64,000 bases of DNA from Myxococcaceae bacterium (GTDB lineage Bacteria > Myxococcota > Myxococcia > Myxococcales > Myxococcaceae). How positions within the stretch are numbered: position 1 is the stretch's first letter; every line of letters starts with the position of its first letter. Positions 1 through 64,000 of this stretch are shown in pieces. The stretch is taken from positions 3,498 to 67,497 of the forward strand of contig DASPUU010000137.1 in NCBI GenBank assembly GCA_035622755.1. Direction: 5' to 3'. Under the pieces are notes generated by a model. It did not search any database and was not told where the DNA came from. It was given only the letters and a program-made list of their open reading frames with translations. A program made the translations under genes and the position numbers.

Positions 1-699
1 CCGGTGGACGCCGGGTTCGCGCCCGGCCCCGATGCGGGCGCGCTGCCCGCGGCCGAGCTGGCCGCTGCGGCGCTCCCCGATGCCGGAGCCGCGCCTCTGG
101 CCGCGGCCGTCGAGGCCACGCCGGATGCCGGGCCACCCCCGGTGCCTCCGGCGGCGGCGGAGCGTCCGCCCGAGCCCGAGACGACCAGGGCGCCGGCGCC
201 CGGGCAGGGCGGCTCCGTGCGCGGGCTGGTCGGGCTCGGCGCCGACTGGACGCTCGGTCTGGTCCCGAGCGGAGCGTTCGGCCCCGTCGCGTTCGGCGGA
301 GTCGACCTGGGCATCGCCTCGGCCGAGCTCGAGCTGCGCTGGCTCCCGACGACCTCCCTGGCCGACACGGGGGGGTCCATCGCCTCGAGGCTGGTGACGG
401 CCGCGGCCGTCGGATGCGCTCTCTTCGGCGACTTCGGGGCATGCGGGCTCATCCAGGTCGGCCCACTCACCGCGGACGGCCGGGGGTACACCCAGTCGCT
501 GAACACGACCACGTGGGTGGTGGCGCTCGGGGCCCGCGGCCAGTGGGACTGGGTCTTTGCGCACCCGGTCGGACTGAGGCTTCATGTCGACGGGCTGGTG
601 AACCTGGTGCGCCCGCGACTCCTGGTGGATGGGGTTCCGGCGTGGACGGCCCCGTCGGTGGCCCTGGCGCTGGGCGCGGGCCTGTACGTTGTCTTCTAG
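1..699 (+). CDS. hypothetical protein (5' end outside window); possible outer-membrane beta-barrel C-terminal part
   Basis: Frame is open from nt 1 (track ORF 4..699). Ala/Pro-rich N-part, then alternating hydrophobic/polar segments ending ...ALGAGLYVVF (terminal Phe as in many OM barrels). No catalytic motif recognised. Confidence 0.4.
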   Translation, partial: PVDAGFAPGPDAGALPAAELAAAALPDAGAAPLAAAVEATPDAGPPPVPPAAAERPPEPETTRAPAPGQGGSVRGLVGLGADWTLGLVPSGAFGPVAFGGVDLGIASAELELRWLPTTSLADTGGSIASRLVTAAAVGCALFGDFGACGLIQVGPLTADGRGYTQSLNTTTWVVALGARGQWDWVFAHPVGLRLHVDGLVNLVRPRLLVDGVPAWTAPSVALALGAGLYVVF

Positions 700-727
700 A
701 GGTGACGGAAGTGCTCGGGAGCGGACA

Positions 728-1279
728 ATGAGAGAAGGAGTGCCGCCTGCCGCTCTCGCGCTGGCCAAGATGGCTGATGTGCCCACTGCCCCCGACTTTG
801 CGGAGGCCTACGACGCCGAGTTCGAGGCGGTGTGGTTGTACTTGCGGCGCCTCGGGGTGCCGGAGGCTGACGTGGAGGACGCGGTTCATGACGTGTTCGT
901 GGTGGCCCATCGCCGGTATGCGACCTACGACCCGTCCCGCCCGCTCCGTCCCTGGCTCCTGGGCATCGCCTTCCGCGTCGCCGCGCAGTGGCGCCGCCAG
1001 CGCCGCCACGAGGTCTCCCTGGCCGAGCCGGCCATCGAGGTTCCCGACGCCGGCCAGCGCCCGGACGACGCGGTCGCCTCGGAGCAGGCCCGGAGCCAGC
1101 TCCACGCGGCCCTGGCGCAGATCGACCTCCACCAGCGCGCGGTGGTGGTCATGCATGACCTCAACGGCATCCCGGTGCCCGAGATCGCCACTTCCTTGGA
1201 CGTCCCCTTGAACACCATCTATTCCCGGCTCAGGCTTGGGCGAGCCAAGGTGGCGGCGGTGCTGCGGGGGCAGCGATGA
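728..1279 (+). CDS. ECF-type RNA polymerase sigma-70 family factor
   Basis: Region 2 (FEAVWLYLRRLGVPEADVEDAVHDVFVVAHRR) and region 4 HTH (IPVPEIATSLDVPLNTIYSRLRLGR) are visible in track ORF 629..1279. Start placed at first ATG (728; ATG 770 is an alternative). Stop overlaps next start (ATGA, 1276-1279). Confidence 0.85.
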   Translation: MREGVPPAALALAKMADVPTAPDFAEAYDAEFEAVWLYLRRLGVPEADVEDAVHDVFVVAHRRYATYDPSRPLRPWLLGIAFRVAAQWRRQRRHEVSLAEPAIEVPDAGQRPDDAVASEQARSQLHAALAQIDLHQRAVVVMHDLNGIPVPEIATSLDVPLNTIYSRLRLGRAKVAAVLRGQR

Positions 1280-2031
1280 GCGGAGTGCGCGAGGACGGTC
1301 TTCCCGAGAACTGGGAGGCTCTCAGCCTCGAGGACGCGCGCGCCCTGGGCCCGCCGCCCGGGGCCAAGGAACGGGTCCGCCTCCAGGTGGCCATCACCCT
1401 CGGCCTCGGCGCGACGCTGGGCGCCGCCGCGGGCTCCTCCGCCGCGGCCGGTGCCGCCGCCGCCGGCGGAGCCGCCAGCGCCGCCGCCGGACAGGCCCCG
1501 GTGGCCGAGGGCGCCATCGCCGCGGCGGCCAAGGCTCTCCTGGTCAAGAAGGTGGTGGTCATGACCGTGGCCGCCGCCACCGCGGTGACCGGAGGCACCG
1601 CCGCTTACGTCCAGGTGCGCGCTCTACGGCAGCAGGAGGCGCGCCGCGCGGCCGCCGAGAGGGCGGTGGCGGTGCCCGTGCAGCGGTCGCTGCCGGCCCT
1701 GCCCGCCGCCCCGGTCGAGGAGCCGGCGGCGGCCGAGCCGAGCCCGCCCGGCGTGCTCGACACGCTCGGGGACGAGCGCACGTTGCTCGACCAGGCCCGG
1801 GCGGCCATCGCCCGGGGACGCCTCGGCGAGGCGGAGGCCATGCTCGCCCGGCACCAGCAGGCCTTCCCCGAGGGGAGGCTCACCGAGGAGCGCGAGGCGC
1901 TGTGGGTGCGGCTCCTGGTCCGGGAGGGACACGACGCCGAGGCCCACCGCCGGGCCCTCCAGTTCCGGCAGCAGCACCCGCGCAGCATCCAGCTCCCGGT
2001 CATCGACGAGGCCCTCCGGGGACACCATTGA
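1276..2031 (+). CDS. putative anti-sigma factor (single-pass membrane protein)
   Basis: Translationally coupled to the ECF sigma gene. Ala-rich linker, one TM helix (VVVMTVAAATAVTGGTAAYV), helical C-terminal domain. Assignment by position and architecture only. Confidence 0.55.
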   Translation: MSGVREDGLPENWEALSLEDARALGPPPGAKERVRLQVAITLGLGATLGAAAGSSAAAGAAAAGGAASAAAGQAPVAEGAIAAAAKALLVKKVVVMTVAAATAVTGGTAAYVQVRALRQQEARRAAAERAVAVPVQRSLPALPAAPVEEPAAAEPSPPGVLDTLGDERTLLDQARAAIARGRLGEAEAMLARHQQAFPEGRLTEEREALWVRLLVREGHDAEAHRRALQFRQQHPRSIQLPVIDEALRGHH

Positions 2032-2498
2032 GCAGGGGAGGGCTGGCCTGCGCCGCCGGGCTGTTCCTCGCGGCGCTCCTCGGTTGCACGGTCGACCAGA
2101 TCGTCGGCATCACCCAGTCCGAGACCGACGCCGGCCCTCAGGTCTGCGCCGACACCTGTACCTGCCCGGCCGGCCAGTCCTGCGACTTCCTCTGCGGCGC
2201 CCAGTCGTGCACCTCCGGGTGCACGAACATGAGTGACTGCGCCCGGAGCTGCGACGGGGGCACCTGCCACTTCGCCTGCGAGGGCCACCAGCCGTGCTCA
2301 CCCGGATGCACCCCCGGGCCCTGTCAGATCGCCTGCAACATCGGCAACGAGAACGTGGACTGCACGGTGACCTGCACGCCGGCGGAGGATTGCGCCGTCG
2401 ACTGCAGCGGCGGCAGCTGCACGGTGGTGTGTGGCTCGCTCCGGCCGGCGACGGACTGCGACGGCGGGGTCTACACCTGCGCCGGGACCTGCCCCTGA
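2028..2498 (+). CDS. cysteine-ladder lipoprotein (24 Cys after the lipobox)
   Basis: In-frame TTG at 2028 overlaps the upstream stop (TTGA). Signal peptide plus lipobox LLGC, then regular C-x3-C pairs separated mostly by 4-5 residues to the C-terminus (C-terminal part of track ORF 1236..2498). Confidence 0.6.
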   Translation: MSRGGLACAAGLFLAALLGCTVDQIVGITQSETDAGPQVCADTCTCPAGQSCDFLCGAQSCTSGCTNMSDCARSCDGGTCHFACEGHQPCSPGCTPGPCQIACNIGNENVDCTVTCTPAEDCAVDCSGGSCTVVCGSLRPATDCDGGVYTCAGTCP

Positions 2499-2974
2499 GC
2501 GGGGTGGAACCTCCGCACCGCCTGGACGGTGAAGGCCACGAAGCACACCAGCACCACCAGCTGGGCGACCTTGAACGGGGGCTCGGACTGCGTCGGCGCC
2601 AGGCTCTTCAGGGCCGGGACCTTGGAGAAGAGCTGGACCACCAGGACGAAGACGTTGAAGTACAGGGCGACGGCGGCGGTGATGACGTAGGTCGCCCGCC
2701 ATCCGCCGCCGAGCCGCCGCCCGTAGCGGGCGAGGATGGCCACCGCCAGGAGCGCGAGCGAGAGGATGCCCACCACGTGGGAGGGGAGCAGCCCCTGAAC
2801 GGGGAAGAAGAACCCGGTCACGCTGGTGAGGACGGTGGTGGCCAGGAAGAAGGCCGTCCAGCCGTCGAGCCTCTTTCCGCCGAACATCCCGAAGAGGACG
2901 ACGAATCCCGAGACGATGCCCAGGAGGCTGAGGGCGGTGTGGAGGATGGTCAACGTCACCACGGCAGAGCTCAT
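2471..2974 (-). CDS. hypothetical integral membrane protein (about 4-5 TM helices)
   Basis: Track ORF 2471..2974 (167 aa) is dominated by hydrophobic helices (LSLLGIVSGFVVLFGMF, AFFLATTVLTSVTGFFF, VVGILSLALLAVAIL, YVITAAVALYFNVFVLVVQLF, LVVLVCFVAFTV). Family not recognised. Confidence 0.6.
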   Translation of the reverse strand: MSSAVVTLTILHTALSLLGIVSGFVVLFGMFGGKRLDGWTAFFLATTVLTSVTGFFFPVQGLLPSHVVGILSLALLAVAILARYGRRLGGGWRATYVITAAVALYFNVFVLVVQLFSKVPALKSLAPTQSEPPFKVAQLVVLVCFVAFTVQAVRRFHPAQGQVPAQV

Positions 2975-3059
2975 GGGGGCACCCCCTCGAGCCCGGGCAT
3001 AGCACCGAGCGCTCCGGCGCGCCCGGGGGAGCGCGCTCCGGCCCGGACGGGCGGGGCCG

Positions 3060-4391
3060 TCATGTCACCTGGAAGTCATAGACGGAGCCCAGCCGGAGGA
3101 TCCGCGTCAGCTCGTCCAGGGCCGTCATCCCCTCCCGGGCCAGCGCCGGATCACGGAGGTCCCCGGGGGCGAGGCGGTCCCGGTAGTGGCGGCCGACCCA
3201 GGCGGCCAGCTCGCGGTGGAGCGCCTCGTCGTAGAACACGCGCGCCTTGACCGCCGCGCGCTCGGCGTCGGTGAGCCGGATGCGCTGGCGCAGGCAGGCC
3301 GGTCCCCCGCCGTTGTTCATCGACTGGCGGACGTCCAGGTAGTGGATGGCCTCCACCGGATTGTCCTCGGACACCACGCGCTCGAGGAAGGCGCGCGCCC
3401 GCGGCCGCTCCCGCGACTCGACCGGGGCGATGATGGCCATCCTTCCCGACGGCAGGGTGACCACCTGGCTGTTGAACGGGTAGGCGGTCACCGCGTCGGC
3501 GACCGGGAGCTCGGCCTCGGTGGCCAGCGCCCAGGTCAGCCCCCCGCCCAGCCGGGCCCGGAGCGCGCCGAGGAGCTCCTCCGGCCCGGCGAAGGCGAGC
3601 GCGTGGAGCATGAAGAAGCCGTCGTTGCCCACCGCCAGGACGTCGGTGTGGAAGGCGCCGGCATCGATGCCGGCGGCCGACTGCCTGGGAAAGAAGCACT
3701 GCTCGGGGGACAGGCGGTGCAGGCGGGCCAGCGCCTCGGAGGCCTCGAGCGTCTGGCGCGCCGGGAAGCGCACCGGCTCGGGCCCCGGGCGGTAGGTGCT
3801 CCGCCCCCAGGCGAAGAGGTGGACCGCCGGGCGCCCGGGGACGGCGAGGCGGGTGTGGTTGGCCGCTCCCTCGTCGGCGAACTGGCCTCCGCCCGGGAGC
3901 GGGCCGTGGACCTGGAAGCGGCCCGGGTCGGCGAAGATGCTCGCCAGCACCGCCCGGGTGGTGTCCGCCTCGATGGCGCGGTGGAACATCGCCTGGAGGT
4001 TGGCCGGAGTGAGGTGCAGCCGGGCGTCCGCCGTGTCCTCCGAGGGGGCGGCGGTGGCGGCGTTGGCCGTCCACATCGCGGCTGCGCTCGAGCACAGCCG
4101 GAGGAGCTGCTCCGAGTCACGGGCTGCCCGGACGATGACCTCCTCGTCCGAGCCGGTGAAGCCCAGGGCCCGGAGCGTCCTCAGCGACGGGCGGGGCTGG
4201 GGGGGGAGCAGCGCCTGCCCCACGCCCAGCGCGGCGACGGCGCGCATCTTCTCCAGGCCCTGGAGCGCCGCCTGCCGGGGGTTGGAGACCTGGCCCTCGT
4301 GCGCCGCCGAGGCCAGGTTCCCGCGGGCCAGGCCGGCGTAGTTGTGCGTCGGCCCGACGAGCCCGTCGAAGTTGTACTCGCGCTGTGCCAT
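3060..4391 (-). CDS. astB: N-succinylarginine dihydrolase
   Basis: From MAQREYNFDGLVGPTHNYAGL... to ...LRLGSVYDFQVT. Collinear with AstB (NFDGLVG.TH.YAGLS, DEGAANH, FHNDV-like FHTDVLAV, MNNGGGPACLR). 443 aa from ATG at 4391 inside track ORF 3060..5459. Confidence 0.9.
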   Translation of the reverse strand: MAQREYNFDGLVGPTHNYAGLARGNLASAAHEGQVSNPRQAALQGLEKMRAVAALGVGQALLPPQPRPSLRTLRALGFTGSDEEVIVRAARDSEQLLRLCSSAAAMWTANAATAAPSEDTADARLHLTPANLQAMFHRAIEADTTRAVLASIFADPGRFQVHGPLPGGGQFADEGAANHTRLAVPGRPAVHLFAWGRSTYRPGPEPVRFPARQTLEASEALARLHRLSPEQCFFPRQSAAGIDAGAFHTDVLAVGNDGFFMLHALAFAGPEELLGALRARLGGGLTWALATEAELPVADAVTAYPFNSQVVTLPSGRMAIIAPVESRERPRARAFLERVVSEDNPVEAIHYLDVRQSMNNGGGPACLRQRIRLTDAERAAVKARVFYDEALHRELAAWVGRHYRDRLAPGDLRDPALAREGMTALDELTRILRLGSVYDFQVT

Positions 4392-4427
4392 AGACGGCCC
4401 GCTCCGCTCGCCGGAGACGTTTCCCAC

Positions 4428-5333
4428 GTGACGCCCCCCCTGGCCAAGCGCTTCAAGCGGACCCTCCGCTACGGGCTCCTCGTGGCCGCGCTCGCCGTGG
4501 TCTCGCGCCTCCCGCTCTCCTGGTCCCAGCGCGCCGGGGAGGTCCTCGGGGAGCTGGTCTTCCGCCTCGCCCGGGGCGAGCGAAGAAAGGCGCTGGAATC
4601 GCTGGGGCGGGCCTTTCCGGAGAAGAGCGACGAGGAGCGGGCGGCCCTGGCCCGCGCCTCGTTCCGGCACCTGGGCCGGTGCGCGCTCGAGGCGGCGGTG
4701 GCTCGCCGGGTGGGCCCGGCGGGCATCGGGCCGCTCCTGGAGCTCGGCGAGCCGGCCCTCTCGGTCGTGCGCCGGGCCCGGGAGGCGGGCCGGGGCATCG
4801 TCGCCGTCACCGGCCACGTCGGTCACTGGGAGCTGCTCGGCTGGGCGATGGTCCGGGGCGGAATCCCGCTGTCCGTCATCGCCCGGGAAAACGTCGACCC
4901 GAGGCTCACCTGGCTGGTGGACGACTTCCGCGCCCGCGGCGGAGTGCGCACGCTCTGGCGGGCGAACCCGGGGTCGGCGGTGGGGATGCTGCGCGCCCTG
5001 CGCCGGGGGGAGATGCTCGGCCTGCTCATCGACCAGGACACCCGCGTGCAGTCGGTGTTCGTCCCCTTCTTCGGGACCCTGGCCGCCACACCCCGGGCGG
5101 CGGCGGACCTCGCGCTCCGGACCGGGGCCGCGGCGCTGGTCACCTTCGCGCCGCGCGGCGCGGACGGGCGCTACCACGTCAGCGCCGAGGAGCTGAGGGT
5201 GCCCTCGAGCGGCGACGCCGAGGCCGATGCGCTCGAGCTGACCCGGGCATTCTCGGCGGCCATCGAGTCCGCCATCCGCCGGACGCCCGAGCAATGGGTG
5301 TGGATGCACCAGCGCTGGAAGACCCGGCCGTGA
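4428..5333 (+). CDS. lipid A biosynthesis (Kdo)2-lipid IVA acyltransferase family protein (LpxL/HtrB-like)
   Basis: C-terminal 301 aa of track ORF 3186..5333 from GTG 4428. N-terminal TM helix, H-x4-E acyltransferase motif (GHVGHWE), ...PEQWVWMHQRWK C-terminus typical of the family. Sits directly upstream of the lpt genes. Confidence 0.75.
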   Translation: MTPPLAKRFKRTLRYGLLVAALAVVSRLPLSWSQRAGEVLGELVFRLARGERRKALESLGRAFPEKSDEERAALARASFRHLGRCALEAAVARRVGPAGIGPLLELGEPALSVVRRAREAGRGIVAVTGHVGHWELLGWAMVRGGIPLSVIARENVDPRLTWLVDDFRARGGVRTLWRANPGSAVGMLRALRRGEMLGLLIDQDTRVQSVFVPFFGTLAATPRAAADLALRTGAAALVTFAPRGADGRYHVSAEELRVPSSGDAEADALELTRAFSAAIESAIRRTPEQWVWMHQRWKTRP

Positions 5334-5346
5334 TAGGGGAGAGAGC

Positions 5347-5874
5347 GTGCCCCGCCTCGCCGTCCTCGCCGCCGCGCTCGTCGCCGGCTGCTCCGTGCGC
5401 GCGCCGCCGGAGGAGCCGATGCCCCCGGAGGTGACGCTGAACGACGTCCGGCTGCGCAACTTCCGGGGCTCGACCCTGAGCGCGGTGGGCAGGGCGAAGC
5501 AGATGAGCTACCACCGGGCCACCGCCGACGTCCGGGCGACCGACGTCGAGCTGGACGTCTTCCGCATCGATCCGCCGCCGCCCCCGGGGACTCCTCCGCC
5601 GACGAGCCGCATCCTGGCCCGGGAGGCGCTGGGAAACCTCCTCACCCGCGGCATCGATGCCTCCGGAGGGGTGACCGTCCGCACGCCGGCCGGGCTCTTC
5701 GGCCGGACCGAGCGCGGCTACTTCGACACCCCGAGCATGCGGGCCCGGGGCTCCGGCGCGGTGGCGGTGGACGGCCCGGACGGCTTCTGGCTCCGGGGCG
5801 ACGGCTTCGAGCTCGACCTGCGCAACGAGGTCTACGACTTCGAGAACCCGGTCACCCACACGAGGGGACCGTGA
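5347..5874 (+). CDS. LptC-like LPS export protein (lipoprotein form)
   Basis: GTG start; signal peptide with lipobox LVAGC; beta-rich 175-aa protein immediately upstream of and overlapping lptA (GTGA 5871-5874). Assignment mainly by conserved gene order lptC-lptA-lptB. Confidence 0.5.
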   Translation: MPRLAVLAAALVAGCSVRAPPEEPMPPEVTLNDVRLRNFRGSTLSAVGRAKQMSYHRATADVRATDVELDVFRIDPPPPPGTPPPTSRILAREALGNLLTRGIDASGGVTVRTPAGLFGRTERGYFDTPSMRARGSGAVAVDGPDGFWLRGDGFELDLRNEVYDFENPVTHTRGP

Positions 5875-6356
5875 TCGCCCTGTTCCTGGTCCTCAGCGTG
5901 GCCGACGCCGGGACGCCGCCGGGCGAGTTCAAGAACCCGGTGGACATCCAGTGCGACCACGGCCGCATGGAGGGTCCCAAGCAGCAGCTCTTCTGCGTCG
6001 GGCACGTCCGGGTGAAGCGCAACACCACCGACATCACCTGCGACCGGCTCATCGCCTATTACGCCAACCGGAACGTCAACGAGGTGAAGCGCTTCGAGTG
6101 CCTGGGCAACGTCGAGGCGGTGGACGGTGACCGATGGGCGAAGGGGGACTACGCCGACTTCAACAACGAGAAGGAGATCCTGGTCCTCACCGGGTCTCCG
6201 CAGGCGCGGCAGGGCAACAACGTGATGCACGGCACCAGGGTCATCTTCTACGTGACCACCGACCTCATCGAGGTGGACAACGTCACCGGCACCCTGGAGA
6301 GCAAGGGCCAGGAGGAGAAGCGGAAGGAGAAGAAGCGGAAGGCCCCCCCGCCGTGA
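5871..6356 (+). CDS. lptA: LPS transport periplasmic protein LptA (OstA-like)
   Basis: Signal peptide and OstA-like beta-jellyroll sequence ([10 protein letters not shown]..., [45 protein letters not shown]). Overlaps lptB start (GTGA 6353-6356). Confidence 0.75.
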
Positions 6357-7093
6357 GCGACCACCTCGTCGCCGAGGGGCTTCAGAAGAGCTATCGCGGC
6401 CGCCGGGTGGTGGACGACGTGCATCTGGAGGTGGCGCCCGGCGAGGTGGTGGGGCTGCTCGGGCCCAACGGCGCCGGCAAGACCACCACCTTCAACATGG
6501 TCGTCGGGCTGGTCCGGGCGGAGCGGGGCCGGGTGCGATTGGGGGAGCTGGACCTGACCCGGCTGCCCATCCACCGCCGGGCCCGGGCCGGGCTCGGCTA
6601 CCTGCCCCAGGAAGCGTCCATCTTTCGCCGGCTCACCGTGCGGCAGAACTTCCTCGCCGTCCTGGAGCTCGACCGGGAGAAGGACCGGGCGGCGCGCGAG
6701 GCCCAGGCCCAGGCCTTGCTCGAGGAGTTCCACCTCACCGAGGTCTCCGAGCAGTCCGGCGACCAGCTCAGCGGCGGGGAGCGGCGGCGGGCGGAGATCG
6801 CCCGATCGCTCATCCGCCGGCCCCGGTTCATGCTCTTCGACGAGCCCTTCGCCGGCGTCGATCCGATCAACGTGAGCGACATCCAGAGGCAGGTCACCGC
6901 CCTGCGCGCCCGTGGCCTGGGCGTTCTCATCACCGACCACAACGTGCGGGACACCCTGCGCATCTGCGACCGCGCCTACCTCCTCGCCCAGGGCAAGGTG
7001 ATGCTCGAGGGGACCCCGAGGGAGATCGCCGAGTCGACCTCCGCCCGCACCGTGTACCTGGGCGAGCGGTTCAGGCTGGACGAGCTGGCCTGA
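6353..7093 (+). CDS. lptB: LPS export ABC transporter ATP-binding protein LptB
   Basis: Walker [10 protein letters not shown], signature LSGGERRR, Walker B FMLFDEPF. 246 aa from GTG 6353 inside track ORF 6134..7093. Followed by rpoN as in many proteobacteria. Confidence 0.9.
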
Positions 7094-7332
7094 GCACCGT
7101 CCACGTCCATCTCGGAGCCGGGATGCCGGGCGCGCCTGTCCTCTGGCTCGCGAGGGGCGGCCTAGACCCAGGTCGGAGCATCAGCGTAATTCTCTGATAT
7201 TGCTCAGATTTGACCACCCGGAGCCCCCTGAAAATGCCCCTGAAGCCTGGACGCCCCGGAGGATGGCTGCTAGCTTGGCATGGTCTTTGATTAGGGGCCA
7301 CCGGCGCCCCCCCTGCAAGCGACAGGCTGCTC

Positions 7333-8841
7333 ATGGCGATGGAACTCAAGCAGAACCTGAAGCTGATGCAGACGCTGGTGATGACGCCCCAGCTGCAGCA
7401 GGCGATCAAGCTTCTGCAGCTGTCTCACATGGAGCTCCTGGAGCAGGTGAGCCAGGAGATGGAGCAGAACCCGCTCCTCGAGCAGCCCGACGAGACGGTC
7501 GAGGGCGACCTGGCGGAGAAGGCCCCGGGCGAGGCCTCGCTCGAAGCGGCCACCGCCGAGGTCTCCACCGAGCAGCTGGCCAAGACGCCGGAGCGGCTCG
7601 AGGAGGTCAAGGGCGAGGACGGGCCCAACGAGATCGACTGGGACGCCTACCTCAACAGCTACCAGTTCAACGAGCCGAGCACGGCCAGCAACAAGGGCAA
7701 CGTGGCCACCGACGACCTCCCGTCGTTCGAGGCCAACCTGGTGGAGAAGGAGGACCTCCCCGCCCACCTCACCGCCCAGCTCAGCCTGCTCAAGCTCAAC
7801 GATGCCGAGCGCCGGGTGGCCCTGCTCATCCTCGGCAACCTGGACGACGACGGCTACCTCAAGCTCCCCGGCGTGGAGGGCGACCCGCTCATCCGGCTGG
7901 CCAGCGAGGCGGACGTCGACGTCTGCCTGGCCGAGAGGACCCTGAGGAAGATCCAGCACCTCGAGCCCAAGGGATGCGGGGCGCGCGACCTCCAGGAGTG
8001 CCTGCTCATCCAGGTGGCGTCGCTCAAGAACCCGCGCGCGCCCCTGCTCGGGACGATGATCAAGCGCCACCTCAAGGCGCTGGAGAGCAAGAACCTCCCG
8101 GCCATCGCCCGGGACCTCAAGCTCTCGCTCGAGGAGGTGGTGGAGGCCGAGCGGCTGCTGAGCAAGCTCGACCCGAAGCCGGGGCGGAACTACTCCGCCG
8201 ACGACGCGCAGTACATCACCCCGGACGTCTTCGTCTACAAGATGGCGGACGGCTACACGGTGGTGCTCAACGACGACGGGCTCTCCAAGCTGCGCATCAG
8301 CGGGGCCTACCGGAACGCGCTGCGGCGGGGGGGCATGGAGCCGGGGAAGGCCAAGGAGTTCATCCAGGAAAAGCTGCGGAGCGCCCAGTGGCTGATCCGC
8401 AGCATCCACCAGCGCCAGCGGACCATCTACAAGGTCACCGAGAGCATCGTGAAGTTCCAGCGCGAGTTCCTGGACAAGGGAATCGCCCACCTCCGCCCTC
8501 TCATCCTCAGGGACGTGGCCGAGGACATCGGGATGCACGAGTCGACGGTGAGCCGGGTGACGACGGCCAAGTACGTGCACACCCCGCAGGGCATCTACGA
8601 GCTGAAGTACTTCTTCAACTCCTCCATCGCCCGGGTGGCCGGGGAGGACATCGCCTCCGAGGCGGTGAAGAGCCACATCAAGCAGATCGTGTCCCAGGAG
8701 GACGCCAAGAACCCGCACTCCGACCAGCGCATCGTCGAGCTCCTGCGCGCGCAGGGCATCGACATCGCCCGGCGCACGGTGGCCAAGTACCGCGAGGTGC
8801 TCGGCGTCCTGCCCTCCGGCAAGCGCAAGCGGTACTACTGA
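7333..8841 (+). CDS. rpoN: RNA polymerase sigma-54 factor
   Basis: N-terminal region I (MELKQNLKLMQTLVMTPQLQQAIKLLQLSHMELLEQ), C-terminal HTH and RpoN box (ARRTVAKYRE). 502 aa. Confidence 0.95.
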   Translation: MAMELKQNLKLMQTLVMTPQLQQAIKLLQLSHMELLEQVSQEMEQNPLLEQPDETVEGDLAEKAPGEASLEAATAEVSTEQLAKTPERLEEVKGEDGPNEIDWDAYLNSYQFNEPSTASNKGNVATDDLPSFEANLVEKEDLPAHLTAQLSLLKLNDAERRVALLILGNLDDDGYLKLPGVEGDPLIRLASEADVDVCLAERTLRKIQHLEPKGCGARDLQECLLIQVASLKNPRAPLLGTMIKRHLKALESKNLPAIARDLKLSLEEVVEAERLLSKLDPKPGRNYSADDAQYITPDVFVYKMADGYTVVLNDDGLSKLRISGAYRNALRRGGMEPGKAKEFIQEKLRSAQWLIRSIHQRQRTIYKVTESIVKFQREFLDKGIAHLRPLILRDVAEDIGMHESTVSRVTTAKYVHTPQGIYELKYFFNSSIARVAGEDIASEAVKSHIKQIVSQEDAKNPHSDQRIVELLRAQGIDIARRTVAKYREVLGVLPSGKRKRYY

Positions 8842-8871
8842 CCGCCGGGGCCGTGCTACGAGGCACGGGCC

Positions 8872-9291
8872 ATGGCCAGGGACTTCCCGCCGCCCCGCAT
8901 CAGCGCCGAGGACGCGCGCCGCATCCTGGCCGCCAACCCGTTCGGGAAGTGGTGGGGCTTCGAGGTGGAGTCGGTGGGCCCCGGCCGGGCCGTCCTCCGG
9001 CTCCCGGCGCGGCCGGAGATGCTCCGCCCCGGCGAGCTCCTCCAGGGCGGGTGCGTGATGTCGCTCTCCGACACCGCCTTCTGGTTCGCCGCCATGACCG
9101 TCATCGGCGAGGAGCCGATGTGCGTGACTCTCGAGATGAAGACGGAGTTCCTCCGCGGGGCCCAGGGCGACCTCCGCTGCGAGGCGCGGGTCATCCAGGC
9201 CGGCCGGCGCGTCGTCTACGGCGAGGCCTCGTGCTTCGATCCCGGAGCGAAGCTCGTCTCGCACCACACGCTGACCTATCTCCGTCCCTGA
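8872..9291 (+). CDS. PaaI-family hotdog-fold thioesterase
   Basis: 139 aa. NPFGKWWGFEV...GRAVLRLP...LQGGCVMSLSDTAF...R.VYGEA pattern typical of PaaI/YigI thioesterases. Confidence 0.7.
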   Translation: MARDFPPPRISAEDARRILAANPFGKWWGFEVESVGPGRAVLRLPARPEMLRPGELLQGGCVMSLSDTAFWFAAMTVIGEEPMCVTLEMKTEFLRGAQGDLRCEARVIQAGRRVVYGEASCFDPGAKLVSHHTLTYLRP

Positions 9292-9367
9292 ACGGAAGGG
9301 CAGGCCCGGCCGGGTCGCCTCCACGTGCCGCCCCCCCGGCGCCGAGCGGTGTGCTAAGGGGCCGCCC

Positions 9368-10855
9368 GTGCGACCCCACCGCCTTCTCCCCGTCCTCGCG
9401 GCGGCGCTGGCCAGTCCCTCGCCCGCGCTCGCCCAAACGCAGGTCGTCACCGTCCTCGCCACCTCCGACGAGAACGGTCAGGTGCTTCCCACCACCGAGG
9501 GCGACGTCCAGAAGGGCGGCGCCGCGCAGATGCTCGGGCGCTGGGTGGCCGAGGACAAGCACTGTCCCGGTCCGGCGGGGAAGGACGGCGCCGCCTCCTG
9601 TCCGGGCGGCCTGACCATCGCCCTCTCCACCGGGGACCACTGGAACGGCTCCTCCCTCTCCACCTTCTTCCAGGGCGAGCCGGTGGCCCAGGCCATGGCC
9701 CGCATGGGCTACGCCGCCTCCGGCTTCGGAAACCACGAGCTCGACTTCGGCAAGGACCAGTTCCTGGTCCTGCGGGACGCGGGCGGGTTCCCCTTCCTCG
9801 CCGCCAACGTCAAGGTGGTGAAGCCGGTGGCCAAGGCCCTGGAGATGCCCCCCTGGCGCATCTTCACCCGGGGGGATGCCCGGGTGGGGGTGGTGGCGCT
9901 GTCCTACGTGCAGGCGGCCAAGGTCACCATGGCCGACCGCTTCTACGGGCTCCAGGTCCTGCCCTACGAGTCGAGCCTCGGCTCGTCGGTGAAGGAGCTG
10001 CGCAAGTCCGGCGCCGACGCGGTGGTGGTGCTCGTCGACGACTGCCCGAGCGCGCTCGAGCCGGTGGTGAAGAAGCATCCGGAATGGGGCCTGGCCCTGG
10101 TCGTCGGCAGCCACTGCCCCAAGCCGATGGAGACGACGGTGGGGACCACCCCGCTCATCAATCCCGGTCGCCGCCTCGAGGCCTACGTCCGTGCCCGGCT
10201 CACCTTCGACACGTCCAAGCCGACCGGCCAGCGCCTCACCGGAGTGGAGGCCAAGACGGTGCAGGTCCTGAGCGGCCCCTCGGCGCCGCCGCCCGACGCC
10301 GTGCTCCTCGAACAGCTCAAGCCCTGGCTGGTGAAGCACGACGCCGCGCTCGGCGAGCGCATCGGCTTCACCCGCTCCGGCCTCGACGCCGGGTCGGCCG
10401 CCCTCCACACCTGGGTCGCCCGCTCCATCCGCGACATCCTCAAGACCGACGTCTCCATCGTGAACAAGGGAGGCTTCCGCGCCGGTCTGCCGGCCGGGCC
10501 CATCACCCGCGGCTCGGTCTACTCGGTCCTGCCCTTCGACAACTCGCTCCTCACCTTCAAGCTCAAGGGCGACGCCCTGGTGCGGGCGCTGAACAACCCG
10601 GCGGCTGTCCCTGCCGGGGTGTCCCGCGCCGGGGACGGGTGGAAGGACTCCCAGAACCGGCCCATCGTTCCGAGCGGGATCTACTCGGTGGCCTCGGTGG
10701 AGTACCTCTACTTCGGGGGGGACGGCTTCGACTTCGAGAAGCAGGACCCGCTCGCCGGGGAGACGGGCATGGTGTGGCAGACGGCGGTGGTGGACTGGAC
10801 CCGCCGGCTGTCCACCAGCGAGGCCCGGCCGCTGGAGAGCTTCCTCCAGCACTAG
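9368..10855 (+). CDS. secreted 5'-nucleotidase/metallophosphoesterase family protein (UshA-like)
   Basis: Signal peptide; GD (STGDHWNG) and GNHELDFG phosphoesterase motifs; C-terminal 5'-nucleotidase-like domain. The first metal motif reads SDENG rather than D-x-H-G (His replaced by Asn). Confidence 0.7.
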   Translation: MRPHRLLPVLAAALASPSPALAQTQVVTVLATSDENGQVLPTTEGDVQKGGAAQMLGRWVAEDKHCPGPAGKDGAASCPGGLTIALSTGDHWNGSSLSTFFQGEPVAQAMARMGYAASGFGNHELDFGKDQFLVLRDAGGFPFLAANVKVVKPVAKALEMPPWRIFTRGDARVGVVALSYVQAAKVTMADRFYGLQVLPYESSLGSSVKELRKSGADAVVVLVDDCPSALEPVVKKHPEWGLALVVGSHCPKPMETTVGTTPLINPGRRLEAYVRARLTFDTSKPTGQRLTGVEAKTVQVLSGPSAPPPDAVLLEQLKPWLVKHDAALGERIGFTRSGLDAGSAALHTWVARSIRDILKTDVSIVNKGGFRAGLPAGPITRGSVYSVLPFDNSLLTFKLKGDALVRALNNPAAVPAGVSRAGDGWKDSQNRPIVPSGIYSVASVEYLYFGGDGFDFEKQDPLAGETGMVWQTAVVDWTRRLSTSEARPLESFLQH

Positions 10856-10930
10856 CCGGGCGGTCCTCCCACCCATCAGCCGGGCTGCTGGGGGGCCGGG
10901 CGGACCCCCGTTGCACGCCGACCCTCGCCC

Positions 10931-10961
10931 GGGGTGTCATGGGAAGGCGATGTGACACCCC
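10931..10961 (+). promoter_or_regulatory. 9-bp perfect inverted repeat / hairpin upstream of hpf
   Basis: GGGGTGTCA (10931-10939) - 13 nt - TGACACCCC (10953-10961), 25 nt before the hpf ATG. No T-tract. Confidence 0.35.
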
Positions 10962-10985
10962 CCAGCACACGACGAGGTTCGGCCC

Positions 10986-11324
10986 ATGCAGCTGACCATC
11001 ACCTTTCGCAACCTGGAGGCATCGGAGACCCTCAAGGACCACGCGAAGGACCGGGTGGAGCGCGTGACCAGGCACCTCGACGTGGCCGGGATGGCCCACG
11101 TGGTCTTCTCGCTCGAGCGCCACCTGCACTGCGCCGACGTCACCATCCAGGCCGGTCCTCTGCTGCTGCGGGCCAGCCGCGCCTCTCCGGACATGACCAT
11201 CTCGCTCGACCTGGCCTGCGACCGGCTCGAGGAGCAGCTCCGGCGCGAGAAGGACCGGCACAAGCACCACCACGGGCGGGAGTGGGTCCACCACCAGCAC
11301 GACAGCCACGAGTCGGCGGGCTGA
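10986..11324 (+). CDS. hpf: ribosome hibernation promoting factor (sigma-54 modulation protein family, short form)
   Basis: MQLTITFRNLEASETLKDHAKDRVERV... matches the HPF/RaiA fold sequence pattern. His-rich tail. Position next to ptsN. Confidence 0.85.
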   Translation: MQLTITFRNLEASETLKDHAKDRVERVTRHLDVAGMAHVVFSLERHLHCADVTIQAGPLLLRASRASPDMTISLDLACDRLEEQLRREKDRHKHHHGREWVHHQHDSHESAG

Positions 11325-11399
11325 ATCCGGCGGCCGCTCCTCGCGTCTTGCACCCCGGAGCGGAGTCCGAGTATCTGCCTTCCCCGGGGTCCGCACGGA

Positions 11400-11864
11400 A
11401 TGAAGGTCACCGAGTTCCTCAGCCCGAACGCCGTGGTGGCCGAGCTCCGGGGCAGCTCGAAGCACGACGTGCTGCGCGAGCTGGCCGAGCGACTGGCCCA
11501 GGCCTACGGCGGGACGCTGCGCGCGGACCGGGTCCTGGAGGTCCTCGGGGAGCGCGAGAAGCTGGCCTCCACCGGCATCGGGGAGGGGGTGGCCATCCCG
11601 CACGGGAAGATGCCCGGGCTGGACCGCCTCTACGCCGCCTTCGGCGTCTCCCACGCCGGAGTCGACTTCGCCTCCATCGACAAGCGGCCCACCCAGCTCT
11701 TCTTCGCCCTGGTCGCTCCCGAGAACTCGGCCGGGATTCACCTCAAGGCGCTGGCCCGCATCTCCCGGCTCTTCCGGGGGGCGCCGCTGCGCGACTCCAT
11801 CCTCGCCGCCCACGGCGCGGAGGACATCTACCGGCTCATCGCCGAGGAAGACGCCCGGGCGTGA
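11400..11864 (+). CDS. ptsN: PTS-Ntr EIIA component
   Basis: 154 aa. Phosphorylatable His in GIGEGVAIPHGK. Typical EIIA-Ntr length and context (rpoN/hpf neighbourhood). Confidence 0.85.
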   Translation: MKVTEFLSPNAVVAELRGSSKHDVLRELAERLAQAYGGTLRADRVLEVLGEREKLASTGIGEGVAIPHGKMPGLDRLYAAFGVSHAGVDFASIDKRPTQLFFALVAPENSAGIHLKALARISRLFRGAPLRDSILAAHGAEDIYRLIAEEDARA

Positions 11865-11892
11865 GGCCGCCGGACCCGCGCCGGGTCCCCAC

Positions 11893-12744
11893 GTGAACGT
11901 CATCATCCGGCCGGTCAACGACCGCTTCCTGGAAGAGGTCGCCTTTCCCGCCTTCAGCCTCGGGGTGGTCGACGCCGGGGCCGGGCTGGCGCGGCTGCTC
12001 CAGGGCGTCGCCGACCTGCGGACCCGCTGGCTGGTGGAGCGCGTGCTCGAGCGGACGGTGGGAGGGAGCTTCTTCGGGCTCGACGACGACGACTGGCTCG
12101 AGGCGCTCCACCGGGTGCTCTTCGCCGAGTGGCAGCTGGTGGACGAGGGCTGGACCCTGGTGGCCGAGCATCCCGGCTACGCCGGCAACTACGGGCATGC
12201 GCTGCACGCGGCGCTCATGCTCCAGGAGCCCGCCTACCCCTACTGGGACCGGGCCGCCGCCGAGACCTTCCAGAACGACTGGCTGGGGCGGGTCATCCGG
12301 AGCGGGCTGGTGGCGCTGGTGGCCGGCATCTGGGACCCCTTCCCGGCCTTCCCGCCGGACCAGGTGCTGGTGACGGTGGGCCAGTCGACCTACCGCCCGG
12401 TGGACAACGCGGCCGTGGCCGACTGGAGCTTTCGCAGCTCGCACGCGGTGAGCGCCTGGGGGCGGCGCCTCCCCGAGCAGGTGCAGGCGCTGGCGGCGCG
12501 CGAGCAGCGCCGGCTGGGCAAGGTGGAGATTCCCGAGGCGCACGAGCTGGTCGGCCACTGGCTGGGGCGCATCCACGACCCGCCGGCGCTGACCGTGGCC
12601 TTCAGCGGGCTCGGCGCCGACGCCCAGGCCTGGGTGCGCGAGGTGGGCCAGCTGGCGCGGCAGATCCGCGAGGCGTCCCAGAAGGGCTTCGGGCTGACGA
12701 CGCTGCTCACCCGCGAGGGCGGCACCATGGCGCCGCTCGAGTAG
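11893..12744 (+). CDS. hypothetical protein
   Basis: Track ORF 11893..12744 (GTG start, 283 aa). Protein-like composition, no motif recognised. Confidence 0.5.
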   Translation: MNVIIRPVNDRFLEEVAFPAFSLGVVDAGAGLARLLQGVADLRTRWLVERVLERTVGGSFFGLDDDDWLEALHRVLFAEWQLVDEGWTLVAEHPGYAGNYGHALHAALMLQEPAYPYWDRAAAETFQNDWLGRVIRSGLVALVAGIWDPFPAFPPDQVLVTVGQSTYRPVDNAAVADWSFRSSHAVSAWGRRLPEQVQALAAREQRRLGKVEIPEAHELVGHWLGRIHDPPALTVAFSGLGADAQAWVREVGQLARQIREASQKGFGLTTLLTREGGTMAPLE

Positions 12745-12759
12745 GGGCCGTGCCTGTGC

Positions 12760-13212
12760 TCACCGCGCCCGCTCGGCGGAGTCGAGGAGCAGCGTCACCG
12801 GCCCGTCGTTGACCAGCGCCACCTGCATCTGGGCGGCGAAGACCCCGAGCTGGACGTGGACGCCGAGCCGCTCCAGCTCCGCCGAGAAGCGCTCGTAGAG
12901 CCTCCTCGCCTCCTCCGGCGGCGCGGCGCCGATGAAGCTCGGCCGCCGCCCCTTGCGCGTGTCGGCGTGCAGGGTGAACTGGCTCACCACCAGCGCCGCG
13001 CGGTGGGTGTCGAGGAGCGAGCGGTTCATCTTCCCGGCGTCGTCCTCGAAGATGCGGAGGCCCGCCACCCGGTCCGCCAACCAGGCGGCATCGGCATCGG
13101 TGTCTCCCTGGCCGACGCCGAGGAGCACGAGCAGTCCGGGGCCAACCGCACCCACCACCTCGCCATCCACCGTCACCCGTGCCTCGGTCACCCGCTGGAG
13201 CAGCGCGCGCAT
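12760..13212 (-). CDS. dtd: D-aminoacyl-tRNA deacylase
   Basis: [25 protein letters not shown]...[16 protein letters not shown]...[10 protein letters not shown] pattern. 150 aa from ATG at 13212 inside track ORF 12760..13353. Confidence 0.9.
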
Positions 13213-13370
13213 GTCTCCCCCGGGAGACAAGCCCACGCCGACGCGCGGTGTCACGCAAGAAGAGAGCCTCCCGCCGGGTGCTCGCTGGCACGCCGGCGCG
13301 CCGGAAGAACGGGCCCTCTCCTGGCGTTGCCGGGGAAGTTCAACAAAGAGCACCCCAGGAGGCCTTGCCC

Positions 13371-13898
13371 ATGTCCAGACACGCTCCCTCGCTTCCTCTC
13401 CTCGCCGCCCCGCTCGCGCTCCTCGCCGCCGCCTGCGCCCACGAGGAGAAGCAGGTCCAGGCGCCGGCGCCTCCGCCTCCCATCGTCGCCCAGGCCCAGC
13501 CGGCCCCGGCCGAGGCCAGCCCGGGGGAGGTCGCCGACACGGCCGCGCTGAAGCAGCTCCTCAGCGGCCCCATCGCCTACTTCGACTTCGACAGGACCGA
13601 CCTCACCCCGGATGACCGGGCGAACCTCCAGGCCCTGGCGCAGGCGCTCCGTGCCCACCCCGGCGCCCGCATCCGCATCGCCGGGAACACCGACGAGATT
13701 GGCACCGAGGAGTACAACATGGCGCTCGGCCAGCGCCGGGCCGACGTCGCCCGCACCTACCTCATCACCCTCGGCATCACTCCGGGCCGCATCGACACGG
13801 TGAGCTACGGCGAGAACCGCCCGGCCGTCCCGGGCGGCGACGCCGCTGCCCGGGCGAAGAATCGCCGGGACGAGGCCGAGCCCATCTCGTCGCGCTGA
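13371..13898 (+). CDS. OmpA-family peptidoglycan-associated lipoprotein (Pal-like)
   Basis: AGGAGG 9 nt before ATG 13371. Lipobox LLAAAC. OmpA_C motif [19 protein letters not shown]...VSYGE. Confidence 0.8.
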
Positions 13899-13958
13899 AG
13901 TCGCTGGACCACGGGTCGCCGGCGCGGCTAGACCTCGCGCTCCGACAGGGTCTCGCCG

Positions 13959-15290
13959 ATGCCGGACGCCCGCCCGCAGCCCAGGCTCTTCCGGGCGCTC
14001 GTCGCCCCCTTCCAGGCCTTCCTGCGCACCGAGGCCAAGGGGGGCATCCTGCTCCTGCTCGCCGCGCTGGTGGCCCTGGCCCTGGCCAATTCGCCCTGGC
14101 ACGAGCTCTGGCACGACCTGTGGGAGCTTCCGCTGCGCGTCGGACCCTCCGGCCTCGCCGTGGAGGGCACGCTGCACTTCGTCATCAACGACGTGGCGAT
14201 GGCCATCTTCTTCTTCGTCGTCGGCCTGGAGATCAAGCGCGAGCTCGTCCGCGGGGAGCTCCGGACCCCTTCCCAGGCGCTGCTCCCGGCCATCGCCGCC
14301 GTGGGCGGGACGGCCGTCCCGGCCCTGCTCTACCTGGCCATCCAGCGCGGCGGTGACGGGGCCCGGGGCTGGGCCATCCCCATGGCCACCGACATCGCCT
14401 TCTCCATCGGCTGCCTGGCCTTGCTCGGCCCGCGCGTGCCGCACGGTCTCAGGGTCTTTCTCACCGCCCTGGCCATCTTCGACGACATCGCCGGGATCCT
14501 CGTCATCGCCCTCTTCTACGGCTCGGGCATCCAGCCGCTGGGCCTGGTCCTTGTCGTCCTGGCCGCGGCCTTCGGGCTCGTCCTCAACCGCCTCCGGGTC
14601 CAGTCGGCCGGCCCGTACCTGGCCGCCGGCGCCGCCCTGTGGTTCGCCTTCCACTCCGCCGGGCTCCACGCCACGCTGGCCGGGGTGGTCCTCGGGCTCC
14701 TCGTCCCGGCGCACAGCCGGCGCACCCCGGACGAGGTCTTCGCCGACCTCAAGACCGCGCTCGACGATGCCATGGCCCGCGGGGTGCGCCCGACCGCCGA
14801 CCAGATCGCCTCGGTGGGCCGAGCCCTGGCGGACGTCTCGACGCCGCTCGACCGGTTCGAGTACGCGGTCCACCCCTTCGTCGCCTACGGGGTGATGCCC
14901 CTCTTCGCCCTGGCCAACTCGGGCGTCCACCTGGGTTCGCTCTCGCTCGACGTCCTCCTCACCCCGGTCTTCCTGGGGACGGCGGCCGGCCTCTTCCTCG
15001 GCAAGACGGTGGGCATCTTCGCCTTCACCCGAGCGGCGGTGGCCTCCGGCCTGGCCAGGGTCCCCTCGGACGCCCCCTGGTCCCAGGTGCTGGGCGTCTC
15101 GGCGGTGGCGGGCATCGGCTTCACCGTCGCCCTGTTCATCGCCAACCTCGCCTTCGCCGGCGCGCCGCTCCTCCTCGACGAGGCGCGGCTCGGCATCCTG
15201 GTCGGGTCGGCGGTGTCGGGGACGGTGGGCGTGACTCTCCTGCGCCTCGGGTCCGCCCGGGCGCCCGCCCCGGAAGCGGCGGCGGCCTGA
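13959..15290 (+). CDS. nhaA: Na+/H+ antiporter NhaA
   Basis: 443 aa. NhaA signature stretches (FFFVVGLEIKRELV.GEL, WAIPMATDIAF, LTALAIFDDI). Confidence 0.9.
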   Translation: MPDARPQPRLFRALVAPFQAFLRTEAKGGILLLLAALVALALANSPWHELWHDLWELPLRVGPSGLAVEGTLHFVINDVAMAIFFFVVGLEIKRELVRGELRTPSQALLPAIAAVGGTAVPALLYLAIQRGGDGARGWAIPMATDIAFSIGCLALLGPRVPHGLRVFLTALAIFDDIAGILVIALFYGSGIQPLGLVLVVLAAAFGLVLNRLRVQSAGPYLAAGAALWFAFHSAGLHATLAGVVLGLLVPAHSRRTPDEVFADLKTALDDAMARGVRPTADQIASVGRALADVSTPLDRFEYAVHPFVAYGVMPLFALANSGVHLGSLSLDVLLTPVFLGTAAGLFLGKTVGIFAFTRAAVASGLARVPSDAPWSQVLGVSAVAGIGFTVALFIANLAFAGAPLLLDEARLGILVGSAVSGTVGVTLLRLGSARAPAPEAAAA

Positions 15291-15347
15291 CCCCCCTGGA
15301 GCACGGCTTGCGGCCGGCGCTCGCGGCGCGCGATCATCGTCGGCGTC

Positions 15348-17531
15348 TTGCCGCCTCACCGCGCCGTGCTCGTCCTCGCTCTCGCCCTGGCCACGGGCGC
15401 GGCCGCCGCACCGGCCGGAACCCGCGAGCGCGACCACGAGATGCTCCGCGAGGTGGTGGCGGAGATCTCCGCCCGCGCCCCGCTGGGCAGCGCCCGCCTC
15501 GGCATCCAGGTGGTCAGCCTGGCCGACGGCTCGGTCCTCTTCGCCCGGAATGCCGACGACCTGCTCAACCCGGCCTCGAACGTGAAGCTGGTCACCGCGG
15601 CGGCGGCCCTGGCCCGGCTCGGGCCGGACTATCGCTTCGAGACCGAGTTCTTCCTCGAGGGCGCCGGGTCCGAACGACCCCGCCTCCTCGTCCGCGGCAA
15701 GGGCGACCCCTCGATGACCACCGAGCGGCTCTACCAGGTGGTGAGCGAGCTCAAGCACCTCGGGCTGCACGACGTCTCGGACATCGTCCTCGACGACACC
15801 TTCTTCGACACCGAGCGGCTGGCGCCGGGCTTCGAGCAGGAGACCACCGACCGGCCCTACACCGCGCCCACCGGGGCGCTCAGCCTCAACCTGAACGCCG
15901 TCGGCATCCACGTCCGGTCGGTGGGCGCCGGCCTCCGGCCGGTGGTCGAGGTCGACCCGCCGAGCGACTTCTTCACCGTGCTCAACGCGGCGGTGGGGAC
16001 CTCGAGCCGGGCCCGGCGCTCGTCCGTCTCCTCGCTGCCCGACGGCGAGCGGCAGCGCATCGTGGTCCGGGGCACCGTCCCGGCGTCGGGGGAGTTCGCC
16101 GTCTGGAAGCGCGTCGACCAGCCGCCGTTCTACTTCGGCCAGACGCTGCGGATGCTCCTCGAGCAGCGGGGGATCCACGTGCGGGGCAAGGTCAGGCTGG
16201 GCGCCGTCCCGGACCACCTCCGGCCGTTCTACGTCGCTCAGAGCGAGACGCTGGACATGGTCCTCAAGCGAATGAACAAGAGCTCGAGCAACTTCGTCGC
16301 CGAGCAGTTGCTCAAGACGATGGGCGCCGAGGCCAGGGGCGTACCGGGGACCACCGCCAAGGGCGTCCAGGCCACCGAGGAGTTCCTCGAGCGGGAGGTG
16401 GGCATCCGGCGCGGCTCCTACGTCTTCAAGAACGGGTCCGGCATCAACGACACCAACCGGTTCAGCGCCGCCCAGCTCACCCGCCTGGTGAAGACCATGG
16501 CCGAGCGGTTCGCCCTCGCCCCGGAGTACCTCTCCAGCGTTCCCATCGGAGGCAAGGACGGCACGCTCAAGTGGCGCTTCGAGGGAACCGAGGCCGCCGG
16601 CCGGCTCCGGGCCAAGACCGGGACCCTGGAGAACGTCTCCGCCCTGAGCGGCGTGGTCCAGAGCGCGGGCGGGGAGGCCTTCGCCTTCAGCATCCTGGTG
16701 AACGACTTCCCCGGGCGCACCGCTCCGGTCGTCCAGGCCATCGATGCCCTGGGAGCGGCGCTGGCCGGGGCCGGCGCGCCGGGCGGTCCGGGCGCGGCCC
16801 TGGCCTCGCTCCGTCCGCCCGTCTCCGAGCCGTCGCCGGCGGAGGAGGCCCGCGCCCGCCTGGCCACCTATCTCCAGCTCGGACGCGCCGCGGATCGCCG
16901 CAACGTCGCCTTCCTGCGCACCGCCTGGCGCAACGAGAAGGACCCGGCCGTGCGGGCGGTGGTGGCCGATGCCATCTACCAGTCCAATCCCTCCGACTAC
17001 CTCGGCGCCCGGGCGCTGCTCGACAGCTTCAGCGCCTCGGACGACGTCTACCTCCGGCTGCGCCAGCTGGCCCGGAGCTCGGGCATCGACACCCCGTGCG
17101 TCTCGTCGCTGGTGACGCTGGCCGCCGAGGGCAACGCCGAGGCCCTGGGCCGCCTCCTCGAGCTCCCCCGGGCCGCCGCCTCCGACGAGCCGGCGCGGAG
17201 CGACCTGGCGGTGGCCCTGTCCGAGGTCTCGCGCACCGCGCCGGAGGAGCTGGTGCAGGCGCTCCAGGCCGCGGCGCCGGCCGACCGCGAGGCGGCGCTT
17301 CCCCTGCTCGCCCGCGGCATCGAGCGCGAGCGTGACGCGGACCATCCCTTCTGGCCGGCGGTGCGCCGGTTGATGGCCGGCGCCGAGCCGTCCCGCGCGG
17401 CCTTCGCCCGCGAGCTGGAGACGGCGCTGAGCCAGCGCATCGCCCAGGACCGCGCCCCGGCCGCGCCCCCCTCCCTGGGCCCGCGGCCGCCGCCGCCTGC
17501 CGAGGTCTCGCCCGAGCGGCCAGGCGGCTGA
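15348..17531 (+). CDS. dacB: D-alanyl-D-alanine carboxypeptidase/endopeptidase (PBP4, peptidase S13) with ~250-aa helical C-terminal extension
   Basis: TTG start; signal peptide; SxxK (PASNVKL), SSN, KTG (AKTGTL) motifs. Residues after ~480 are an extra alpha-helical, HEAT-like region ([16 protein letters not shown]...). Confidence 0.8.
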
Positions 17532-17650
17532 TCCGGGGCTCCGGGGGAGGGCGCGCGCTGATCCCCGCGCGCCTGTCAGCCGCCTCTGCTACGAACCTTG
17601 CGCGTCACCGGTCCGCAACGGTCCGGTGCTCGAAAGGAAGGTCAAGCAAC

Positions 17651-18121
<471 letters not shown>

Positions 18122-18142
18122 CCGCCTGGCGAGGCCCGGGGC

Positions 18143-18478
18143 ATGAGCCCCATCCGCACCGACTGGCTGGAGCGTCTCATCCAGCAGCTGGCCCAGGTCC
18201 TCGCCCGCGCGCTCGGGCTGCGGGCGCGAGGCGAGGAGGAGCAGGCGCTGGAAGAGATTCACCGGGCCACCGCCGAGCTCCTCGGCATCCCGCGCGCGAT
18301 GCTGCTCTCGCTCGACCCCCGGTCGGCGCTCGAGGCGCTCGGCCAGCCGCGGCTGCGCACCGCGGCGCTGCGGCTCCTCGACGAGGAGGAGTCCATCCTG
18401 CGCGGCCAGGGGAAGCTGGCCGAGGCCGATGCGCTCGCCGCCTGGCTCGCCCGGGTGCGCGAGGGCGCCGCTGGCTAG
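18143..18478 (+). CDS. hypothetical helical protein
   Basis: Track ORF 18143..18478 (111 aa), tightly spaced after ssb. No motif recognised. Confidence 0.45.
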   Translation: MSPIRTDWLERLIQQLAQVLARALGLRARGEEEQALEEIHRATAELLGIPRAMLLSLDPRSALEALGQPRLRTAALRLLDEEESILRGQGKLAEADALAAWLARVREGAAG

Positions 18479-18494
18479 TCTAGGCTTCTCGCCC

Positions 18495-19127
18495 ATGCCG
18501 TCCCGACCCTCCCGGCGACCGCGTCGCGACGACCTCGCCTTCGCCGACCCGGTCGCTCCCCAGTCCGAGGTGCCGCGTGCGGGCCTGGGCACGGACCGCT
18601 CCCGCCCCGGAGAGGTCGGGGTCGAGGAGCTGTCCTGGGCGCGGTTCGACGGTCTGGTCCAGGCCCTCGCCCGGCGCATTCGCCGGCGCTTCGCCCCGGA
18701 GGCGGTGGTCGGGGTCGCCCACGGCGGCGTCTTCGTGGGGGGAGCGATGGCCTCGGCGCTGGGCGCCGACTTCTTCCCGGTGCGCATCAGCCGCCGCAGC
18801 CGCACCGCCGCCCAGCCGCGCCGGAGCCCGCGCCTCGTCGGCAGCATGCCGCGGGAGCTGAAGGGCCGGCGCGTCCTGCTCGTCGACGACGTGGCCGCCA
18901 GCGGCGAGACGCTGAAGCTCGCCCGGAAGCTGGCCGCGCGGACCGGCGCGCGCGGGCTCTTCACCGCCACCCTGGTCGCCCGCCCGGGAGGTTACGCCCC
19001 CACCTGGTCGGCCCTGGAGAGCGACGCCCTCTTCGTCTTTCCCTGGGACTACGCCGCCGTCACCGAGGACGAGCGCTTCGACGCCGCCCGGGCTCCGGTC
19101 CCGGCCCGCCCGCGGAGGCGGGGATGA
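18495..19127 (+). CDS. phosphoribosyltransferase family protein
   Basis: PRPP-binding motif [14 protein letters not shown]. Start at ATG 18495 inside track ORF 18429..19127. Stop overlaps selB start (ATGA 19124-19127). Confidence 0.65.
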
Positions 19128-21049
19128 TCCTCGGGACGGCGGGCCACGTCGACCACGGCAAGACGTCGCTGGTGAAGGCGCTCACCGGCATCGATACCGA
19201 CCGGCTTCCCGAGGAGAAGCGCCGCGGCATCACCCTCGAGCTGGGCTTTGCCCACCTCGCGCTTCCCGGCGGGACGGTGGTGGGAGTGGTCGACGTCCCC
19301 GGCCACGAGCGCTTCGTCAAGGCGATGGCCGCCGGCGCCGGCGGCGTGGACCTGGTCCTGCTGGTGGTGGCCGCCGACGAGGGGGTGATGCCGCAGACGC
19401 GCGAGCACCTGGACATCTGCCAGCTGCTCGGCGTGCGCGCCGGGGTGGTGGCGCTGACCAAGGCCGACCTCCTCCCGGGGCTGGGAAGCGACTGGCGCGA
19501 GCTGCTCGAGGCCGACCTGAGCACGCTCCTCGCCGGGACGACCCTCGAGGAGGCCGAGGTGGTGGAGGTGTCCGCCCGCACCGGCGAGGGGCTCCCCCGG
19601 CTCCGGGAGGCGCTCGGCCGGGTGGCGTCCACGCTCGCCGCCCGGCCCGCCGATGGCCCTCTCTTTCTTCCGCTGGACCGGGCCTTCACCCTCAAGGGCT
19701 TCGGCACGGTGGTCACCGGCACGCTCCTCTCCGGAAGCGTCGCCCCGGAGGAGTCGGTGTCCCTGCTCCCCGGCCTCCCCGGGCCGTTCCGGGTGAGGAC
19801 CGTGCAGGTCCACGGCGCCCAGGTGCCGCGCGCCGCGGCCGGCCAGCGCACCGCCGTGAATCTGCCGTCGGTGGCGTCGGCCGACGTGAGCCGCGGCATG
19901 GTGCTCACCCGGGCCGGAGAGCTGCCCGAGACGCGGTCGCTGGACGTCGAGCTCACGCTGCTGCCGGCCGCGGAGGCGCCGCTCCCGCGGCGGCGGACGC
20001 TGCTCCTCCATCTCGGTACGGCCCAGGTCGAGGCGCGCGTGCGTCTGCTCGACGTGGACGCGCTCGCCCCGGGGGAGACGGCCCTGGCGCAGATCCGCAC
20101 CGCCGCGCCGGTGGCCGCCCTTCCCGGCCAGCGCTTCATCCTCCGCGGGCCGCGCCCGCTGCCCGGTCGAGGAGCGACGGTGGCCGGTGGCCGGGTCTTG
20201 ACGCTCGCCTCGCCGCGGCGCCGGCGCGGGGCGGCCGCGCAGCTCGAGCCGATGCGCAGCGGCGAACCCGAGGCGCGCGTGCGCTGGCTGCTCCGCCAGG
20301 CCGGCTACCGCGGGCTCGACATCCGGGAGCTCTTCGCCCGGGCGAGCCTGCCGACCAAGGCGCTGACCCGGACGCTGGAGGTGCTCTCCAGCCGCGGCGA
20401 GGCCCTCCTCGTCGACCGCGAGCGCCGGCTCCACGTCTCGGCGGAGGTCTTCCAGGGGCTCCTGGCCCGCGCCCTCTCCCTCCTCCAGGACTTCCACGAG
20501 CGTGAGCCGCTCAAGGACGGGCTCGGCCGGGAGGAGCTCCGGCAGCGTCTCTCGGCGACGCTCGAGCCGCGGCTCGGGGCGCGCATCGTCCACGAGCTGG
20601 TCGACCGGGGGCAGGCAGAGCTCGTCCCGCCGGACGGCATCCGGCTCAAGGGACGCGGCCGGAGCCTGACCCTGGGCGAGGAGGCGGCGCGCGCCAAGTC
20701 GGTCGGCGCCCTGGCCACCGCCGGGCTCGGGCCTCCGACGCTGGGCGAGCTCGGACAGAGCGTGGGGCTTCCCCCGGCCCGGGTGGCGGCGCTCCTCGAG
20801 GGCCCGGTGCGCGAGGGAACGGTGGTCAAGGTGACGGACGACCTCTACTTCCACCGGAGCGCGCTGTCCGAGCTGAGGACGCGGCTGCTCGCCCACCTCG
20901 CCGAGCACGGGGAGATCACCACCCAGGCCTTCAAGCAGCTGGTGGGACAGAGCCGGAAGTTCGTCATCCCGCTCTCGGAGTACTTCGATCGCGAGAAGGT
21001 GACCCTCCGCCTGGGCGAGCGGCGCGTGGCGCGCGGAACGCCTCGCTGA
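19124..21049 (+). CDS. selB: selenocysteine-specific translation elongation factor SelB
   Basis: [16 protein letters not shown] (G1), DVPGHERF (G3), TKADL (G4). 641 aa with winged-helix C-terminal part typical of SelB. Confidence 0.9.
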
Positions 21050-21098
21050 AGGGACCGTCCGCCGAACCGGACAGCAAGCCCGGTGAGCGGCCAGGCGT

Positions 21099-21111
21099 TG
21101 CAGAATCTGCA
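21099..21111. promoter_or_regulatory. perfect palindrome TGCAGAATCTGCA, candidate enhancer (UAS) site
   Basis: 13-bp palindrome ~100 nt upstream of the sigma-54-type -24/-12 element. Confidence 0.35.
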
Positions 21112-21206
21112 GCGCTCGAATGAAGCGCGATGAAACTCCTGCGTGTGTACGTCTTCATCCGACTCTGTAAGCGGGCGAAATGACGCACCTGTCGAATGTG
21201 GACGCG

Positions 21207-21222
21207 TGGCACGTGACTCGCT
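21207..21222 (+). promoter_or_regulatory. sigma-54 (-24/-12) type promoter candidate
   Basis: TGGCACGTGACTCGCT versus consensus TGGCACG-N4-TTGCW. The -24 half is perfect, there is one mismatch in the -12 half, and the GG-N10-GC spacing is correct. Intergenic, locally AT-richer. Confidence 0.6.
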
Positions 21223-21231
21223 ATAGAACGC

Positions 21232-21352
21232 CCCGGGCGCGAGGTTCGCCGTTCTGGGTCGGTTCCCCCCCACCGGCCCACGCGGGAGACCACGCGCTGT
21301 CTGAAGTCCCTGTGGCCCGGCGTCCCTTCGGGATTGCCGGGCTACTTTTTTT
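21232..21352 (+). ncRNA. candidate sigma-54-dependent small RNA (~120 nt; ends approximate)
   Basis: Bounded by the -24/-12 promoter and an intrinsic terminator. Internal stem-loop 21256-21279 with loop UCCCCCCC. No ORF and no downstream + strand gene. Confidence 0.45.
21315..21352 (+). terminator. intrinsic terminator (hairpin + T7)
   Basis: GCCCGGC (21315-21321) pairs with GCCGGGC (21336-21342), with an inner TCCC/GGGA stem, then TAC + TTTTTTT (21346-21352). Overlaps the stop and last codons of the convergent methyltransferase gene. Confidence 0.7.
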
Positions 21353-22091
21353 CCGGCTCCGCGCGTGCCGTGCGCGCCCAGAGGCGGAGGCCGACGGGGC
21401 GGAGCGTGCCGGCGGCGATGCGGTGCAGCTCGGCGGTGAGCACCCAGCGCGCGATGCGCGCCGCGTGCCGGGACGGCTCGAGCTGTCCAGCGATGGAGCG
21501 ATGGAGGTACGGCCCGCGGGCAGTGCCGAGGAGCTCGAAGCGGCCGGCGAGCGCGGCCCGCATCGCGCACCCCCGGTGCAGGGGTGGATCCCCGGCGTGC
21601 TCGGCCTCCCACCGCGCGAGCGGATCGTCCTCGTCCGAGCCATGCGCCACCTCCCTGCGGAGGAGGCCGGCCGCGCCGAGCAGCCCCTGGAGGTCGTACA
21701 GCCAGCGCAGGGTCTCGCGGTCCGGGGCGTCGAGGTCGAAGTCGGCGGCGGCGAGGAGGCCGCCCGGACGGAGCAGCCGCCCGGCGTTCTCCAGCGCGCG
21801 CTCGAGCGGAAACAGGTGGTGCAGCGACGCGGAGAAGACCAGCGCGTCGAAGGGAGCGTCCTCGAAGCCGAGGAAGTCCGCCTCGACGAAGCGGACGGGC
21901 GCGGCGCGCTCCGTCCCGGCCAGCGAGCGATCGACGGCGGTCACCTCGAAGCCGTCGGCGGCGAGGCGCCGGGCGAGGAGGCCGTTGCCGCAGCCGACCT
22001 CGAGCACGCGCCGGCAGCCGGAGAGGAGGGGCGCGAGGAAGCGGTGCGTCTCCTCGACCACCACTTCCGCGGGGCGCGCGTCCTCTCGCAC
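21342..22091 (-). CDS. class I SAM-dependent methyltransferase
   Basis: Motif I VLEVGCGNGLLARRLA, motif post-I EVTAVD. 249 aa. Confidence 0.8.
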   Translation of the reverse strand: MREDARPAEVVVEETHRFLAPLLSGCRRVLEVGCGNGLLARRLAADGFEVTAVDRSLAGTERAAPVRFVEADFLGFEDAPFDALVFSASLHHLFPLERALENAGRLLRPGGLLAAADFDLDAPDRETLRWLYDLQGLLGAAGLLRREVAHGSDEDDPLARWEAEHAGDPPLHRGCAMRAALAGRFELLGTARGPYLHRSIAGQLEPSRHAARIARWVLTAELHRIAAGTLRPVGLRLWARTARAEPEKK

Positions 22092-22129
22092 GCCGCCGAG
22101 GTTATCTCGTCCCTGGGTGGAGCCGGCCG

Positions 22130-23356
22130 TCAGCGGCCGAGCGCGCGGACCGCCTCGCGCCGGACCTCGGGATCGGCATCGGACGTCGCCGCGCGGAGGG
22201 CGGCCCGGGCGGCCGGCGACTCGAGGCGGGCCAGGGCCCGGGTGGCCGCCCGGCGCACCTCGCGGACGCGATCGCCGAGCGCAGCCGAGAGGGCCTGGGC
22301 GGTCCGGGGATCTCGGATCTCCCCCAGCGATTCGGACGCGGCGGCGCGCACCCGGGGGTCGGCATCCACCGTGGCCCGGACGAGCGCGTCGACGGCGCGC
22401 GCGTCTTCGAGGCCTCCCAGGGCTGCGGCGCCCTCGGCCCGCACGCGTGCGTCCGGGTCCGAGAGGCAGAGGACCAGCGCCTCGAGGGCCCGGGCGTCCT
22501 CGAGGCGAGCCAGCGCCTCCACCACCGACAGGCGGACGTCCGCGTCGGCATCCTTCATCCGGGCGAGGAGCGCCGGGGTCGTCTCGCGCTCGCCGATTTC
22601 CCCGAGCGCCTCGGCCGCCGCGGCGCGGACGCCGGCCTCGTCGCTTCCGAGCTGCTCGACCAGGACGCCGAGCGCGCGGCGATCTCCGAGGCCTCCGAGC
22701 GCGGCCACCGCCGCCCGGCGCACCCGCCCATCGACGTGCCCGGCGGCCACCAGCAGCGACGGGACGGCCCGCGCATCCCCGGTGGAGCCGAGCGCCCAGG
22801 CGGCGGTGGCGGCCACCGCAGCATCCGGGTCGCGGAGCGCGCCCTCGAGGAGCTCGCGGACGTCGGGGTCCTCGCGCTCGCCGAGCCCGAACGCCGCGGC
22901 CTGGCGCTCGCCGGGCTGGCCGGCGCGCAGCGCGGCCCGGAGCCGGGCCATGGCCTCCGGGCTCTCGGTGCGCCCGAGCAGCCCGGCGGCCATCCGGCGG
23001 ACGCAGGCGCTCGAATCTCCCAGATGCCCGGCGAGCAGCGCCACGGCGTCCGGAGCGGTGACCGGACCGGTGAGCGCTCGTTCCAGCGAGTGCGCCGCGC
23101 CGTCCTCCACCGGCGAGCCGTCCCGGCGGCCGCCGGAGAGCCCGGCCAGGACCGCGTCGGCGGCCAGCGCGCAGGCCAGCGGGTCGGAGCGGCCGAGCGC
23201 GTCGAGCAGCGGCTGGAGCTGGGCCGCCGTCGGCCCGGGCACGGTCCCGCTCCGGTGCCGCCCGGCGTGGGCGGTGATGGCCCGGGCGAGGGCCGCCGGA
23301 GGAGCCAGGAGGATGAGCCCGAGCAGGGGAAGTGCAGGGGCCAGCCGGGCGACCAT
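22130..23356 (-). CDS. secreted HEAT-repeat protein
   Basis: Start ATG 23356 overlaps the upstream stop (ATGA). Signal peptide MVARLAPALPLLGLILLAPPAALARA. Multiple PBS-lyase-type HEAT repeats (D..VR..AA.ALG...D.RA...L). C-terminal 408 aa of track ORF 22130..24982. Confidence 0.7.
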   Translation of the reverse strand: MVARLAPALPLLGLILLAPPAALARAITAHAGRHRSGTVPGPTAAQLQPLLDALGRSDPLACALAADAVLAGLSGGRRDGSPVEDGAAHSLERALTGPVTAPDAVALLAGHLGDSSACVRRMAAGLLGRTESPEAMARLRAALRAGQPGERQAAAFGLGEREDPDVRELLEGALRDPDAAVAATAAWALGSTGDARAVPSLLVAAGHVDGRVRRAAVAALGGLGDRRALGVLVEQLGSDEAGVRAAAAEALGEIGERETTPALLARMKDADADVRLSVVEALARLEDARALEALVLCLSDPDARVRAEGAAALGGLEDARAVDALVRATVDADPRVRAAASESLGEIRDPRTAQALSAALGDRVREVRRAATRALARLESPAARAALRAATSDADPEVRREAVRALGR

Positions 23357-25944
23357 CACTCCCTCTGGCCGAGCGCCTCGGCGGCGGCCCTGCGGACGGC
23401 CGGGTCCTTGCTCTGCATGGCGGCGATGAGCGCCTGGAGCGCGCCCGAGTCGCGGATGCGCGAGAGGGCCTCCACCGCCTGCTCGCGCACCTCGGCGTTC
23501 GGGTCGTCGAGGAGGGGCTTCAGCGCCGAGACGGCGGTCGCCGAGGTCGACGGGTCCTTCAGCTGCCCCAGCGCCGAGGCGGCCAGGGCGCGGACGTCCG
23601 CGTTGGCGTCGCGGGTCGCCTCGATGAGGGCCGGGACGGCCTTCGCCGAGCCGATGCGCGCCAGGGCGCGGACGGCCAGCTGGCGCACGCGCGCGTTGTC
23701 GTCCTTGAGCGCCGCGGTCAGGGCGGGGAGGGCGGAGGGGTCGCGCAGGTCGCCCAGGGCCCGGACCGCGGTGGCCCGCACCTCGGGCGAGGGATCCTTC
23801 ACCAGCGCCGACAGGGGCTGGAGGGCGCGCTTGTCCCCGCGGTGGGCGAGGCCGGCCACGGCCTCCAGCCGGACGCGCACGTCGGAGTCGCCCAGCGCCC
23901 CGACCAGAGGCTCGACCGTGGCCGGCACGTCGTCCATGCCGGCCAGCGCCTCGGCGGCCTGGCGGCGGACGCCGGGATGGGCATCCTTGAGCGCCCGCGC
24001 CAGGGCGGGGACGCTCGCCGGGTCGTCGAGCCGGGCCAGGGCCTCGATGACCGCCACGCGCACCTTGACGTCGGAATCGCCGAGCGCCGCGGCGAGGCCC
24101 TCGAGCGCTCGCGGGTCCCGGAGCCGGCCGAGCGACTGGGCCGCCGCCTGGCGGACGCCCGCGTCGGAGTCCTTGAGGGCCTTCACCAGCGCATCGACGG
24201 TGGCCGGATCGGCCGCGGCGCTCGGCTTGTGCCCGTGCCGCACGTTGACGCGGACCGCTTCCGCCTGGGCGCGCGCCGCCTCGGCCTCGGCCCGCGCGGA
24301 CTCGGCCTGCGCCAGGGCACGCTCGCGGGCGGCCTCGGCCTTTCCTTCGGCCTTGGCTCGCTCGAGCTCGGCGCGGGCCCGGGCCATCTCTGCCTGCACC
24401 TCGGCGGTGCCCTCCGCCGCCCAGGCCACCGCCACCGGGGCCGGCGGTGCTGGAGGGGCGGGCGGCGCCGCAGGAGCACGGGGTGCGACCGGCGCGACCG
24501 GGGCCGGCGGTGCTGGAGGGGCGGGCGGCGCGGCGGGCACCTCGGGGGCCGGGGGGACGGGCGCGAGCTGCGCGACGACGAGCGGCGTCGGGCCCTGCTT
24601 CTTCACCAGCGCCCAAACGTGGCGCTTCACCTCGGGATGCGAGTGCACGGGGGCTGCCACGTCCTGCGCGGCGGCGGCCGAGGCGACGGGAGCAGGGGCG
24701 GCGGCCGGCGCGGCCACCGGCGCAGGCGTGGCCCGGGCCGTCGCCGTGTCGCCGGCGAGCGCCCACTCCGCCTCGAACCAGCCGATGGCCGGCGCAGCCC
24801 GGACGCCCGGGACCAGGACGATGCACAGGAGGAGCACCAGGGCCAGCGCCCCGGCGTGCCAGGAGCGCTTGGGCTCGAGCGCGACGCTCGAGGAGAGCAG
24901 GCGCTCCACCCGCTCGACGAGCTGGCTCGGGCGCTCGGCCATCCCGGCCAGCGGGACCAGGCGCTCCTCGCCGTCGAGCCACCGGGCCACCGTCGCCAGC
25001 CCGCGGGCGATGGGCAGGCCCGAGCCGTCGCGAGTCGCGGCCCAGTCGTCGCAGAGGTACTCGGCGACCTCCTGCATGTTCCGGCGGGCGACCCGGTTCA
25101 GCGGCTGGAAGAAGAGGAGCTGCTCCAGGGTGGTCGCGAGCAGGAGCCAGAGCGGATCCCTTCGCTCCAGGTGGGCCAGCTCGTGGGCGAGGACGCTCCG
25201 CTGCTCGGCCGGGTCGAGCTCGGTGAGCACCGCCGCCGGGATGCAGATCTCCGACCAGCCCAACGCCACCGGGCTCTTGAGGCCCTCGGCGGTGGTCAAC
25301 CGGACCGGGCGCCCGGCACGGGAGTCGGTGCAGAGCCGGTCCAGGGCGGCGCGCAGGCGCTCGTCGGCCACCGGCCGGCGCAGCCCGAGCCGCTCGAGGA
25401 CCCGCGTGCGCACCACCGCCAGCCGGAGCAGCAGCACCGAGGCCACCGCCACCCAGGCCATGAAGAGCAGCGAGCTCGCCCGCACCTCCGGGATGTCCAC
25501 CGACGAGGACGCGATGGGAGCCGGCGGCGCGGTGGGAAGCGCATCCCGCTCGTCGCCGGGAAGGGCGAGCGGGGGCAGCACCGGCTCCGGCCCGGGCGTC
25601 CCGGGGACGGGCGGGATGGCCGCCGGGTCCTGCACCTCCGGCTCCCGGGAAGGCGGGGGGAGCCCGAGCGAGGGTGCCTCCGCGGCCGGGGACCGGGCGG
25701 AGTCGAGCGACAGCCCCCAGGGCGCAAGCCCGGCGGCCATCTGGATGGTGGCGGTGAACAGCGCACCGACCAGGGCCGCCCGCCAGACGAGGTCGCGCAG
25801 GCGGAGCGAGCCGAACAGGCCGCTCCTCTGGGCGAGCCAGGCTCCCCCGATGAGCGCCGTGGAGTGAAAGGCGTAGGTGAGCAGCCAGGCCGCGCCGACG
25901 GCCGAGAGCGTCTGGCCCCAGCGAACGAGGTCAGCGGTCGTCAT
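23356..25944 (-). CDS. M56-family (BlaR1/MecR1-like) membrane metalloprotease fused to coiled-coil and HEAT-repeat domain
   Basis: TM helices; HEXXH = HELAH (AHELAHLERRD) with downstream FFQPLN; further TM; Pro/Ala linker; Ala/Glu coiled coil; ~9 HEAT repeats. 862 aa. Confidence 0.8.
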   Translation of the reverse strand: MTTADLVRWGQTLSAVGAAWLLTYAFHSTALIGGAWLAQRSGLFGSLRLRDLVWRAALVGALFTATIQMAAGLAPWGLSLDSARSPAAEAPSLGLPPPSREPEVQDPAAIPPVPGTPGPEPVLPPLALPGDERDALPTAPPAPIASSSVDIPEVRASSLLFMAWVAVASVLLLRLAVVRTRVLERLGLRRPVADERLRAALDRLCTDSRAGRPVRLTTAEGLKSPVALGWSEICIPAAVLTELDPAEQRSVLAHELAHLERRDPLWLLLATTLEQLLFFQPLNRVARRNMQEVAEYLCDDWAATRDGSGLPIARGLATVARWLDGEERLVPLAGMAERPSQLVERVERLLSSSVALEPKRSWHAGALALVLLLCIVLVPGVRAAPAIGWFEAEWALAGDTATARATPAPVAAPAAAPAPVASAAAAQDVAAPVHSHPEVKRHVWALVKKQGPTPLVVAQLAPVPPAPEVPAAPPAPPAPPAPVAPVAPRAPAAPPAPPAPPAPVAVAWAAEGTAEVQAEMARARAELERAKAEGKAEAARERALAQAESARAEAEAARAQAEAVRVNVRHGHKPSAAADPATVDALVKALKDSDAGVRQAAAQSLGRLRDPRALEGLAAALGDSDVKVRVAVIEALARLDDPASVPALARALKDAHPGVRRQAAEALAGMDDVPATVEPLVGALGDSDVRVRLEAVAGLAHRGDKRALQPLSALVKDPSPEVRATAVRALGDLRDPSALPALTAALKDDNARVRQLAVRALARIGSAKAVPALIEATRDANADVRALAASALGQLKDPSTSATAVSALKPLLDDPNAEVREQAVEALSRIRDSGALQALIAAMQSKDPAVRRAAAEALGQRE
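24434..24531. repeat. in-frame direct repeat (35-nt identical core, 63-nt period) inside the M56 gene
   Basis: ACCGGGGCCGGCGGTGCTGGAGGGGCGGGCGGCGC occurs at 24434-24468 and again at 24497-24531. Encodes the duplicated AAPPAPPAPPAPVA linker. Confidence 0.85.
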
Positions 25945-26332
25945 CGGTCCCCTCCGGACCCGCCTCGGCGCGGGCGATGAGGTCGCGCACCCGGTCCAGG
26001 TCTCCAGGCCGGATGGCCTTCGGGTCGAGCAGATGGCTCATCAAGGCCGAGACGTCGCCGCCGAAGAGCGTGTCGGTCAGCCCGCTCACCATCGACGCGC
26101 GCACCTCCCCCTCGGAGACGCAGGCCCGGTAGACGTATTGCCGCGCCCGGGTGGTGTGGGTGACGGCGCGCCGCTTCTCCAGGCGGCTGAGGAGGGTGGC
26201 GACGGTGGTGGGGGCGAGCTCCCGCTCGGGGCGGAGCGCCTGGACCACCTCGGCGACCGTCGCCGTCCCCTGCTTCCAGAGGACGCGGAGGATGGCGAGC
26301 TGGAGGTCGGTGAGCTGCGTGGCTTCGGTCAT
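25931..26332 (-). CDS. BlaI/MecI/CopY-family transcriptional repressor
   Basis: Winged-helix N-terminus (LTDLQLAILRVLWKQGTATVAEVVQAL...TTVATLLSRLEKRRAV). GGAG 6 nt before ATG 26332 (track ORF extends to GTG 26359). 3' end overlaps the M56 gene start. Confidence 0.8.
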   Translation of the reverse strand: MTEATQLTDLQLAILRVLWKQGTATVAEVVQALRPERELAPTTVATLLSRLEKRRAVTHTTRARQYVYRACVSEGEVRASMVSGLTDTLFGGDVSALMSHLLDPKAIRPGDLDRVRDLIARAEAGPEGTDDDR

Positions 26333-26354
26333 GCGGGGCTCCGGGGCTGACTTC

Positions 26355-26386
26355 GACACCTGTAATACTACGACTGTAGACGTGTC
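26355..26386. promoter_or_regulatory. candidate BlaI-type operator (imperfect palindrome with TGTA/TA-A half sites)
   Basis: GACACCTGTA-N12-TAGACGTGTC (8 of 10 arm positions complementary), with inner CTAC-N4-GTAG. AT-rich island directly upstream of the repressor gene. Confidence 0.45.
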
Positions 26387-26449
26387 AAGCCACCGGCCCG
26401 CGTCCCGGGCCGAGGGAGAGACAGGGAGGGGGTGGGGGTGTTGCCGCCG

Positions 26450-28012
26450 CTACTGGGCGAAGAGCTGTCCGGCCGGGCCGAGCCAGCGGGACACCAGGGC
26501 CGGGGCGACGCCGAGGAGCACCACGGCCACGGCGGTGAGCGCCAGCGCCAGGTCGGTGCTCCAGAGCCGCTCGGGGACGGCCGCCTGCTCCGGCGGCGGG
26601 CGCATGAACATGTAGACCACCACGCGGAGGTAGTAGTAGGCGCCCACCGCGCTGGTGAGCACGCCCACCACCACCAGCCCCACCAGCCCAGCGTCGACGG
26701 CGCTGCGGAAGACGAGCAGCTTGGCCATGAAGCCGACCATGGGCGGGATGCCTCCCAGGGAGAGCATGAACGCCGTCATCGCCCACGCCCAGGCCGGCCG
26801 CCGCTGGGCGAGCCCGCTGAAGCGGTCCAGGTCCCAGGCGAAGCCGCGGGTCTCGTCCTCGCGCCGCTCGAGCGCGCCCACCAGCCCGAAGGCCCCGGCC
26901 GCGGTCACCGTGTAGGCCAGCAGGTAGAAGAGGATGGAGCGCAGCACCTCCGCCTGGTCGACCCGCGCCCCGGCCACGAGCACCGTCACCCCCGGGAGCC
27001 CGGCCCGCGGCTGAGGCACGAACAGCGCCGTGACGCCGACCAGGAGGTAGCCGGCGTGGGAGATGGAGGAGTAGGCGAGCATCCGCTTCACGTTCCGCTG
27101 GGGAAGGGCGAGCAGGTTGCCCACCACCATGGTCAGGATGGCCAGCGTGGAGAAGAGGAGCACCGGAGCGGCCGGCTCGAGGCCGCGGCCGATGGGGACG
27201 AAGACCCGCACCAGCGCGGCGAAGGCGGCGGCCTTCACGCCCACGCTCATCAGCGCCGTGACCGGGGTGGGCGCCCCCTCGTACACGTCCGGAGTCCACA
27301 TGTGGAAGGGAACGGCCGCGACCTTGAAGGCCAGCCCGGCCGCCACCAGCGCCGCGCCGCAGTACACAAGGAGCCGCCTGTCCGACCCGGGATCGGCGAA
27401 GACCTGCGCCACCTCGTGCCCCATGGTGGACAGGACGGTGGTGCCGGTGGCGCCGTAGAGCAGGGCGGTGCCGTAGAGCAGCAGGGCGGAGGAGAACGCC
27501 CCGAGGATGAAGTACTTGAAGCCCGCCTCGGCCGGCCGGGGGCCCCGGCGCAGGAAGCTGGCCAGGGCGTAGGTGGCGATGCTCAGCACCTCGAGGTTCA
27601 CGAAGAGGGTGATGAGCTCGCTGGAGATGGCGAGCAGGCTCATCCCGGCGGTGCTGAACAGGGTCAGTGCGTAGAACTCGCCCCGCTCCGCCTGTCGCGA
27701 GCGCAGGAATCCGTTGGCCAGCAGCGCCGCCAGGAGGAGCCCGAGGCAGGCCACCGCGGTGAGAAAGCTTCCGAAGGGGTCGAGCACGGCGAAGCCGAGG
27801 AACACCGCCCGCGCCGGCTGGAAGGCGGAGCCGAGCGCGATGCCCCCGGCCAGGAGGGCGGCGCCGACGGTGAGCAGGGCCTGGTAGGTGCGCGAGCTGC
27901 CCGCGGAGAGGAATGCCTCGGAGACGAGGAGCAGGATGGCGGCGACGGAGAGGACCAGCGCCGGCCAGAGGGGGGTGAAGTCCGCGCCGGCGATGTTGGG
28001 CAGGGGAAGCAT
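26450..28012 (-). CDS. nuoN: NADH-quinone oxidoreductase subunit N
   Basis: 520-aa polytopic protein, antiporter-like subunit, last gene after nuoM. Typical NuoN N-terminus and length. Confidence 0.85.
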   Translation of the reverse strand: MLPLPNIAGADFTPLWPALVLSVAAILLLVSEAFLSAGSSRTYQALLTVGAALLAGGIALGSAFQPARAVFLGFAVLDPFGSFLTAVACLGLLLAALLANGFLRSRQAERGEFYALTLFSTAGMSLLAISSELITLFVNLEVLSIATYALASFLRRGPRPAEAGFKYFILGAFSSALLLYGTALLYGATGTTVLSTMGHEVAQVFADPGSDRRLLVYCGAALVAAGLAFKVAAVPFHMWTPDVYEGAPTPVTALMSVGVKAAAFAALVRVFVPIGRGLEPAAPVLLFSTLAILTMVVGNLLALPQRNVKRMLAYSSISHAGYLLVGVTALFVPQPRAGLPGVTVLVAGARVDQAEVLRSILFYLLAYTVTAAGAFGLVGALERREDETRGFAWDLDRFSGLAQRRPAWAWAMTAFMLSLGGIPPMVGFMAKLLVFRSAVDAGLVGLVVVGVLTSAVGAYYYLRVVVYMFMRPPPEQAAVPERLWSTDLALALTAVAVVLLGVAPALVSRWLGPAGQLFAQ

Positions 28013-28013
28013 G

Positions 28014-29696
28014 TCAGCGGGGCAGGGTGAGCGCGGCCGCCGGCGGGCGCGCGGCGGGCGAGGCTCCCTCCACCGGGAGCACCGCCACCCGGACGTCGGC
28101 GTCGCGCACCCGCGAGGCCTCGCGGGTGCCGAGCCGGGCCCGGGCGATGAACCGGTCGGTGGAGGGGGCGATGCGGTCCAGGAGCGGCTGGGGCTGGAGC
28201 CCCATGAAGACGACGACGAGCACGAAGGCGGCGGCGGTCAGCTTCTCCCGGAGGTCGAGGTCGCGGAGCCCGGCGTTCTCCGGATGGTTGACCGGACCGA
28301 AGAAGACCCGCTGCACCATCCACAGCATGTAGGCCGCGCCGAGGAAGGCGGTGGTGGTGGCCAGCACCGGGAAGCCGATCCACAGCGAGGGCGCGCGGAA
28401 GGCGCCGAGCAGGACCAGGAACTCGCCGATGAAGCCGTTCGTCCCCGGCACGGCGATGCTGGAGAGGGTGACCAGGACGAAGGTGGCGGCGAAGACCGGC
28501 ATCACCTGGCCGATGCCCCCGTAGTCGGCGATGCGCCGGGTGTGGCGGCGCTCGTAGAGGAAGCCGAAGAGGGTGAACAGCGCCCCGGTGGAGACGCCGT
28601 GGTTGAGCATCTGGTAGGCGCTCCCCGAGGCGCCCTCGGCGGTGAGGGCGAAGATGCCCAGCATGCACATCCCGAGGTGGGAGACCGAGCTGTAGGCGAT
28701 GAGCTTCTTCACGTCCTGCTGGGCCAGGCACATCAACGCCCCGTAGACGATGCCCACCACCGCCAGGGCGACGAAGACCGGACGGAGCTGGTAGGCCGCC
28801 CCGGGGAAGAGGGGGATGGCGAAGCGCCAGAACCCGTAGGTTCCCATCTTCAGCATCACCCCGGCCAGGATGACCGAGCCGGCCACCGGCGCCTCGACGT
28901 GCGCCAGCGGCAGCCAGGTGTGGACCGGGAACATCGGCACCTTGATGGCGAAGGCGACGGCGAAGGCGAGGAACATCCACGGCCCCCAGGCCTTCAATGC
29001 CACCGCCAGCGGAGACAGGCCGCCACACGTGGTGGGGTCGAGGCAGGCGGCCAGCTCCCGGTGAGCGGAGAGGAGGGAGTTGTAGACCACCGCGTAGTCG
29101 AAGCTCCGGGCGCCGGCCGGCTGTCCGAGGAAGTAGATGGCCAGGATGGCCACCAGCATGAGCAGCGAGCCGAGCAGGGTGTAGAGGAAGAACGTCACCG
29201 CCGCGGTCAGCCGGTCCTCCGAGCCCCACACCCCGATGAGCAGGTACATGGGGATGAGCATCGCCTCGAAGAAGACGTAGAAGAGGATGAGGTCGAGCGA
29301 GGCCAGCGTGCCGAGCATGGCCGTCTGGATGAGGAGCAGGGAGAGGTGGAACTCCTTGACCCGCTCCTGGATGAACTTCCACGAGCAGAGCACCACCACC
29401 GGCCCGAGGAAGCCGGTGAGCAGGACCAGCGAGGCGCTCAGCCCGTCGACGCCGAGGTGGTAGCTGATGCCCAGCTCGGGGATCCACGCCCGGCGCACCT
29501 CGAGCTGGAACTCGGGTCCCTTGGGGTCGAAGGCCCCGTAGGCGACCCCGGTGAGAGCCAGGTCGGCGAGCATCGCCACCAGGGTCCAGGCGCGGATCTG
29601 CCCCTTCTCGGCGCGGGGCAGGAAGGCCACCAGCGCCGCGCCGAGGAGCGGAGCGAAGACCACCAGGGTGAGCAGGTCTGGGCGGAAGCCGCTCAT
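28014..29696 (-). CDS. nuoM: NADH-quinone oxidoreductase subunit M
   Basis: From MSGFRPDLLTLVVFAPLLGA... (ATG 29696, ATGA overlap with nuoL stop). 560 aa. ND4-type motifs (LGVDGLS, FFEAMLIPMY, WLPLAHVEAP). Confidence 0.9.
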   Translation of the reverse strand: MSGFRPDLLTLVVFAPLLGAALVAFLPRAEKGQIRAWTLVAMLADLALTGVAYGAFDPKGPEFQLEVRRAWIPELGISYHLGVDGLSASLVLLTGFLGPVVVLCSWKFIQERVKEFHLSLLLIQTAMLGTLASLDLILFYVFFEAMLIPMYLLIGVWGSEDRLTAAVTFFLYTLLGSLLMLVAILAIYFLGQPAGARSFDYAVVYNSLLSAHRELAACLDPTTCGGLSPLAVALKAWGPWMFLAFAVAFAIKVPMFPVHTWLPLAHVEAPVAGSVILAGVMLKMGTYGFWRFAIPLFPGAAYQLRPVFVALAVVGIVYGALMCLAQQDVKKLIAYSSVSHLGMCMLGIFALTAEGASGSAYQMLNHGVSTGALFTLFGFLYERRHTRRIADYGGIGQVMPVFAATFVLVTLSSIAVPGTNGFIGEFLVLLGAFRAPSLWIGFPVLATTTAFLGAAYMLWMVQRVFFGPVNHPENAGLRDLDLREKLTAAAFVLVVVFMGLQPQPLLDRIAPSTDRFIARARLGTREASRVRDADVRVAVLPVEGASPAARPPAAALTLPR

Positions 29697-31918
29697 CGGG
29701 CGAGCACCTGGAAGAGGGCGTAGCCCACGCCGACCAGCAGCCCGACCGCCATCACCGCGGCGTAGGCCTGGGCGTCGCCGGTCTGGAGGTAGCGCAGGAT
29801 GGAGCCGATCCGCGCGGTGACCCAGGCCGTGCCGCGGACGGCCAGGGTGTCGATGATGAACTCGTCCACCACCCGGAACAGCCCGATGGCCAGCCACTTG
29901 ATGGGCCGGTAGATGAAGGCGTCGTAGAGCTCGTCGACGTAGAACTTGTTGACGGTGAAGGAGCGGATCCCGGCGAGGAGCGCCGGCACGGGCCGGCCGG
30001 CCCGGGCCGGGAAGACGCGCTTGTAGAGGACCAGCGCCGCCGCGCCCCCCACCAGCGCCACCAGCCAGCCGAAGACGTAGAGCAGGACGGTGACCGGGGT
30101 GGAGGAGGCCGGAACCTCGTGCAGGCTCTCCGCCTCCCTGGCCACGCCGGCGGGGAGGTCGAAGACCGGCTTGAGGAACTCCTCCATCACCGTCACCGGC
30201 GGTCCGCCGGGGCGCTGGATGACCCCGGGGATGCCGTGGGTGACGAGGATCACCGACAGGGCGGCGAGGATGACCAGCGGGGCGACCATCACCCAGCCGC
30301 TCTCGTGGGCGTGGGGGACCTTGGCCTGCTTGGAGCGCTCGCCGGTGAAGGCGAGGAGGTAGAGGCGGCTCATGTAAAAGGCGGTGGCCACCGCCCCGAC
30401 CATCCCGATGGCGTAGACCCAGGGGCCGACCCAGGGGGCTCCGGCGATGCGCGCGTGCAGCGCTCCGTCGAGGATGTCGTCCTTGGAGAAGAAGCCGCTC
30501 AGCGGGACGATGCCGGTGATGGTCAGGGTGGCGATGCCGAAGCAGGCCGTCGTCCAGGGCATCTCCTTGCGCAGGCCGCCCAGCCGCTTGATGTCCAGCT
30601 CGTCGGCATTGCCGTGCATCACGCTGCCGGCGCTGAGGAAGAGGCAGCCCTTGAAGCAGGCGTGGGTGACCAGGTGGAGGATGGCTGCCCAGAAGATGCC
30701 CACCCCCACCCCGAGGAACATGTACCCCAGCTGGCTGATGGTCGAGTAGGCCAGGATCTTCTTCATGTCGTCCTGGGCGAAGGCGATGAGGGCGGCGAAG
30801 AGCGCGGTGACCGCTCCCACCACGGCCACGGTGGCCATCGCCGCCGGGCAGAGAACGAGCAGGGGGCTCATCCGGCAGAGGAGGTAGACGCCGGCGGTGA
30901 CCATGGTCGCCGCGTGGATGAGGGCGGAGACCGGGGTCGGGCCGGCCATGGCGTCCGGGAGCCAGACGTAGAGGGGGAGCTGGGCGCTCTTCCCGGTCGC
31001 TCCGAGGAGGAGGAGGAAGAAGATGACGGTCAGGGTCCCGCCGTAGGTGTACCCGGCCAGGGGCCCGGAGGGGATGTTCGCCTCGAGCAGGTTCTTGTTG
31101 GCGGTCACCGCCGAGGGCGGGAGGACGCGGGCGAACTCCTCCAGCACCTGGAAGTTGAGCGGCCCGGGGTCGGAGACGGCCCGGGTCCAGATGGCCTTGC
31201 GCTGCTGCCAGGCGGTCACCGGGGTGGAGTTGGCCGGCGACTGGGCGTAGGCGGTGACGGTGAGGACGATGAGCATCATCGCCATCAGGAAGGCGAAGTC
31301 GCCCACCCGGTTGGCGACGAAGGCCTTGCGCCCCGCCCAGGCCTTGGCCTCGTCGGTGTAGTAGTAGCCGACGAGCAGGTAGCTGCACAGGCCGACGCCC
31401 TCCCAGCCCACGAAGAGGAGGACCAGGTTGTCGGCCAGCACCAGCGTCAGCATCATGGCCATGAAGAGGTTGAGGTAGGCGAAGAAGCGCCAGTACCCCT
31501 CGTCGTGCTCCATGTAGCCGGTGCTGTAGAGGTGGATGAGGAACCCCACTCCGGTGACCACCATGAGCATGGTGGCGGAGAGGTGGTCCACGAGCAGGCC
31601 GAAGTGGGCGGTGAAGCCCCCGGCCGAGAACCAGGTGCCCCAGTCCCCGGCCAGCGCGAAGCGGATGGCCGTGCCGCTGGCCGGGGAGAGGGCGAAGACG
31701 CTCGGGTCGGCGGCCACCGCCTGGAAGACGAACACCGAGAGGACGAAGCTCCCCAGCACCGTGGCGCAGGCGAGGAGATTGACGTAGGTGCGCCCCAGCG
31801 CCTTGCCGAGCACGCCGCACACCAGCGCCCCCAGGGCGGGCAGGGCGATGATCAGCCAGAGCGACGCGGAGAGCGCCCTCGGGTCGGCCCACGCCTTGGT
31901 CAGCCAGGAGGTGTCCAT
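29693..31918 (-). CDS. nuoL: NADH-quinone oxidoreductase subunit L
   Basis: 741 aa, ND5-type (GWEGVGLCSYLLVGYY, WLPDAMAGPTPVSALIHAATMVTAG). Confidence 0.9.
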   Translation of the reverse strand: MDTSWLTKAWADPRALSASLWLIIALPALGALVCGVLGKALGRTYVNLLACATVLGSFVLSVFVFQAVAADPSVFALSPASGTAIRFALAGDWGTWFSAGGFTAHFGLLVDHLSATMLMVVTGVGFLIHLYSTGYMEHDEGYWRFFAYLNLFMAMMLTLVLADNLVLLFVGWEGVGLCSYLLVGYYYTDEAKAWAGRKAFVANRVGDFAFLMAMMLIVLTVTAYAQSPANSTPVTAWQQRKAIWTRAVSDPGPLNFQVLEEFARVLPPSAVTANKNLLEANIPSGPLAGYTYGGTLTVIFFLLLLGATGKSAQLPLYVWLPDAMAGPTPVSALIHAATMVTAGVYLLCRMSPLLVLCPAAMATVAVVGAVTALFAALIAFAQDDMKKILAYSTISQLGYMFLGVGVGIFWAAILHLVTHACFKGCLFLSAGSVMHGNADELDIKRLGGLRKEMPWTTACFGIATLTITGIVPLSGFFSKDDILDGALHARIAGAPWVGPWVYAIGMVGAVATAFYMSRLYLLAFTGERSKQAKVPHAHESGWVMVAPLVILAALSVILVTHGIPGVIQRPGGPPVTVMEEFLKPVFDLPAGVAREAESLHEVPASSTPVTVLLYVFGWLVALVGGAAALVLYKRVFPARAGRPVPALLAGIRSFTVNKFYVDELYDAFIYRPIKWLAIGLFRVVDEFIIDTLAVRGTAWVTARIGSILRYLQTGDAQAYAAVMAVGLLVGVGYALFQVLAR

Positions 31919-31934
31919 GTGGTCGCCGGGGGCC

Positions 31935-32255
31935 TCAGTACTTCATGGTCCGGATGTCCTCCACGTTCACCGTTCCGCGGTTGCGGAAGACGGCGATGAC
32001 GATGGCCAGCCCGATGGCCGCCTCGGCCGCGGCCACGGCGATGACGAAGAGGGCGGCCAGGTGCCCGGTCAGGTCGAGCCGGTCCCGGGCGAAGGCGAGG
32101 AAGGTGAGGTTGGCGGCGTTGAGCATGAGCTCGATGCTCATGAAGACCACCAGCGCGTTCCGCCGGACGAGCACCCCGAGCATGCCCATGCAGAAGAGCA
32201 GCGCCGCCACGAGCAGGTAGTTCTGGATGGCGACCTGGCTGGCGGGGAGGCTCAT
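31935..32255 (-). CDS. nuoK: NADH-quinone oxidoreductase subunit K
   Basis: 106 aa, three TM helices, ND4L pattern (MSIELMLNAANL..., AAAEAAIGLAI). Confidence 0.9.
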   Translation of the reverse strand: MSLPASQVAIQNYLLVAALLFCMGMLGVLVRRNALVVFMSIELMLNAANLTFLAFARDRLDLTGHLAALFVIAVAAAEAAIGLAIVIAVFRNRGTVNVEDIRTMKY

Positions 32256-32268
32256 GGGCGAAGGGTTC

Positions 32269-32784
32269 CTAGATGCGGGGCTTGGCCACCACCACCGCGC
32301 CGACCATGGCCACCAGCAGCAGGAGGGACACGGCCTCGAAGGGGAAGATCCACCGGGTGTAGAGCAGCCCTCCCACCGCCTCCAGCGTGCCGAACCGCGC
32401 GGCCTCGGCCGGCTTGCCGACGACCCCGGCGGCCTGCCAGCGCGACAGGGCGGCCACCAGCACCACCAGGAGCCCGGCGGCGGACAGGGCGCCGACCACG
32501 CGGTGGAGGCTGACCCGCCGCACCGGCTCGCCCAGGTCGGTGAGCGAGAGGAGCATGATCACGAAGAGGAAGAGCACCATGATCGCCCCGGCGTAGACCA
32601 GGACTTGGAGCACGGCGATGGTGTGGGCCAGGAGCAGCACGTAGAGGCCGGCGAGGAAGAAGAAGGTCGCCACCAGCGACATGGCCGAGTTGATCGGGTT
32701 CCGCGCGGCGATGACCAGCGCGGCCGAGACCAGGGTGGCCGCGGCGAGCAGGTAGAAGACCACCTCCTGGGCGCTGAAGCTCAC
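32269..32784 (-). CDS. nuoJ: NADH-quinone oxidoreductase subunit J
   Basis: GTG 32784 (GTGA overlap with nuoF stop). 171 aa, ND6-type (RNPINSAMSLV..FF.LAGLYVLL.A...A.LQVLVYAGAIMVLFLFVIM). Confidence 0.85.
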   Translation of the reverse strand: MSFSAQEVVFYLLAAATLVSAALVIAARNPINSAMSLVATFFFLAGLYVLLLAHTIAVLQVLVYAGAIMVLFLFVIMLLSLTDLGEPVRRVSLHRVVGALSAAGLLVVLVAALSRWQAAGVVGKPAEAARFGTLEAVGGLLYTRWIFPFEAVSLLLLVAMVGAVVVAKPRI

Positions 32785-34115
32785 GCGGGCAGCGCTCCGT
32801 AGTGGCCCCAGGGCCGGTCGCCGAAGGGGCACCGGTGCTGGAAGACGTGCGCCTCGAACTCGCCCCGGAAGCGCGACACGAAGCTGTGGATGGGCAGGGC
32901 GATGGAATCCCCCAGCGCGCAGATGGTGTTCCCCAGCCCGATGGGAGGGAAGGGGGCGATGCTGTGCGCCACGTGGAGGAGGATGTCCAGGTCTTCCGGC
33001 TCCCCGCGGCCCTCCTCGATCTTGCGCAGGATCCGCGCCGCCCACGGCCCCCCCTCGCGGCAGGGGGTGCACTGGCCGCAGGATTCCTCGGCGTAGAAGC
33101 GCGTCACCCGCCACAGGCAGCGGACCATGCAGGTGGCGTCGTCCATGACGATGACCCCGCCGGACCCGGCCATGTTGTCCACCTTCTTCAGCGCCTCGAA
33201 CTCCAGCTCCACGTCGAGCTCGTGGGCGGCCAGGACCGGAGCGCTCGAGCCGCCGGGGATGACCGCCTTCACCCGCCGCCCGGCCGGCATGCCCTGGCCG
33301 TAGCGCTCGTCCTCGATCAGCTGGCGCACGGTGGTGCGCATGGAGATCTCGAACACGCCCGGCCGCCGGACCGAACCGGAGAGACAGATGAGCTTCGTCC
33401 CCCCCGACTTCTCGGTGCCGAGCCGGGCGTACCACTCCCCGCCGTGCTCGATGATGTGGGGGACGGAGGAGATGGTCTCCACGTTGTTGACCACCGTCGG
33501 GCATCCGAAGAGCCCGACCACCGCCGGGAAGGGAGGCTTGAGCCGAGGCCAGCCCTTCTTCCCCTCCAGGGACTCGAGCATCCCCGTCTCCTCGCCGCAG
33601 ATGTAGGCCCCGGCGCCGCGGACGACGTAGACGTCGAGGGCGAAGGGGCGCCCGAGGACGCTCTTGCCCAGGATGCCCGCCCGGTAGGCCTCCTCGACGG
33701 CCCGCTCCAGCCGCTCCACCTGGAACTTGAACTCGCCCCGCGCGTAGACGTAGGCCGTGTGCGCGCCCAGCGCCCAGCAGGTGATGGCGATGCCCTCGAT
33801 GAGCATGTGCGGGTCATGCTCGAGGATGTACCGGTCCTTGAACGTCCCCGGCTCCGACTCGTCGGCGTTCACCGCCAGGTACCTCGGCCTGGGGTTGTCC
33901 TTGGGGACGAAGCTCCACTTCATCCCGGTGGGGAACCCGGCGCCCCCCCGCCCCCGGAGGTTGCTCCGCTTGACCTCCTCGGTGACCTGGTCCGGGGCCA
34001 TCCCCAGCGCCTTCTCCAGCGACTTGTAGCCGCCCGAGTCCTGGTAGGCGCGCAGCGTCCAGGACTCGGGCTTGCCCCAGTTCCGGGTGATGACCTTTTC
34101 GGCGGCCGGAAGCAT
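32781..34115 (-). CDS. nuoF: NADH-quinone oxidoreductase subunit F
   Basis: GRGGAGFPTGMKW (FMN/NADH site), 4Fe-4S motif ESCGQCTPCREG. 444 aa from ATG 34115 inside track ORF 32781..34745. Confidence 0.92.
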   Translation of the reverse strand: MLPAAEKVITRNWGKPESWTLRAYQDSGGYKSLEKALGMAPDQVTEEVKRSNLRGRGGAGFPTGMKWSFVPKDNPRPRYLAVNADESEPGTFKDRYILEHDPHMLIEGIAITCWALGAHTAYVYARGEFKFQVERLERAVEEAYRAGILGKSVLGRPFALDVYVVRGAGAYICGEETGMLESLEGKKGWPRLKPPFPAVVGLFGCPTVVNNVETISSVPHIIEHGGEWYARLGTEKSGGTKLICLSGSVRRPGVFEISMRTTVRQLIEDERYGQGMPAGRRVKAVIPGGSSAPVLAAHELDVELEFEALKKVDNMAGSGGVIVMDDATCMVRCLWRVTRFYAEESCGQCTPCREGGPWAARILRKIEEGRGEPEDLDILLHVAHSIAPFPPIGLGNTICALGDSIALPIHSFVSRFRGEFEAHVFQHRCPFGDRPWGHYGALPA

Positions 34116-34144
34116 GGGGTTCGGGTCCTTCCCTCCCTGGAACT

Positions 34145-34633
34145 TCAGGACAGCTGGTCGAAGATGGCATCCACCCGGCCGCGGGTGAGGTTCTCGTGGT
34201 GGACCTCGTCCACCTGGAGGCAGGGAGCCGTGCCGCACGAGGCCAGGCACTCCGTCTCGCGGAGCGTCCACCGCTCGTTGGACGTTCCGGATTTCAGGCC
34301 CAGGCGGTTCTCCAGGTGGACGAGCAGCTCCTCCGCCCCCCGCAGCGAGCAGGAGAGGTTGGTGCACACGTCCACCACGTGCTTGCCCGGCTTGGTGGTG
34401 TGGAACATCACGTAGAAGGTGGCCACCTCGTAGGCCCGCTCCGGGGACACCCCCAGGGCGCGGGCGACGAGCACCATCCCGTCCGGGGGGAGCCAGCCCT
34501 TGATGTCCTGGAGGAGGCGCAGCGCGGGCAGCATCGCCGCGCCTTTGCGGTCCGGCGGGTAGTGCGCGAGAATCTCCGATAGCTTCGCGTCGAAGACGCG
34601 CTGCTCCTCGGCCGAGAAGAAGGGCGACCCCAT
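34145..34633 (-). CDS. nuoE: NADH-quinone oxidoreductase subunit E
   Basis: 2Fe-2S ligand pattern (VCTNLSCSLRG ... CLASCGTAPC). 162 aa from ATG 34633 inside track ORF 34145..34948. Confidence 0.9.
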   Translation of the reverse strand: MGSPFFSAEEQRVFDAKLSEILAHYPPDRKGAAMLPALRLLQDIKGWLPPDGMVLVARALGVSPERAYEVATFYVMFHTTKPGKHVVDVCTNLSCSLRGAEELLVHLENRLGLKSGTSNERWTLRETECLASCGTAPCLQVDEVHHENLTRGRVDAIFDQLS

Positions 34634-34676
34634 CGGGGCGGCTTCGTAGGGGCTTTCGAGGGTCCCTGTCAACGAT

Positions 34677-35426
34677 GTGGACGTGAGCATGGAGGACGAC
34701 GAGAAGCGCGGTGACCCGCGTCTGCCATTCGTCCTGCGCGTCCATTTTCGCGATCGCGCCGAGGCGCTGAGCGCCACCGAGAATCTCTCGCGCGGCGGGC
34801 TGTTCGTGCAGACCCGGGCGGCGCTCGGCCCCGGCGACCCGGTGGCGCTGGCCGTCTCCTTCCCCGGGCTGCTCGAGCCCGTTCCCCTCCAGGGCGAGGT
34901 GGTCTGGGTGCGCGTTCCCCGCCCGGACGCGGTGGGGGGCTTGGGCATCCGGGTGGCGGATCCGGCGGCCCGCGCGCGCCTCCAGGCGGTGCTCGCCGAG
35001 GGCGCTCCCCCGCGGCCGGCCGCGTCACCGGCCGGCTACCGGGTGCTCCTGGTGGAGGACAATCCCCATGTCCTGGAGATGGTCAGCTATGTCCTGAAGA
35101 AGCTGGCCAACCAGGAACTCGGGGGCCGGGTGCCCCTGGAGGTCCACTTCGCCCAGGACGGACACGGGGCGCTGGTCCAGCTGGAGCGCCTCCGGTTCGA
35201 CCTGGTGGTCACCGACCTCTACATGCCTGTGCTGGATGGATTCCAGCTTCTGCAGCGGATGAAATCCGATCCGCGCACCCGGGCCATTCCCGTGGTAGCC
35301 ATCAGCGGGGGTGGGACGGAGGCGCAGGTGCGCGCCACCGACTTCGGGGTGGACGTGTACCTGGGCAAGCCGCTGAAGTTCGTCCAGGTCCTGGAGACGG
35401 TGAAGCAGTTGCTGCGAATCAGCTAA
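34677..35426 (+). CDS. PilZ domain - response-regulator receiver protein
   Basis: PilZ motifs RGDPR (RxxxR) and NLSRGG (D/NxSxxG). Receiver with EDN acidic pocket, phospho-acceptor D in VVTDLYMP and conserved K (LGKPL). GTG 34677 or ATG 34689. Confidence 0.8.
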   Translation: MDVSMEDDEKRGDPRLPFVLRVHFRDRAEALSATENLSRGGLFVQTRAALGPGDPVALAVSFPGLLEPVPLQGEVVWVRVPRPDAVGGLGIRVADPAARARLQAVLAEGAPPRPAASPAGYRVLLVEDNPHVLEMVSYVLKKLANQELGGRVPLEVHFAQDGHGALVQLERLRFDLVVTDLYMPVLDGFQLLQRMKSDPRTRAIPVVAISGGGTEAQVRATDFGVDVYLGKPLKFVQVLETVKQLLRIS

Positions 35427-35451
35427 CATCCGACGAGTTTTGAGGAACGCC

Positions 35452-36822
35452 ATGAACACGCAGAGGGCGCCCATCACCCGCGACACGGTGAGCGGAGAGG
35501 CGTTGTTCATTCTCAAGAATCTCCGGGAGAACAGCCGGCTCGGGCGCTCGAACAAGCTGGCCGACGTCAAGACGGCCCTCGAGCCCGCCGTCTCCCTGGA
35601 GTTCGACGCGTACTTCTTCTTCCTCCGGAAGTTCCACTACATCGCCATGGATCGCGAGGCCCAGCTGCGGCTGACCGACACCGGCGAGCGGGTGGTGGAG
35701 GGCAACGAGCTGGACCGCTTCAGCGGTGAGGTGGGGGAGTTCTTTTCCGAGCAGCTGGGCTCGTCCGATGAGCCGATCGGGCCCTCGTACCCCGTCGTCG
35801 AGGTGGAGCCGGTGGTCTCCATCTCGGAGCACGTCACCTTGGAGAGCTCAGTGTCCCAGCCCCCTCCCTCCTCGAGCACCCCCGCTCCGCGCCCCGCTCC
35901 GCGTCGGGCCTCCACCGCGGTCGACGGGCTCCAGGCCGTGGACGGGCGCCCCTCCGCCGCCCCGAGCAAGGCGGGCGACGGCGACCTGCGCTACACCAAG
36001 TTCGACGCCATCGGCTCCGGCCCGCTGGGGACGGTCTACAAGGGCCGGCAGAACAGCCTGGGGACGGAGGTGTCGATCAAGGAGCTGAAGGACATCTTCG
36101 GCTACTTCTCCTTCCTGCAGCGCTCGGACGTGGTGAAGCGGCTCAAGACCGAGCTCTGCGCCCAGGCCCAGGTCCGCCACCCCGGGGTGGTGACCATCCT
36201 CGACCAGAACACCGACGTCGGCCGCCCCTACGTGGTGATGGAGCTCCTGCGCGGCAACCTGCGCGAGCGCCTGGACCAGTCGGCCGGCAAGGGCCTCCCG
36301 GTGGCCCAGGCGATGCGGACCTTCCTCCAGCTCGCCTACGGGCTCCGCGCCGCGCATGCCCAGGGCCTCACCCACCAGAACATCAAGCCGGAGAACGTCC
36401 TCTTTGACGGCTACGGGAACGCCAAGCTCGGCGACTTCGGCCTGAGCCGGGTCATCGAGATCGAGTCCGGCAAGGGCATGCCCCAGGTCTACGTGGGGAC
36501 GGGCTCGCTCAGCTACCTGGCCCCGGAGCTGATCGTGAAGGCCAAGGATGCCGGGGCGGCGGCGGACGTGTACGGGCTGGGCATCCTCCTCTACGAGATG
36601 CTCACCGGCGGCATCCCCGGCCGGCGCTCGCCGCTCCCCTCCGAGGTGCGCAGCGAGGCGCCGAGCAAGCTCGACCCCATCTTCGACAAGATGACCCACG
36701 ACCGGCGAGAGGCCCGCTACCCGGACTTCGACGCCATGCTCGAGGAGTTCTACGGCGCCTTCAGCGACGGGGAGTACCTCGGGCGCGGCGACCTGGTCCT
36801 CTCCTCCGAGCCGCTGCGCTGA
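35452..36822 (+). CDS. Ser/Thr-kinase-fold protein, predicted pseudokinase (HRD replaced by HQN), with unknown N-terminal domain
   Basis: GAGGAA 5 nt before ATG 35452. Gly loop IGSGPLGTVYKG, VSIK Lys, DFG, APE present. Catalytic loop reads LTHQNIKPENV (codons 36373-36381). Confidence 0.75.
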   Translation: MNTQRAPITRDTVSGEALFILKNLRENSRLGRSNKLADVKTALEPAVSLEFDAYFFFLRKFHYIAMDREAQLRLTDTGERVVEGNELDRFSGEVGEFFSEQLGSSDEPIGPSYPVVEVEPVVSISEHVTLESSVSQPPPSSSTPAPRPAPRRASTAVDGLQAVDGRPSAAPSKAGDGDLRYTKFDAIGSGPLGTVYKGRQNSLGTEVSIKELKDIFGYFSFLQRSDVVKRLKTELCAQAQVRHPGVVTILDQNTDVGRPYVVMELLRGNLRERLDQSAGKGLPVAQAMRTFLQLAYGLRAAHAQGLTHQNIKPENVLFDGYGNAKLGDFGLSRVIEIESGKGMPQVYVGTGSLSYLAPELIVKAKDAGAAADVYGLGILLYEMLTGGIPGRRSPLPSEVRSEAPSKLDPIFDKMTHDRREARYPDFDAMLEEFYGAFSDGEYLGRGDLVLSSEPLR

Positions 36823-37364
36823 CCGACCCGGAGGAGGCCGTCCGCTCCGGGCTGGCCCGCTTTCACCTCGGGGAGTTCCACGGGGCGCACGAGGCCTGGG
36901 AGGACGGATGGCGAGCCGCCTCCGGTCCGGAGCGTGACCTTCTCCAGTCGCTGGTCCAGCTCGCCGCCGCTTTCCACCAGTGGAGCCGGCCCAAGCCTGG
37001 CGGCGCGGCGCGGCTCCTCGCCCGGGCCCGGGTCCGGCTCGCCACCCTGCCGAGCGCGCTCCTCGGCATCGACGTCGCCGAGCTCGAGCTGCGGCTCGCC
37101 GGCTGGGGAGAGGCGGCGGCGCGCGGCGACCCGGTTCCCGCCTCGCCGCGCGTGCCGGACGGGACCTCGGGGCCGCTGCCCGATTCGGCCCGGCGCGCGC
37201 GCTGCCCGTACTGCGGCGAGTGGGTGGAGGTGCAGGTCGAGCCCGTGGGCGCAGCCGAGGAGCGCTACGTCGAGGACTGCCCGGTGTGCTGCCGGCCCTG
37301 GACGGTGCGGGTGAGCCGCGACGGCGCCCGGGTCGGCGTGGCGCTCGGCCGGGAGGACGACTGA
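36819..37364 (+). CDS. DUF309-like domain fused in frame to a CPXCG zinc-ribbon-like module; start codon uncertain
   Basis: Frame reads ...GLARFHLGEFHGAHEAWEDGWR...LLQSLVQLAAAFHQWSRPKPGGAARLLARA (DUF309 pattern), then RCPYCGEWVEV...EDCPVCCRPW (CPXCG). No ATG/GTG/TTG in frame before GTG 37152. CTG 36819 overlaps the upstream TGA. Confidence 0.45.
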   Translation: MTDPEEAVRSGLARFHLGEFHGAHEAWEDGWRAASGPERDLLQSLVQLAAAFHQWSRPKPGGAARLLARARVRLATLPSALLGIDVAELELRLAGWGEAAARGDPVPASPRVPDGTSGPLPDSARRARCPYCGEWVEVQVEPVGAAEERYVEDCPVCCRPWTVRVSRDGARVGVALGREDD

Positions 37365-37573
37365 GCGCCCCCCCGGGGGCCGGTCGCACGGGAGAGCCCA
37401 CCCCGGAGCCGCTCGCCGGAGGCGGCGGGCCCTGCGAGCTCACGACGGATCACGGGAGATTTCGGCCAGTTGAGCCGGGAGGAACCGGCCCAGGGCCGTC
37501 GGCCGGGGCAGGAGGGCGCGCCGGCACCGGCCCGGCAATGAACGGCCCCGAAAGGCGTAGTGCACAGTCAGAC

Positions 37574-38074
37574 ATGCTGCGCACCGCTGCCCTTTCCGTT
37601 CTCCTTTTGGCCGCTCTCTCCCCGGGCGCCGCCCGGGCCCTCGACGTCAGCGCCGACTGCACCATCGACGCCAAGCCGGGCGACGTGGTGGCCAAGGGCC
37701 GGGACGTGGTGGTCGACGCCAACAAGCGCGTCAACGACGTGGTGGCCGTCGACGGCAACGTCACCCTCCGCAAGGGCGTCCACGCCAAGAGCGTCATCGC
37801 GGTGAACGGCTCGGTCACCCTCGAGGCCGGGGCCAAGGTGACCGGCAGCGCCATCTCGTTCGGCGGGAAGGTCAAGGTCGCCCCCGACGCCAAGGTCGAG
37901 GGGAGCCGGCTCGAGCTCGGCGACGGCATCCACATCAAGAACGAGGACGGCAAGGACGTCTCGCTCGACTTCTCCATCGGCGGCGAAGGTCTGGGTCAGC
38001 TGCTGGCCGGGAAGATCAGCGGCGCGGCACGCAACTGCCGCATCGTGGAGCAGCCGGACGGCGGCACGAGGTAG
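37574..38074 (+). CDS. secreted hypothetical protein with beta-solenoid-like V/G/D-rich repeats
   Basis: Signal peptide MLRTAALSVLLLAALSPGAARA (ATG 37538 is an alternative start). Repetitive ..V.A.G.V.V.. segments (DVVAVDGNVTLRKGVHAKSVIAVNGSVTLEAGAKVTGSAISFGGKVKVAPDAKVEGS). Confidence 0.55.
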   Translation: MLRTAALSVLLLAALSPGAARALDVSADCTIDAKPGDVVAKGRDVVVDANKRVNDVVAVDGNVTLRKGVHAKSVIAVNGSVTLEAGAKVTGSAISFGGKVKVAPDAKVEGSRLELGDGIHIKNEDGKDVSLDFSIGGEGLGQLLAGKISGAARNCRIVEQPDGGTR

Positions 38075-38084
38075 CCGCGTCGGC

Positions 38085-39821
38085 TCAGCGCCCGGGCGAG
38101 ACCCCGGGAGGCTGGTAGGGCGGGCTGACGACCAGCGCGGGCTCGAGCTCCAGGGCGACCCGCATCTCCGCCCGCGCCTTCTCCGCCCACTCCTCCTGAT
38201 GGCTCGGGCCGCCTTGCTCGATGAACATCGCCTGGCGCGTGTAGGCGGTGGCCAGCCAGGCATGGGCCAGCGCATAGTTGGGATCGAGCGCCAGGGCCTT
38301 CTGAAACTCGGCGATCGCCTCGAGATTCGTCCCGGCATCGGCCCCCTGCTCCGACCTCGCGGCCGCCGCCCACTGCTCGGCCTGGGAAACCCCGCGCAGG
38401 TAGTGGTCGTAGGCGTCCGGGCTGGACGTCGAGCCGCGCTTCAGGCGGGTGCCGTCCGCGGTGGTCAGCTTGAGGGCCAGCGCGCTGGCCACCTTCGCCC
38501 CCACGTCGCGCTGGACATCGAGCACGTCCTTGGCTTCGAGGTCGTACACCTCGGCCCACAGGTGTCTCTCCGTCCGGGCGTCGATGAGCTCGGTGGCGAT
38601 CCGGATCCGGCTCCCGACGCGCCGGACGCTCCCGTCGAGGATGGTGGCCACCCCCAGCTCGGATGCGATCTGCCGGATGGGCTTCCCTGCTCCCCGGTAG
38701 ACCCCGGTGGAGGTGCGCGAGAGGACGCGGAGACCGGGCACCTTGGCCAGCTGGATGAGGATGTCCTCGGTGAGACCGGCGCTGAAGTAGTCGTCGGCCG
38801 GGGAGCCGCTGAGGTTGGTCAGCGGCAGGACGGCGATGCTCTGCGGGTCGACGAGCTCGAAGGCGCGGGCCGGTCGGGAGCGGTAGGCGACGATGGCGCC
38901 GCCGGCGGCGAGGGCGACCACCAGCCCGAGGACCAGGCCGGTGGCGAGCCGGCGGCCGCGGCGCTCCAGCGCCGGGACGAGCTCGAGCGGGTCCGCGGTC
39001 CGCTTCCGAAGGTCCGGCTCCAGCGCGCGCCGCAGCGGCGCCGCCCACCCCCGCGGGACATCCTCGAGCATGCCAGGGTCCGGAATCCGCCCGGTGACCA
39101 TCTCGTGCGCGACCAGGCCCAGGGCGTAGACGTCCGTCCGCGGGCTCACCTCCGCGCCGGCGCGCTGCTCGGGTGCCATGTACGCCGGGCTTCCGACCAC
39201 CGCACCCGCCTCGGTGCCAGGCCATCCCGTGTCACCGCCCTCGGTGCGGGCGGGGCGGGCGATGCCGAAGTCCGTGACCACCGCCCGGAGCCGGTCGCGC
39301 TCGTGGACGAGGATGACGTTGCCCGGTTTGAAATCCCGGTGGATCAGATCCTTGGTATGGATGGCGGCCAGTCCCCGGGCCATCTGGTCGAGCAGGGGCA
39401 GCGCCTCCCGGGGCGAGAGCGGCCCCTTCCGCAGCCGCTCGGCGAGCGTCTCGCCGTCGAGGAACTCCATGGTGATGAACGCCAGCGGCCTCCCGTCCGG
39501 GCCGGGGCCCTCGTGAAAATCGAAGAGCCGGCAGACGTGGGGATGGGTCACGGCGCGGGCGAGCTGAACCTCGCGCCGCAGGCGCTCCAGAAGCTCGGCC
39601 CCGGCGCCGGTCGAGGTGCGGATCGTCTTCAGGGCGACGGTGACGTGCAGCCGGAGGTCGCGCGCCTCGTAAACCTCCCCCATTCCCCCGCGGCCCACGA
39701 GCCGCGCGAGCTTGAACCGTCCGAGCAGGACGTCGCCCGGGCACTGGGGAGAGACGTCGGTGGGTGGCTCCCCCCTCACCGTCCCGGTGACAGGCTCGGT
39801 CTCCCGTGAATCGTCGGGCAT
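38085..39821 (-). CDS. transmembrane Ser/Thr protein kinase, paralog 1 (short TPR tail)
   Basis: Kinase motifs GRGGMGEVY, VALK, HRDFKPGN, DFG, APE. One TM helix. Periplasmic IAVLPL.NLSGSP.DDYF...DGSVRR.GSRIRI...LIDA..E..LWAE.YD module. Only one short TPR-like stretch. 578 aa. Confidence 0.85.
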   Translation of the reverse strand: MPDDSRETEPVTGTVRGEPPTDVSPQCPGDVLLGRFKLARLVGRGGMGEVYEARDLRLHVTVALKTIRTSTGAGAELLERLRREVQLARAVTHPHVCRLFDFHEGPGPDGRPLAFITMEFLDGETLAERLRKGPLSPREALPLLDQMARGLAAIHTKDLIHRDFKPGNVILVHERDRLRAVVTDFGIARPARTEGGDTGWPGTEAGAVVGSPAYMAPEQRAGAEVSPRTDVYALGLVAHEMVTGRIPDPGMLEDVPRGWAAPLRRALEPDLRKRTADPLELVPALERRGRRLATGLVLGLVVALAAGGAIVAYRSRPARAFELVDPQSIAVLPLTNLSGSPADDYFSAGLTEDILIQLAKVPGLRVLSRTSTGVYRGAGKPIRQIASELGVATILDGSVRRVGSRIRIATELIDARTERHLWAEVYDLEAKDVLDVQRDVGAKVASALALKLTTADGTRLKRGSTSSPDAYDHYLRGVSQAEQWAAAARSEQGADAGTNLEAIAEFQKALALDPNYALAHAWLATAYTRQAMFIEQGGPSHQEEWAEKARAEMRVALELEPALVVSPPYQPPGVSPGR

Positions 39822-39883
39822 GGGGCCCCGCGGACGCCGCGGAGCTTAGGCCTCCGCCGGTGCGCGAGCCAGGACCCCGGCCG

Positions 39884-42265
39884 TCAGCGGACCTCGGCCT
39901 TCCACTTCTCCCACCGCGGCCGGAGCTCGCCGACCAGGCGGAGGAACCCGGGGTCGGAGCGGAGCGGGTCGAGGAGCGGGTCGCGGGAGATGAGCAGGTA
40001 GCTCGGCATCCCTCCCTGCACCGTCTTCCGCAGCCAGTCCAGCGCCTGGTCGAGGTGGCCGAGCTGCGCCTCCACCGCGGCCAGCTCGTAGGTGTCGTGG
40101 TGGTAGGTCGAGGCCTGCTTCGGCCCGCCGGCAGCGGCGATCTCGTCGACCAGCGCCTGCGCCTCCGCCCGCCGCCCTCGCAGCGCGAGCACCATGGCGC
40201 GCGCGATGCGGTCGTCCACCGGCTGGGGCGCCGGGACCTCCGGGTCGAACACCCGCTCCACCGGGTCCACCTGGTCGAGCCGCACCAGCGCCTTCCAGGC
40301 CCGGCGCGTGGCCTTGGGCTCGGGGTTGAGGGCCCGCGTCCGGGCCACCGCATCCTGCCAGCGGCCGGCCATCTCGTAGCCGGTGGTGACCAGGACGCGG
40401 CCGGCATCGCTGAGCGGGTCGAGCTCGAGGCCGAGCTCCACCTCGCGGAGCCCTGCCTCCTCGATGCCCCGGTGCAGCCGGTACAGCCCGAGCAGGCTGT
40501 GGCCGAGGGCGGTCGGCTCCAGCTCCTGGGCCTGCTGCACCTCGGCCAGCGCGCGGTCCAGGTTCCACCCACCGAGATGGCTGAACTGGAGCACTCCCTC
40601 GGCCAGGTGCGGCAATCCCAGCGAGGACTCGAGCTCCAGGGCCCGGGCCGCCTCCCGGCGGGCGCGCTCGAAGAGCGAGGCGTCGCTGACCTCGTGGTCG
40701 GCGGCCAGGTGGGCCAGGCAGTAGGCCAGCCGCGCGTGGGCCAGGGCATAGCCGGGGTCGAGCTGGAGCGCCTGCTCCAGGTCCGCCTCGGCAGCGACCA
40801 GGTTCGCCCGCCTCCACCACTGGTCCGACTTCGAGACGCCGCGCAGGTAGTAGTCGTAGGCCTCCGGGTTGGAGGTCGAGCCGCGGCGGAGCCGGGCGTT
40901 GTCCGCCTGGGTGAGCTGGAGGGCGAGCGCGGAGGCGACCTTCGAGGCGACGTCGCTCTGGACGTCGAGCACCTCCCGGGCGTCGCGATCGTACGTCTCC
41001 GCCCAGAGGTCCTGGTCGGTCCTGGCGTCGATGAGGTGGACGCTGATGCGCACCCGCCCCCCGGCCCGGCGGACGCTGCCCTCGAGCACCGTCCCCACCC
41101 CGAGCTCGGCGGCCACCTCGTGCGGGGGGCGGGACGTGCCGCGATAGGCCGACGACGAGGTGCGGGAGATGACCCGCAGCCCCGGCACCTTGGAGAGCTG
41201 GGTGAGGATGTCCTCGGCCAGGCCCTCGCCGAAGTAGGCGTCGTCCGGCGAGCCGCCGAGATTGGCCAGGGGCAGCACGGCGATGGAGCGCTGGTCGGCC
41301 GCCCGCCGGGGGTGCGCTTCCCAGGGGCGGCCGAGCGCAACGACCACGGCGGCGCCGGCCAGGGCGACGACGGCCGCCGCCCCGAGGCGAGCTCTCCTTG
41401 CTCGCCGCCCGCTCAGCGCCTCGACGAGCTCGACCGGGCCCAGGTACCGGCGCGATGGATCCTCGGCGAGCGCCCGGCGCAGCGGGGCCCGCCAGCCTCG
41501 CGGCACGGCACCCGGGTCGCCCCCCTCCGGGAGCTGACCGGTCACCATCTCGCAGGCGACGAGGGCGAGGGCGAACTGGTCGGCGCGGGCGGTCACCGGG
41601 CCGCCGCTCCTCTGCTCCGGCGCCATGTAGGCCGGGCTCCCGAAGACCACCCCCTCCTCGCCCTCGGTCTCGCCCCCCGCGCCCCCGGCCCGGCGCGCGA
41701 TGCCGAAGTCGGTGACCACGGCGCGGAGCTCGCCCGCCTCCTGGTGGAGCATCACGTTTCCGGGCTTGAAGTCGTGGTGCACCACTCCCTCGGCGTGGAT
41801 GGCCGCCAGCCCCTCGGCGATCTGCTCGAGCAGGGCGATGGCCTCCGCCGGTGCGAGGGGCCCCGCCCGCCGGAGCCGCTCGCCCAGAGTCTCGCCGTCC
41901 AGGTACTCCATGGTGAGAAAGGCCAGCGGCCTGCCGTCCGGGCCGGGACCCTCCTCGAAATCGAAGATGCGGCAGACGGCCGGATGGGTCACCGTCCGCG
42001 CCAGCTGCACCTCCCGGCGGAGCCGCTCGAGCAGGTCCGCCCCGCCGGCGACCGAGGCGCGCACCGTCTTCAGCGCCACGGTCACGTCCAGCCGGAGATC
42101 GCGGGCCTCGTACACCTCGCCCATCCCGCCCCGGCCCACCAGTCGGATGAGCTTGAAGCGCTCGAGCAGAACGCTCCCCTCCCGGAGGGCGGCCCCCGGC
42201 GTCACCACCGTGGGCCGGGTAGGCGCCTCGAGGAGCGCCTCGGTTTCGCGCAGGTCCTCCGTCAT
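39884..42265 (-). CDS. transmembrane Ser/Thr protein kinase, paralog 2 (non-RD: HHD), with long TPR domain
   Basis: Same architecture as paralog 1 plus ~300-aa TPR region. Catalytic loop VVHHDFKPGN (41771-41779). 793 aa. Confidence 0.85.
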   Translation of the reverse strand: MTEDLRETEALLEAPTRPTVVTPGAALREGSVLLERFKLIRLVGRGGMGEVYEARDLRLDVTVALKTVRASVAGGADLLERLRREVQLARTVTHPAVCRIFDFEEGPGPDGRPLAFLTMEYLDGETLGERLRRAGPLAPAEAIALLEQIAEGLAAIHAEGVVHHDFKPGNVMLHQEAGELRAVVTDFGIARRAGGAGGETEGEEGVVFGSPAYMAPEQRSGGPVTARADQFALALVACEMVTGQLPEGGDPGAVPRGWRAPLRRALAEDPSRRYLGPVELVEALSGRRARRARLGAAAVVALAGAAVVVALGRPWEAHPRRAADQRSIAVLPLANLGGSPDDAYFGEGLAEDILTQLSKVPGLRVISRTSSSAYRGTSRPPHEVAAELGVGTVLEGSVRRAGGRVRISVHLIDARTDQDLWAETYDRDAREVLDVQSDVASKVASALALQLTQADNARLRRGSTSNPEAYDYYLRGVSKSDQWWRRANLVAAEADLEQALQLDPGYALAHARLAYCLAHLAADHEVSDASLFERARREAARALELESSLGLPHLAEGVLQFSHLGGWNLDRALAEVQQAQELEPTALGHSLLGLYRLHRGIEEAGLREVELGLELDPLSDAGRVLVTTGYEMAGRWQDAVARTRALNPEPKATRRAWKALVRLDQVDPVERVFDPEVPAPQPVDDRIARAMVLALRGRRAEAQALVDEIAAAGGPKQASTYHHDTYELAAVEAQLGHLDQALDWLRKTVQGGMPSYLLISRDPLLDPLRSDPGFLRLVGELRPRWEKWKAEVR

Positions 42266-42344
42266 GGGTCGCCCCGCGGGCCTCGCTGGGCGCCCCCGGG
42301 CGGCGGGAGCATAGGCGTGGGGCGCGGCGCAGGGCCACGCCGGC

Positions 42345-44726
42345 TCAGGGATGGTCCGCCTTCCACCTCTCCCAGCGGGGCCTGAGCTCGGTCATCAGCT
42401 GCGCGAAGCCCGGGTCGGAACGGATGGGATCGAGCAGCGGATCGCGCGAGAAGAGGAGGTAGTTCGGGAACCCCGACTCGGCGGCCTTCCGGAGCCAGCC
42501 GACGGCCTCCGTCGGGTGGCCGATGAGCGACTCGGTGCAGGCCAGCTCGTACATCGAGTGATGGGCCCATTCCCCGGGCTCGAGCGGGTAGCCGCCGGCA
42601 AAGAGCTTCGCCAGGAAGGCCGCCTCGTCCTTCTTGCCGGCCACGGCCAGGATCAGCGCCCGCGTGGTGTCGGGGGTCTCGGGGAAGACCTCGTCCGGGT
42701 CAGGCGTCTCGGCCAGCGCCACTGCCTCGTCCAGGCGCCCCACCCGGAGCATCGAGGGCAGCCCCCGCAAGCGGTCGCTCGGTCTCTCGGCGAGCTCCCG
42801 GCTCCGGCTCAGCGCCTCGTTGAAGCGAGCGGTCCACTCGTACGCCAGCACCGTCACCAGCCGGACCAGCGTTCCCCGCGGGTTGAGCTTGAGAGCCAGC
42901 TCCGCCTCGCGCACCGCCGGCTCGAGCCCGACGTGGCCCATCACCGAGGCGGCCCAGATGTGTGCCGAGTCCGGCTCGAGCGCCCGGGCGCGCGCGAACT
43001 CCTTCATCGCACCGTCGAAGTCCCAGCCGCTGTACCGGCTGAAGAGGAGCTGGCCCAGAGCGACGTGCGGCAGGGCCAGCCCCGGTTCGAGCTCCAGGGC
43101 CCGGTTCACCGAGCTCCGGGCCCGGTCGATCCACTGGGGATCCTCCGCGTCGTTGTACAGGCCGTAGCGCAGGTAGGCATCCCCCAGCTCGGCATGTGCC
43201 AGGGCGTAGCCGGGGTCGAGCGCGACGGCGTGCTCGAAGTCGGACATCGCCGCCCGCAGCTCCTTGCCCGACCCGTTCCCGGCATGGGCGACGCCCTTGA
43301 GATAGAAATCGTAGGCCTCGGGGTTGGAGGTGGTGCCGCGACGGAGGCGTGCGCCGTCCGCCTCGGTGAGCCGGAGGGCCAGCGCCGCGGCCACCTTCGA
43401 CGCCACGTCCGTCTGCACGTCGAGCACGTCCCGCGGGTCCCGGTCGTAGGTCTCCGCCCACAGCTGGCGCTCGGTTCCGGCATCGATGAGCTGCGCGGTG
43501 ATGCGGATGCGGCCCCCCGCCCGCCGGATGCTCCCCTCGAGGAGCGTGCCCACCCCGAGCTCCTGGGCGATCTCCCGGAGCGGTCGGGTGGTTCCCTTGT
43601 AGGGCCGGGTCGAGCCGCGGGCGATGACGTGCAGCGTGCGCATCTTGGTGAGCTGGGTGTTGATGTCCTCGGTCAGCCCGTCCCCGAAGTAGTCGCTGTC
43701 CGGGCCGCCACCGAGGTTGGCCAGGGGAAGCACGGCGATGGCCAGGCGGTCCGCCCGCGGCGTGCGGCCACGCAAGGCCATGGTGACTGCACCGGCCGCG
43801 ACCAGCGCCACGGCCAGGGTGACGCCCGCCGCCAGCCGGCGGCGGCGGCGCTTGCCGCCCTCGAGGGTGGCCACCAGCGCCCGCGGGTCGGCGGGTCGCC
43901 TCTCCGGATCCGCGTCGAGGGCCCGGCGCAGCGCCGGGGCCCAGGCCCGCGGGACGTGGTCGAGGACCCCGCTCTCCGAGGGAAGCCGGCCGCTCACCAT
44001 CTCGCAGGCGACCAGGGCCAGCGCGTGGATGTCGGTCCGGGCGGTCACCTCGCTCCCCTGCCGCTGCTCGGGCGACATGTAGGCCGGACTCCCGATGACC
44101 GCCCCCTCCTCGGTGCCCACCCAGCCGGTGTGGTTGCCGCTGCCCCGGGCGGCGCGCGCGATGCCGAAGTCGGTCACCACCGCCCGGAGCTCGCCCCCCT
44201 CGTGCACGAGCATCACGTTTCCGGGCTTGAAGTCGCGGTGGATGAGCCCCCGGGCGTGGATGGCGGCCAGGCCCTCGGCCATCTGCTCCAGCAGCGGGAT
44301 GGCCTCCCGGGGAGGGAGCGGGGCGGAGGCGAGTCGCTCGGCGAGCGTCTCGCCGTCGAGGTACTCCATGGTGACGAAGGCGACCGGCTTCTCGTCCGGC
44401 CCGGAGCCCTCGTGGAAATCGAAGACGCGGCAGACGTTCGGATGGGTCACGACCCGGGCGAGCTGCACCTCGCGCCGGAGGCGTTCCAGCAGCTCGGGGG
44501 CGGCGGTGGACGAGGTCCGCACCGTCTTCAGGGCGACGGTGGCGTGCAGCCGGAGGTCGCGCGCCTCGTACACCTCGCCCATCCCGCCCTGGCCGACGAG
44601 GCGGAGGAGCTTGAAGCGCTCGAGGAGGACCTCACCCTCGCGCAGCGTCGAGGAGGACGGCGCGGGTGTTCCCGACGACTGGACGGTGTCGCCCAGGGAC
44701 TCGGTCTCGCGCACGTTCTCCGGCAT
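42345..44726 (-). CDS. transmembrane Ser/Thr protein kinase, paralog 3, with long TPR domain
   Basis: HRDFKPGN, DFG, APE; TM; IAVLPLANLGGGPDSDYF... module; TPR region. C-terminus ...LLDPIRSDPGFAQLMTELRPRWERWKADHP. 793 aa. Confidence 0.85.
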   Translation of the reverse strand: MPENVRETESLGDTVQSSGTPAPSSSTLREGEVLLERFKLLRLVGQGGMGEVYEARDLRLHATVALKTVRTSSTAAPELLERLRREVQLARVVTHPNVCRVFDFHEGSGPDEKPVAFVTMEYLDGETLAERLASAPLPPREAIPLLEQMAEGLAAIHARGLIHRDFKPGNVMLVHEGGELRAVVTDFGIARAARGSGNHTGWVGTEEGAVIGSPAYMSPEQRQGSEVTARTDIHALALVACEMVSGRLPSESGVLDHVPRAWAPALRRALDADPERRPADPRALVATLEGGKRRRRRLAAGVTLAVALVAAGAVTMALRGRTPRADRLAIAVLPLANLGGGPDSDYFGDGLTEDINTQLTKMRTLHVIARGSTRPYKGTTRPLREIAQELGVGTLLEGSIRRAGGRIRITAQLIDAGTERQLWAETYDRDPRDVLDVQTDVASKVAAALALRLTEADGARLRRGTTSNPEAYDFYLKGVAHAGNGSGKELRAAMSDFEHAVALDPGYALAHAELGDAYLRYGLYNDAEDPQWIDRARSSVNRALELEPGLALPHVALGQLLFSRYSGWDFDGAMKEFARARALEPDSAHIWAASVMGHVGLEPAVREAELALKLNPRGTLVRLVTVLAYEWTARFNEALSRSRELAERPSDRLRGLPSMLRVGRLDEAVALAETPDPDEVFPETPDTTRALILAVAGKKDEAAFLAKLFAGGYPLEPGEWAHHSMYELACTESLIGHPTEAVGWLRKAAESGFPNYLLFSRDPLLDPIRSDPGFAQLMTELRPRWERWKADHP

Positions 44727-44816
44727 GTTGACCCCTGGGCCGCCGCCCCCCGGGCATCCGGCAGCATAGGCGCGGGGCCCCGTGCCGGGCCACGCGGGAA
44801 CCGGCCCACTCGCCGC

Positions 44817-45348
44817 TCAGCGGTAGTCGGCCGTCCACCGCTCCCAGCGCGGCCAGGAGCTGGACGAAGCCCGGGTCGGAGCGGACCGGGTCGAGCAGTT
44901 CCGCCATCTGCCCGAGCAGGGTGAGCGCTTCCTCGGGCGCCAGGCGTCCCGAGTGGAGTCGCTCGGCCAGGGTCTCGCCGTCGAGGTACTCCATGGTCAC
45001 GAAGGCGAGGGGCTTGCCCTCGGGCCCAGTCCCCTCGTGGAAGTCGAAGACCCGGCAGACGTTGGGGTGTGTCACCGCCCGTGCCAGCTGCACCTCCCGC
45101 CGGAGCCGCTCCAGGAGCTCGGGGAGCGCGGTGGAGGAGGCCCGGACGGTCTTCAGGGCAACCGTGGCGTGGAGCCGCACATCCCGGGCCTCGTACACCT
45201 CGCCCATCCCGCCCCGGCCGACGAGCCGGACGAGCTTGAAGCGCTCGAGGAGGAGGTCCCCCTCGCGGAGGGCAGCGTGCGAGTCCGGCGACCCGGAACG
45301 CGGGAGGGTGTCGTCGAGCGCCTCGGTCTGCCGGTCGCGGTCGGTCAT
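44817..45348 (-). pseudogene. internally deleted, frameshifted remnant of a fourth kinase paralog
   Basis: The N-terminal ~148 kinase residues (to ...LLGQMAE) are joined directly to the family C-terminal tail (LLDPVRSDPGFVQLL). The ancestral ending PRWERWTADYR-stop (TGA 44817-44819) is now in another frame. Track ORF 44632..45348 runs out of frame into paralog 3. Confidence 0.75.
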
Positions 45349-45374
45349 CCCGCCCCCCGACCGCCGATGGTAGC

Positions 45375-45959
45375 TCAGCCCGCCTTCTTGCTCATCGCCA
45401 GCGGGACGCGGAACACCTCCAGCACCTGGGCCACGTCCACCGGCTTGGCGAGGCAGGCCACCGCCCCGGCCTTGAGCGACTGCTCGACCATCTCCGGCGT
45501 GTGGCGGCCGGTCATGGTGATGAGCCGCACCGCCTCAAGGTTCTTGCGCGCCTTGATGCGCCGGCACACCTCGAAGCCGTCCACCTCCGGCATGTTCAGG
45601 TCGATGAGCAGGCCATGCGGCTTGAGCTCGGTGACGAGCAGGAGCGCCTCCACCCCGGAGGTGGTGGTGGTCAGCTCCACCTGGCTCCCGTGGGCCTTGA
45701 AGGCGCGCTTCAGGGCGTCGAGCACCGGCTTCTCATCGTCCACGGCCAGGAGCCGGACCGCCGAGCTGCCCAGCTCCTCGGGAACGGGCATCTGGTGGGC
45801 GATGAGAAAGGAGCGGAGGTCGCCCCCGCGCACGCGGCGGTGACCACCCGGGGTCCGGAAGGCGATGAGGATTCCCCGGTCGATCCACTTGCTGACCGTG
45901 GAGGGGTCTACCTGGAGCAACCGGCTGATGTCATGGGTCGTGTAGAGCGTGTCCGTCAT
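45375..45959 (-). CDS. excisionase/MerR-type HTH - response-regulator receiver protein
   Basis: N-terminal HTH (YTTHDISRLLQVDPSTVSKWIDRGIL..FRTPGGHRRV). Receiver with DDE pocket and acceptor D in LLIDLNMP, K in LAKP. 194 aa. Lies 26 nt upstream of the kinase remnant. Confidence 0.8.
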   Translation of the reverse strand: MTDTLYTTHDISRLLQVDPSTVSKWIDRGILIAFRTPGGHRRVRGGDLRSFLIAHQMPVPEELGSSAVRLLAVDDEKPVLDALKRAFKAHGSQVELTTTTSGVEALLLVTELKPHGLLIDLNMPEVDGFEVCRRIKARKNLEAVRLITMTGRHTPEMVEQSLKAGAVACLAKPVDVAQVLEVFRVPLAMSKKAG

Positions 45960-46076
45960 GGCCTCGACCCGTCCTGAAACCTGGACTGCGCGGGCATCCT
46001 GCCCCCAAGCCCTGGGGCAGGGAAGGCGAATTTCTGCTTTTCCCTGGCCTGGGCGTGGTCGGCCCGGACCCGGGGC

Positions 46077-48571
<2,495 letters not shown>

Positions 48572-48635
48572 TCACCAGAGCCTGACGTCCGTTCGAACCC
48601 GGGCGGAGTCGGACGGTGACGGCGGACGGCGCGGG

Positions 48636-49403
48636 TCAGACCCCCCGCTTTCGCGCGGCGAGCTCGGCCTCCGCCCGCGCCAGATCCGCCGGCGTGTCCA
48701 CGCCGATGCTGGCCGCCTCGGTGCGCAGGCAGCGGATGCGGATGCCGTGCTCCAGGGCGCGGAGCTGCTCCAGCGACTCGGCCAGCTCGAGCGTGCCCGG
48801 GGGGAGCTGGGCCAGCCGGAGCAGGGTGGGCCGGCGGTAGCCATAGAGGCCGACGTGGGCGAAGCGGGCCACCCGCCCGCCGCCCCGGTCGAAGGGGATG
48901 TCCATCCGGCTGAAGTAGAGGGCGTCGCCCCGGGCATCGGGAACCACCTTGACCACGTGCGGGCTGAGGCGCTCGGCCGGGTCCTCGAGCGGGCGGACCA
49001 GGGTGGCCATCTCCACCCGCACGTCGGCGAAGGCCTCGACCAGGAGGCGGAGAGCGTCGGGGTGCACCAGCGGCTCGTCGCCCTGGAGGTTGACCACCAC
49101 CTCCGGTGCCTCGGGAGGAAGCCGCGCGGCCACCTCGGCCACGCGATCCGTGCCGGATCGGTGCGCGGGCGAGGTGCGCTCCACCTCTCCCCCGAAGCCG
49201 GCCACCGCCTCGGCGATGCGGTCGTCGTCGGTGGCCACCAGCACCCGCTCGAAGGCGCGGGAGGCCCGGGCCGCCTCCACCACGTGCTGGATGAGCGGGC
49301 GCCCGGCCAGAGGAGCCAGCGGCTTGCCGGGAAAGCGGGTCGAGCCCCACCGCGCGGGGATGATGGCCAGGGCCCGCACCGCCACGTCGACGTCGAGGGG
49401 CAT
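48636..49403 (-). CDS. kdsB: 3-deoxy-manno-octulosonate cytidylyltransferase
   Basis: AIIPARWGSTRFPGKPLA...GRPLIQHV, VNLQGDEP, YGYR. ATG 49403 (ATG 49424 alternative) inside track ORF 48636..50621. Confidence 0.9.
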   Translation of the reverse strand: MPLDVDVAVRALAIIPARWGSTRFPGKPLAPLAGRPLIQHVVEAARASRAFERVLVATDDDRIAEAVAGFGGEVERTSPAHRSGTDRVAEVAARLPPEAPEVVVNLQGDEPLVHPDALRLLVEAFADVRVEMATLVRPLEDPAERLSPHVVKVVPDARGDALYFSRMDIPFDRGGGRVARFAHVGLYGYRRPTLLRLAQLPPGTLELAESLEQLRALEHGIRIRCLRTEAASIGVDTPADLARAEAELAARKRGV

Positions 49404-49460
49404 CGTTCCCGCGCAGGGTAGCATTCCCGCGGCCCGTGCCAGCCCCCCGGGGAGTCTCCT

Positions 49461-50603
49461 ATGGTGCGAGCCGTGCCCGGGCGACCCGAGGTCGGCGTCG
49501 AGGTGAGGGAGGCGTCCGGCGGCGCGGTGCTGGCGCTGTCCGGGGCGCTCGACGTGCAGAGCGCGGCGGCGGCGCGCCGGACCATCGCCTCCCGCCTGGG
49601 GACCGGCACCTTCACCCGGGTGGAGGTCGACGCCAGCGGCATCGAGCACGGCGATGCCTCGGGCATGGTCATCCTCTACGAGCTCGCCCAGGGGCGCTTC
49701 ACCCCCGGCGTCCGGGCCGTCGTGCGCGGGCTCCGGCCGGAGCTGGAGAAGCTCCTCGCCGCCTTCCCCCCTCCGGCCATGGCCGAGGGGGCGCGCGACC
49801 GGCCCAGGCCGCTCTCCGTCCCGGTCGAGGTGGGACGGGCCACCCTCGGCCTTCGCCGGGACGTGGTCGAGGTGGTCCGATTCCTCGGCCAGATGACGCT
49901 GGCCATGGGCGGCATCGTGCGCCGCCCGCGCGGGCTCAGAGTCGGCGAGCTGGCCCGGGTCTTCGAGAAGGCCGGCGCCAACGCCTTCGGAATCGTCTCC
50001 CTGATCAGCCTCCTCACCGGGCTGATCATCGCCTTCGAGGCGGCGCAGCCGCTGAAGCAGTTCGGGGCGCAGATCTACATCGCCAACATGATCGGCCTGG
50101 TCATGGTGCGCGAGCTGGGTCCGATCATGACGGCCATCGTCTTCGCCGGCCGGTCCGGCTCGGCCTTCGCCGCCGAGCTGGGGACGATGAAGGTCAACGA
50201 GGAGCTCGACGCCCTGCGGACGATGGGCCTCGACCCGGCGCGCTTCCTGGTCGTGCAGCGCGTGCTGGCCGGCACCCTGGCCATGCCGCTCCTGACCGCC
50301 TACTCCATGGCCATGGGCATCCTCGGCGGGGTGATCGTCACCCGTCTGATGGGATTCCCGCTGCCGCTCATCTGGCAGCAGCTCTCCGGTGCGCTCGGTC
50401 TGAGAGACATCCTCTTCGGCCTGACCAAGGCGGTGGTCTTCGGAACGGTGGTCGCCGGGCTGGGGTGCTACCAGGGGGTCCACACCCGCCAGGGTCCGAG
50501 CGCGGTGGGCGACTCGGCCACCCGGGCGGTGGTGGCCAGCATCCTGATGATCATCGTCGTCGATGCCGTGTTCTCGGTCATCGCCTACCTCCTCCACGTA
50601 TGA
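49461..50603 (+). CDS. mlaE: MlaE-family ABC transporter permease with N-terminal STAS (MlaB-like) domain
   Basis: The first ~100 aa resemble an anti-sigma-antagonist/STAS fold (LALSGALDVQSAAAARRTI...VDASGIEHGDASGMVIL). The remainder is MlaE-like (GPIMTAIVFAGRSGSAFAAELGTMKVNEELDAL..MG.DP). Confidence 0.8.
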   Translation: MVRAVPGRPEVGVEVREASGGAVLALSGALDVQSAAAARRTIASRLGTGTFTRVEVDASGIEHGDASGMVILYELAQGRFTPGVRAVVRGLRPELEKLLAAFPPPAMAEGARDRPRPLSVPVEVGRATLGLRRDVVEVVRFLGQMTLAMGGIVRRPRGLRVGELARVFEKAGANAFGIVSLISLLTGLIIAFEAAQPLKQFGAQIYIANMIGLVMVRELGPIMTAIVFAGRSGSAFAAELGTMKVNEELDALRTMGLDPARFLVVQRVLAGTLAMPLLTAYSMAMGILGGVIVTRLMGFPLPLIWQQLSGALGLRDILFGLTKAVVFGTVVAGLGCYQGVHTRQGPSAVGDSATRAVVASILMIIVVDAVFSVIAYLLHV

Positions 50604-51385
50604 GCGCGCCCGCGGGAGCACCGGCCATCGTCGTGGAGGACCTGACCATCGGCTACGGCGAGCGCATCGTGCAGCAGTCCCTGCATTTCGAGGTCCGCCG
50701 GGGAGAGGTGTTCGTCATCCTCGGGGGCTCGGGGTGCGGGAAGAGCACCCTCCTCAAGGTGATGATCGGCCTCGCCCCGCCGCTCGGGGGGCGCGTCCTC
50801 TTCGACGGGGTGGACATGGTCACCGCCCAGGGGGCCGAGCGGCTCGCCCTCTTGCGCAAGTTCGGGGTCATGTACCAGAGCGGGGCGCTCTTCGGCTCGA
50901 TGAACCTCCTGGAGAACGTCCGTCTCCCGCTCGACGAGTTCACCCGGCTGGAGATCGAGGAGCGCCACCTGGTGGCCCTGACCAAGCTCAACCAGGTCGG
51001 ACTGCTGGAGGCCGCCCGGCGCATGCCCGCCGAGCTCTCCGGGGGGATGCAGAAGCGCGCCGGCATCGCCCGGGCGATGGCGCTCGACCCGGGCATCCTC
51101 TTCCTCGACGAGCCCTCGGCCGGGCTCGACCCGATCACCTCCGCCGGGCTGGATCGGCTGATCCGCGAGCTGTCGCGCAGCTTCGGGATCACCTTCGTCG
51201 TCGTCACCCACGAGCTGCAGAGCATCTTCGCCATCGCCGACCGCTGCATCATGCTCGACGCCAAGCGCAGGACGATCATCGCCGAGGGGAAGCCCGCCGA
51301 CCTCCGGGACCACTCCCGGGACCCGGCGGTGCGGCAGTTCTTCCGGCGCGAGGCGGAGCCGGAGGCGGAACGGGGGACCGGATGA
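50600..51385 (+). CDS. mlaF: MlaF-type ABC transporter ATP-binding protein
   Basis: Walker A GGSGCGKST, signature LSGGMQKR, Walker B LFLDEPSAGLDP. ATGA overlap at both ends. Confidence 0.85.
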   Translation: MSAPAGAPAIVVEDLTIGYGERIVQQSLHFEVRRGEVFVILGGSGCGKSTLLKVMIGLAPPLGGRVLFDGVDMVTAQGAERLALLRKFGVMYQSGALFGSMNLLENVRLPLDEFTRLEIEERHLVALTKLNQVGLLEAARRMPAELSGGMQKRAGIARAMALDPGILFLDEPSAGLDPITSAGLDRLIRELSRSFGITFVVVTHELQSIFAIADRCIMLDAKRRTIIAEGKPADLRDHSRDPAVRQFFRREAEPEAERGTG

Positions 51386-52308
51386 GCGAGCGAGCCCACG
51401 AGTTCAAGATCGGCATCTTCGTCCTGGCCGCGGTGGGGCTGATCATCGCCGGCCTGGTCGCCTTCGCCTTCAGCCGCGACGTCGAGCCGATGTACCACTT
51501 CGAGACCTACGTCCCCGGCGACGTGGAGGGGCTCTCGGTGGGCTCGGCGGTCACCCTGCGCGGGGTGAACGTGGGCCAGGTGACGGCCATCCGCTTCTCG
51601 TGGATCGAGTACCCCCCCGGCCATCCGGGCTCGGTGGTCATCCGCTTCGACATGGCCCGGTCCATGGGGCCGGTCCAGCTGGACGGCGACCCGGCCGTCT
51701 TCCTGAACGATCGCGTCTCCAAGGGCCTGCGCGCGGTGGTGCAGGGCCAGGGGATCACCGGGACCAGCATCCTGGCGCTGAAGTACGTCGACCCGAAGAA
51801 GTACCCGCCGCTCGAGTTTTCCTGGACGCCGAAGTACCCCTACATCCCCTCCGCTCCCAGCGAGTTCAGCCAGATCCTGGCCGCGGTCAACGCCACCCTG
51901 AGCAGCATCGAGAAGATCGACTTCGAGGGGCTGGGCCGCACCGTCCAGGGAAAGCTCGACGACCTCGACGTGCGGGCCATCTCGGTGGAGCTGCAGCAGC
52001 TGGTCCTCGAGTCGAAGACCACCGTCCGGGACATCCGCAGCCAGCTTCAGTCGATGCATCTGGACGAGGTGGGGAAGAATGCCAACCAGCTCCTCCTCGG
52101 GCTGCAGGACACCAACGTGCGTCTGGAGCGGACGGCGAACCGGCTCTCCGGGGTCGACTTCCGCAACCTGAACGACACGCTGGCCGGCACCCGGGAGGCG
52201 ACCCGCGAGCTGAACGAGGTGCTGGACATCCTCAAGCGCTACCCATCCGGCTTCCTCTTCGGAGATCCACCCCCGCCGGCGCCCGTCCTGGGCAAGGAGA
52301 AGAAGTGA
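51382..52308 (+). CDS. mlaD: MCE/MlaD-family substrate-binding protein
   Basis: N-terminal TM anchor (FKIGIFVLAAVGLIIAGLVAFAF), MCE core (GLSVGSAVTLRGVNVGQVTAI), helical C-terminal region. Confidence 0.75.
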   Translation: MSERAHEFKIGIFVLAAVGLIIAGLVAFAFSRDVEPMYHFETYVPGDVEGLSVGSAVTLRGVNVGQVTAIRFSWIEYPPGHPGSVVIRFDMARSMGPVQLDGDPAVFLNDRVSKGLRAVVQGQGITGTSILALKYVDPKKYPPLEFSWTPKYPYIPSAPSEFSQILAAVNATLSSIEKIDFEGLGRTVQGKLDDLDVRAISVELQQLVLESKTTVRDIRSQLQSMHLDEVGKNANQLLLGLQDTNVRLERTANRLSGVDFRNLNDTLAGTREATRELNEVLDILKRYPSGFLFGDPPPPAPVLGKEKK

Positions 52309-52952
52309 GCGCGCGAGCGTTCCCGATCCCCGCGGCGGGCCTCCTGCTCGTCGGCCTGGCCTGCGTCTCCAAGCCGGCGGTGGGGCCGCAGATCTACGCC
52401 ATCGATCCCCCGCCCATCCGGGCGCCGCCGTCCACCACCGGGGCTCGCGTCGTGGCGTTGAGCCGGGTGGAGGTGGCCCCGCAGTTCGCCGGCCGGGCGC
52501 TCACCTACCGGTCCGGCCCGCACAGCTTCGAGCGCGACCCGTACGCCGCGCTGGCCGCCTCCCCGCGGGAGCTGGTGCTCGCCCTGCTCCGCGCCTCGCT
52601 GGCCAACGCCGACTTCGTCCGCGAGGTGGTGGAGCCGGGCGGACCGGTGGCTCCCGACGTCCTGGTGGAGGCGTACCTGAGCGACCTGGAGGGGGACTTC
52701 ACCGTCCCGGACAAGCCGGCCGCGGCGGTGGCGCTGGAGATGGTCATCCTCCCGGTGCCGCCCGCGCCCGAGCCCATCCTGCCCGTGCTCCGCAAGGTCT
52801 ACGCGCGCCGGCTCCCGCTCGCGGAGAAGTCGGCCGGCGCCGTGGCCGACGCCTGGAACCAGGGCCTGAACGGCATCGTCGAGGAATTCCTGGCCGACGC
52901 CCGGGCGGCGCTGGCCTGTCCGCCGCCTGCTCCAGCCGGCGCTCCGCGCTGA
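52305..52952 (+). CDS. ABC-type transport auxiliary lipoprotein (YmbA/PqiC-like)
   Basis: GTG 52305 overlaps the mlaD stop (GTGA). Lipobox LVGLAC. Position as last gene of an MCE operon. Assignment mostly contextual. Confidence 0.5.
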   Translation: MSARAFPIPAAGLLLVGLACVSKPAVGPQIYAIDPPPIRAPPSTTGARVVALSRVEVAPQFAGRALTYRSGPHSFERDPYAALAASPRELVLALLRASLANADFVREVVEPGGPVAPDVLVEAYLSDLEGDFTVPDKPAAAVALEMVILPVPPAPEPILPVLRKVYARRLPLAEKSAGAVADAWNQGLNGIVEEFLADARAALACPPPAPAGAPR

Positions 52953-53087
52953 AAATCGGACCGACGCCGCCGGGCGGCCCGTGCTAGAGAACGACGTTTC
53001 CCCGGCCGCCGCGGGCTCGTTTCCGGACCTGCACGTCGAAGGCACCCGCACGGGGGGCGGCCGTCTCACCACACTCGAGGAGGAAGC

Positions 53088-53855
53088 ATGCTCGCAAGAA
53101 ATGCAGCGCTGGCCCTTCTGTTCGTCGCCGCTCCGGGATTTCCCGCGCTCGCGCAGGCCCCGGGAAACCTTTCCGAGATCAACTTCGAGCAGCCCAAGCC
53201 CGGGATGACCAAGCAATACGAGGCCGGCCGCAAGAAGCACATGGCCTGGCACAAGGCCCAGAAGGACACCTGGGCCTGGTACGTCTGGGAGGTGCTGTCC
53301 GGCGAGAACGCCGGCTCGTACATCATCGGCACCTTCCAGCACACCTGGAAGGACTTCGACGGCCGGGAGAAGATGCTCGGGGCCGATCTGGCCGACTACG
53401 AGGTCAACGTCGGTCCGTCGACGGCCCACACCACCGTCCGGTACTACGCCGAGCGCCCGGACATGAGCCTGTCGCCCACCACCGCCGCCAGCACTCCGGC
53501 GCCGATGATCTCGGTCAGCCTCTTCTTCATCAAGCCCGAGTCGGGCAACGACTTCGTCGAGGCGGTGAAGAAGATCAACGAGGGCATCAAGAAGACCAAC
53601 TACCCGGTGGCCGGGCCGAGCCGCTGGTACCAGCTGGTCAACGGCGGCGAGGTGCCGCTCTACGTCCTGGTCGGAGACCGGGCGAACTGGGCCGCCTTCC
53701 AGCCCAACGACAAGACGCTCGATGCCATGATGGAGGAGGCCTACGGCAAGGAGCAGGGCGCGGCCATCCTCGCCTCCGGACGGAAGGCCATCCGGATGCA
53801 GACCGTCTCCGCCCACAAGTACCGGCCCGACCTGAGCTACATCCCGGCCAAGTAG
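53088..53855 (+). CDS. secreted hypothetical protein with weak internal two-fold repeat
   Basis: GAGGAGGAAGC directly before ATG 53088. Signal peptide MLARNAALALLFVAAPGFPALAQA. 255 aa. Family not recognised. Confidence 0.6.
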   Translation: MLARNAALALLFVAAPGFPALAQAPGNLSEINFEQPKPGMTKQYEAGRKKHMAWHKAQKDTWAWYVWEVLSGENAGSYIIGTFQHTWKDFDGREKMLGADLADYEVNVGPSTAHTTVRYYAERPDMSLSPTTAASTPAPMISVSLFFIKPESGNDFVEAVKKINEGIKKTNYPVAGPSRWYQLVNGGEVPLYVLVGDRANWAAFQPNDKTLDAMMEEAYGKEQGAAILASGRKAIRMQTVSAHKYRPDLSYIPAK

Positions 53856-53865
53856 CGGCCGGCCG

Positions 53866-56800
53866 TCAGCCGAGCACGGCGAGCAGGTCCCCTGCCTGGA
53901 CCCGGCCCTTCAGGGAGGGGACCAGCTCTCTCACCGTGGCCGCGCGCGGGGCGCGGACCACCGTCTCCATCTTCATCGCTTCCAGGGTGAGCAGCGGCGC
54001 CCCGGCGGCCACCGCGTCGCCCACCCGGGCGTGGAGGGCGATGACCGTCCCGGGCATCGAGGCGCCGACCTGGTCGGCATTGCCCTTCTCCGCCTTCCGG
54101 GCCTCCTGGACCAGCGGCGCTCGCGCCCGGTCGCGCACCACCACCTGTCGCCCGTGACCGTTGAGCTCGAAGTAGACGGTGCGCATCCCGTTCTCGTCCG
54201 GCTCGCCCACCGCGGAGAGCGCGATGACCAGGGTCTTCCCCGGCTCGAGGTCGACGAACACCTCCTGCCCCACCTCCAGCCCGTAGAAGTAGAGGGGGGT
54301 GTCGAGGATGGAGACGTCCTCGAAGCGGGCGTAGGCGTCGAGGAACTCGTCCATCACCCGGGGGTAGAGCGCCGCCGAGAGCGCCTCGTCCCGGCGCGCC
54401 GGCCGGCCGGTCCGCTCGGAGAGCTTCGCCCGGACCGCCTCCAGGTCCATCGGCGGCAGGCTCGCCCCGGGCCGTCCCACCACCACCGGGAGGCCCTTGA
54501 GCACCGCCCGGCGCAGGTCCTCGGGGAAGCCGCCCGGGGGATTGCCGAGCTGACCCTGGAAGTAGCCGACCACGCTGGTGGGAAAGTCCAGCCGCTCCGC
54601 CTCGGCCAGGACGCGGGAGCGGGTGGCGGCCACGGTGGCGTCGAAGGTCGGGCCCTTCACCAGGAGGTCGTTCTTGAGGAGGAAGATGGCCAGGTCGCCG
54701 ACCATCTTCGAGGAGGGCGTCACCTTGGGGATGTCGCCGACGAGCATGTTCACCACGGCGAAGGCGTCCTTCACGTCGTTCCAGCGCGGGAGGAGCCCCA
54801 GCTCGGCCACCTGCGGCCGGAGGTTCGAGTACTGCCCGCCGGGAATCTCGTGGTAGTAGACCTCGGAGGTCGAGCTCTTCAGGCCGCACTCGAAGGGGCT
54901 GTAGGGCTCCCGCACGTCCTCCCAGTAGTTGGCCAGCGGCTGGAGCAGCTTGTTGGTGATGCCGGTGTCGCGCGGGTGCCCGCGTAGCGCCGAGACGAGG
55001 GCGTTCATCGAGGGCTGGCTGGTCAGCCCGGCCATCGGCGCGAAGGCCACGTCGACGATGTCCACGCCATGGTCGATGGCCACCTGGTAGGCGGCGCCGC
55101 CGTTCCCCGAGGTGTCGTGGGTGTGGAGGTGGATGGGGAGGTGGGTCGCCTCCTTGAGGCGGTCGATGAGGAAGGCCGCCGCCCGGGGGCGGAGCAGCCC
55201 GGCCATGTCCTTGATGCACAGGAAGTGGGCGCCCATGTCCTCGATGCGCCGGGCCAGGTCCGCGTAGTAGGCCAGGTCGTACTTGGGGCGCTTCTCGTTG
55301 GAGACGTCGCCCGTGTAACACATGGCCACCTCGGCCACCTTGCCGGTGCGGAGGATGCGCCGGACGCTGACCTCCATCGATTCCAGATCGTTGAGCGAAT
55401 CGAAGACCCGGAAGACGTCGATGCCCGCCTCGGCCGCCTCGTCGACGAAGGCCTCCACCACGTTGTCCGGGTAGCTGGTGTAGCCGACGGCGTTGGCGCC
55501 GCGGAGCAGCATTTGGAGCAGGAGGTTGGGCACCGCGGCGCGCAGCGCGCGGAGGCGGGCCCAGGGATCCTCGTTGAGGAAGCGGTAGGCGGTGTCGAAG
55601 GTGGCCCCGCCCCAGCACTCGAGCGAGAAGAGGGCCGGGGCCAGCCGGACGGTGGCCGGAGCGATGCGCAAGAGATCCGTGGTCCGGAGCCGGGTGGCGA
55701 GGAGGCTCTGGTGGGCGTCCCGCATGGTGGTGTCGGTGAGGAGCACCCGCTCCTGCGCCTTGACCCACTCCGCCAGGCCTCGCGGGCCCTTCTGGTCGAG
55801 GATCTGCTTCGTCCCGGCCGGGGGAGGCCCCGGGGGAACGGCCGGGACGCGGGGCGGGGCGAATTCGCGGGACCGGCGCCGCAGCGCCCGCGGGATGGTG
55901 GGGTGGCCGTTGACGATGACCTCCCCCAGGTACTGGAGCAGCTTCGTCGCCCGGTCGCGGCGGGGGGCGAACTGGAAGAGAGATGGCGTCTCCTCGATGA
56001 AGCGGGTGTACGTCTCGCCCCGGAGGAAAGGCTCCGACTGGAGCACGTTCTCCAGGAAGTGGAGATTGGTCTTCACCCCGCGGATGCGGAACTCGCGCAG
56101 CGCGCGCTGGCCCTTGCGCACCGCCCCCCGGAAGGTGGGCGCGTAGGCGATCATCTTGACCAGGAGGGAGTCGTAGGAGGGGGAGATGACCGCGCCCGGG
56201 TAGCCGTTCCCGCCGTCGAGCCGGATGCCGAATCCGGTGGCCGGACGCCAGGCCTGGATGGTCCCCGAGTCGGGGAGGAAGTTGTTGGCCGGGTCCTCGG
56301 TGGTCACTCGGAGCTGCACGGCGAAGCCGCGCGGCTGGATGGCGGACTGACCCTCGATGCCGATCTCCGGGGAGCTCAGGGGGTAGCCCTCGGCGATGCG
56401 CAGCTGGGCCTGGACCAGGTCGACGCCGGTCACCTGCTCGGTGCAGGTGTGCTCCACTTGAAGTCGGGCGTTGACCTCGATGAAGTAGATGTCCTCGCCG
56501 GCGACGAGGAACTCCACCGTCCCGGCGCTGGTGTACTCGGCCGCGCGCATCAGCTTCAGGGCGGCGTCGAAGAGGCGCTGGCGGACGGAGTCGGCCAGGT
56601 TGGGCGCCGGCGCGATCTCGATGATCTTCTGGTAGCGGCGCTGCACCGAGCACTCGCGCTCGTGCAGGTGGACCAGCGCGCCGTGCAGGTCTCCCAGCAC
56701 CTGGACCTCGACGTGGCGGACCCGGGGGAGGTAGCGCTCGAGGAAGACGGCCGGGCTCCCGAAGGCGGCCTGCGACTCGGATCGGGCGGCGGCCAGCATG

Positions 56801-57357
56801 CGCTCGAGCTCGGGGGCCTCGCGGACCACCCGCATCCCGCGCCCCCCGCCCCCGTGGGCGGCCTTGACCAGGGTCGGCCCGTTCTTCTCGAAGAAGGCCC
56901 GGGCGGCGGCGAGCATCTCCGCCTCCGAGCCCTCCAGGGTGGCCCCCGGCACCACCGGCACGCCGACGCGCGCGGCCAGCTGCTTGGCGGCGACCTTGTC
57001 CCCCATCAGGCGCACCACGCCCGAGCGCGGGCCGATGAAGCGCACCCCGCGGCGCTCGCAGGCCTCGGCGAAGTCGGCGTTCTCGGCGAGGAAGCCGTAC
57101 CCGGGATGGATGCCGTCGGCGCCGGCGGCCTGGGCCACGTCGAGGATCTCCTCGATGCCCAGGTAGGCCTCCACCGGCCGCTTCCCGTGGCCGACGCGGT
57201 AGGCCTCGTCCGCCTTGTGCCGGTGCTCGTTGACCCGGTCCTCGTCGCTGTAGATGGCGACGGTGCGGATGCCGAGCTCGCTGCAGGCGCGGAAGACGCG
57301 GATGGCGATCTCGCCGCGGTTGGCGCACATGACCTTCTTCAGGGGGACGATGGGCAC
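53866..57357 (-). CDS. pyc: pyruvate carboxylase
   Basis: 1163 aa. Biotin carboxylase N-terminus (KKVMCANRGEIAIRVFRA), carboxyltransferase TIM-barrel region (DTTMRDAHQSL), C-terminal biotinyl motif EAMKMET. Confidence 0.95.
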   Translation of the reverse strand: MPIVPLKKVMCANRGEIAIRVFRACSELGIRTVAIYSDEDRVNEHRHKADEAYRVGHGKRPVEAYLGIEEILDVAQAAGADGIHPGYGFLAENADFAEACERRGVRFIGPRSGVVRLMGDKVAAKQLAARVGVPVVPGATLEGSEAEMLAAARAFFEKNGPTLVKAAHGGGGRGMRVVREAPELERMLAAARSESQAAFGSPAVFLERYLPRVRHVEVQVLGDLHGALVHLHERECSVQRRYQKIIEIAPAPNLADSVRQRLFDAALKLMRAAEYTSAGTVEFLVAGEDIYFIEVNARLQVEHTCTEQVTGVDLVQAQLRIAEGYPLSSPEIGIEGQSAIQPRGFAVQLRVTTEDPANNFLPDSGTIQAWRPATGFGIRLDGGNGYPGAVISPSYDSLLVKMIAYAPTFRGAVRKGQRALREFRIRGVKTNLHFLENVLQSEPFLRGETYTRFIEETPSLFQFAPRRDRATKLLQYLGEVIVNGHPTIPRALRRRSREFAPPRVPAVPPGPPPAGTKQILDQKGPRGLAEWVKAQERVLLTDTTMRDAHQSLLATRLRTTDLLRIAPATVRLAPALFSLECWGGATFDTAYRFLNEDPWARLRALRAAVPNLLLQMLLRGANAVGYTSYPDNVVEAFVDEAAEAGIDVFRVFDSLNDLESMEVSVRRILRTGKVAEVAMCYTGDVSNEKRPKYDLAYYADLARRIEDMGAHFLCIKDMAGLLRPRAAAFLIDRLKEATHLPIHLHTHDTSGNGGAAYQVAIDHGVDIVDVAFAPMAGLTSQPSMNALVSALRGHPRDTGITNKLLQPLANYWEDVREPYSPFECGLKSSTSEVYYHEIPGGQYSNLRPQVAELGLLPRWNDVKDAFAVVNMLVGDIPKVTPSSKMVGDLAIFLLKNDLLVKGPTFDATVAATRSRVLAEAERLDFPTSVVGYFQGQLGNPPGGFPEDLRRAVLKGLPVVVGRPGASLPPMDLEAVRAKLSERTGRPARRDEALSAALYPRVMDEFLDAYARFEDVSILDTPLYFYGLEVGQEVFVDLEPGKTLVIALSAVGEPDENGMRTVYFELNGHGRQVVVRDRARAPLVQEARKAEKGNADQVGASMPGTVIALHARVGDAVAAGAPLLTLEAMKMETVVRAPRAATVRELVPSLKGRVQAGDLLAVLG

Positions 57358-57778
57358 GGCGGAACCTCGGCGGTGGCTGGCCGCATGCTACGCTTTCGAG
57401 GATGCGGCGCGCTGGGCAAGGCAGGCGGGCGAGGTCGCCGGCGCCCCAGGGGCCCCCGCGCGGCCACGCGGGTCTACGGCGCAGCGCCAGCGCCGGGGGT
57501 GCCCGTCGCCGTGAGCTCGAGCGGATCGCGGCCATGACCCCCCTCGAGCGCGTCGTGCTCGCGCTCGAGCTCGGCGAGCGCGACCGGCTGATGCGCCGGC
57601 GCACGCAAGCTGGCGCAGGGTCGCCAGAGGGCTGAGTTCATCTTTCCCGATTCGGAGGACCCGCTCGGCGGCGTGATGAACGTCGAGGAACGGTCCCGGT
57701 CCGTCCCGCACCCCGGCGGTCACGCCCGAGCAGCGGACTGTGCTGCCGCCGCCTCCTCCCTCGTGGCAGGTTGCGGTC

Positions 57779-58240
57779 ATGGCCCCTGTCCCTCCTCCAG
57801 GCATCGAGATCAGCACCGACCCGGGGCGCCTCGACGTCGGGCTGATCCACGACTTCCTCCGCGGCTCCTACTGGTCGCCCGGCATTCCGCGGGACATCGT
57901 CGAGCGCGCCATCGAGAACTCGCTCTGCTTCGGGGCCTACCAGGGAGCCCGCCAGGTGGGCTTCGCGCGGGTGGTGACCGACCGGACGACCTTCGCCTGG
58001 CTGTGCGACGTCTTCGTCGTCGAGGGCCACCGGCGCCGGGGCATCGCCGACGCCCTCGTCTCGACGGTCATGGCGCACCCCCAGCTCCAGGGTCTCAGGC
58101 GCTGGAGCCTGGCCACGCGCGACGCCCACGCCCTCTACCGCCGGCACGGCTTCGCACCGCTCGAGAACCCGGGCCGGATGATGGAGATCCGCCGGGGGGA
58201 CATCTACCTCGAGGCCGCTCAGGGCAAGCCGCAGCCGTAG
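57779..58240 (+). CDS. GNAT-family N-acetyltransferase
   Basis: Acetyl-CoA motif A region (VFVVEGHRRRGIADALV) and ...ALYRRHGF. ATG 57779 inside track ORF 57740..58240. Confidence 0.7.
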   Translation: MAPVPPPGIEISTDPGRLDVGLIHDFLRGSYWSPGIPRDIVERAIENSLCFGAYQGARQVGFARVVTDRTTFAWLCDVFVVEGHRRRGIADALVSTVMAHPQLQGLRRWSLATRDAHALYRRHGFAPLENPGRMMEIRRGDIYLEAAQGKPQP

Positions 58241-58605
58241 ACGATCTGCCCGGCGTCCATTCCCGCGTCGGTGCCGCCGTCGGCCGGCGTCCCGGCGTCC
58301 ACCACTCCGCCGTCGGGGAGCAGCACACGCTCCACGCACTTCTCCGGCCCGCCGTCGGCCACGCAGGACTCACCCAGGCACTGCGGGATGGAGCAGTCCT
58401 CGGGTGCACACTGCCCGGTCGGGTAGCAGTACCCGGACCCGCCGTCGGTCGGCACCACGCACCACTGCCCGCCCCCGCAGTCGGCGGCCACCGCGCAGGC
58501 GAAGTGGCCCGTGTCCGGGTCGATGCCGAAGCTGCAGCGGGCGAGCCCGGCCAGAGCGGCCGCTCCGACCGCCAGCCAGACCACCGAGTGCCCCGGCCGA
58601 TGCAT
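58219..58605 (-). CDS. cysteine-rich secreted hypothetical protein
   Basis: 128 aa, N-terminal signal-like helix, 11 Cys in a Gly/Asp-rich sequence. 22-nt convergent overlap with the GNAT gene. Confidence 0.45.
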   Translation of the reverse strand: MHRPGHSVVWLAVGAAALAGLARCSFGIDPDTGHFACAVAADCGGGQWCVVPTDGGSGYCYPTGQCAPEDCSIPQCLGESCVADGGPEKCVERVLLPDGGVVDAGTPADGGTDAGMDAGQIVYGCGLP

Positions 58606-58755
58606 CCGGCTAATGCTCCACCCGACCGCGAATCGAGAAGACCCGGTGCGCTGCGGCGGCGCGCGGTGGGGCCTGACGGAAAGGCGGGCGATACGTCCTC
58701 GTCGGCGGCCTCGTCCGGCTCGGCTCCCCGCGCTCGTCGACCGCCGGACGAAGCA

Positions 58756-59835
58756 TCAGAAGCTCCCCGAGACGGCCAGCGAGACACCCTTCGGCCCCAC
58801 CCCCACCGCCGCGCGCGGCGCCTCGGCCGGGGCCGAGCTGGCGATCCAGGTGAGGATGCCCCAGGTGAGCAGCCCCGCCCCGGCGATGCCGAAGCACACG
58901 TTGGCCCAGGTGGCCTGGTTCTGACCGCTCACCGCCTGCGAGTAGCTGCCCTGGTAGGTGTTGCGCGCCGGGTTGTAGCCGGCCTGGAGATCGTTCGCGG
59001 TGTTGTTCGACGCCACCGCGAGCCACGTCCCGGCCACCGCCGCCCCCACCCCCACCCCGAGCGCCACCCACCCGGCGACGGGCACCCGGAAGCCGCCTCC
59101 CCTGGCCGGCGCCGGCTCCTGGCTCGGCGGCAGGGCCAGCGCCGCCGCCCCCATCCCGGGCACCGCCACCAGCCGGACGATGTCACGGGTGGTCTGGCCC
59201 GGCTCCACCGACACCAGCCGCTCCACCGGATAGAAGCCCTTGGCCTCCACGCGGATCTCGTGCTTGCCCGGAACGAGCGTCCGGGTGACCGGCGTCTTTC
59301 CCCAGGGCTCTCCGTCCAGGGTCACGTCCGCGCCGGGGACGGCCGTCTCCACCACCAGGGTGCCCTTCGAGTCCGCCTGCCCGCGCAGGAAGCCGGGGAT
59401 GGCCTCGCCCACGTCCGCCTGGAGCCGCCGCGAGGCGATGAGGATGGCGCGGTCGACCTCGGTCACCACCGCCGGCGGGGTGAGCGAGAGGAGCCAGAGG
59501 TGGACCAGGTAGTGCGTCTCGTCGCGGGAGAGCGTCCCCACCACCGCGCGGCCCACGGGAAGCCCGCCCAGGAGCGCGGCGACGCAGCCCGGGGAGCCGC
59601 CGCACTGCCTGAGGGCCAGGGCGTTCTTCGAGCCGAGGAAGGTGTCCACCTCCTCGGGCGACACCACCTTCGTTCCCTGGGCCCGGGCGCCGTCCACCAC
59701 CTGGCGGGTGATCTGCTCGGCCAGCCCGAGCATGGTCGGCGGTGCGCTGACCTCGACCACGGCCAGTCCCTGCGACGGCGCGGCGGCCGCGGAGGTGACA
59801 AACAGCGAGAGCGCCGCTAGGACCTCCCTCGGCAT
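58756..59835 (-). CDS. PEGA-domain protein
   Basis: Signal peptide from ATG 59835 (MPREVLAALSLFVTSAAAA). PEGA motif region (VPGADVTLDGEPWGKTPVTRTLVPGKHEIRVEAKGFYP). Hydrophobic C-terminal segments, terminal Phe. Track ORF extends to 59886. Confidence 0.65.
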   Translation of the reverse strand: MPREVLAALSLFVTSAAAAPSQGLAVVEVSAPPTMLGLAEQITRQVVDGARAQGTKVVSPEEVDTFLGSKNALALRQCGGSPGCVAALLGGLPVGRAVVGTLSRDETHYLVHLWLLSLTPPAVVTEVDRAILIASRRLQADVGEAIPGFLRGQADSKGTLVVETAVPGADVTLDGEPWGKTPVTRTLVPGKHEIRVEAKGFYPVERLVSVEPGQTTRDIVRLVAVPGMGAAALALPPSQEPAPARGGGFRVPVAGWVALGVGVGAAVAGTWLAVASNNTANDLQAGYNPARNTYQGSYSQAVSGQNQATWANVCFGIAGAGLLTWGILTWIASSAPAEAPRAAVGVGPKGVSLAVSGSF

Positions 59836-60871
59836 GGCCGAGAGGATAGACGAAGTCGCCGGGGGCGTCGTGGAGGTGGCCTTCACCGTCGAGCCGAACT
59901 ACGACGGTTGGCGGCTCGACGTTTACCTCCGCGAGAAGATTCGCCGGCTGTCTCGCACGCGCGTCCAGCGCATTCTCCGCACGGCGGTGGTGTGCGACCA
60001 CCCGCTCAAGCCGAGCACCCGCGTCTGGCCGGGCCTCACCTTCCGGCTGCGCCGCCGCTCGCTCGCCGAGCCTCCGACCCCGGACGCGGTCCGCGAGACG
60101 TACCGCGACGAGGCGCTGCTCGTGCTCGACAAGCCCGCCGGGCTCCCCATCCATCCCACCGCGCGCTACCACCACGGGACGCTGGTGGCGCTGCTCCGCC
60201 GGCGCCACGGCCCGGACTTCCACGCCCATCCCGCCCACCGGCTGGACCGCGAGACGTCCGGGCTGCTCGTCTGCGGCCGCACCGCCGAGGCGTCCCGGGC
60301 GCTGATGCGCGCCTTCCAGGGCGGCCGGGTCCACAAGGAGTACCAGGCCATCGTCGAGGGCTGGCCGGGCGAGGACGGGTTCACCGTCGACGCTCCGCTC
60401 GCCGAGGGCACCTCGGAGATCCGCATCGCCGTCCGGGTGGATGCCGCCGGGCGGCCGGCCCGGACCCGCTTCCGCGTCGAGCGCCGCTTCCTGCGCGAGG
60501 GCGAGCGCTTCGCGCTCCTCCGCTGCTTCCCGGAGACCGGGCGGCAGCACCAGATCCGCGCCCACCTCAAGCTCGCCGGACACCCGCTGGTGGGGGACAA
60601 GATGTACGGCCCGGACCCGGGCTACTTCGACCGGTTCAGCCGCCGCTGCCTCGAGCCCGAGGCCTGGGCGCGGCTGCGCCTCCGCCGGCACGCGCTCCAC
60701 GCCTCCCACCTCGCACTTCCTCATCCCCTCACCGGCGACCGGGTGGCCTTCACGGCGCCTCTCGCCGAGGACCTGGCCGGCTTCCTCCCCCGGGTCGGCG
60801 GTGACGCGGCGTCGGCGGATGACCCACCCGCCTCCGCCCTCGACCTCCGTCGTCTCGCGCACTTGGGGTGA
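59834..60871 (+). CDS. RluA-family pseudouridine synthase
   Basis: S4-like N-terminus (WRLDVYLREKI..LSRTRVQRIL), catalytic motif HRLDRETSGLLV, ...TGRQHQIRAHL. ATG 59834 inside track ORF 59642..60871. Confidence 0.85.
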   Translation: MAERIDEVAGGVVEVAFTVEPNYDGWRLDVYLREKIRRLSRTRVQRILRTAVVCDHPLKPSTRVWPGLTFRLRRRSLAEPPTPDAVRETYRDEALLVLDKPAGLPIHPTARYHHGTLVALLRRRHGPDFHAHPAHRLDRETSGLLVCGRTAEASRALMRAFQGGRVHKEYQAIVEGWPGEDGFTVDAPLAEGTSEIRIAVRVDAAGRPARTRFRVERRFLREGERFALLRCFPETGRQHQIRAHLKLAGHPLVGDKMYGPDPGYFDRFSRRCLEPEAWARLRLRRHALHASHLALPHPLTGDRVAFTAPLAEDLAGFLPRVGGDAASADDPPASALDLRRLAHLG

Positions 60872-60914
60872 ACGGGCCGGGCGTGGCACGTGCGGTGCTC
60901 CGGTGTAGGCAGGA

Positions 60915-62234
<1,320 letters not shown>

Positions 62235-62238
62235 TCCC

Positions 62239-63816
62239 TCACACCTCGTCCCGGGCGCGCAGGGCGCCGGCGCTCACCGGCAGGGCGGCGCGCTGCGCGG
62301 TGAGGGCGGCGTGCTCCTCGCGCGAGGCGAGCAGCTCGGCGCGGGGGGCGCGCTCGGCCATGAGCCGGGCCGCCGCCACCGGGACCAGCGGCCGCACGAA
62401 GAGCTTGAGCACCGGGACGAGCTGCAGCGCCCGGGCCGCGGCCAGCCCGGCGAACTCCGCCGGCTGGGCCTCCACCGCCTCGGCCGGGGAGAACACCGCG
62501 CGGGTGAGCCGGCTCCACAGCCGCTCCAGCCCGCGGGCCAGCCAGCCCAGCACCGGAAGCGGCGCCAGGTACCGGTGCCAGAGTCGGAGGAACCAGGGCG
62601 GCCGGGCCACCCCCTCGCGCTCCCAGGCCCGGGCGCTCTTGCTCGCCGTCCACACCACCCACCAGTAGGCCGCCCAGCCGGCGGTGAGCACGCTGGTCAG
62701 CGTGGCGCGGTGGGGGAAGGGGAGCGCCAGGAGCGCGAGCAGGGCGGTGCCGGGCAAGAAGACCATCAGGCTCCGCGTCCGCTGCTTGAGCTTGCGGCGG
62801 ATCCACCGGACGTTGATGCGGACCCGCGGTACGAGCGGCGGATCCTCGGGGGCGACGCCCAGGAGCAGGCTGGCATCCCGGGCGATGGCGGCGTGGTAGT
62901 CGCGTGACAGGGCGATGACCGCCGCCTGGACCAGGCTCAGCGTTCCGTAGATGGAGAGGAAGAGGGCCAGCGCCGAGTCCCAGAAGCCTGGCCGGGTGCG
63001 CTGCTCGAGCACGTCGAGCTCGGCCCCGAGACGGATGAGCTGGGCCCGCTGGTCGTCGGTGAGCGGCATCTTTCGCGCGGAGCGCTCCAGCGCGGTGAGC
63101 TCACGGTCCAGCTTCCGGCGGGCCTCCTGGAACTCGGGGTCGCGCCGCACGGCGGTGGTGTCCGCCTCCTTCCCCAGCTCGGCGATGGCTGCGCCCAGCG
63201 CGCCGGCGGCCTTCTGCAGCTTCGTGCCGCTGTCAGCCTCGCGGGCCGCGTCGTCCTCGTCCACCTCCAGCGCCTCGTCGTCGTCCCCGTCCTCGTCCTC
63301 CGTCTTCACCGCTGGAGCAGGATGCGTCGCCGGTGGAGCCCGGGAGCGCGTCCTCGGCACCGGGGCCGTCGCCGCGGTCACCGGCTCCTGACTGCCGGCG
63401 GACCGGCCAGGTCCGGAGCCCGTGGCCACGCCGGGCTTGGACGCCTCCACCTGCTGCACCCTGGCCAGCGCCTTCCGGACCCGCTCCTCGCGGAGGTCCT
63501 CGGACGACCGGCGCGCGGTGGAGAGCGAGACGCCGGCGGCGGCCACCGTCACCAGCGCCTGGGCGATGCACACCCGGAGGTAGCGGCGCCAGGCGATGCG
63601 GTCGCCCCGGACGGCCCGGAATGCCTCCCACAGCTCGGCGAAGCCGTGCCTGAAGCGGCGGCTGAGGGAATCCAGGGTCTTGGCGTCCAGGGGGCCCACG
63701 GTGCTTACACGACGGCAACGATGCACCGATTTCTCGGTGACGTCATGCCACCGCCCCGAGCGACGGCCAGGCGTCACCGGGCGGCCCCGTTGACCGCTGC
63801 GTGCGGAGGCAGGCAA
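62239..63816 (-). CDS. hypothetical membrane protein (start uncertain; GTG 63699 plausible)
   Basis: Track ORF 62239..63816. Acidic/coiled middle part and several C-terminal TM helices (LALFLSIYGTLSLVQAAVIAL, MVFLPGTALLALLALPF, LTAGWAAYWWVVW). No motif recognised. Confidence 0.5.
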   Translation of the reverse strand: MPASARSGQRGRPVTPGRRSGRWHDVTEKSVHRCRRVSTVGPLDAKTLDSLSRRFRHGFAELWEAFRAVRGDRIAWRRYLRVCIAQALVTVAAAGVSLSTARRSSEDLREERVRKALARVQQVEASKPGVATGSGPGRSAGSQEPVTAATAPVPRTRSRAPPATHPAPAVKTEDEDGDDDEALEVDEDDAAREADSGTKLQKAAGALGAAIAELGKEADTTAVRRDPEFQEARRKLDRELTALERSARKMPLTDDQRAQLIRLGAELDVLEQRTRPGFWDSALALFLSIYGTLSLVQAAVIALSRDYHAAIARDASLLLGVAPEDPPLVPRVRINVRWIRRKLKQRTRSLMVFLPGTALLALLALPFPHRATLTSVLTAGWAAYWWVVWTASKSARAWEREGVARPPWFLRLWHRYLAPLPVLGWLARGLERLWSRLTRAVFSPAEAVEAQPAEFAGLAAARALQLVPVLKLFVRPLVPVAAARLMAERAPRAELLASREEHAALTAQRAALPVSAGALRARDEV

Positions 63817-63830
63817 GGTCCCTGTCGACC

Positions 63831-64000
63831 GTGGCCCGCCCGTCTCGCCTCTCCGGCGCCGCTCTTGGGGTGCTGTTCCTCGCCGTGCCGGCTGCGGGCG
63901 CCTCGCTGCCCCCGGCGCGCAGCGTGCTCGTGCTCTACGGGTTCGATCCCTTCGCCCCGGCGGTGGTGGCCTTCGACACCGCCCTGCACACGACCCTGCT
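63831..64000 (+). CDS. 5' end of an ORF with signal-peptide-like N-terminus (continues beyond window)
   Basis: GTG 63831 then ARPSRLSGAALGVLFLAVPAAGASLPPARSVLVLYGFDPFAP..., open to the window end. Not in the ORF track because no stop is reached. Confidence 0.3.
   Translation, partial: MARPSRLSGAALGVLFLAVPAAGASLPPARSVLVLYGFDPFAPAVVAFDTALHTTL

Follow-up and report, generated by a model that had tools for sequence, protein, structure and literature searches.

The window analysed here, a stretch of 64 kb (64,000 nucleotides), comes by its sequence from an uncultured lineage close to the Myxococcaceae/Archangiaceae. Between selB and a convergent methyltransferase gene, both of them named as flanking genes in an earlier note on this DNA and both agreeing with Pfam, it carries a gap in which the GC content falls to 0.59-0.64 against 0.75-0.80 in the flanks. 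As judged from comparison of related loci, 21235-21352 on the + strand is a conserved small RNA gene of ~118 nt with a strong intrinsic terminator. The features that matter are listed below by their positions in the window, with class B denoting the group of loci in uncultured relatives to which the window belongs.

7333-8841, + strand: rpoN, encoding sigma-54 (Pfam Sigma54_AID, Sigma54_CBD and Sigma54_DBD)
19124-21049, + strand: selB, the synteny anchor (Pfam SelB domains; tblastn synteny)
21098-21112, no strand: dyad TTGCAGAATCTGCAG, ~130 nt upstream of the predicted start and ~100 nt upstream of the sigma-54 box
21143-21174, no strand: upstream block GTGTGTACG...ATCCGAC...TGTAAGCG, common to most class B lineages
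21199-21204, + strand: -35-like hexamer TGGACG, invariant in 14/14 class B lineages and always 17 nt from TATA(G/A)A
21207-21222, + strand: sigma-54-type -24/-12 element TGGCACGTGACTCGCT, with correct GG-N10-GC spacing
21222-21227, + strand: -10-like hexamer TATAGA, TATA(G/A)A in 14/14 class B lineages, overlapping the -12 element
21235-21352, + strand: probable Pxr-family sRNA gene (class B), ~118 nt, from the full-length Rfam Pxr match, the class B model and conservation in 14 lineages
21255-21280, + strand: upper part of stem-loop 1, in which the UCCCCCCC loop (21264-21271) is exposed; the functional core of Pxr
21299-21312, + strand: single-stranded linker GUCUGAAGUCCCUG, unpaired and almost invariant in the class B consensus
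21312-21352, + strand: stem-loop 3, the intrinsic terminator, GUGGCCCGGCG...UGCCGGGCUAC and then U7
21342-22091, - strand: convergent SAM-dependent methyltransferase gene (Pfam), whose last 11 nt overlap the sRNA terminator

The earlier note had proposed a stand-alone sRNA of ~120 nt with a predicted start, a C-rich loop hairpin and a terminator; every sequence feature that it named is in place, and the RNA is kept in 14 lineages (class B) with pair-preserving substitutions. The RNA of 21232-21352 folds at -67.3 kcal/mol (z = -4.6), with 0/200 shuffles folding as well, and the class B structure leaves 98.4% of cells paired, a share that drops to 38-44% when the partners are slid. The C7-loop hairpin lies at 21256-21279, where the C-rich loop UUCCCCCCCA of stem-loop 1 is exposed on a stem backed by 100% pairing and compensatory changes. 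At the other end, T7 at 21346-21352 stands directly 3′ of the terminator hairpin, and stem-loop 3, the sole terminator-like site in 20500-22000, is conserved in 14/14 lineages with changes that preserve its pairs. A small protein-coding ORF was also considered and is unlikely, the long ORFs here being artefacts of high GC that do not pass the codon-position GC filter.

The label of an orphan, under which the earlier note had placed this locus, is refuted, as the RNA is a homologue of a known family, Pxr (Rfam RF01812). At gathering thresholds Rfam returned no match in the whole window, the sRNA region included, but a permissive local scan gave a full-length Pxr match at 31 bits (E=0.0013), far below the Pxr gathering cutoff of 80 bits. 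Scores of the Rfam model are graded, from 129 bits in Myxococcus over 58.8 bits in the deep pxrR-linked L014 and 42-43 bits in a further class, C, down to 31-32 bits in class B; because the bona fide pxrR-linked pxr of L014 also falls short, the cutoff is conservative, and classes B and C, both below it, are missed by current annotation. In the reverse direction, a class B model (R1) was built from the 14 lineages and searched against 258 kb. It scored the window sRNA at 122.8 bits, as the sole copy within the window, and matched 15 canonical Pxr copies at 46-54 bits (E about 1e-8 to 1e-10) and class C at 65-71 bits (E about 1e-13), with no match on seven chance-hit loci. The cross-class alignment is 97.1% paired, with compensatory changes in 18/31 pairs, figures that are favoured by the fitting of the alignment to the model; its covariation score is 0.50 against 0.21 when shuffled, and 0/500 shuffles reach 0.50. 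We consider it likely, with good confidence, that the sRNA is a divergent positional ortholog of Pxr, which is the best explanation for the whole of these findings.

Pxr, the best-studied sRNA controlling bacterial multicellular development, blocks fruiting-body development in Myxococcus while nutrients are abundant (PMC5568312, PMC5684412, PMC10217877). The likeness to sigma-54-dependent sRNAs drawn in the earlier note turns out closer than was claimed, since Pxr is itself a known sigma-54/PxrR-dependent sRNA (PMC5568312, PMC10217877). The window and all members of classes A, B and C share the 14-mer GGTTCCCCCCCACC unchanged, and Pxr of M. xanthus and other Cystobacterineae presents the same GGUUCCCCCCCACC loop motif (14 nt) at the tip of stem-loop 1; in M. 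xanthus this loop is essential, and a C-to-A exchange at its fifth base inactivates Pxr (PMC5684412). Also shared with Pxr are the single-stranded GAAG-N-CCC linker, whose GAAG-N-CC(C) core recurs in the same place in both class A and class C, the GGCCCGGC/GCCGGGC terminator core, the U-tail and a similar length. By the Rfam alignment the terminator core is the conserved 8-bp SL3 segment, in which GGCCCGGC and GCCGGGCU form seven Watson-Crick pairs and one G-U, and whose positions are invariant or show only G-C/G-U exchange among 32 distinct sequences; in Pxr this 8-bp segment is needed for accumulation (PMC5684412). In contrast, the SL1 stem sequences of the window are entirely different from those of Pxr, with pairing maintained by compensatory changes, and the canonical short SL2 is not conserved in class B, where this part of the RNA is instead paired to the 5′ end, lengthening SL1. 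The window sequence could form a local hairpin there, though not a conserved one.

The synteny points in the same direction. The canonical order selB-(pxrK)-pxrR-pxr was recovered by tblastn in L014, L016, L008 and L026, and Pxr and the window sRNA share a location downstream of selB on the same strand. In 14/14 class B loci the sRNA stands directly after selB; pxrR is absent between the two, and pxrK/pxrR are missing from the locus. Whereas canonical pxr lies immediately downstream of pxrR (nla19) and upstream of an NADH dehydrogenase gene, the window sRNA is not so placed, and the genes downstream of it are neither pxrA nor the NADH dehydrogenase gene. In the published view Pxr is always preceded by sigma-54 activator genes of its own, pxrK/pxrR, with which it has co-evolved, and every species examined had these genes upstream of pxr (PMC5684412); the class B loci contradict this rule. 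The downstream neighbor varies among class B loci (the methyltransferase, DUF374, CarboxypepD_reg or a HEAT protein), and therefore the overlap of the RNA 3′-end with the convergent methyltransferase gene, to which the earlier note had drawn attention, is present but not conserved across lineages and is incidental. Methyltransferase orthologs without an adjacent selB (L004, L005) have no such element, which indicates that the element is linked to selB, not to the methyltransferase gene. SelB identity to the window is 81-87% in class B, 72-75% in class C and 65-70% in cultured Myxococcaceae/Archangiaceae. For finding class B loci, SelB-based look-ups were more productive than a metagenome pattern scan, whose yield was only four loci, of which three duplicated the window or L001. 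L047 and L049, from JGI soil metagenomes, have identical sequence.

Class C consists of Pxr-like sRNAs in uncultured 'Myxococcaceae' MAGs, of which no description was found in the literature searched. It shares with class B the loop motif and a nearly identical terminator stem-loop, GUGGCCCGGCGUCC...GGAUUGCCGGGCUGC, and like class B it has no adjacent pxrR and a promoter of sigma-70 geometry. Unlike in class B, however, the SL1 stem resembles that of canonical Pxr (CUGAAGA...CUUCAG) and the -35 element reads TTGTCA; a GGAAATTTCC palindrome lies ~36 nt upstream of this -35, and a TetR/ABC-transporter cassette of ~4 kb is placed between selB and the sRNA.

Two core promoters overlap upstream of the window sRNA, and both lead to the same predicted start at ~21233-21236. 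The -24/-12 box with GG-N10-GC spacing at 21207-21222 is real, as the earlier note had held, and occupies the canonical pxr promoter position: TGGCACGTGACTCGCT departs from the consensus TGGCAC-N5-TTGCW by one mismatch, in the -12 half; TGGCAC-N5-(T/N)(T/N)GCW occurs at two sites in 64 kb against ~0.2 expected from composition; and the distance from the start of the box to the loop motif downstream is 54 nt, while in the canonical pxr sigma-54 promoter, an element that is present in all class A loci, it is 55 nt. The TGGACG-N17-TATAGA combination, which occurs once in the window, is an extra sigma-70-type -35/-10 pair in comparison with Pxr. Among relatives, the sigma-54 element is intact in 3/14 class B lineages and lost in 11/14, while the overlapping pair of sigma-70 geometry is found in 14/14. 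Among the window, L001 and L046 (B1) the sigma-54 box is 15/16 identical, against a three-way background of 45%; elsewhere, L025 keeps GG-N10-GC with a poor -24 box, and in the remaining 10 lineages the box is decayed or absent, with near-intact remnants in L050 (TGGCGC..TGACT) and L006 (TGACAC..TGGTT).

The perfect palindrome TGCAGAATCTGCA at 21099-21111, which the earlier note had taken for an activator site, stands as a conserved element but is not specific to the lineages with a sigma-54 box. Perfect 5+3+5 palindromes number 173 in the window, so that the palindrome alone is not significant, and it gains weight only because the dyad is positionally conserved after the AAGCAGGC block in most class B lineages (TGCAGATTCTGCA in L046, TGCAAATTCTGCG in L001, TGCAGAAAATTGCGCA in L006 and TGCGGAATTTTGCGCA in L054). 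Its half-sites resemble the class A dyads TTGCAG-N3-TGCAA/TGAAA, with a spacing that is off by 1 nt. This spacing difference, and the presence of the dyad also in lineages without the sigma-54 box, led us to reject it as a PxrR site. The dyad is a conserved putative regulator-binding element and possibly an enhancer. The second inverted repeat that had been pointed out, GATGAA-N19-TTCATC at 21129-21159, does exist, but perfect 6-N19-6 repeats are common by chance (51 in the window), and it is not conserved and is incidental. An activator common to both sigma-54 sites of the window was considered too and dropped, the second, sigma-54-like site, at 60884, having no similar dyad upstream.

How the sRNA is transcribed can be read in several ways. 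That sigma-54 RNA polymerase transcribes it mainly or only from 21207-21222, with an enhancer-binding protein at the 21098-21112 dyad, is a serious possibility, if one of somewhat less than even likelihood. The TGGCAC-N5-TCGCT box has the correct spacing, is the positional homolog of the canonical pxr promoter and is conserved in three lineages well beyond the background. The SelB tree puts B1 among the earliest-branching class B groups (the order relative to L050 is not settled by the tree), which, given the sigma-54 promoter of class A, makes retention from the ancestor plausible, and the remnants in L050 and L006 suggest gradual decay elsewhere. Moreover, B1 has tandem dyads with class A-like TGCA/TGAA half-sites; rpoN lies within the window, so that the sigma-54 factor is present in this genome; and canonical Pxr is not made without PxrR (PMC10217877). 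However, besides the missing pxrR, six-frame scanning of the 64 kb found no GAFTGA or Walker A activator signature and Pfam no Sigma54_activat domain among twenty large ORFs of the window. A PxrR protein search bears on this neither way, its best 120 matches (at least 72% identity) all lying in class A-type contexts and giving no information on class B. The highly conserved sRNA is kept in 11/14 lineages without a usable GG-N10-GC, and thus the RNA is evidently expressible without sigma-54; the TGGACG/TATAGA pair is intact in the window itself; and the dyad persists where the sigma-54 box is gone, with a spacing that departs from the class A sites. Sigma-54 dependence of the window sRNA is plausible.

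It may equally be that only the sigma-70-type TGGACG-N17-TATAGA is used, the sigma-54 box being either a relic without function or something that a constrained spacer has produced by chance, a reading that we regard as quite possible while holding back from calling it probable. All 14 lineages keep the -35/-10 pair and its 17-nt spacing invariant, a counterpart, TTGTCA-N17-TATCTG, occurs in class C, and the activator gene is absent from both the locus and the 64-kb window. Spacers are conserved within other subclades too (e.g. L018, L045 and L053), and therefore spacer conservation by itself is no proof of sigma-54 use; L025 shows that the ancestral spacer was only ~3 substitutions from TGGCAC. 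Nevertheless, an identity of 15/16 over three lineages is unexpected for a relic amid intergenic DNA that is 45% three-way identical, and the box fits both consensus halves at exactly the canonical position. We infer the sigma factor that would read the shared pair with some caution, because TATAGA lacks the usual final T, the conserved -7 T.

An origin of the RNA mainly in selB read-through and 3′ processing, as a 3′-UTR-derived sRNA without a promoter of its own, is improbable. From the selB stop (21049) onward the sRNA terminator is the first terminator-like site, so that selB transcripts probably do end there, and Pxr is known in the processed forms Pxr-L and Pxr-S (PMC10217877). Yet all lineages have strongly conserved promoter-like elements whose distance to the RNA block downstream is fixed, the stretch from TATAGA to the RNA block varies among lineages, as expected around a start site, and in classes A and C selB and the sRNA have other genes between them, so the family is independent of selB transcription. 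Far less credible still is a cis element, either an antisense regulator or shared terminator for the methyltransferase or a SelB-binding element in the selB 3′ region, for although the terminator overlaps the methyltransferase gene and the element is always downstream of selB in class B, the downstream neighbor changes, methyltransferase orthologs apart from selB are devoid of the element, the minus-strand hairpin has no U-tract after it, the selB link is accounted for by ancestral synteny with pxr, and the C7 loop is presumably unlike bacterial SECIS loops.

Based on these findings, we propose that 21235-21352 (+) would encode a trans-acting small RNA of ~118 nt, a Pxr ortholog whose function is suggested by analogy with Pxr. 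The RNA is predicted to consist of a long stem-loop 1 tipped by the invariant UCCCCCCC loop, a conserved single-stranded linker and a terminator stem-loop with the Pxr SL3 core, in a lineage whose locus is without the pxrK/pxrR two-component genes. Two overlapping core promoters would serve it, the sigma-54 box kept in this subclade only and the TGGACG-N17-TATAGA pair of all class B: clade-wide expression would most likely come from the sigma-70-type promoter, the sigma-54 box in the window may provide a further, regulated input through an activator whose gene lies elsewhere, and the conserved upstream dyad could be the binding site of a regulator. The promoter of the sRNA appears here to be shifting from the sigma-54 to the sigma-70 type. 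More tentatively, Pxr could have become uncoupled from PxrK/PxrR throughout the clade, with the window as an intermediate in which a functional sigma-54 box and enhancer, served by an activator elsewhere, coexist with a newer overlapping sigma-70-type promoter, and with sister lineages that have no sigma-54 input; we think this possible but would not expect it on balance.

If confirmed, the ortholog assignment would extend the known Pxr family by two further classes, B and C, in uncultured relatives, without pxrK/pxrR at the locus and with different core promoters, and would place the conserved core of Pxr in its C7 loop, linker and SL3 stem and not in its regulatory context. These loci would then form a natural series for the rewiring of the input to a developmental checkpoint RNA and, were the intermediate reading true, a natural series of sigma-factor rewiring at an RNA controlling multicellular development. 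On the practical side, they speak for building the Rfam model anew on a wider seed. Outside the family, Vibrio Qrr and enterobacterial GlmY are stand-alone sRNA genes with a -24/-12 promoter and upstream activator sites, as proposed here, although their activators differ, being LuxO and GlrR. To our knowledge neither has sequence or structural homology to the window sRNA, and Rfam scans of the window gave no match to the Qrr or GlmY families. GlmY has overlapping sigma-54 and sigma-70 promoters, a parallel to the architecture proposed for the window.

The locus 3′ of selB appears, from its homology, structure and synteny, to be a real sRNA gene (about 118 nt, 21235-21352, +) and a divergent orthologue, overlooked by current annotation, of Pxr, the Myxococcus sRNA that blocks fruiting-body development (Rfam RF01812). 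The stand-alone sRNA gene claimed by the earlier note is thus borne out, and the sequence features that it listed were all found in place:

19124-21049, +, selB (Pfam)
21099-21111, palindrome TGCAGAATCTGCA (sequence inspection)
21129-21159, second inverted repeat GATGAA-N19-TTCATC (sequence inspection)
21207-21222, +, sigma-54-type box TGGCACGTGACTCGCT (sequence inspection)
21256-21279, hairpin with a C7 loop (sequence inspection)
ending at 21352, GC-rich hairpin followed by T7 (sequence inspection)
21342-22091, -, convergent SAM-dependent methyltransferase gene (Pfam)

The gap between selB and the methyltransferase gene has a GC content of 0.59-0.64 versus 0.75-0.80 in the surroundings, and the predicted RNA has a folding energy of -67.3 kcal/mol (z = -4.6).

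The Rfam search suggested by the earlier note gave no match at curated thresholds, but a permissive local scan with RF01812 matched the full-length model to 21246-21353 (31 bits, E=0.0013), with the GGUUCCCCCCCACC motif of Pxr reproduced exactly. A pattern scan of species-representative genomes (39 loci), one metagenome scan and look-ups via orthologues of the flanking proteins yielded three sRNA classes with a common 14-nt loop motif: class A, canonical Pxr (Myxococcus, Pyxidicoccus, Archangium and some MAGs); class B, the window's type (14 distinct lineages, all uncultured); and class C, from many uncultured MAGs labelled Myxococcaceae (L007, L012, L013, L020, L024, L031, L034-L036, L039, L041, L042). 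RF01812 scores are graded, from 129 bits in Myxococcus (L040) through 58.8 in a deep-branching pxrR-linked pxr (L014, 5304-5407) and 42-43 in class C to 31-32 in class B. The L014 pxr is canonical by context, with pxrR directly 5′ and a TGGCAC-N5-CTGCT promoter, yet falls below the Rfam cutoff of 80; therefore, the curated model misses deep-branching members. Reciprocally, when a covariance model was trained on the 14 class B sequences, class C scored 65-71 bits (E about 1e-13) and class A 46-54 bits (E about 1e-8 to 1e-10), with four tandem copies on one Archangium contig among the class A matches; the window gave one match only, and seven chance-hit loci gave none. The four tandem Pxr copies in the Archangium MAG contig L023 (5532-6507, -) agree with the published tandem paralogues of Cystobacter, where three were reported. 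Canonical pxr also occurs in L015 (titled Comamonas sp. KCTC 72670) and L010 (titled Proteobacteria bacterium), with a pxrR that shares 95-97% identity with its Myxococcus sp. Y35 counterpart; both records look mislabelled, or contaminated by DNA from Myxococcus.

In the class B consensus, UCCCCCCC is exposed at the tip of a long stem-loop 1, which is followed by a linker, conserved and single-stranded, and by a terminator stem-loop; unlike canonical Pxr, the consensus pairs its 5′ end with the stretch that forms SL2 in the latter. Pairing within class B reaches 98.4% of cells versus 38-44% when partners are slid, and variation is nearly all pair-preserving. Across the three classes, in an alignment itself fitted to the model, 97.1% of cells are paired, the compensatory stem changes that the earlier note had proposed to look for occur in 18 of 31 pairs, and the covariation score is 0.50 versus 0.21 when shuffled (0/500 shuffles as high). 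The basal helix of class B stem-loop 1 (columns 2-10 with 61-70 of this model-fitted cross-class alignment, A3) can likewise form in canonical Pxr if the sequence is extended by about 10 nt 5′ of the Rfam start (95.5% paired, compensatory changes in 8/9 pairs); therefore, canonical Pxr-L may start further 5′ and contain a long-range helix that the Rfam model leaves out.

Pxr, thought to have originated at the base of Cystobacterineae, has a predicted sigma-54 promoter for its transcription and requires the NtrC-like PxrR (Nla19), encoded directly 5′ of pxr; its function depends on the SL1 loop and its accumulation on the 8-bp SL3 stem, and pxrK/pxrR were reported 5′ of pxr in all species examined (PMC5568312, PMC5684412, PMC10217877). 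By tblastn, canonical loci have the one-strand order selB-(pxrK)-pxrR-pxr, as in L014 (selB 1858-3768, pxrR 3783-5153, pxr near 5318), L016, L008 and M. xanthus L026. No pxrR separates selB from the sRNA at any class B locus, the sRNA lying directly 3′ of selB, and at class C loci about 4 kb of TetR/ABC-transporter cassette lies between the two. By this shared selB-linked order, the window sRNA is therefore the positional orthologue of pxr, and its regulatory context is an exception to the published rule by which pxrK/pxrR always precede pxr. SelB of class B genomes is 81-87% identical to that of the window, SelB of class C genomes 72-75% and SelB of cultured Myxococcaceae/Archangiaceae 65-70%, and a crude neighbour-joining SelB tree without bootstrap support reads (deep class A, (cultured class A, (class C, class B))), with subclade B1 (window, L001, L046) and L050 as the first branches within class B. 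No genome among the scan hits had two classes, which weakly suggests that one class replaces another.

All 14 class B lineages carry TGGACG, exactly 17 nt and TATA(G/A)A, followed by variable sequence and then the conserved RNA block, which in the window starts at 21235. This is sigma-70-family geometry, though TATAGA lacks the usual final T, and it overlaps the sigma-54 promoter claimed earlier. That claim holds in so far as the box is correct, rare (two such boxes in 64 kb versus about 0.2 expected) and at the class A position (54 nt from the loop motif versus 55 nt in class A, whose TGGCAC-N5-CTGCT promoter lies about 55 nt 5′ of it). Its conservation is likewise partial: the box with correct GG-N10-GC is intact only in B1, where the 16-mer is 15/16 identical versus 45% three-way identity in the intergenic DNA around it, and is decayed or lost in the other 11/14 lineages. 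L050 (TGGCGC..TGACT) and L006 (TGACAC..TGGTT) look decayed, L025 keeps the spacing with a poor -24 box (GGGCGA), and the other eight lack both GG and GC in register. Either promoter predicts a start at 21233-21236, and on sequence the sigma-70-type promoter would be as likely a driver as the sigma-54 box. The rpoN (sigma-54) gene lies about 12 kb 5′ of the sRNA (7333-8841, +), and no activator gene was found within the 64-kb window. In a search for PxrR orthologues, the 120 best matches, at 72% identity or more, all lay in class A-type contexts. The most economical reading would be a common ancestor with the PxrR/sigma-54 arrangement, from which the class B/C lineage could have lost pxrR at the locus and gained a sigma-70-type promoter, followed by repeated decay of the sigma-54 box that would have left it intact only in the window's subclade. 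The class C promoter is TTGTCA-N17-TATCTG, with a GATGGAAATTTCC palindrome about 36 nt 5′ of the -35.

The palindrome, read earlier as an enhancer-type site and common by chance (173 equivalents in the window), is part of an element that most class B lineages keep at the same position, 3′ of a AAGCAGGC block. Its sequence drifts from TGCAGAATCTGCA in the window to TGCAGAAAATTGCGCA in L006, TGCGGAATTTTGCGCA in L054 and TGCA-N8/9-TGCA in L018, L045 and L053; the half-sites resemble the class A promoter-upstream dyads TTGCAG-N3-TGCAA/TGAAA with spacing off by one base, and L050 has the class A spacing. The element is probably a real regulatory site, yet it is no evidence for sigma-54 dependence because it is kept where the sigma-54 box is gone. 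The second inverted repeat does not survive comparison, being unconserved and having 51 equivalents in the window. Between dyad and core promoter lies a conserved class B block, GTGTGTACG...ATCCGAC...TGTAAGCG (21143-21174), which holds a loose direct repeat TGT(A/G)NGCG.

The only terminator-like site in 20500-22000 is that of the sRNA, and no terminator of selB's own was found there; therefore, selB transcription probably reads through into the sRNA, but this leaves the conserved promoter elements unexplained. The antisense overlap with the methyltransferase stop codon, also raised earlier, is incidental, since the gene 3′ of the sRNA differs from one class B locus to another.

No dyad like that of the sRNA was found 5′ of a second sigma-54-type box, TGGCACGTGCGGTGCT (60884-60900, +), which has the CGTGGCACGTG core in common with the sRNA promoter and lies 31 nt 5′ of a response-regulator/histidine-kinase hybrid gene (60915-62234). 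An M56 peptidase of BlaR1 type, fused to long HEAT repeats (23356-26359, -), stands beside a BlaI-type repressor, and both class B and class C loci conserve this pair close to the sRNA. Three Ser/Thr protein kinase genes, whose clusters are typical of myxobacterial genomes, lie within 35440-42265 (35440-36822, +; 38085-39821, -; 39884-42265, -).

Follow-up and report, generated by a model that had tools for sequence, protein, structure and literature searches.

Several components of the locus described here have counterparts in better-studied systems. The response regulator PixA of Myxococcus xanthus (MXAN_1087; Kuzmich et al. 2021, PMC8316039) combines an N-terminal PilZ domain carrying both c-di-GMP motifs with a C-terminal receiver that keeps all phospho-residues, among them the described Asp180. 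It is an orphan without a neighbouring histidine kinase, and its gene lies beside nuoE/F, as it does in Myxococcus-like genomes. MXAN_1093, an orphan DNA-binding response regulator mentioned also in PMC3509222, joins an N-terminal HTH_17 domain (MerR/excisionase-type) to a receiver and is encoded downstream of pyrG-kdsA; a D128N change in this protein cuts sporulation (PMC12773805). An atlas of bacterial Ser/Thr kinases (STKs; bioRxiv 10.1101/2025.01.12.632604) describes membrane-anchored 'Myxo1'-type kinases with C-terminal TPRs and seven pseudokinase families, all of which lack the VAIK Lys. Big paralogous families of such membrane kinases are typical of myxobacteria.

We analysed a stretch of 64,000 nucleotides (the window) from a metagenome-assembled genome of an uncultured Myxococcaceae bacterium from peat, in which nine genes occupy positions 34677-45959 between nuoE-nuoF and kdsA-pyrG (Table 1). 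Coordinates and Pfam matches agree with a sequence-only reading that had listed nine consecutive genes in two arms converging at 38074/38085, with no histidine kinase among them. That reading had further proposed a single cross-wired signalling circuit. We instead favour, with a probability of about 0.8, a mosaic whose two layers have had separate histories. The first would be an old, vertically inherited Myxococcaceae neighbourhood comprising a PixA-type PilZ-receiver, a pseudokinase with a winged-helix-like domain, a DUF309-CPXCG frame, a secreted protein and an MXAN_1093-type HTH-receiver. The second would consist of single-pass receptor Ser/Thr kinases in tandem, each composed of a cytoplasmic kinase, one transmembrane (TM) segment and, in the periplasm, a TolB_N/FlgO-like module with TPRs.

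Table 1. Features of the nine-gene locus and its flanks (positions in the window)
Feature	Positions	Strand	Evidence and remarks
nuoF (left flank)	32781-34115	-	Pfam Complex1_51K, E = 6e-48
nuoE (left flank)	34145-34633	-	Pfam 2Fe-2S_thioredx, E = 1e-42; divergent from PilZ-receiver gene
PilZ-receiver response regulator	34677-35426	+	Pfam PilZ, E = 3e-10; Response_reg, E = 4e-17
Pseudokinase	35440-36822	+	Pfam Pkinase, E = 2e-36; catalytic loop HQN, not HRD
DUF309+CPXCG zinc-ribbon frame	36819-37364	+	Pfam DUF309, E = 3e-17; CPXCG, E = 4e-15
Small secreted protein	37574-38074 (alternative start 37538)	+	Signal peptide read from sequence
Kinase K4, 578 aa	38085-39821	-	Pfam Pkinase, TPR_11; TM segment starts at residue 292
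Kinase K3, 793 aa	39884-42265	-	Pfam Pkinase; non-RD catalytic loop (HHD)
Kinase K2, 793 aa	42345-44726	-	Pfam Pkinase, TPR_11; one TM segment, periplasmic TolB_N/FlgO-like module, TPRs
K1 remnant	44632-45348	-	Translation; kinase N-lobe (147 aa) joined straight to last ~20 codons of full-length copy
HTH_17-receiver response regulator	45375-45959	-	Pfam HTH_17, Response_reg
kdsA (right flank)	46077-46895	-	Pfam DAHP_synth_1, E = 1e-62
pyrG (right flank)	46892-48514 (or to 48553)	-	Pfam CTP_synth_N, E = 4e-124

The conserved genes

The PilZ-receiver protein likely starts at ATG 34689, giving 245 aa. Its c-di-GMP motifs are intact, as had been read from the sequence (RxxxR as RGDPR, NxSxxG as NLSRGG), and so are its receiver residues. 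Counted from GTG 34677, the phospho-acceptor Asp is residue 180, and the syntenic gene of a Myxococcus-like locus (L082) likewise has Asp180 when counted from its sole upstream Met. With Asp180 matched through L082, the window protein is an orthologue of PixA, with which it shares the domain order, the motifs, the place beside nuoE-nuoF and the orphan status. The adjacency to nuoE-nuoF recurs in most of 80 related loci.

The HTH-receiver gene lies on the same strand as pyrG-kdsA and downstream of them, and its orthologues are 71-98% identical at every locus recovered. The L082 orthologue is bracketed by the published MXAN_1093 primers, and its Asp has number 128, the position altered in the D128N allele. 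This match of Asp128 through L082 identifies the window protein as the orthologue of MXAN_1093, with an equivalent phospho-Asp and the same domains and position.

In AF2 models, residues 9-105 of the pseudokinase form a winged-helix-like N-terminal domain, which a disordered, Pro-rich linker (108-181) joins to a kinase fold. Every top Foldseek match of the N-terminal domain is a winged-helix regulator of the DtxR/IdeR/MarR type, but the E-values are weak (0.02-0.3). In the catalytic loop, Asn takes the place of the HRD Asp (H[HQ]N) in all 76 of 76 orthologues, which retain the G-loop, beta3 Lys, alphaC Glu, DFG and APE motifs. This retention suggests that the protein may serve as a scaffold, in an allosteric role or as a very weak kinase. 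In 78 of 84 loci the PilZ-receiver and pseudokinase genes are direct neighbours, and most of the gaps between them are below 60 nt.

The DUF309-CPXCG frame that follows contains no ATG, GTG or TTG start; CTG 36819, the lone candidate for an initiator, shares letters with the pseudokinase stop ('CTGA'). Compared with the nearest metagenomic relative (L115), 29 nt have been deleted, and with them the spacer and the GTG start; an independent contig from run X2 crosses the resulting pseudokinase/DUF309 junction without a gap. Five of seven strain differences within the frame are synonymous, a pattern that looks like purifying selection despite the lost start. Judged from spacing alone, the PilZ-receiver, pseudokinase and DUF309-CPXCG genes probably form an operon. 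The tight same-strand unit they make across genera lends good support to a functional link within the conserved part, and PixA, the pseudokinase and DUF309-CPXCG would thus act together.

Orthologues of the small secreted protein share 64-82% identity with it inside the genus, falling to about 49% in neighbouring genera, and its gene is always convergent with the HTH-receiver gene. It had been described as a secreted beta-solenoid-like protein. The signal peptide holds up, but the beta-solenoid is putative: an Ice_binding match (E = 0.009) below the Pfam cut-off is all that speaks for it, and the protein has no significant Pfam match and no relative among solved structures in the PDB.

The kinase array

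We compared the locus with 80 GTDB-representative loci, among them those of six further species in the genus, and with metagenomic loci. Its gene content, orthology, conservation pattern and insertion point are established. The order nuoF / PilZ-receiver, pseudokinase, DUF309, (variable), secreted protein / HTH-receiver ... pyrG is present in the six other species and in neighbouring genera; in the latter the five genes lie side by side without an insert (e.g. L030, L037). Same-genus species have a GH44 glycoside hydrolase instead between DUF309 and the secreted protein. In distant Myxococcaceae, only nuoF, PilZ-receiver and pseudokinase stay together. Kinases were found at this locus in none of the 80 representative loci, the six other species included, and only in the closest metagenomic relatives of the window: two in L115/L121, whose pyrG and pseudokinase are 97% and 93% identical to those of the window and whose kinases sit at the same spot, and at least two in L118. 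Synteny, the check suggested with the sequence-only reading, thus divides the nine genes: five are co-conserved across several genera and the array is not. In kinase-free relatives, the stops of the secreted-protein and HTH-receiver genes lie about 20-35 nt apart, and the 7.3-kb array of the window is located exactly there.

The locus holds 5 of the 40 Pkinase matches of the genome, and its repeats recur about every 2.45 kb; this clustering reflects tandem duplication and not a gathering of independent genes. Four tandem copies, one of them decayed, had been proposed, and we find three intact copies and the K1 remnant. K1, the single decayed copy, is an internal-deletion remnant: its repeat unit measures 625 nt against about 2450 nt for full copies, a frameshift after the ~20 terminal codons lets the frame run into K2, and the true C-terminal peptide WERWTADYR* sits in another frame. 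Its N-lobe is 81% identical to L115_KA. K4 was also considered as a truncated or decayed copy, which we rejected; it belongs to a naturally short subfamily of 575-580 aa and clusters with P0029 (99%), P0046, P0053 and P0072 (448-578 aa). K3 is orthologous to the second L115 kinase (78% identity to L115_KB; dN/dS 0.13-0.37 in folded domains), and the nearest relative of K2 is L118_KA (72%); sequence comparison indicates purifying selection on both K2 and K3. The periplasmic module of K2 matches FlgO (E = 0.02) and TolB_N (E = 0.08) weakly, both below cut-off. Many homologues of the window kinases are labelled 'TolB-like protein' by JGI.

In the kinase tree, K3 pairs with L115_KB, the K1 remnant with L115_KA and L118_KB, K2 with L118_KA, and K4 with the short subfamily. 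K1-type and K2-type copies do not stand in the same order in L118 as in the window, so the array history given here is tentative. We propose that the array originated within a single sub-lineage of the genus, in the short spacer that separates the two convergent genes. It would then have grown and shrunk by unequal recombination, so that the nearest relative has two copies and the window has three and a deletion remnant. The paralogues diverge most in their periplasmic TPR parts; kinase domains are 66-69% identical, TPR and C-terminal parts 42-50%.

An arrangement produced by metagenome assembly or binning, as a chimeric join or mis-collapsed repeats, might be suspected from the 335 contigs of the genome and the ~2.45-kb repeats of this region. 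However, independent Logan contigs from different peat runs span, at 99% identity or more, the pseudokinase/DUF309 genes (35390-37512), the path from the secreted protein through K4 into K3 (37537-41488), K3/K2 (42107-44065) and the junction of the K1 remnant with the HTH-receiver gene (45196-46080). Furthermore, the kinase copies are 73-85% identical in DNA and too diverged to collapse. Since the junctions are reproduced gap-free in contigs from other peat runs, we regard mis-assembly as extremely improbable.

Acquisition of the kinase block as a genomic island via a mobile element would explain its absence from the six other species, and the G+C content of the array (0.73-0.76, several points above the 0.67-0.70 of the housekeeping flanks) could hint at a foreign origin. 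Nevertheless, the conserved DUF309 and secreted-protein genes are equally high in G+C, no integrase or transposase is present among the nine genes, and no tRNA gene lies nearby and no direct or inverted repeats bound the block. Additionally, all close homologues with a taxonomic label come from Myxococcaceae assemblies, and near relatives possess an orthologue of each member of the array. We therefore consider horizontal acquisition very unlikely.

Ser/Thr kinases that phosphorylate response-regulator-type transcription factors have precedents in other bacteria, and the locus lacks a histidine kinase, so that membrane kinases phosphorylating or docking the two orphan receivers or the pseudokinase could be envisaged. 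The first kinase gene also lies on the strand of the HTH-receiver gene and starts 25-26 nt past its stop, in the window as well as in L115, a residual hint that read-through co-transcription, and hence some coupling, would be allowed. However, the kinases are missing from 80 of 80 reference loci, although these conserve the receivers and the pseudokinase; members of the kinase family lie beside unrelated genes elsewhere; and in the window the copy that directly follows the HTH-receiver gene is the dead K1 remnant. Moreover, PixA and MXAN_1093 function in M. xanthus, and the Myxococcus-like L082 carries no such kinase at the site. Because a conserved five-gene block is combined with a young, rapidly changing kinase array in one sub-lineage, a single cross-wired circuit has little support and seems unlikely to us: a link among the conserved genes has good support, whereas the kinase wiring finds no comparative backing. 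Under the two-layer reading, the kinases would be independent periplasmic sensors in a position that is permissive and not functional.

Comparison with known systems

The window kinases resemble the Myxo1-type STKs in architecture, with an N-terminal Hanks-type kinase carrying all catalytic motifs, one TM segment and an extracytoplasmic TPR region. They differ in standing head to tail as three intact copies plus a remnant, with one copy non-RD (HHD) and one of the short 575-580-aa form.

The PilZ-receiver protein is just 57% identical to the Myxococcus-like PixA orthologue, and its c-di-GMP binding and motility role are putative. For pixA of M. xanthus, an operon was argued against from intergenic distance (PMC8316039), and in L082 about 65 nt separate the two genes, whereas in the window the pseudokinase gene follows after 13 nt. 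Behind the HTH-receiver gene, the window and its nearest relatives have receptor kinase genes on the same strand, whereas the neighbouring number in M. xanthus, MXAN_1092, is Hsp20.

In the human pseudokinase HER3/ErbB3, the HRD Asp alone has given way to Asn. The window pseudokinase is of this type, with the catalytic-base Asp changed to Asn, a change kept throughout its orthologue group, and the nucleotide-binding motifs kept. Unlike the seven atlas families, it keeps the Lys, alphaC Glu and DFG Asp, and it differs from both the atlas pseudokinases and HER3 in its N-terminal winged-helix-like domain and its genetic pairing with a PilZ-receiver. The best lead from this locus is a pseudokinase with a winged-helix-like N-terminal domain as a putative partner of the orphan regulator PixA.

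Synteny of the locus

The nine genes that a sequence-only reading had listed between the nuo operon and kdsA-pyrG are all present, and Pfam matches and flanks (nuoF/nuoE and kdsA/pyrG) agree with that list. Since the G+C content is ~70%, frames were picked by third-position G+C. The window comes from a 76-kb contig, one of the 335 that make up a 3.9-Mb MAG, and the stretch was found in many peat metagenomes. Independently assembled contigs of other runs span every junction at ≥99% identity with no gaps, so the arrangement is real. In the window's left flank the nuo cluster is partial, without nuoA-D and nuoG-I, and the closest relative, locus L115, is arranged alike; the order in both (L115 18356-22397) is nuoE, nuoF, Oxidored_q3 (nuoJ), Oxidored_q2 (nuoK) and a nuoL-type antiporter subunit.

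Features of the locus, in window positions, with the source of each domain assignment
Feature	Position	Strand	Source
PilZ + Response_reg protein (PilZ-receiver)	34677-35426	+	Pfam
Pkinase-like protein (pseudokinase)	35440-36822	+	Pfam
DUF309 + CPXCG frame	36819-37364	+	Pfam
Signal-peptide protein (secreted protein)	37574-38074	+	
Pkinase/TPR protein K4	38085-39821	-	Pfam
Pkinase/TPR protein K3	39884-42265	-	Pfam (Pkinase)
Pkinase/TPR protein K2	42345-44726	-	Pfam
Kinase fragment (K1 remnant)	44632-45348	-	
HTH_17 + Response_reg protein (HTH-receiver)	45375-45959	-	Pfam

The same reading had taken the nine genes for one co-conserved, cross-wired signalling circuit. We mapped the window proteins onto 80 loci around pseudokinase homologues, with one genome per species. 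Five of the nine genes co-occur in relatives, but no membrane-kinase homologue lies at this place in any of the 80 reference loci. In the six other species of the genus, nuoF is followed by the PilZ-receiver, pseudokinase and DUF309-CPXCG genes, 2-4 kb of other genes, the secreted-protein and HTH-receiver genes, kdsA and pyrG. The five conserved genes are packed together with no insert in neighbouring genera, and adjacency persists in distant Myxococcaceae (Archangium, Cystobacter, Myxococcus-like) for nuoF, the PilZ-receiver and the pseudokinase alone.

Where relatives lack the kinases, ~20-35 nt separate the stop of the secreted-protein gene from that of the HTH-receiver gene, and the 7.3-kb kinase block of the window sits exactly in that spacer. 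We read the kinases as an insertion specific to this lineage, in a probably permissive gap between two convergent genes, and as far as they go the nine-gene circuit is not supported. The "signalling island" is an appearance made by local tandem amplification beside an old conserved block, a useful caution for reading myxobacterial genomes, which are rich in kinases and orphan response regulators.

The interval between the DUF309-CPXCG and secreted-protein genes forms a second variable slot of the block, empty in the window. The inserted stretch holds a GH44 glycoside hydrolase in the four same-genus species checked (loci L013 10065-13679, L014 11052-12890, L015 12141-13997 and L016 12119-14227), accompanied in L013 by a phosphodiesterase/sulfatase-like gene. 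For the secreted protein, described as "beta-solenoid"-like in the sequence-only reading, sequence searches gave no significant Pfam or PDB match. As to operon structure, the stretch was found in no RNA run, and a promoter and terminator scan gave nothing above shuffles, with both terminator-like matches falling inside genes.

Architecture and turnover of the kinase array

K2, K3 and K4 match Pkinase PF00069 with E-values of 3e-37 to 3e-36 and retain the G-loop, beta3 Lys, catalytic Asp, DFG and APE; the translations read HRDFKPGN in K2 and K4, HHDFKPGN in K3, and TDFGIAR. All three carry the motif set expected of an active Hanks-type Ser/Thr kinase. The kinase domain is followed by a single hydrophobic run of 19-21 residues, beginning at residue 292-298 in K2-K4, as expected of a receptor with one TM segment. 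Residues 325-470 of K2, the putative periplasmic module, match FlgO (E = 0.02) and TolB_N (E = 0.08) in Pfam, both weakly and below cut-off, and K3 and K4 are without a match; PF04052 or PF17680 is precomputed for some homologues. For TPR_11, K2 and K4 score above cut-off, and K3, although it has no direct Pfam TPR match, aligns with K2 over its full length.

Between kinase orthologues, dN/dS is 0.13-0.37 in folded domains, so K2 and K3 are under purifying selection, which lends indirect support to kinase activity. Among the paralogues, the TPR and C-terminal parts are less alike (only 42-50% identity) than the kinase domain (66-69%), which points to diversification of the sensor side. A conserved block lies ~45 nt upstream of the K2, K3 and K4 starts (44745-44798, 42290-42343 and 39840-39870); it contains GCCTATGCT, or GCCTAAGCT before K4, and likewise precedes one kinase each at the related loci L115 (L115_KB) and L118 (L118_KA). 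By eye, its spacing matches neither the sigma-54 nor the sigma-70 promoter consensus.

A search of a large protein collection found closer relatives of the kinases in metagenomes. Two of these stand at the same locus, in organisms to which the window is more closely related (pyrG 97%, pseudokinase 93%) than to any reference species. Between the HTH-receiver and secreted-protein genes there are two kinases in L115 and the related locus L121, and at least two in L118. In a maximum-likelihood tree, the two L115 kinases pair with window members, the second with K3 (78%) and the first with the K1 remnant (81% over the N-lobe), and the first kinase of L118 pairs with K2 (72%). K4 falls in a 575-580 aa subfamily found elsewhere, so it is a natural short form and no truncation.

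Other family members adjoin unrelated genes, namely greA/CBS, Macro/bPH, MMPL/hopanoid genes and a variable region with an IS481 transposase, and same-genus genomes carry members on other contigs. At one such place (Macro/bPH_2 ... Peripla_BP_2), K2-type genes at 10001-12393 of loci L117 and L123 were each called as two genes, of 615+200 aa and 491+306 aa, and are probably frameshifted copies. Five of the 40 Pkinase matches genome-wide are at this locus, and no second tandem kinase cluster was found among the 40.

A mobile genomic island, as an alternative account of the array, is not borne out. None of the nine genes is an integrase or transposase, a tRNA gene and bounding repeats were looked for at the array and none was found, and all close homologues with a taxonomic label come from Myxococcaceae assemblies. 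Local amplification, the reading we prefer, has left its own traces. The array repeats with a period of ~2.45 kb (625 nt for the remnant), and its DNA copies are 73-85% identical. The K1 remnant is a 238-codon frame in which a kinase N-lobe runs straight into the final ~20 codons of a full-length copy; owing to a further small indel, the true C-terminal peptide WERWTADYR* is read in another frame, and the remnant frame therefore continues into K2. In the corresponding spacer of L118, what remains of a kinase 3' end is smaller still. Together, the deletion remnant and this trace indicate that the array expands and contracts by unequal recombination. It offers a clean small example of the growth, sensor divergence and decay of a receptor kinase family, in which a deletion junction and copy-number differences among close relatives are preserved.

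One hint of a link to the circuit remains: in the window and L115 alike, 25-26 nt separate the HTH-receiver stop from the start of the first kinase gene, but that copy is dead in the window. There, the 26 nt ahead of the K1 remnant also show a one-nucleotide length polymorphism at 45353 (contigs of runs X2, X3 and X5).

Receivers, DUF309-CPXCG frame and pseudokinase

The PilZ-receiver matches PF07238 (E = 3e-10, residues 9-106) and PF00072 (E = 4e-17, residues 123-242). Its PilZ motifs had been called intact, and the translation confirms both, RGDPR (RxxxR) and NLSRGG ((D/N)xSxxG), together with VVTD(180)LYMP, which holds the phospho-acceptor Asp; neither receiver has lost any of its conserved residues. 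The gene occupies the same nuoF-adjacent position at 78 loci. In Myxococcus xanthus, PixA has its phospho-Asp at residue 180 and is not known to have a partner kinase (PMC8316039), and MXAN_1093 is an orphan DNA-binding response regulator whose D128N allele strongly reduces sporulation (PMC12773805).

The related locus L082 links the window to these proteins. Published MXAN_1093 primers (PMC12773805) match it at 14290-15388, with 3 and 1 mismatches and 1.1 kb between them. They bracket an HTH-receiver gene whose product shares 80% identity with that of the window and carries Asp at residue 128. Its PilZ-receiver gene (9123-9932) has Asp180 when counted from the only upstream Met, as published for PixA. 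The L082 record is titled "Comamonas sp. KCTC 72670", and the organism label looks wrong, the locus being clearly Myxococcus-like. By Pfam, synteny and primers, the window's HTH-receiver combines HTH_17 with a receiver, lies downstream of kdsA and has a phospho-Asp equivalent to Asp128. On the strength of Asp180, Asp128 and synteny via L082, we identify the window's two receivers as orthologues of PixA and MXAN_1093. DigR was also considered for the HTH-receiver and rejected; its DNA-binding domain is published as HTH_Xre type, and the one here is HTH_17 (MerR/excisionase type).

In relatives, the DUF309-CPXCG frame opens with ATG or GTG, placed from a few to a few dozen nt past the pseudokinase stop, in one case with a GTGA overlap. 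Compared with L115, a 29-nt deletion in the 36790-36860 region of the window took the spacer and the GTG start; no canonical start is left, the remaining candidate being a CTG overlapping the pseudokinase stop (CTGA), and the rest of the frame is intact. The junction is identical in a contig assembled independently from run X2. Five of the seven strain differences within the frame are synonymous and two are conservative, which weakly suggests that it is still translated, and the frame is a small test case for non-canonical or coupled initiation. A -1 frameshift fusion with the pseudokinase is not favoured, there being no slippery heptamer before the stop.

The pseudokinase gene directly follows the PilZ-receiver gene on the same strand in 78/84 loci, with two of the six exceptions cut by contig ends, and the gap between them has a median of ~30 nt (13 nt in the window). 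By gene order, the pseudokinase is probably MXAN_1088. In its orthologues H[HQ]N replaces HRD (76/76), turning the HRD Asp into Asn, and the G-loop, beta3 Lys, alphaC Glu, DFG and APE are retained (n = 76). This conserved substitution is one of the losses (VAIK Lys, HRD Asp or DFG Asp) that define a pseudokinase, and the protein is classed as one by sequence. Kinases with Asn for Asp can retain weak activity.

In the AlphaFold models, a confidently predicted N-terminal domain (residues 9-105, pLDDT ~95) is joined to a kinase fold by a disordered, Pro-rich linker. The N-terminal domain (35440-35760) has no Pfam match. A Foldseek search with the full model returned kinases only, so this domain was modelled alone; its top structural matches were then all winged-helix regulators (DtxR/IdeR, MarR). 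Because the E-values are weak (0.02-0.3), we label the domain winged-helix-like and claim no DNA binding. At the "recognition" position stands a helix (EFDAYFFFLRKF) that is more hydrophobic than is usual in DNA-binding winged helices.

The tight, near-universal pixA-pseudokinase pairing, which is not discussed in the main text of the PixA paper, offers a concrete candidate for the PixA partner, an open question in M. xanthus (PMC8316039). We propose only tentatively, and with the odds against it, that the pseudokinase is the missing partner of this orphan c-di-GMP-binding regulator, possibly together with the DUF309-CPXCG protein. It could act as a scaffold or allosteric switch, not as a phosphodonor, and the module would then link c-di-GMP and receiver state to the control of cell polarity or reversals, with no histidine kinase involved. 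Within the locus, it is the conserved set of PixA, pseudokinase and DUF309-CPXCG genes that merits follow-up. The VAIK Lys is missing in all seven pseudokinase families of a bacterial kinase atlas preprint (bioRxiv 10.1101/2025.01.12.632604), whereas the window's pseudokinase retains this Lys.
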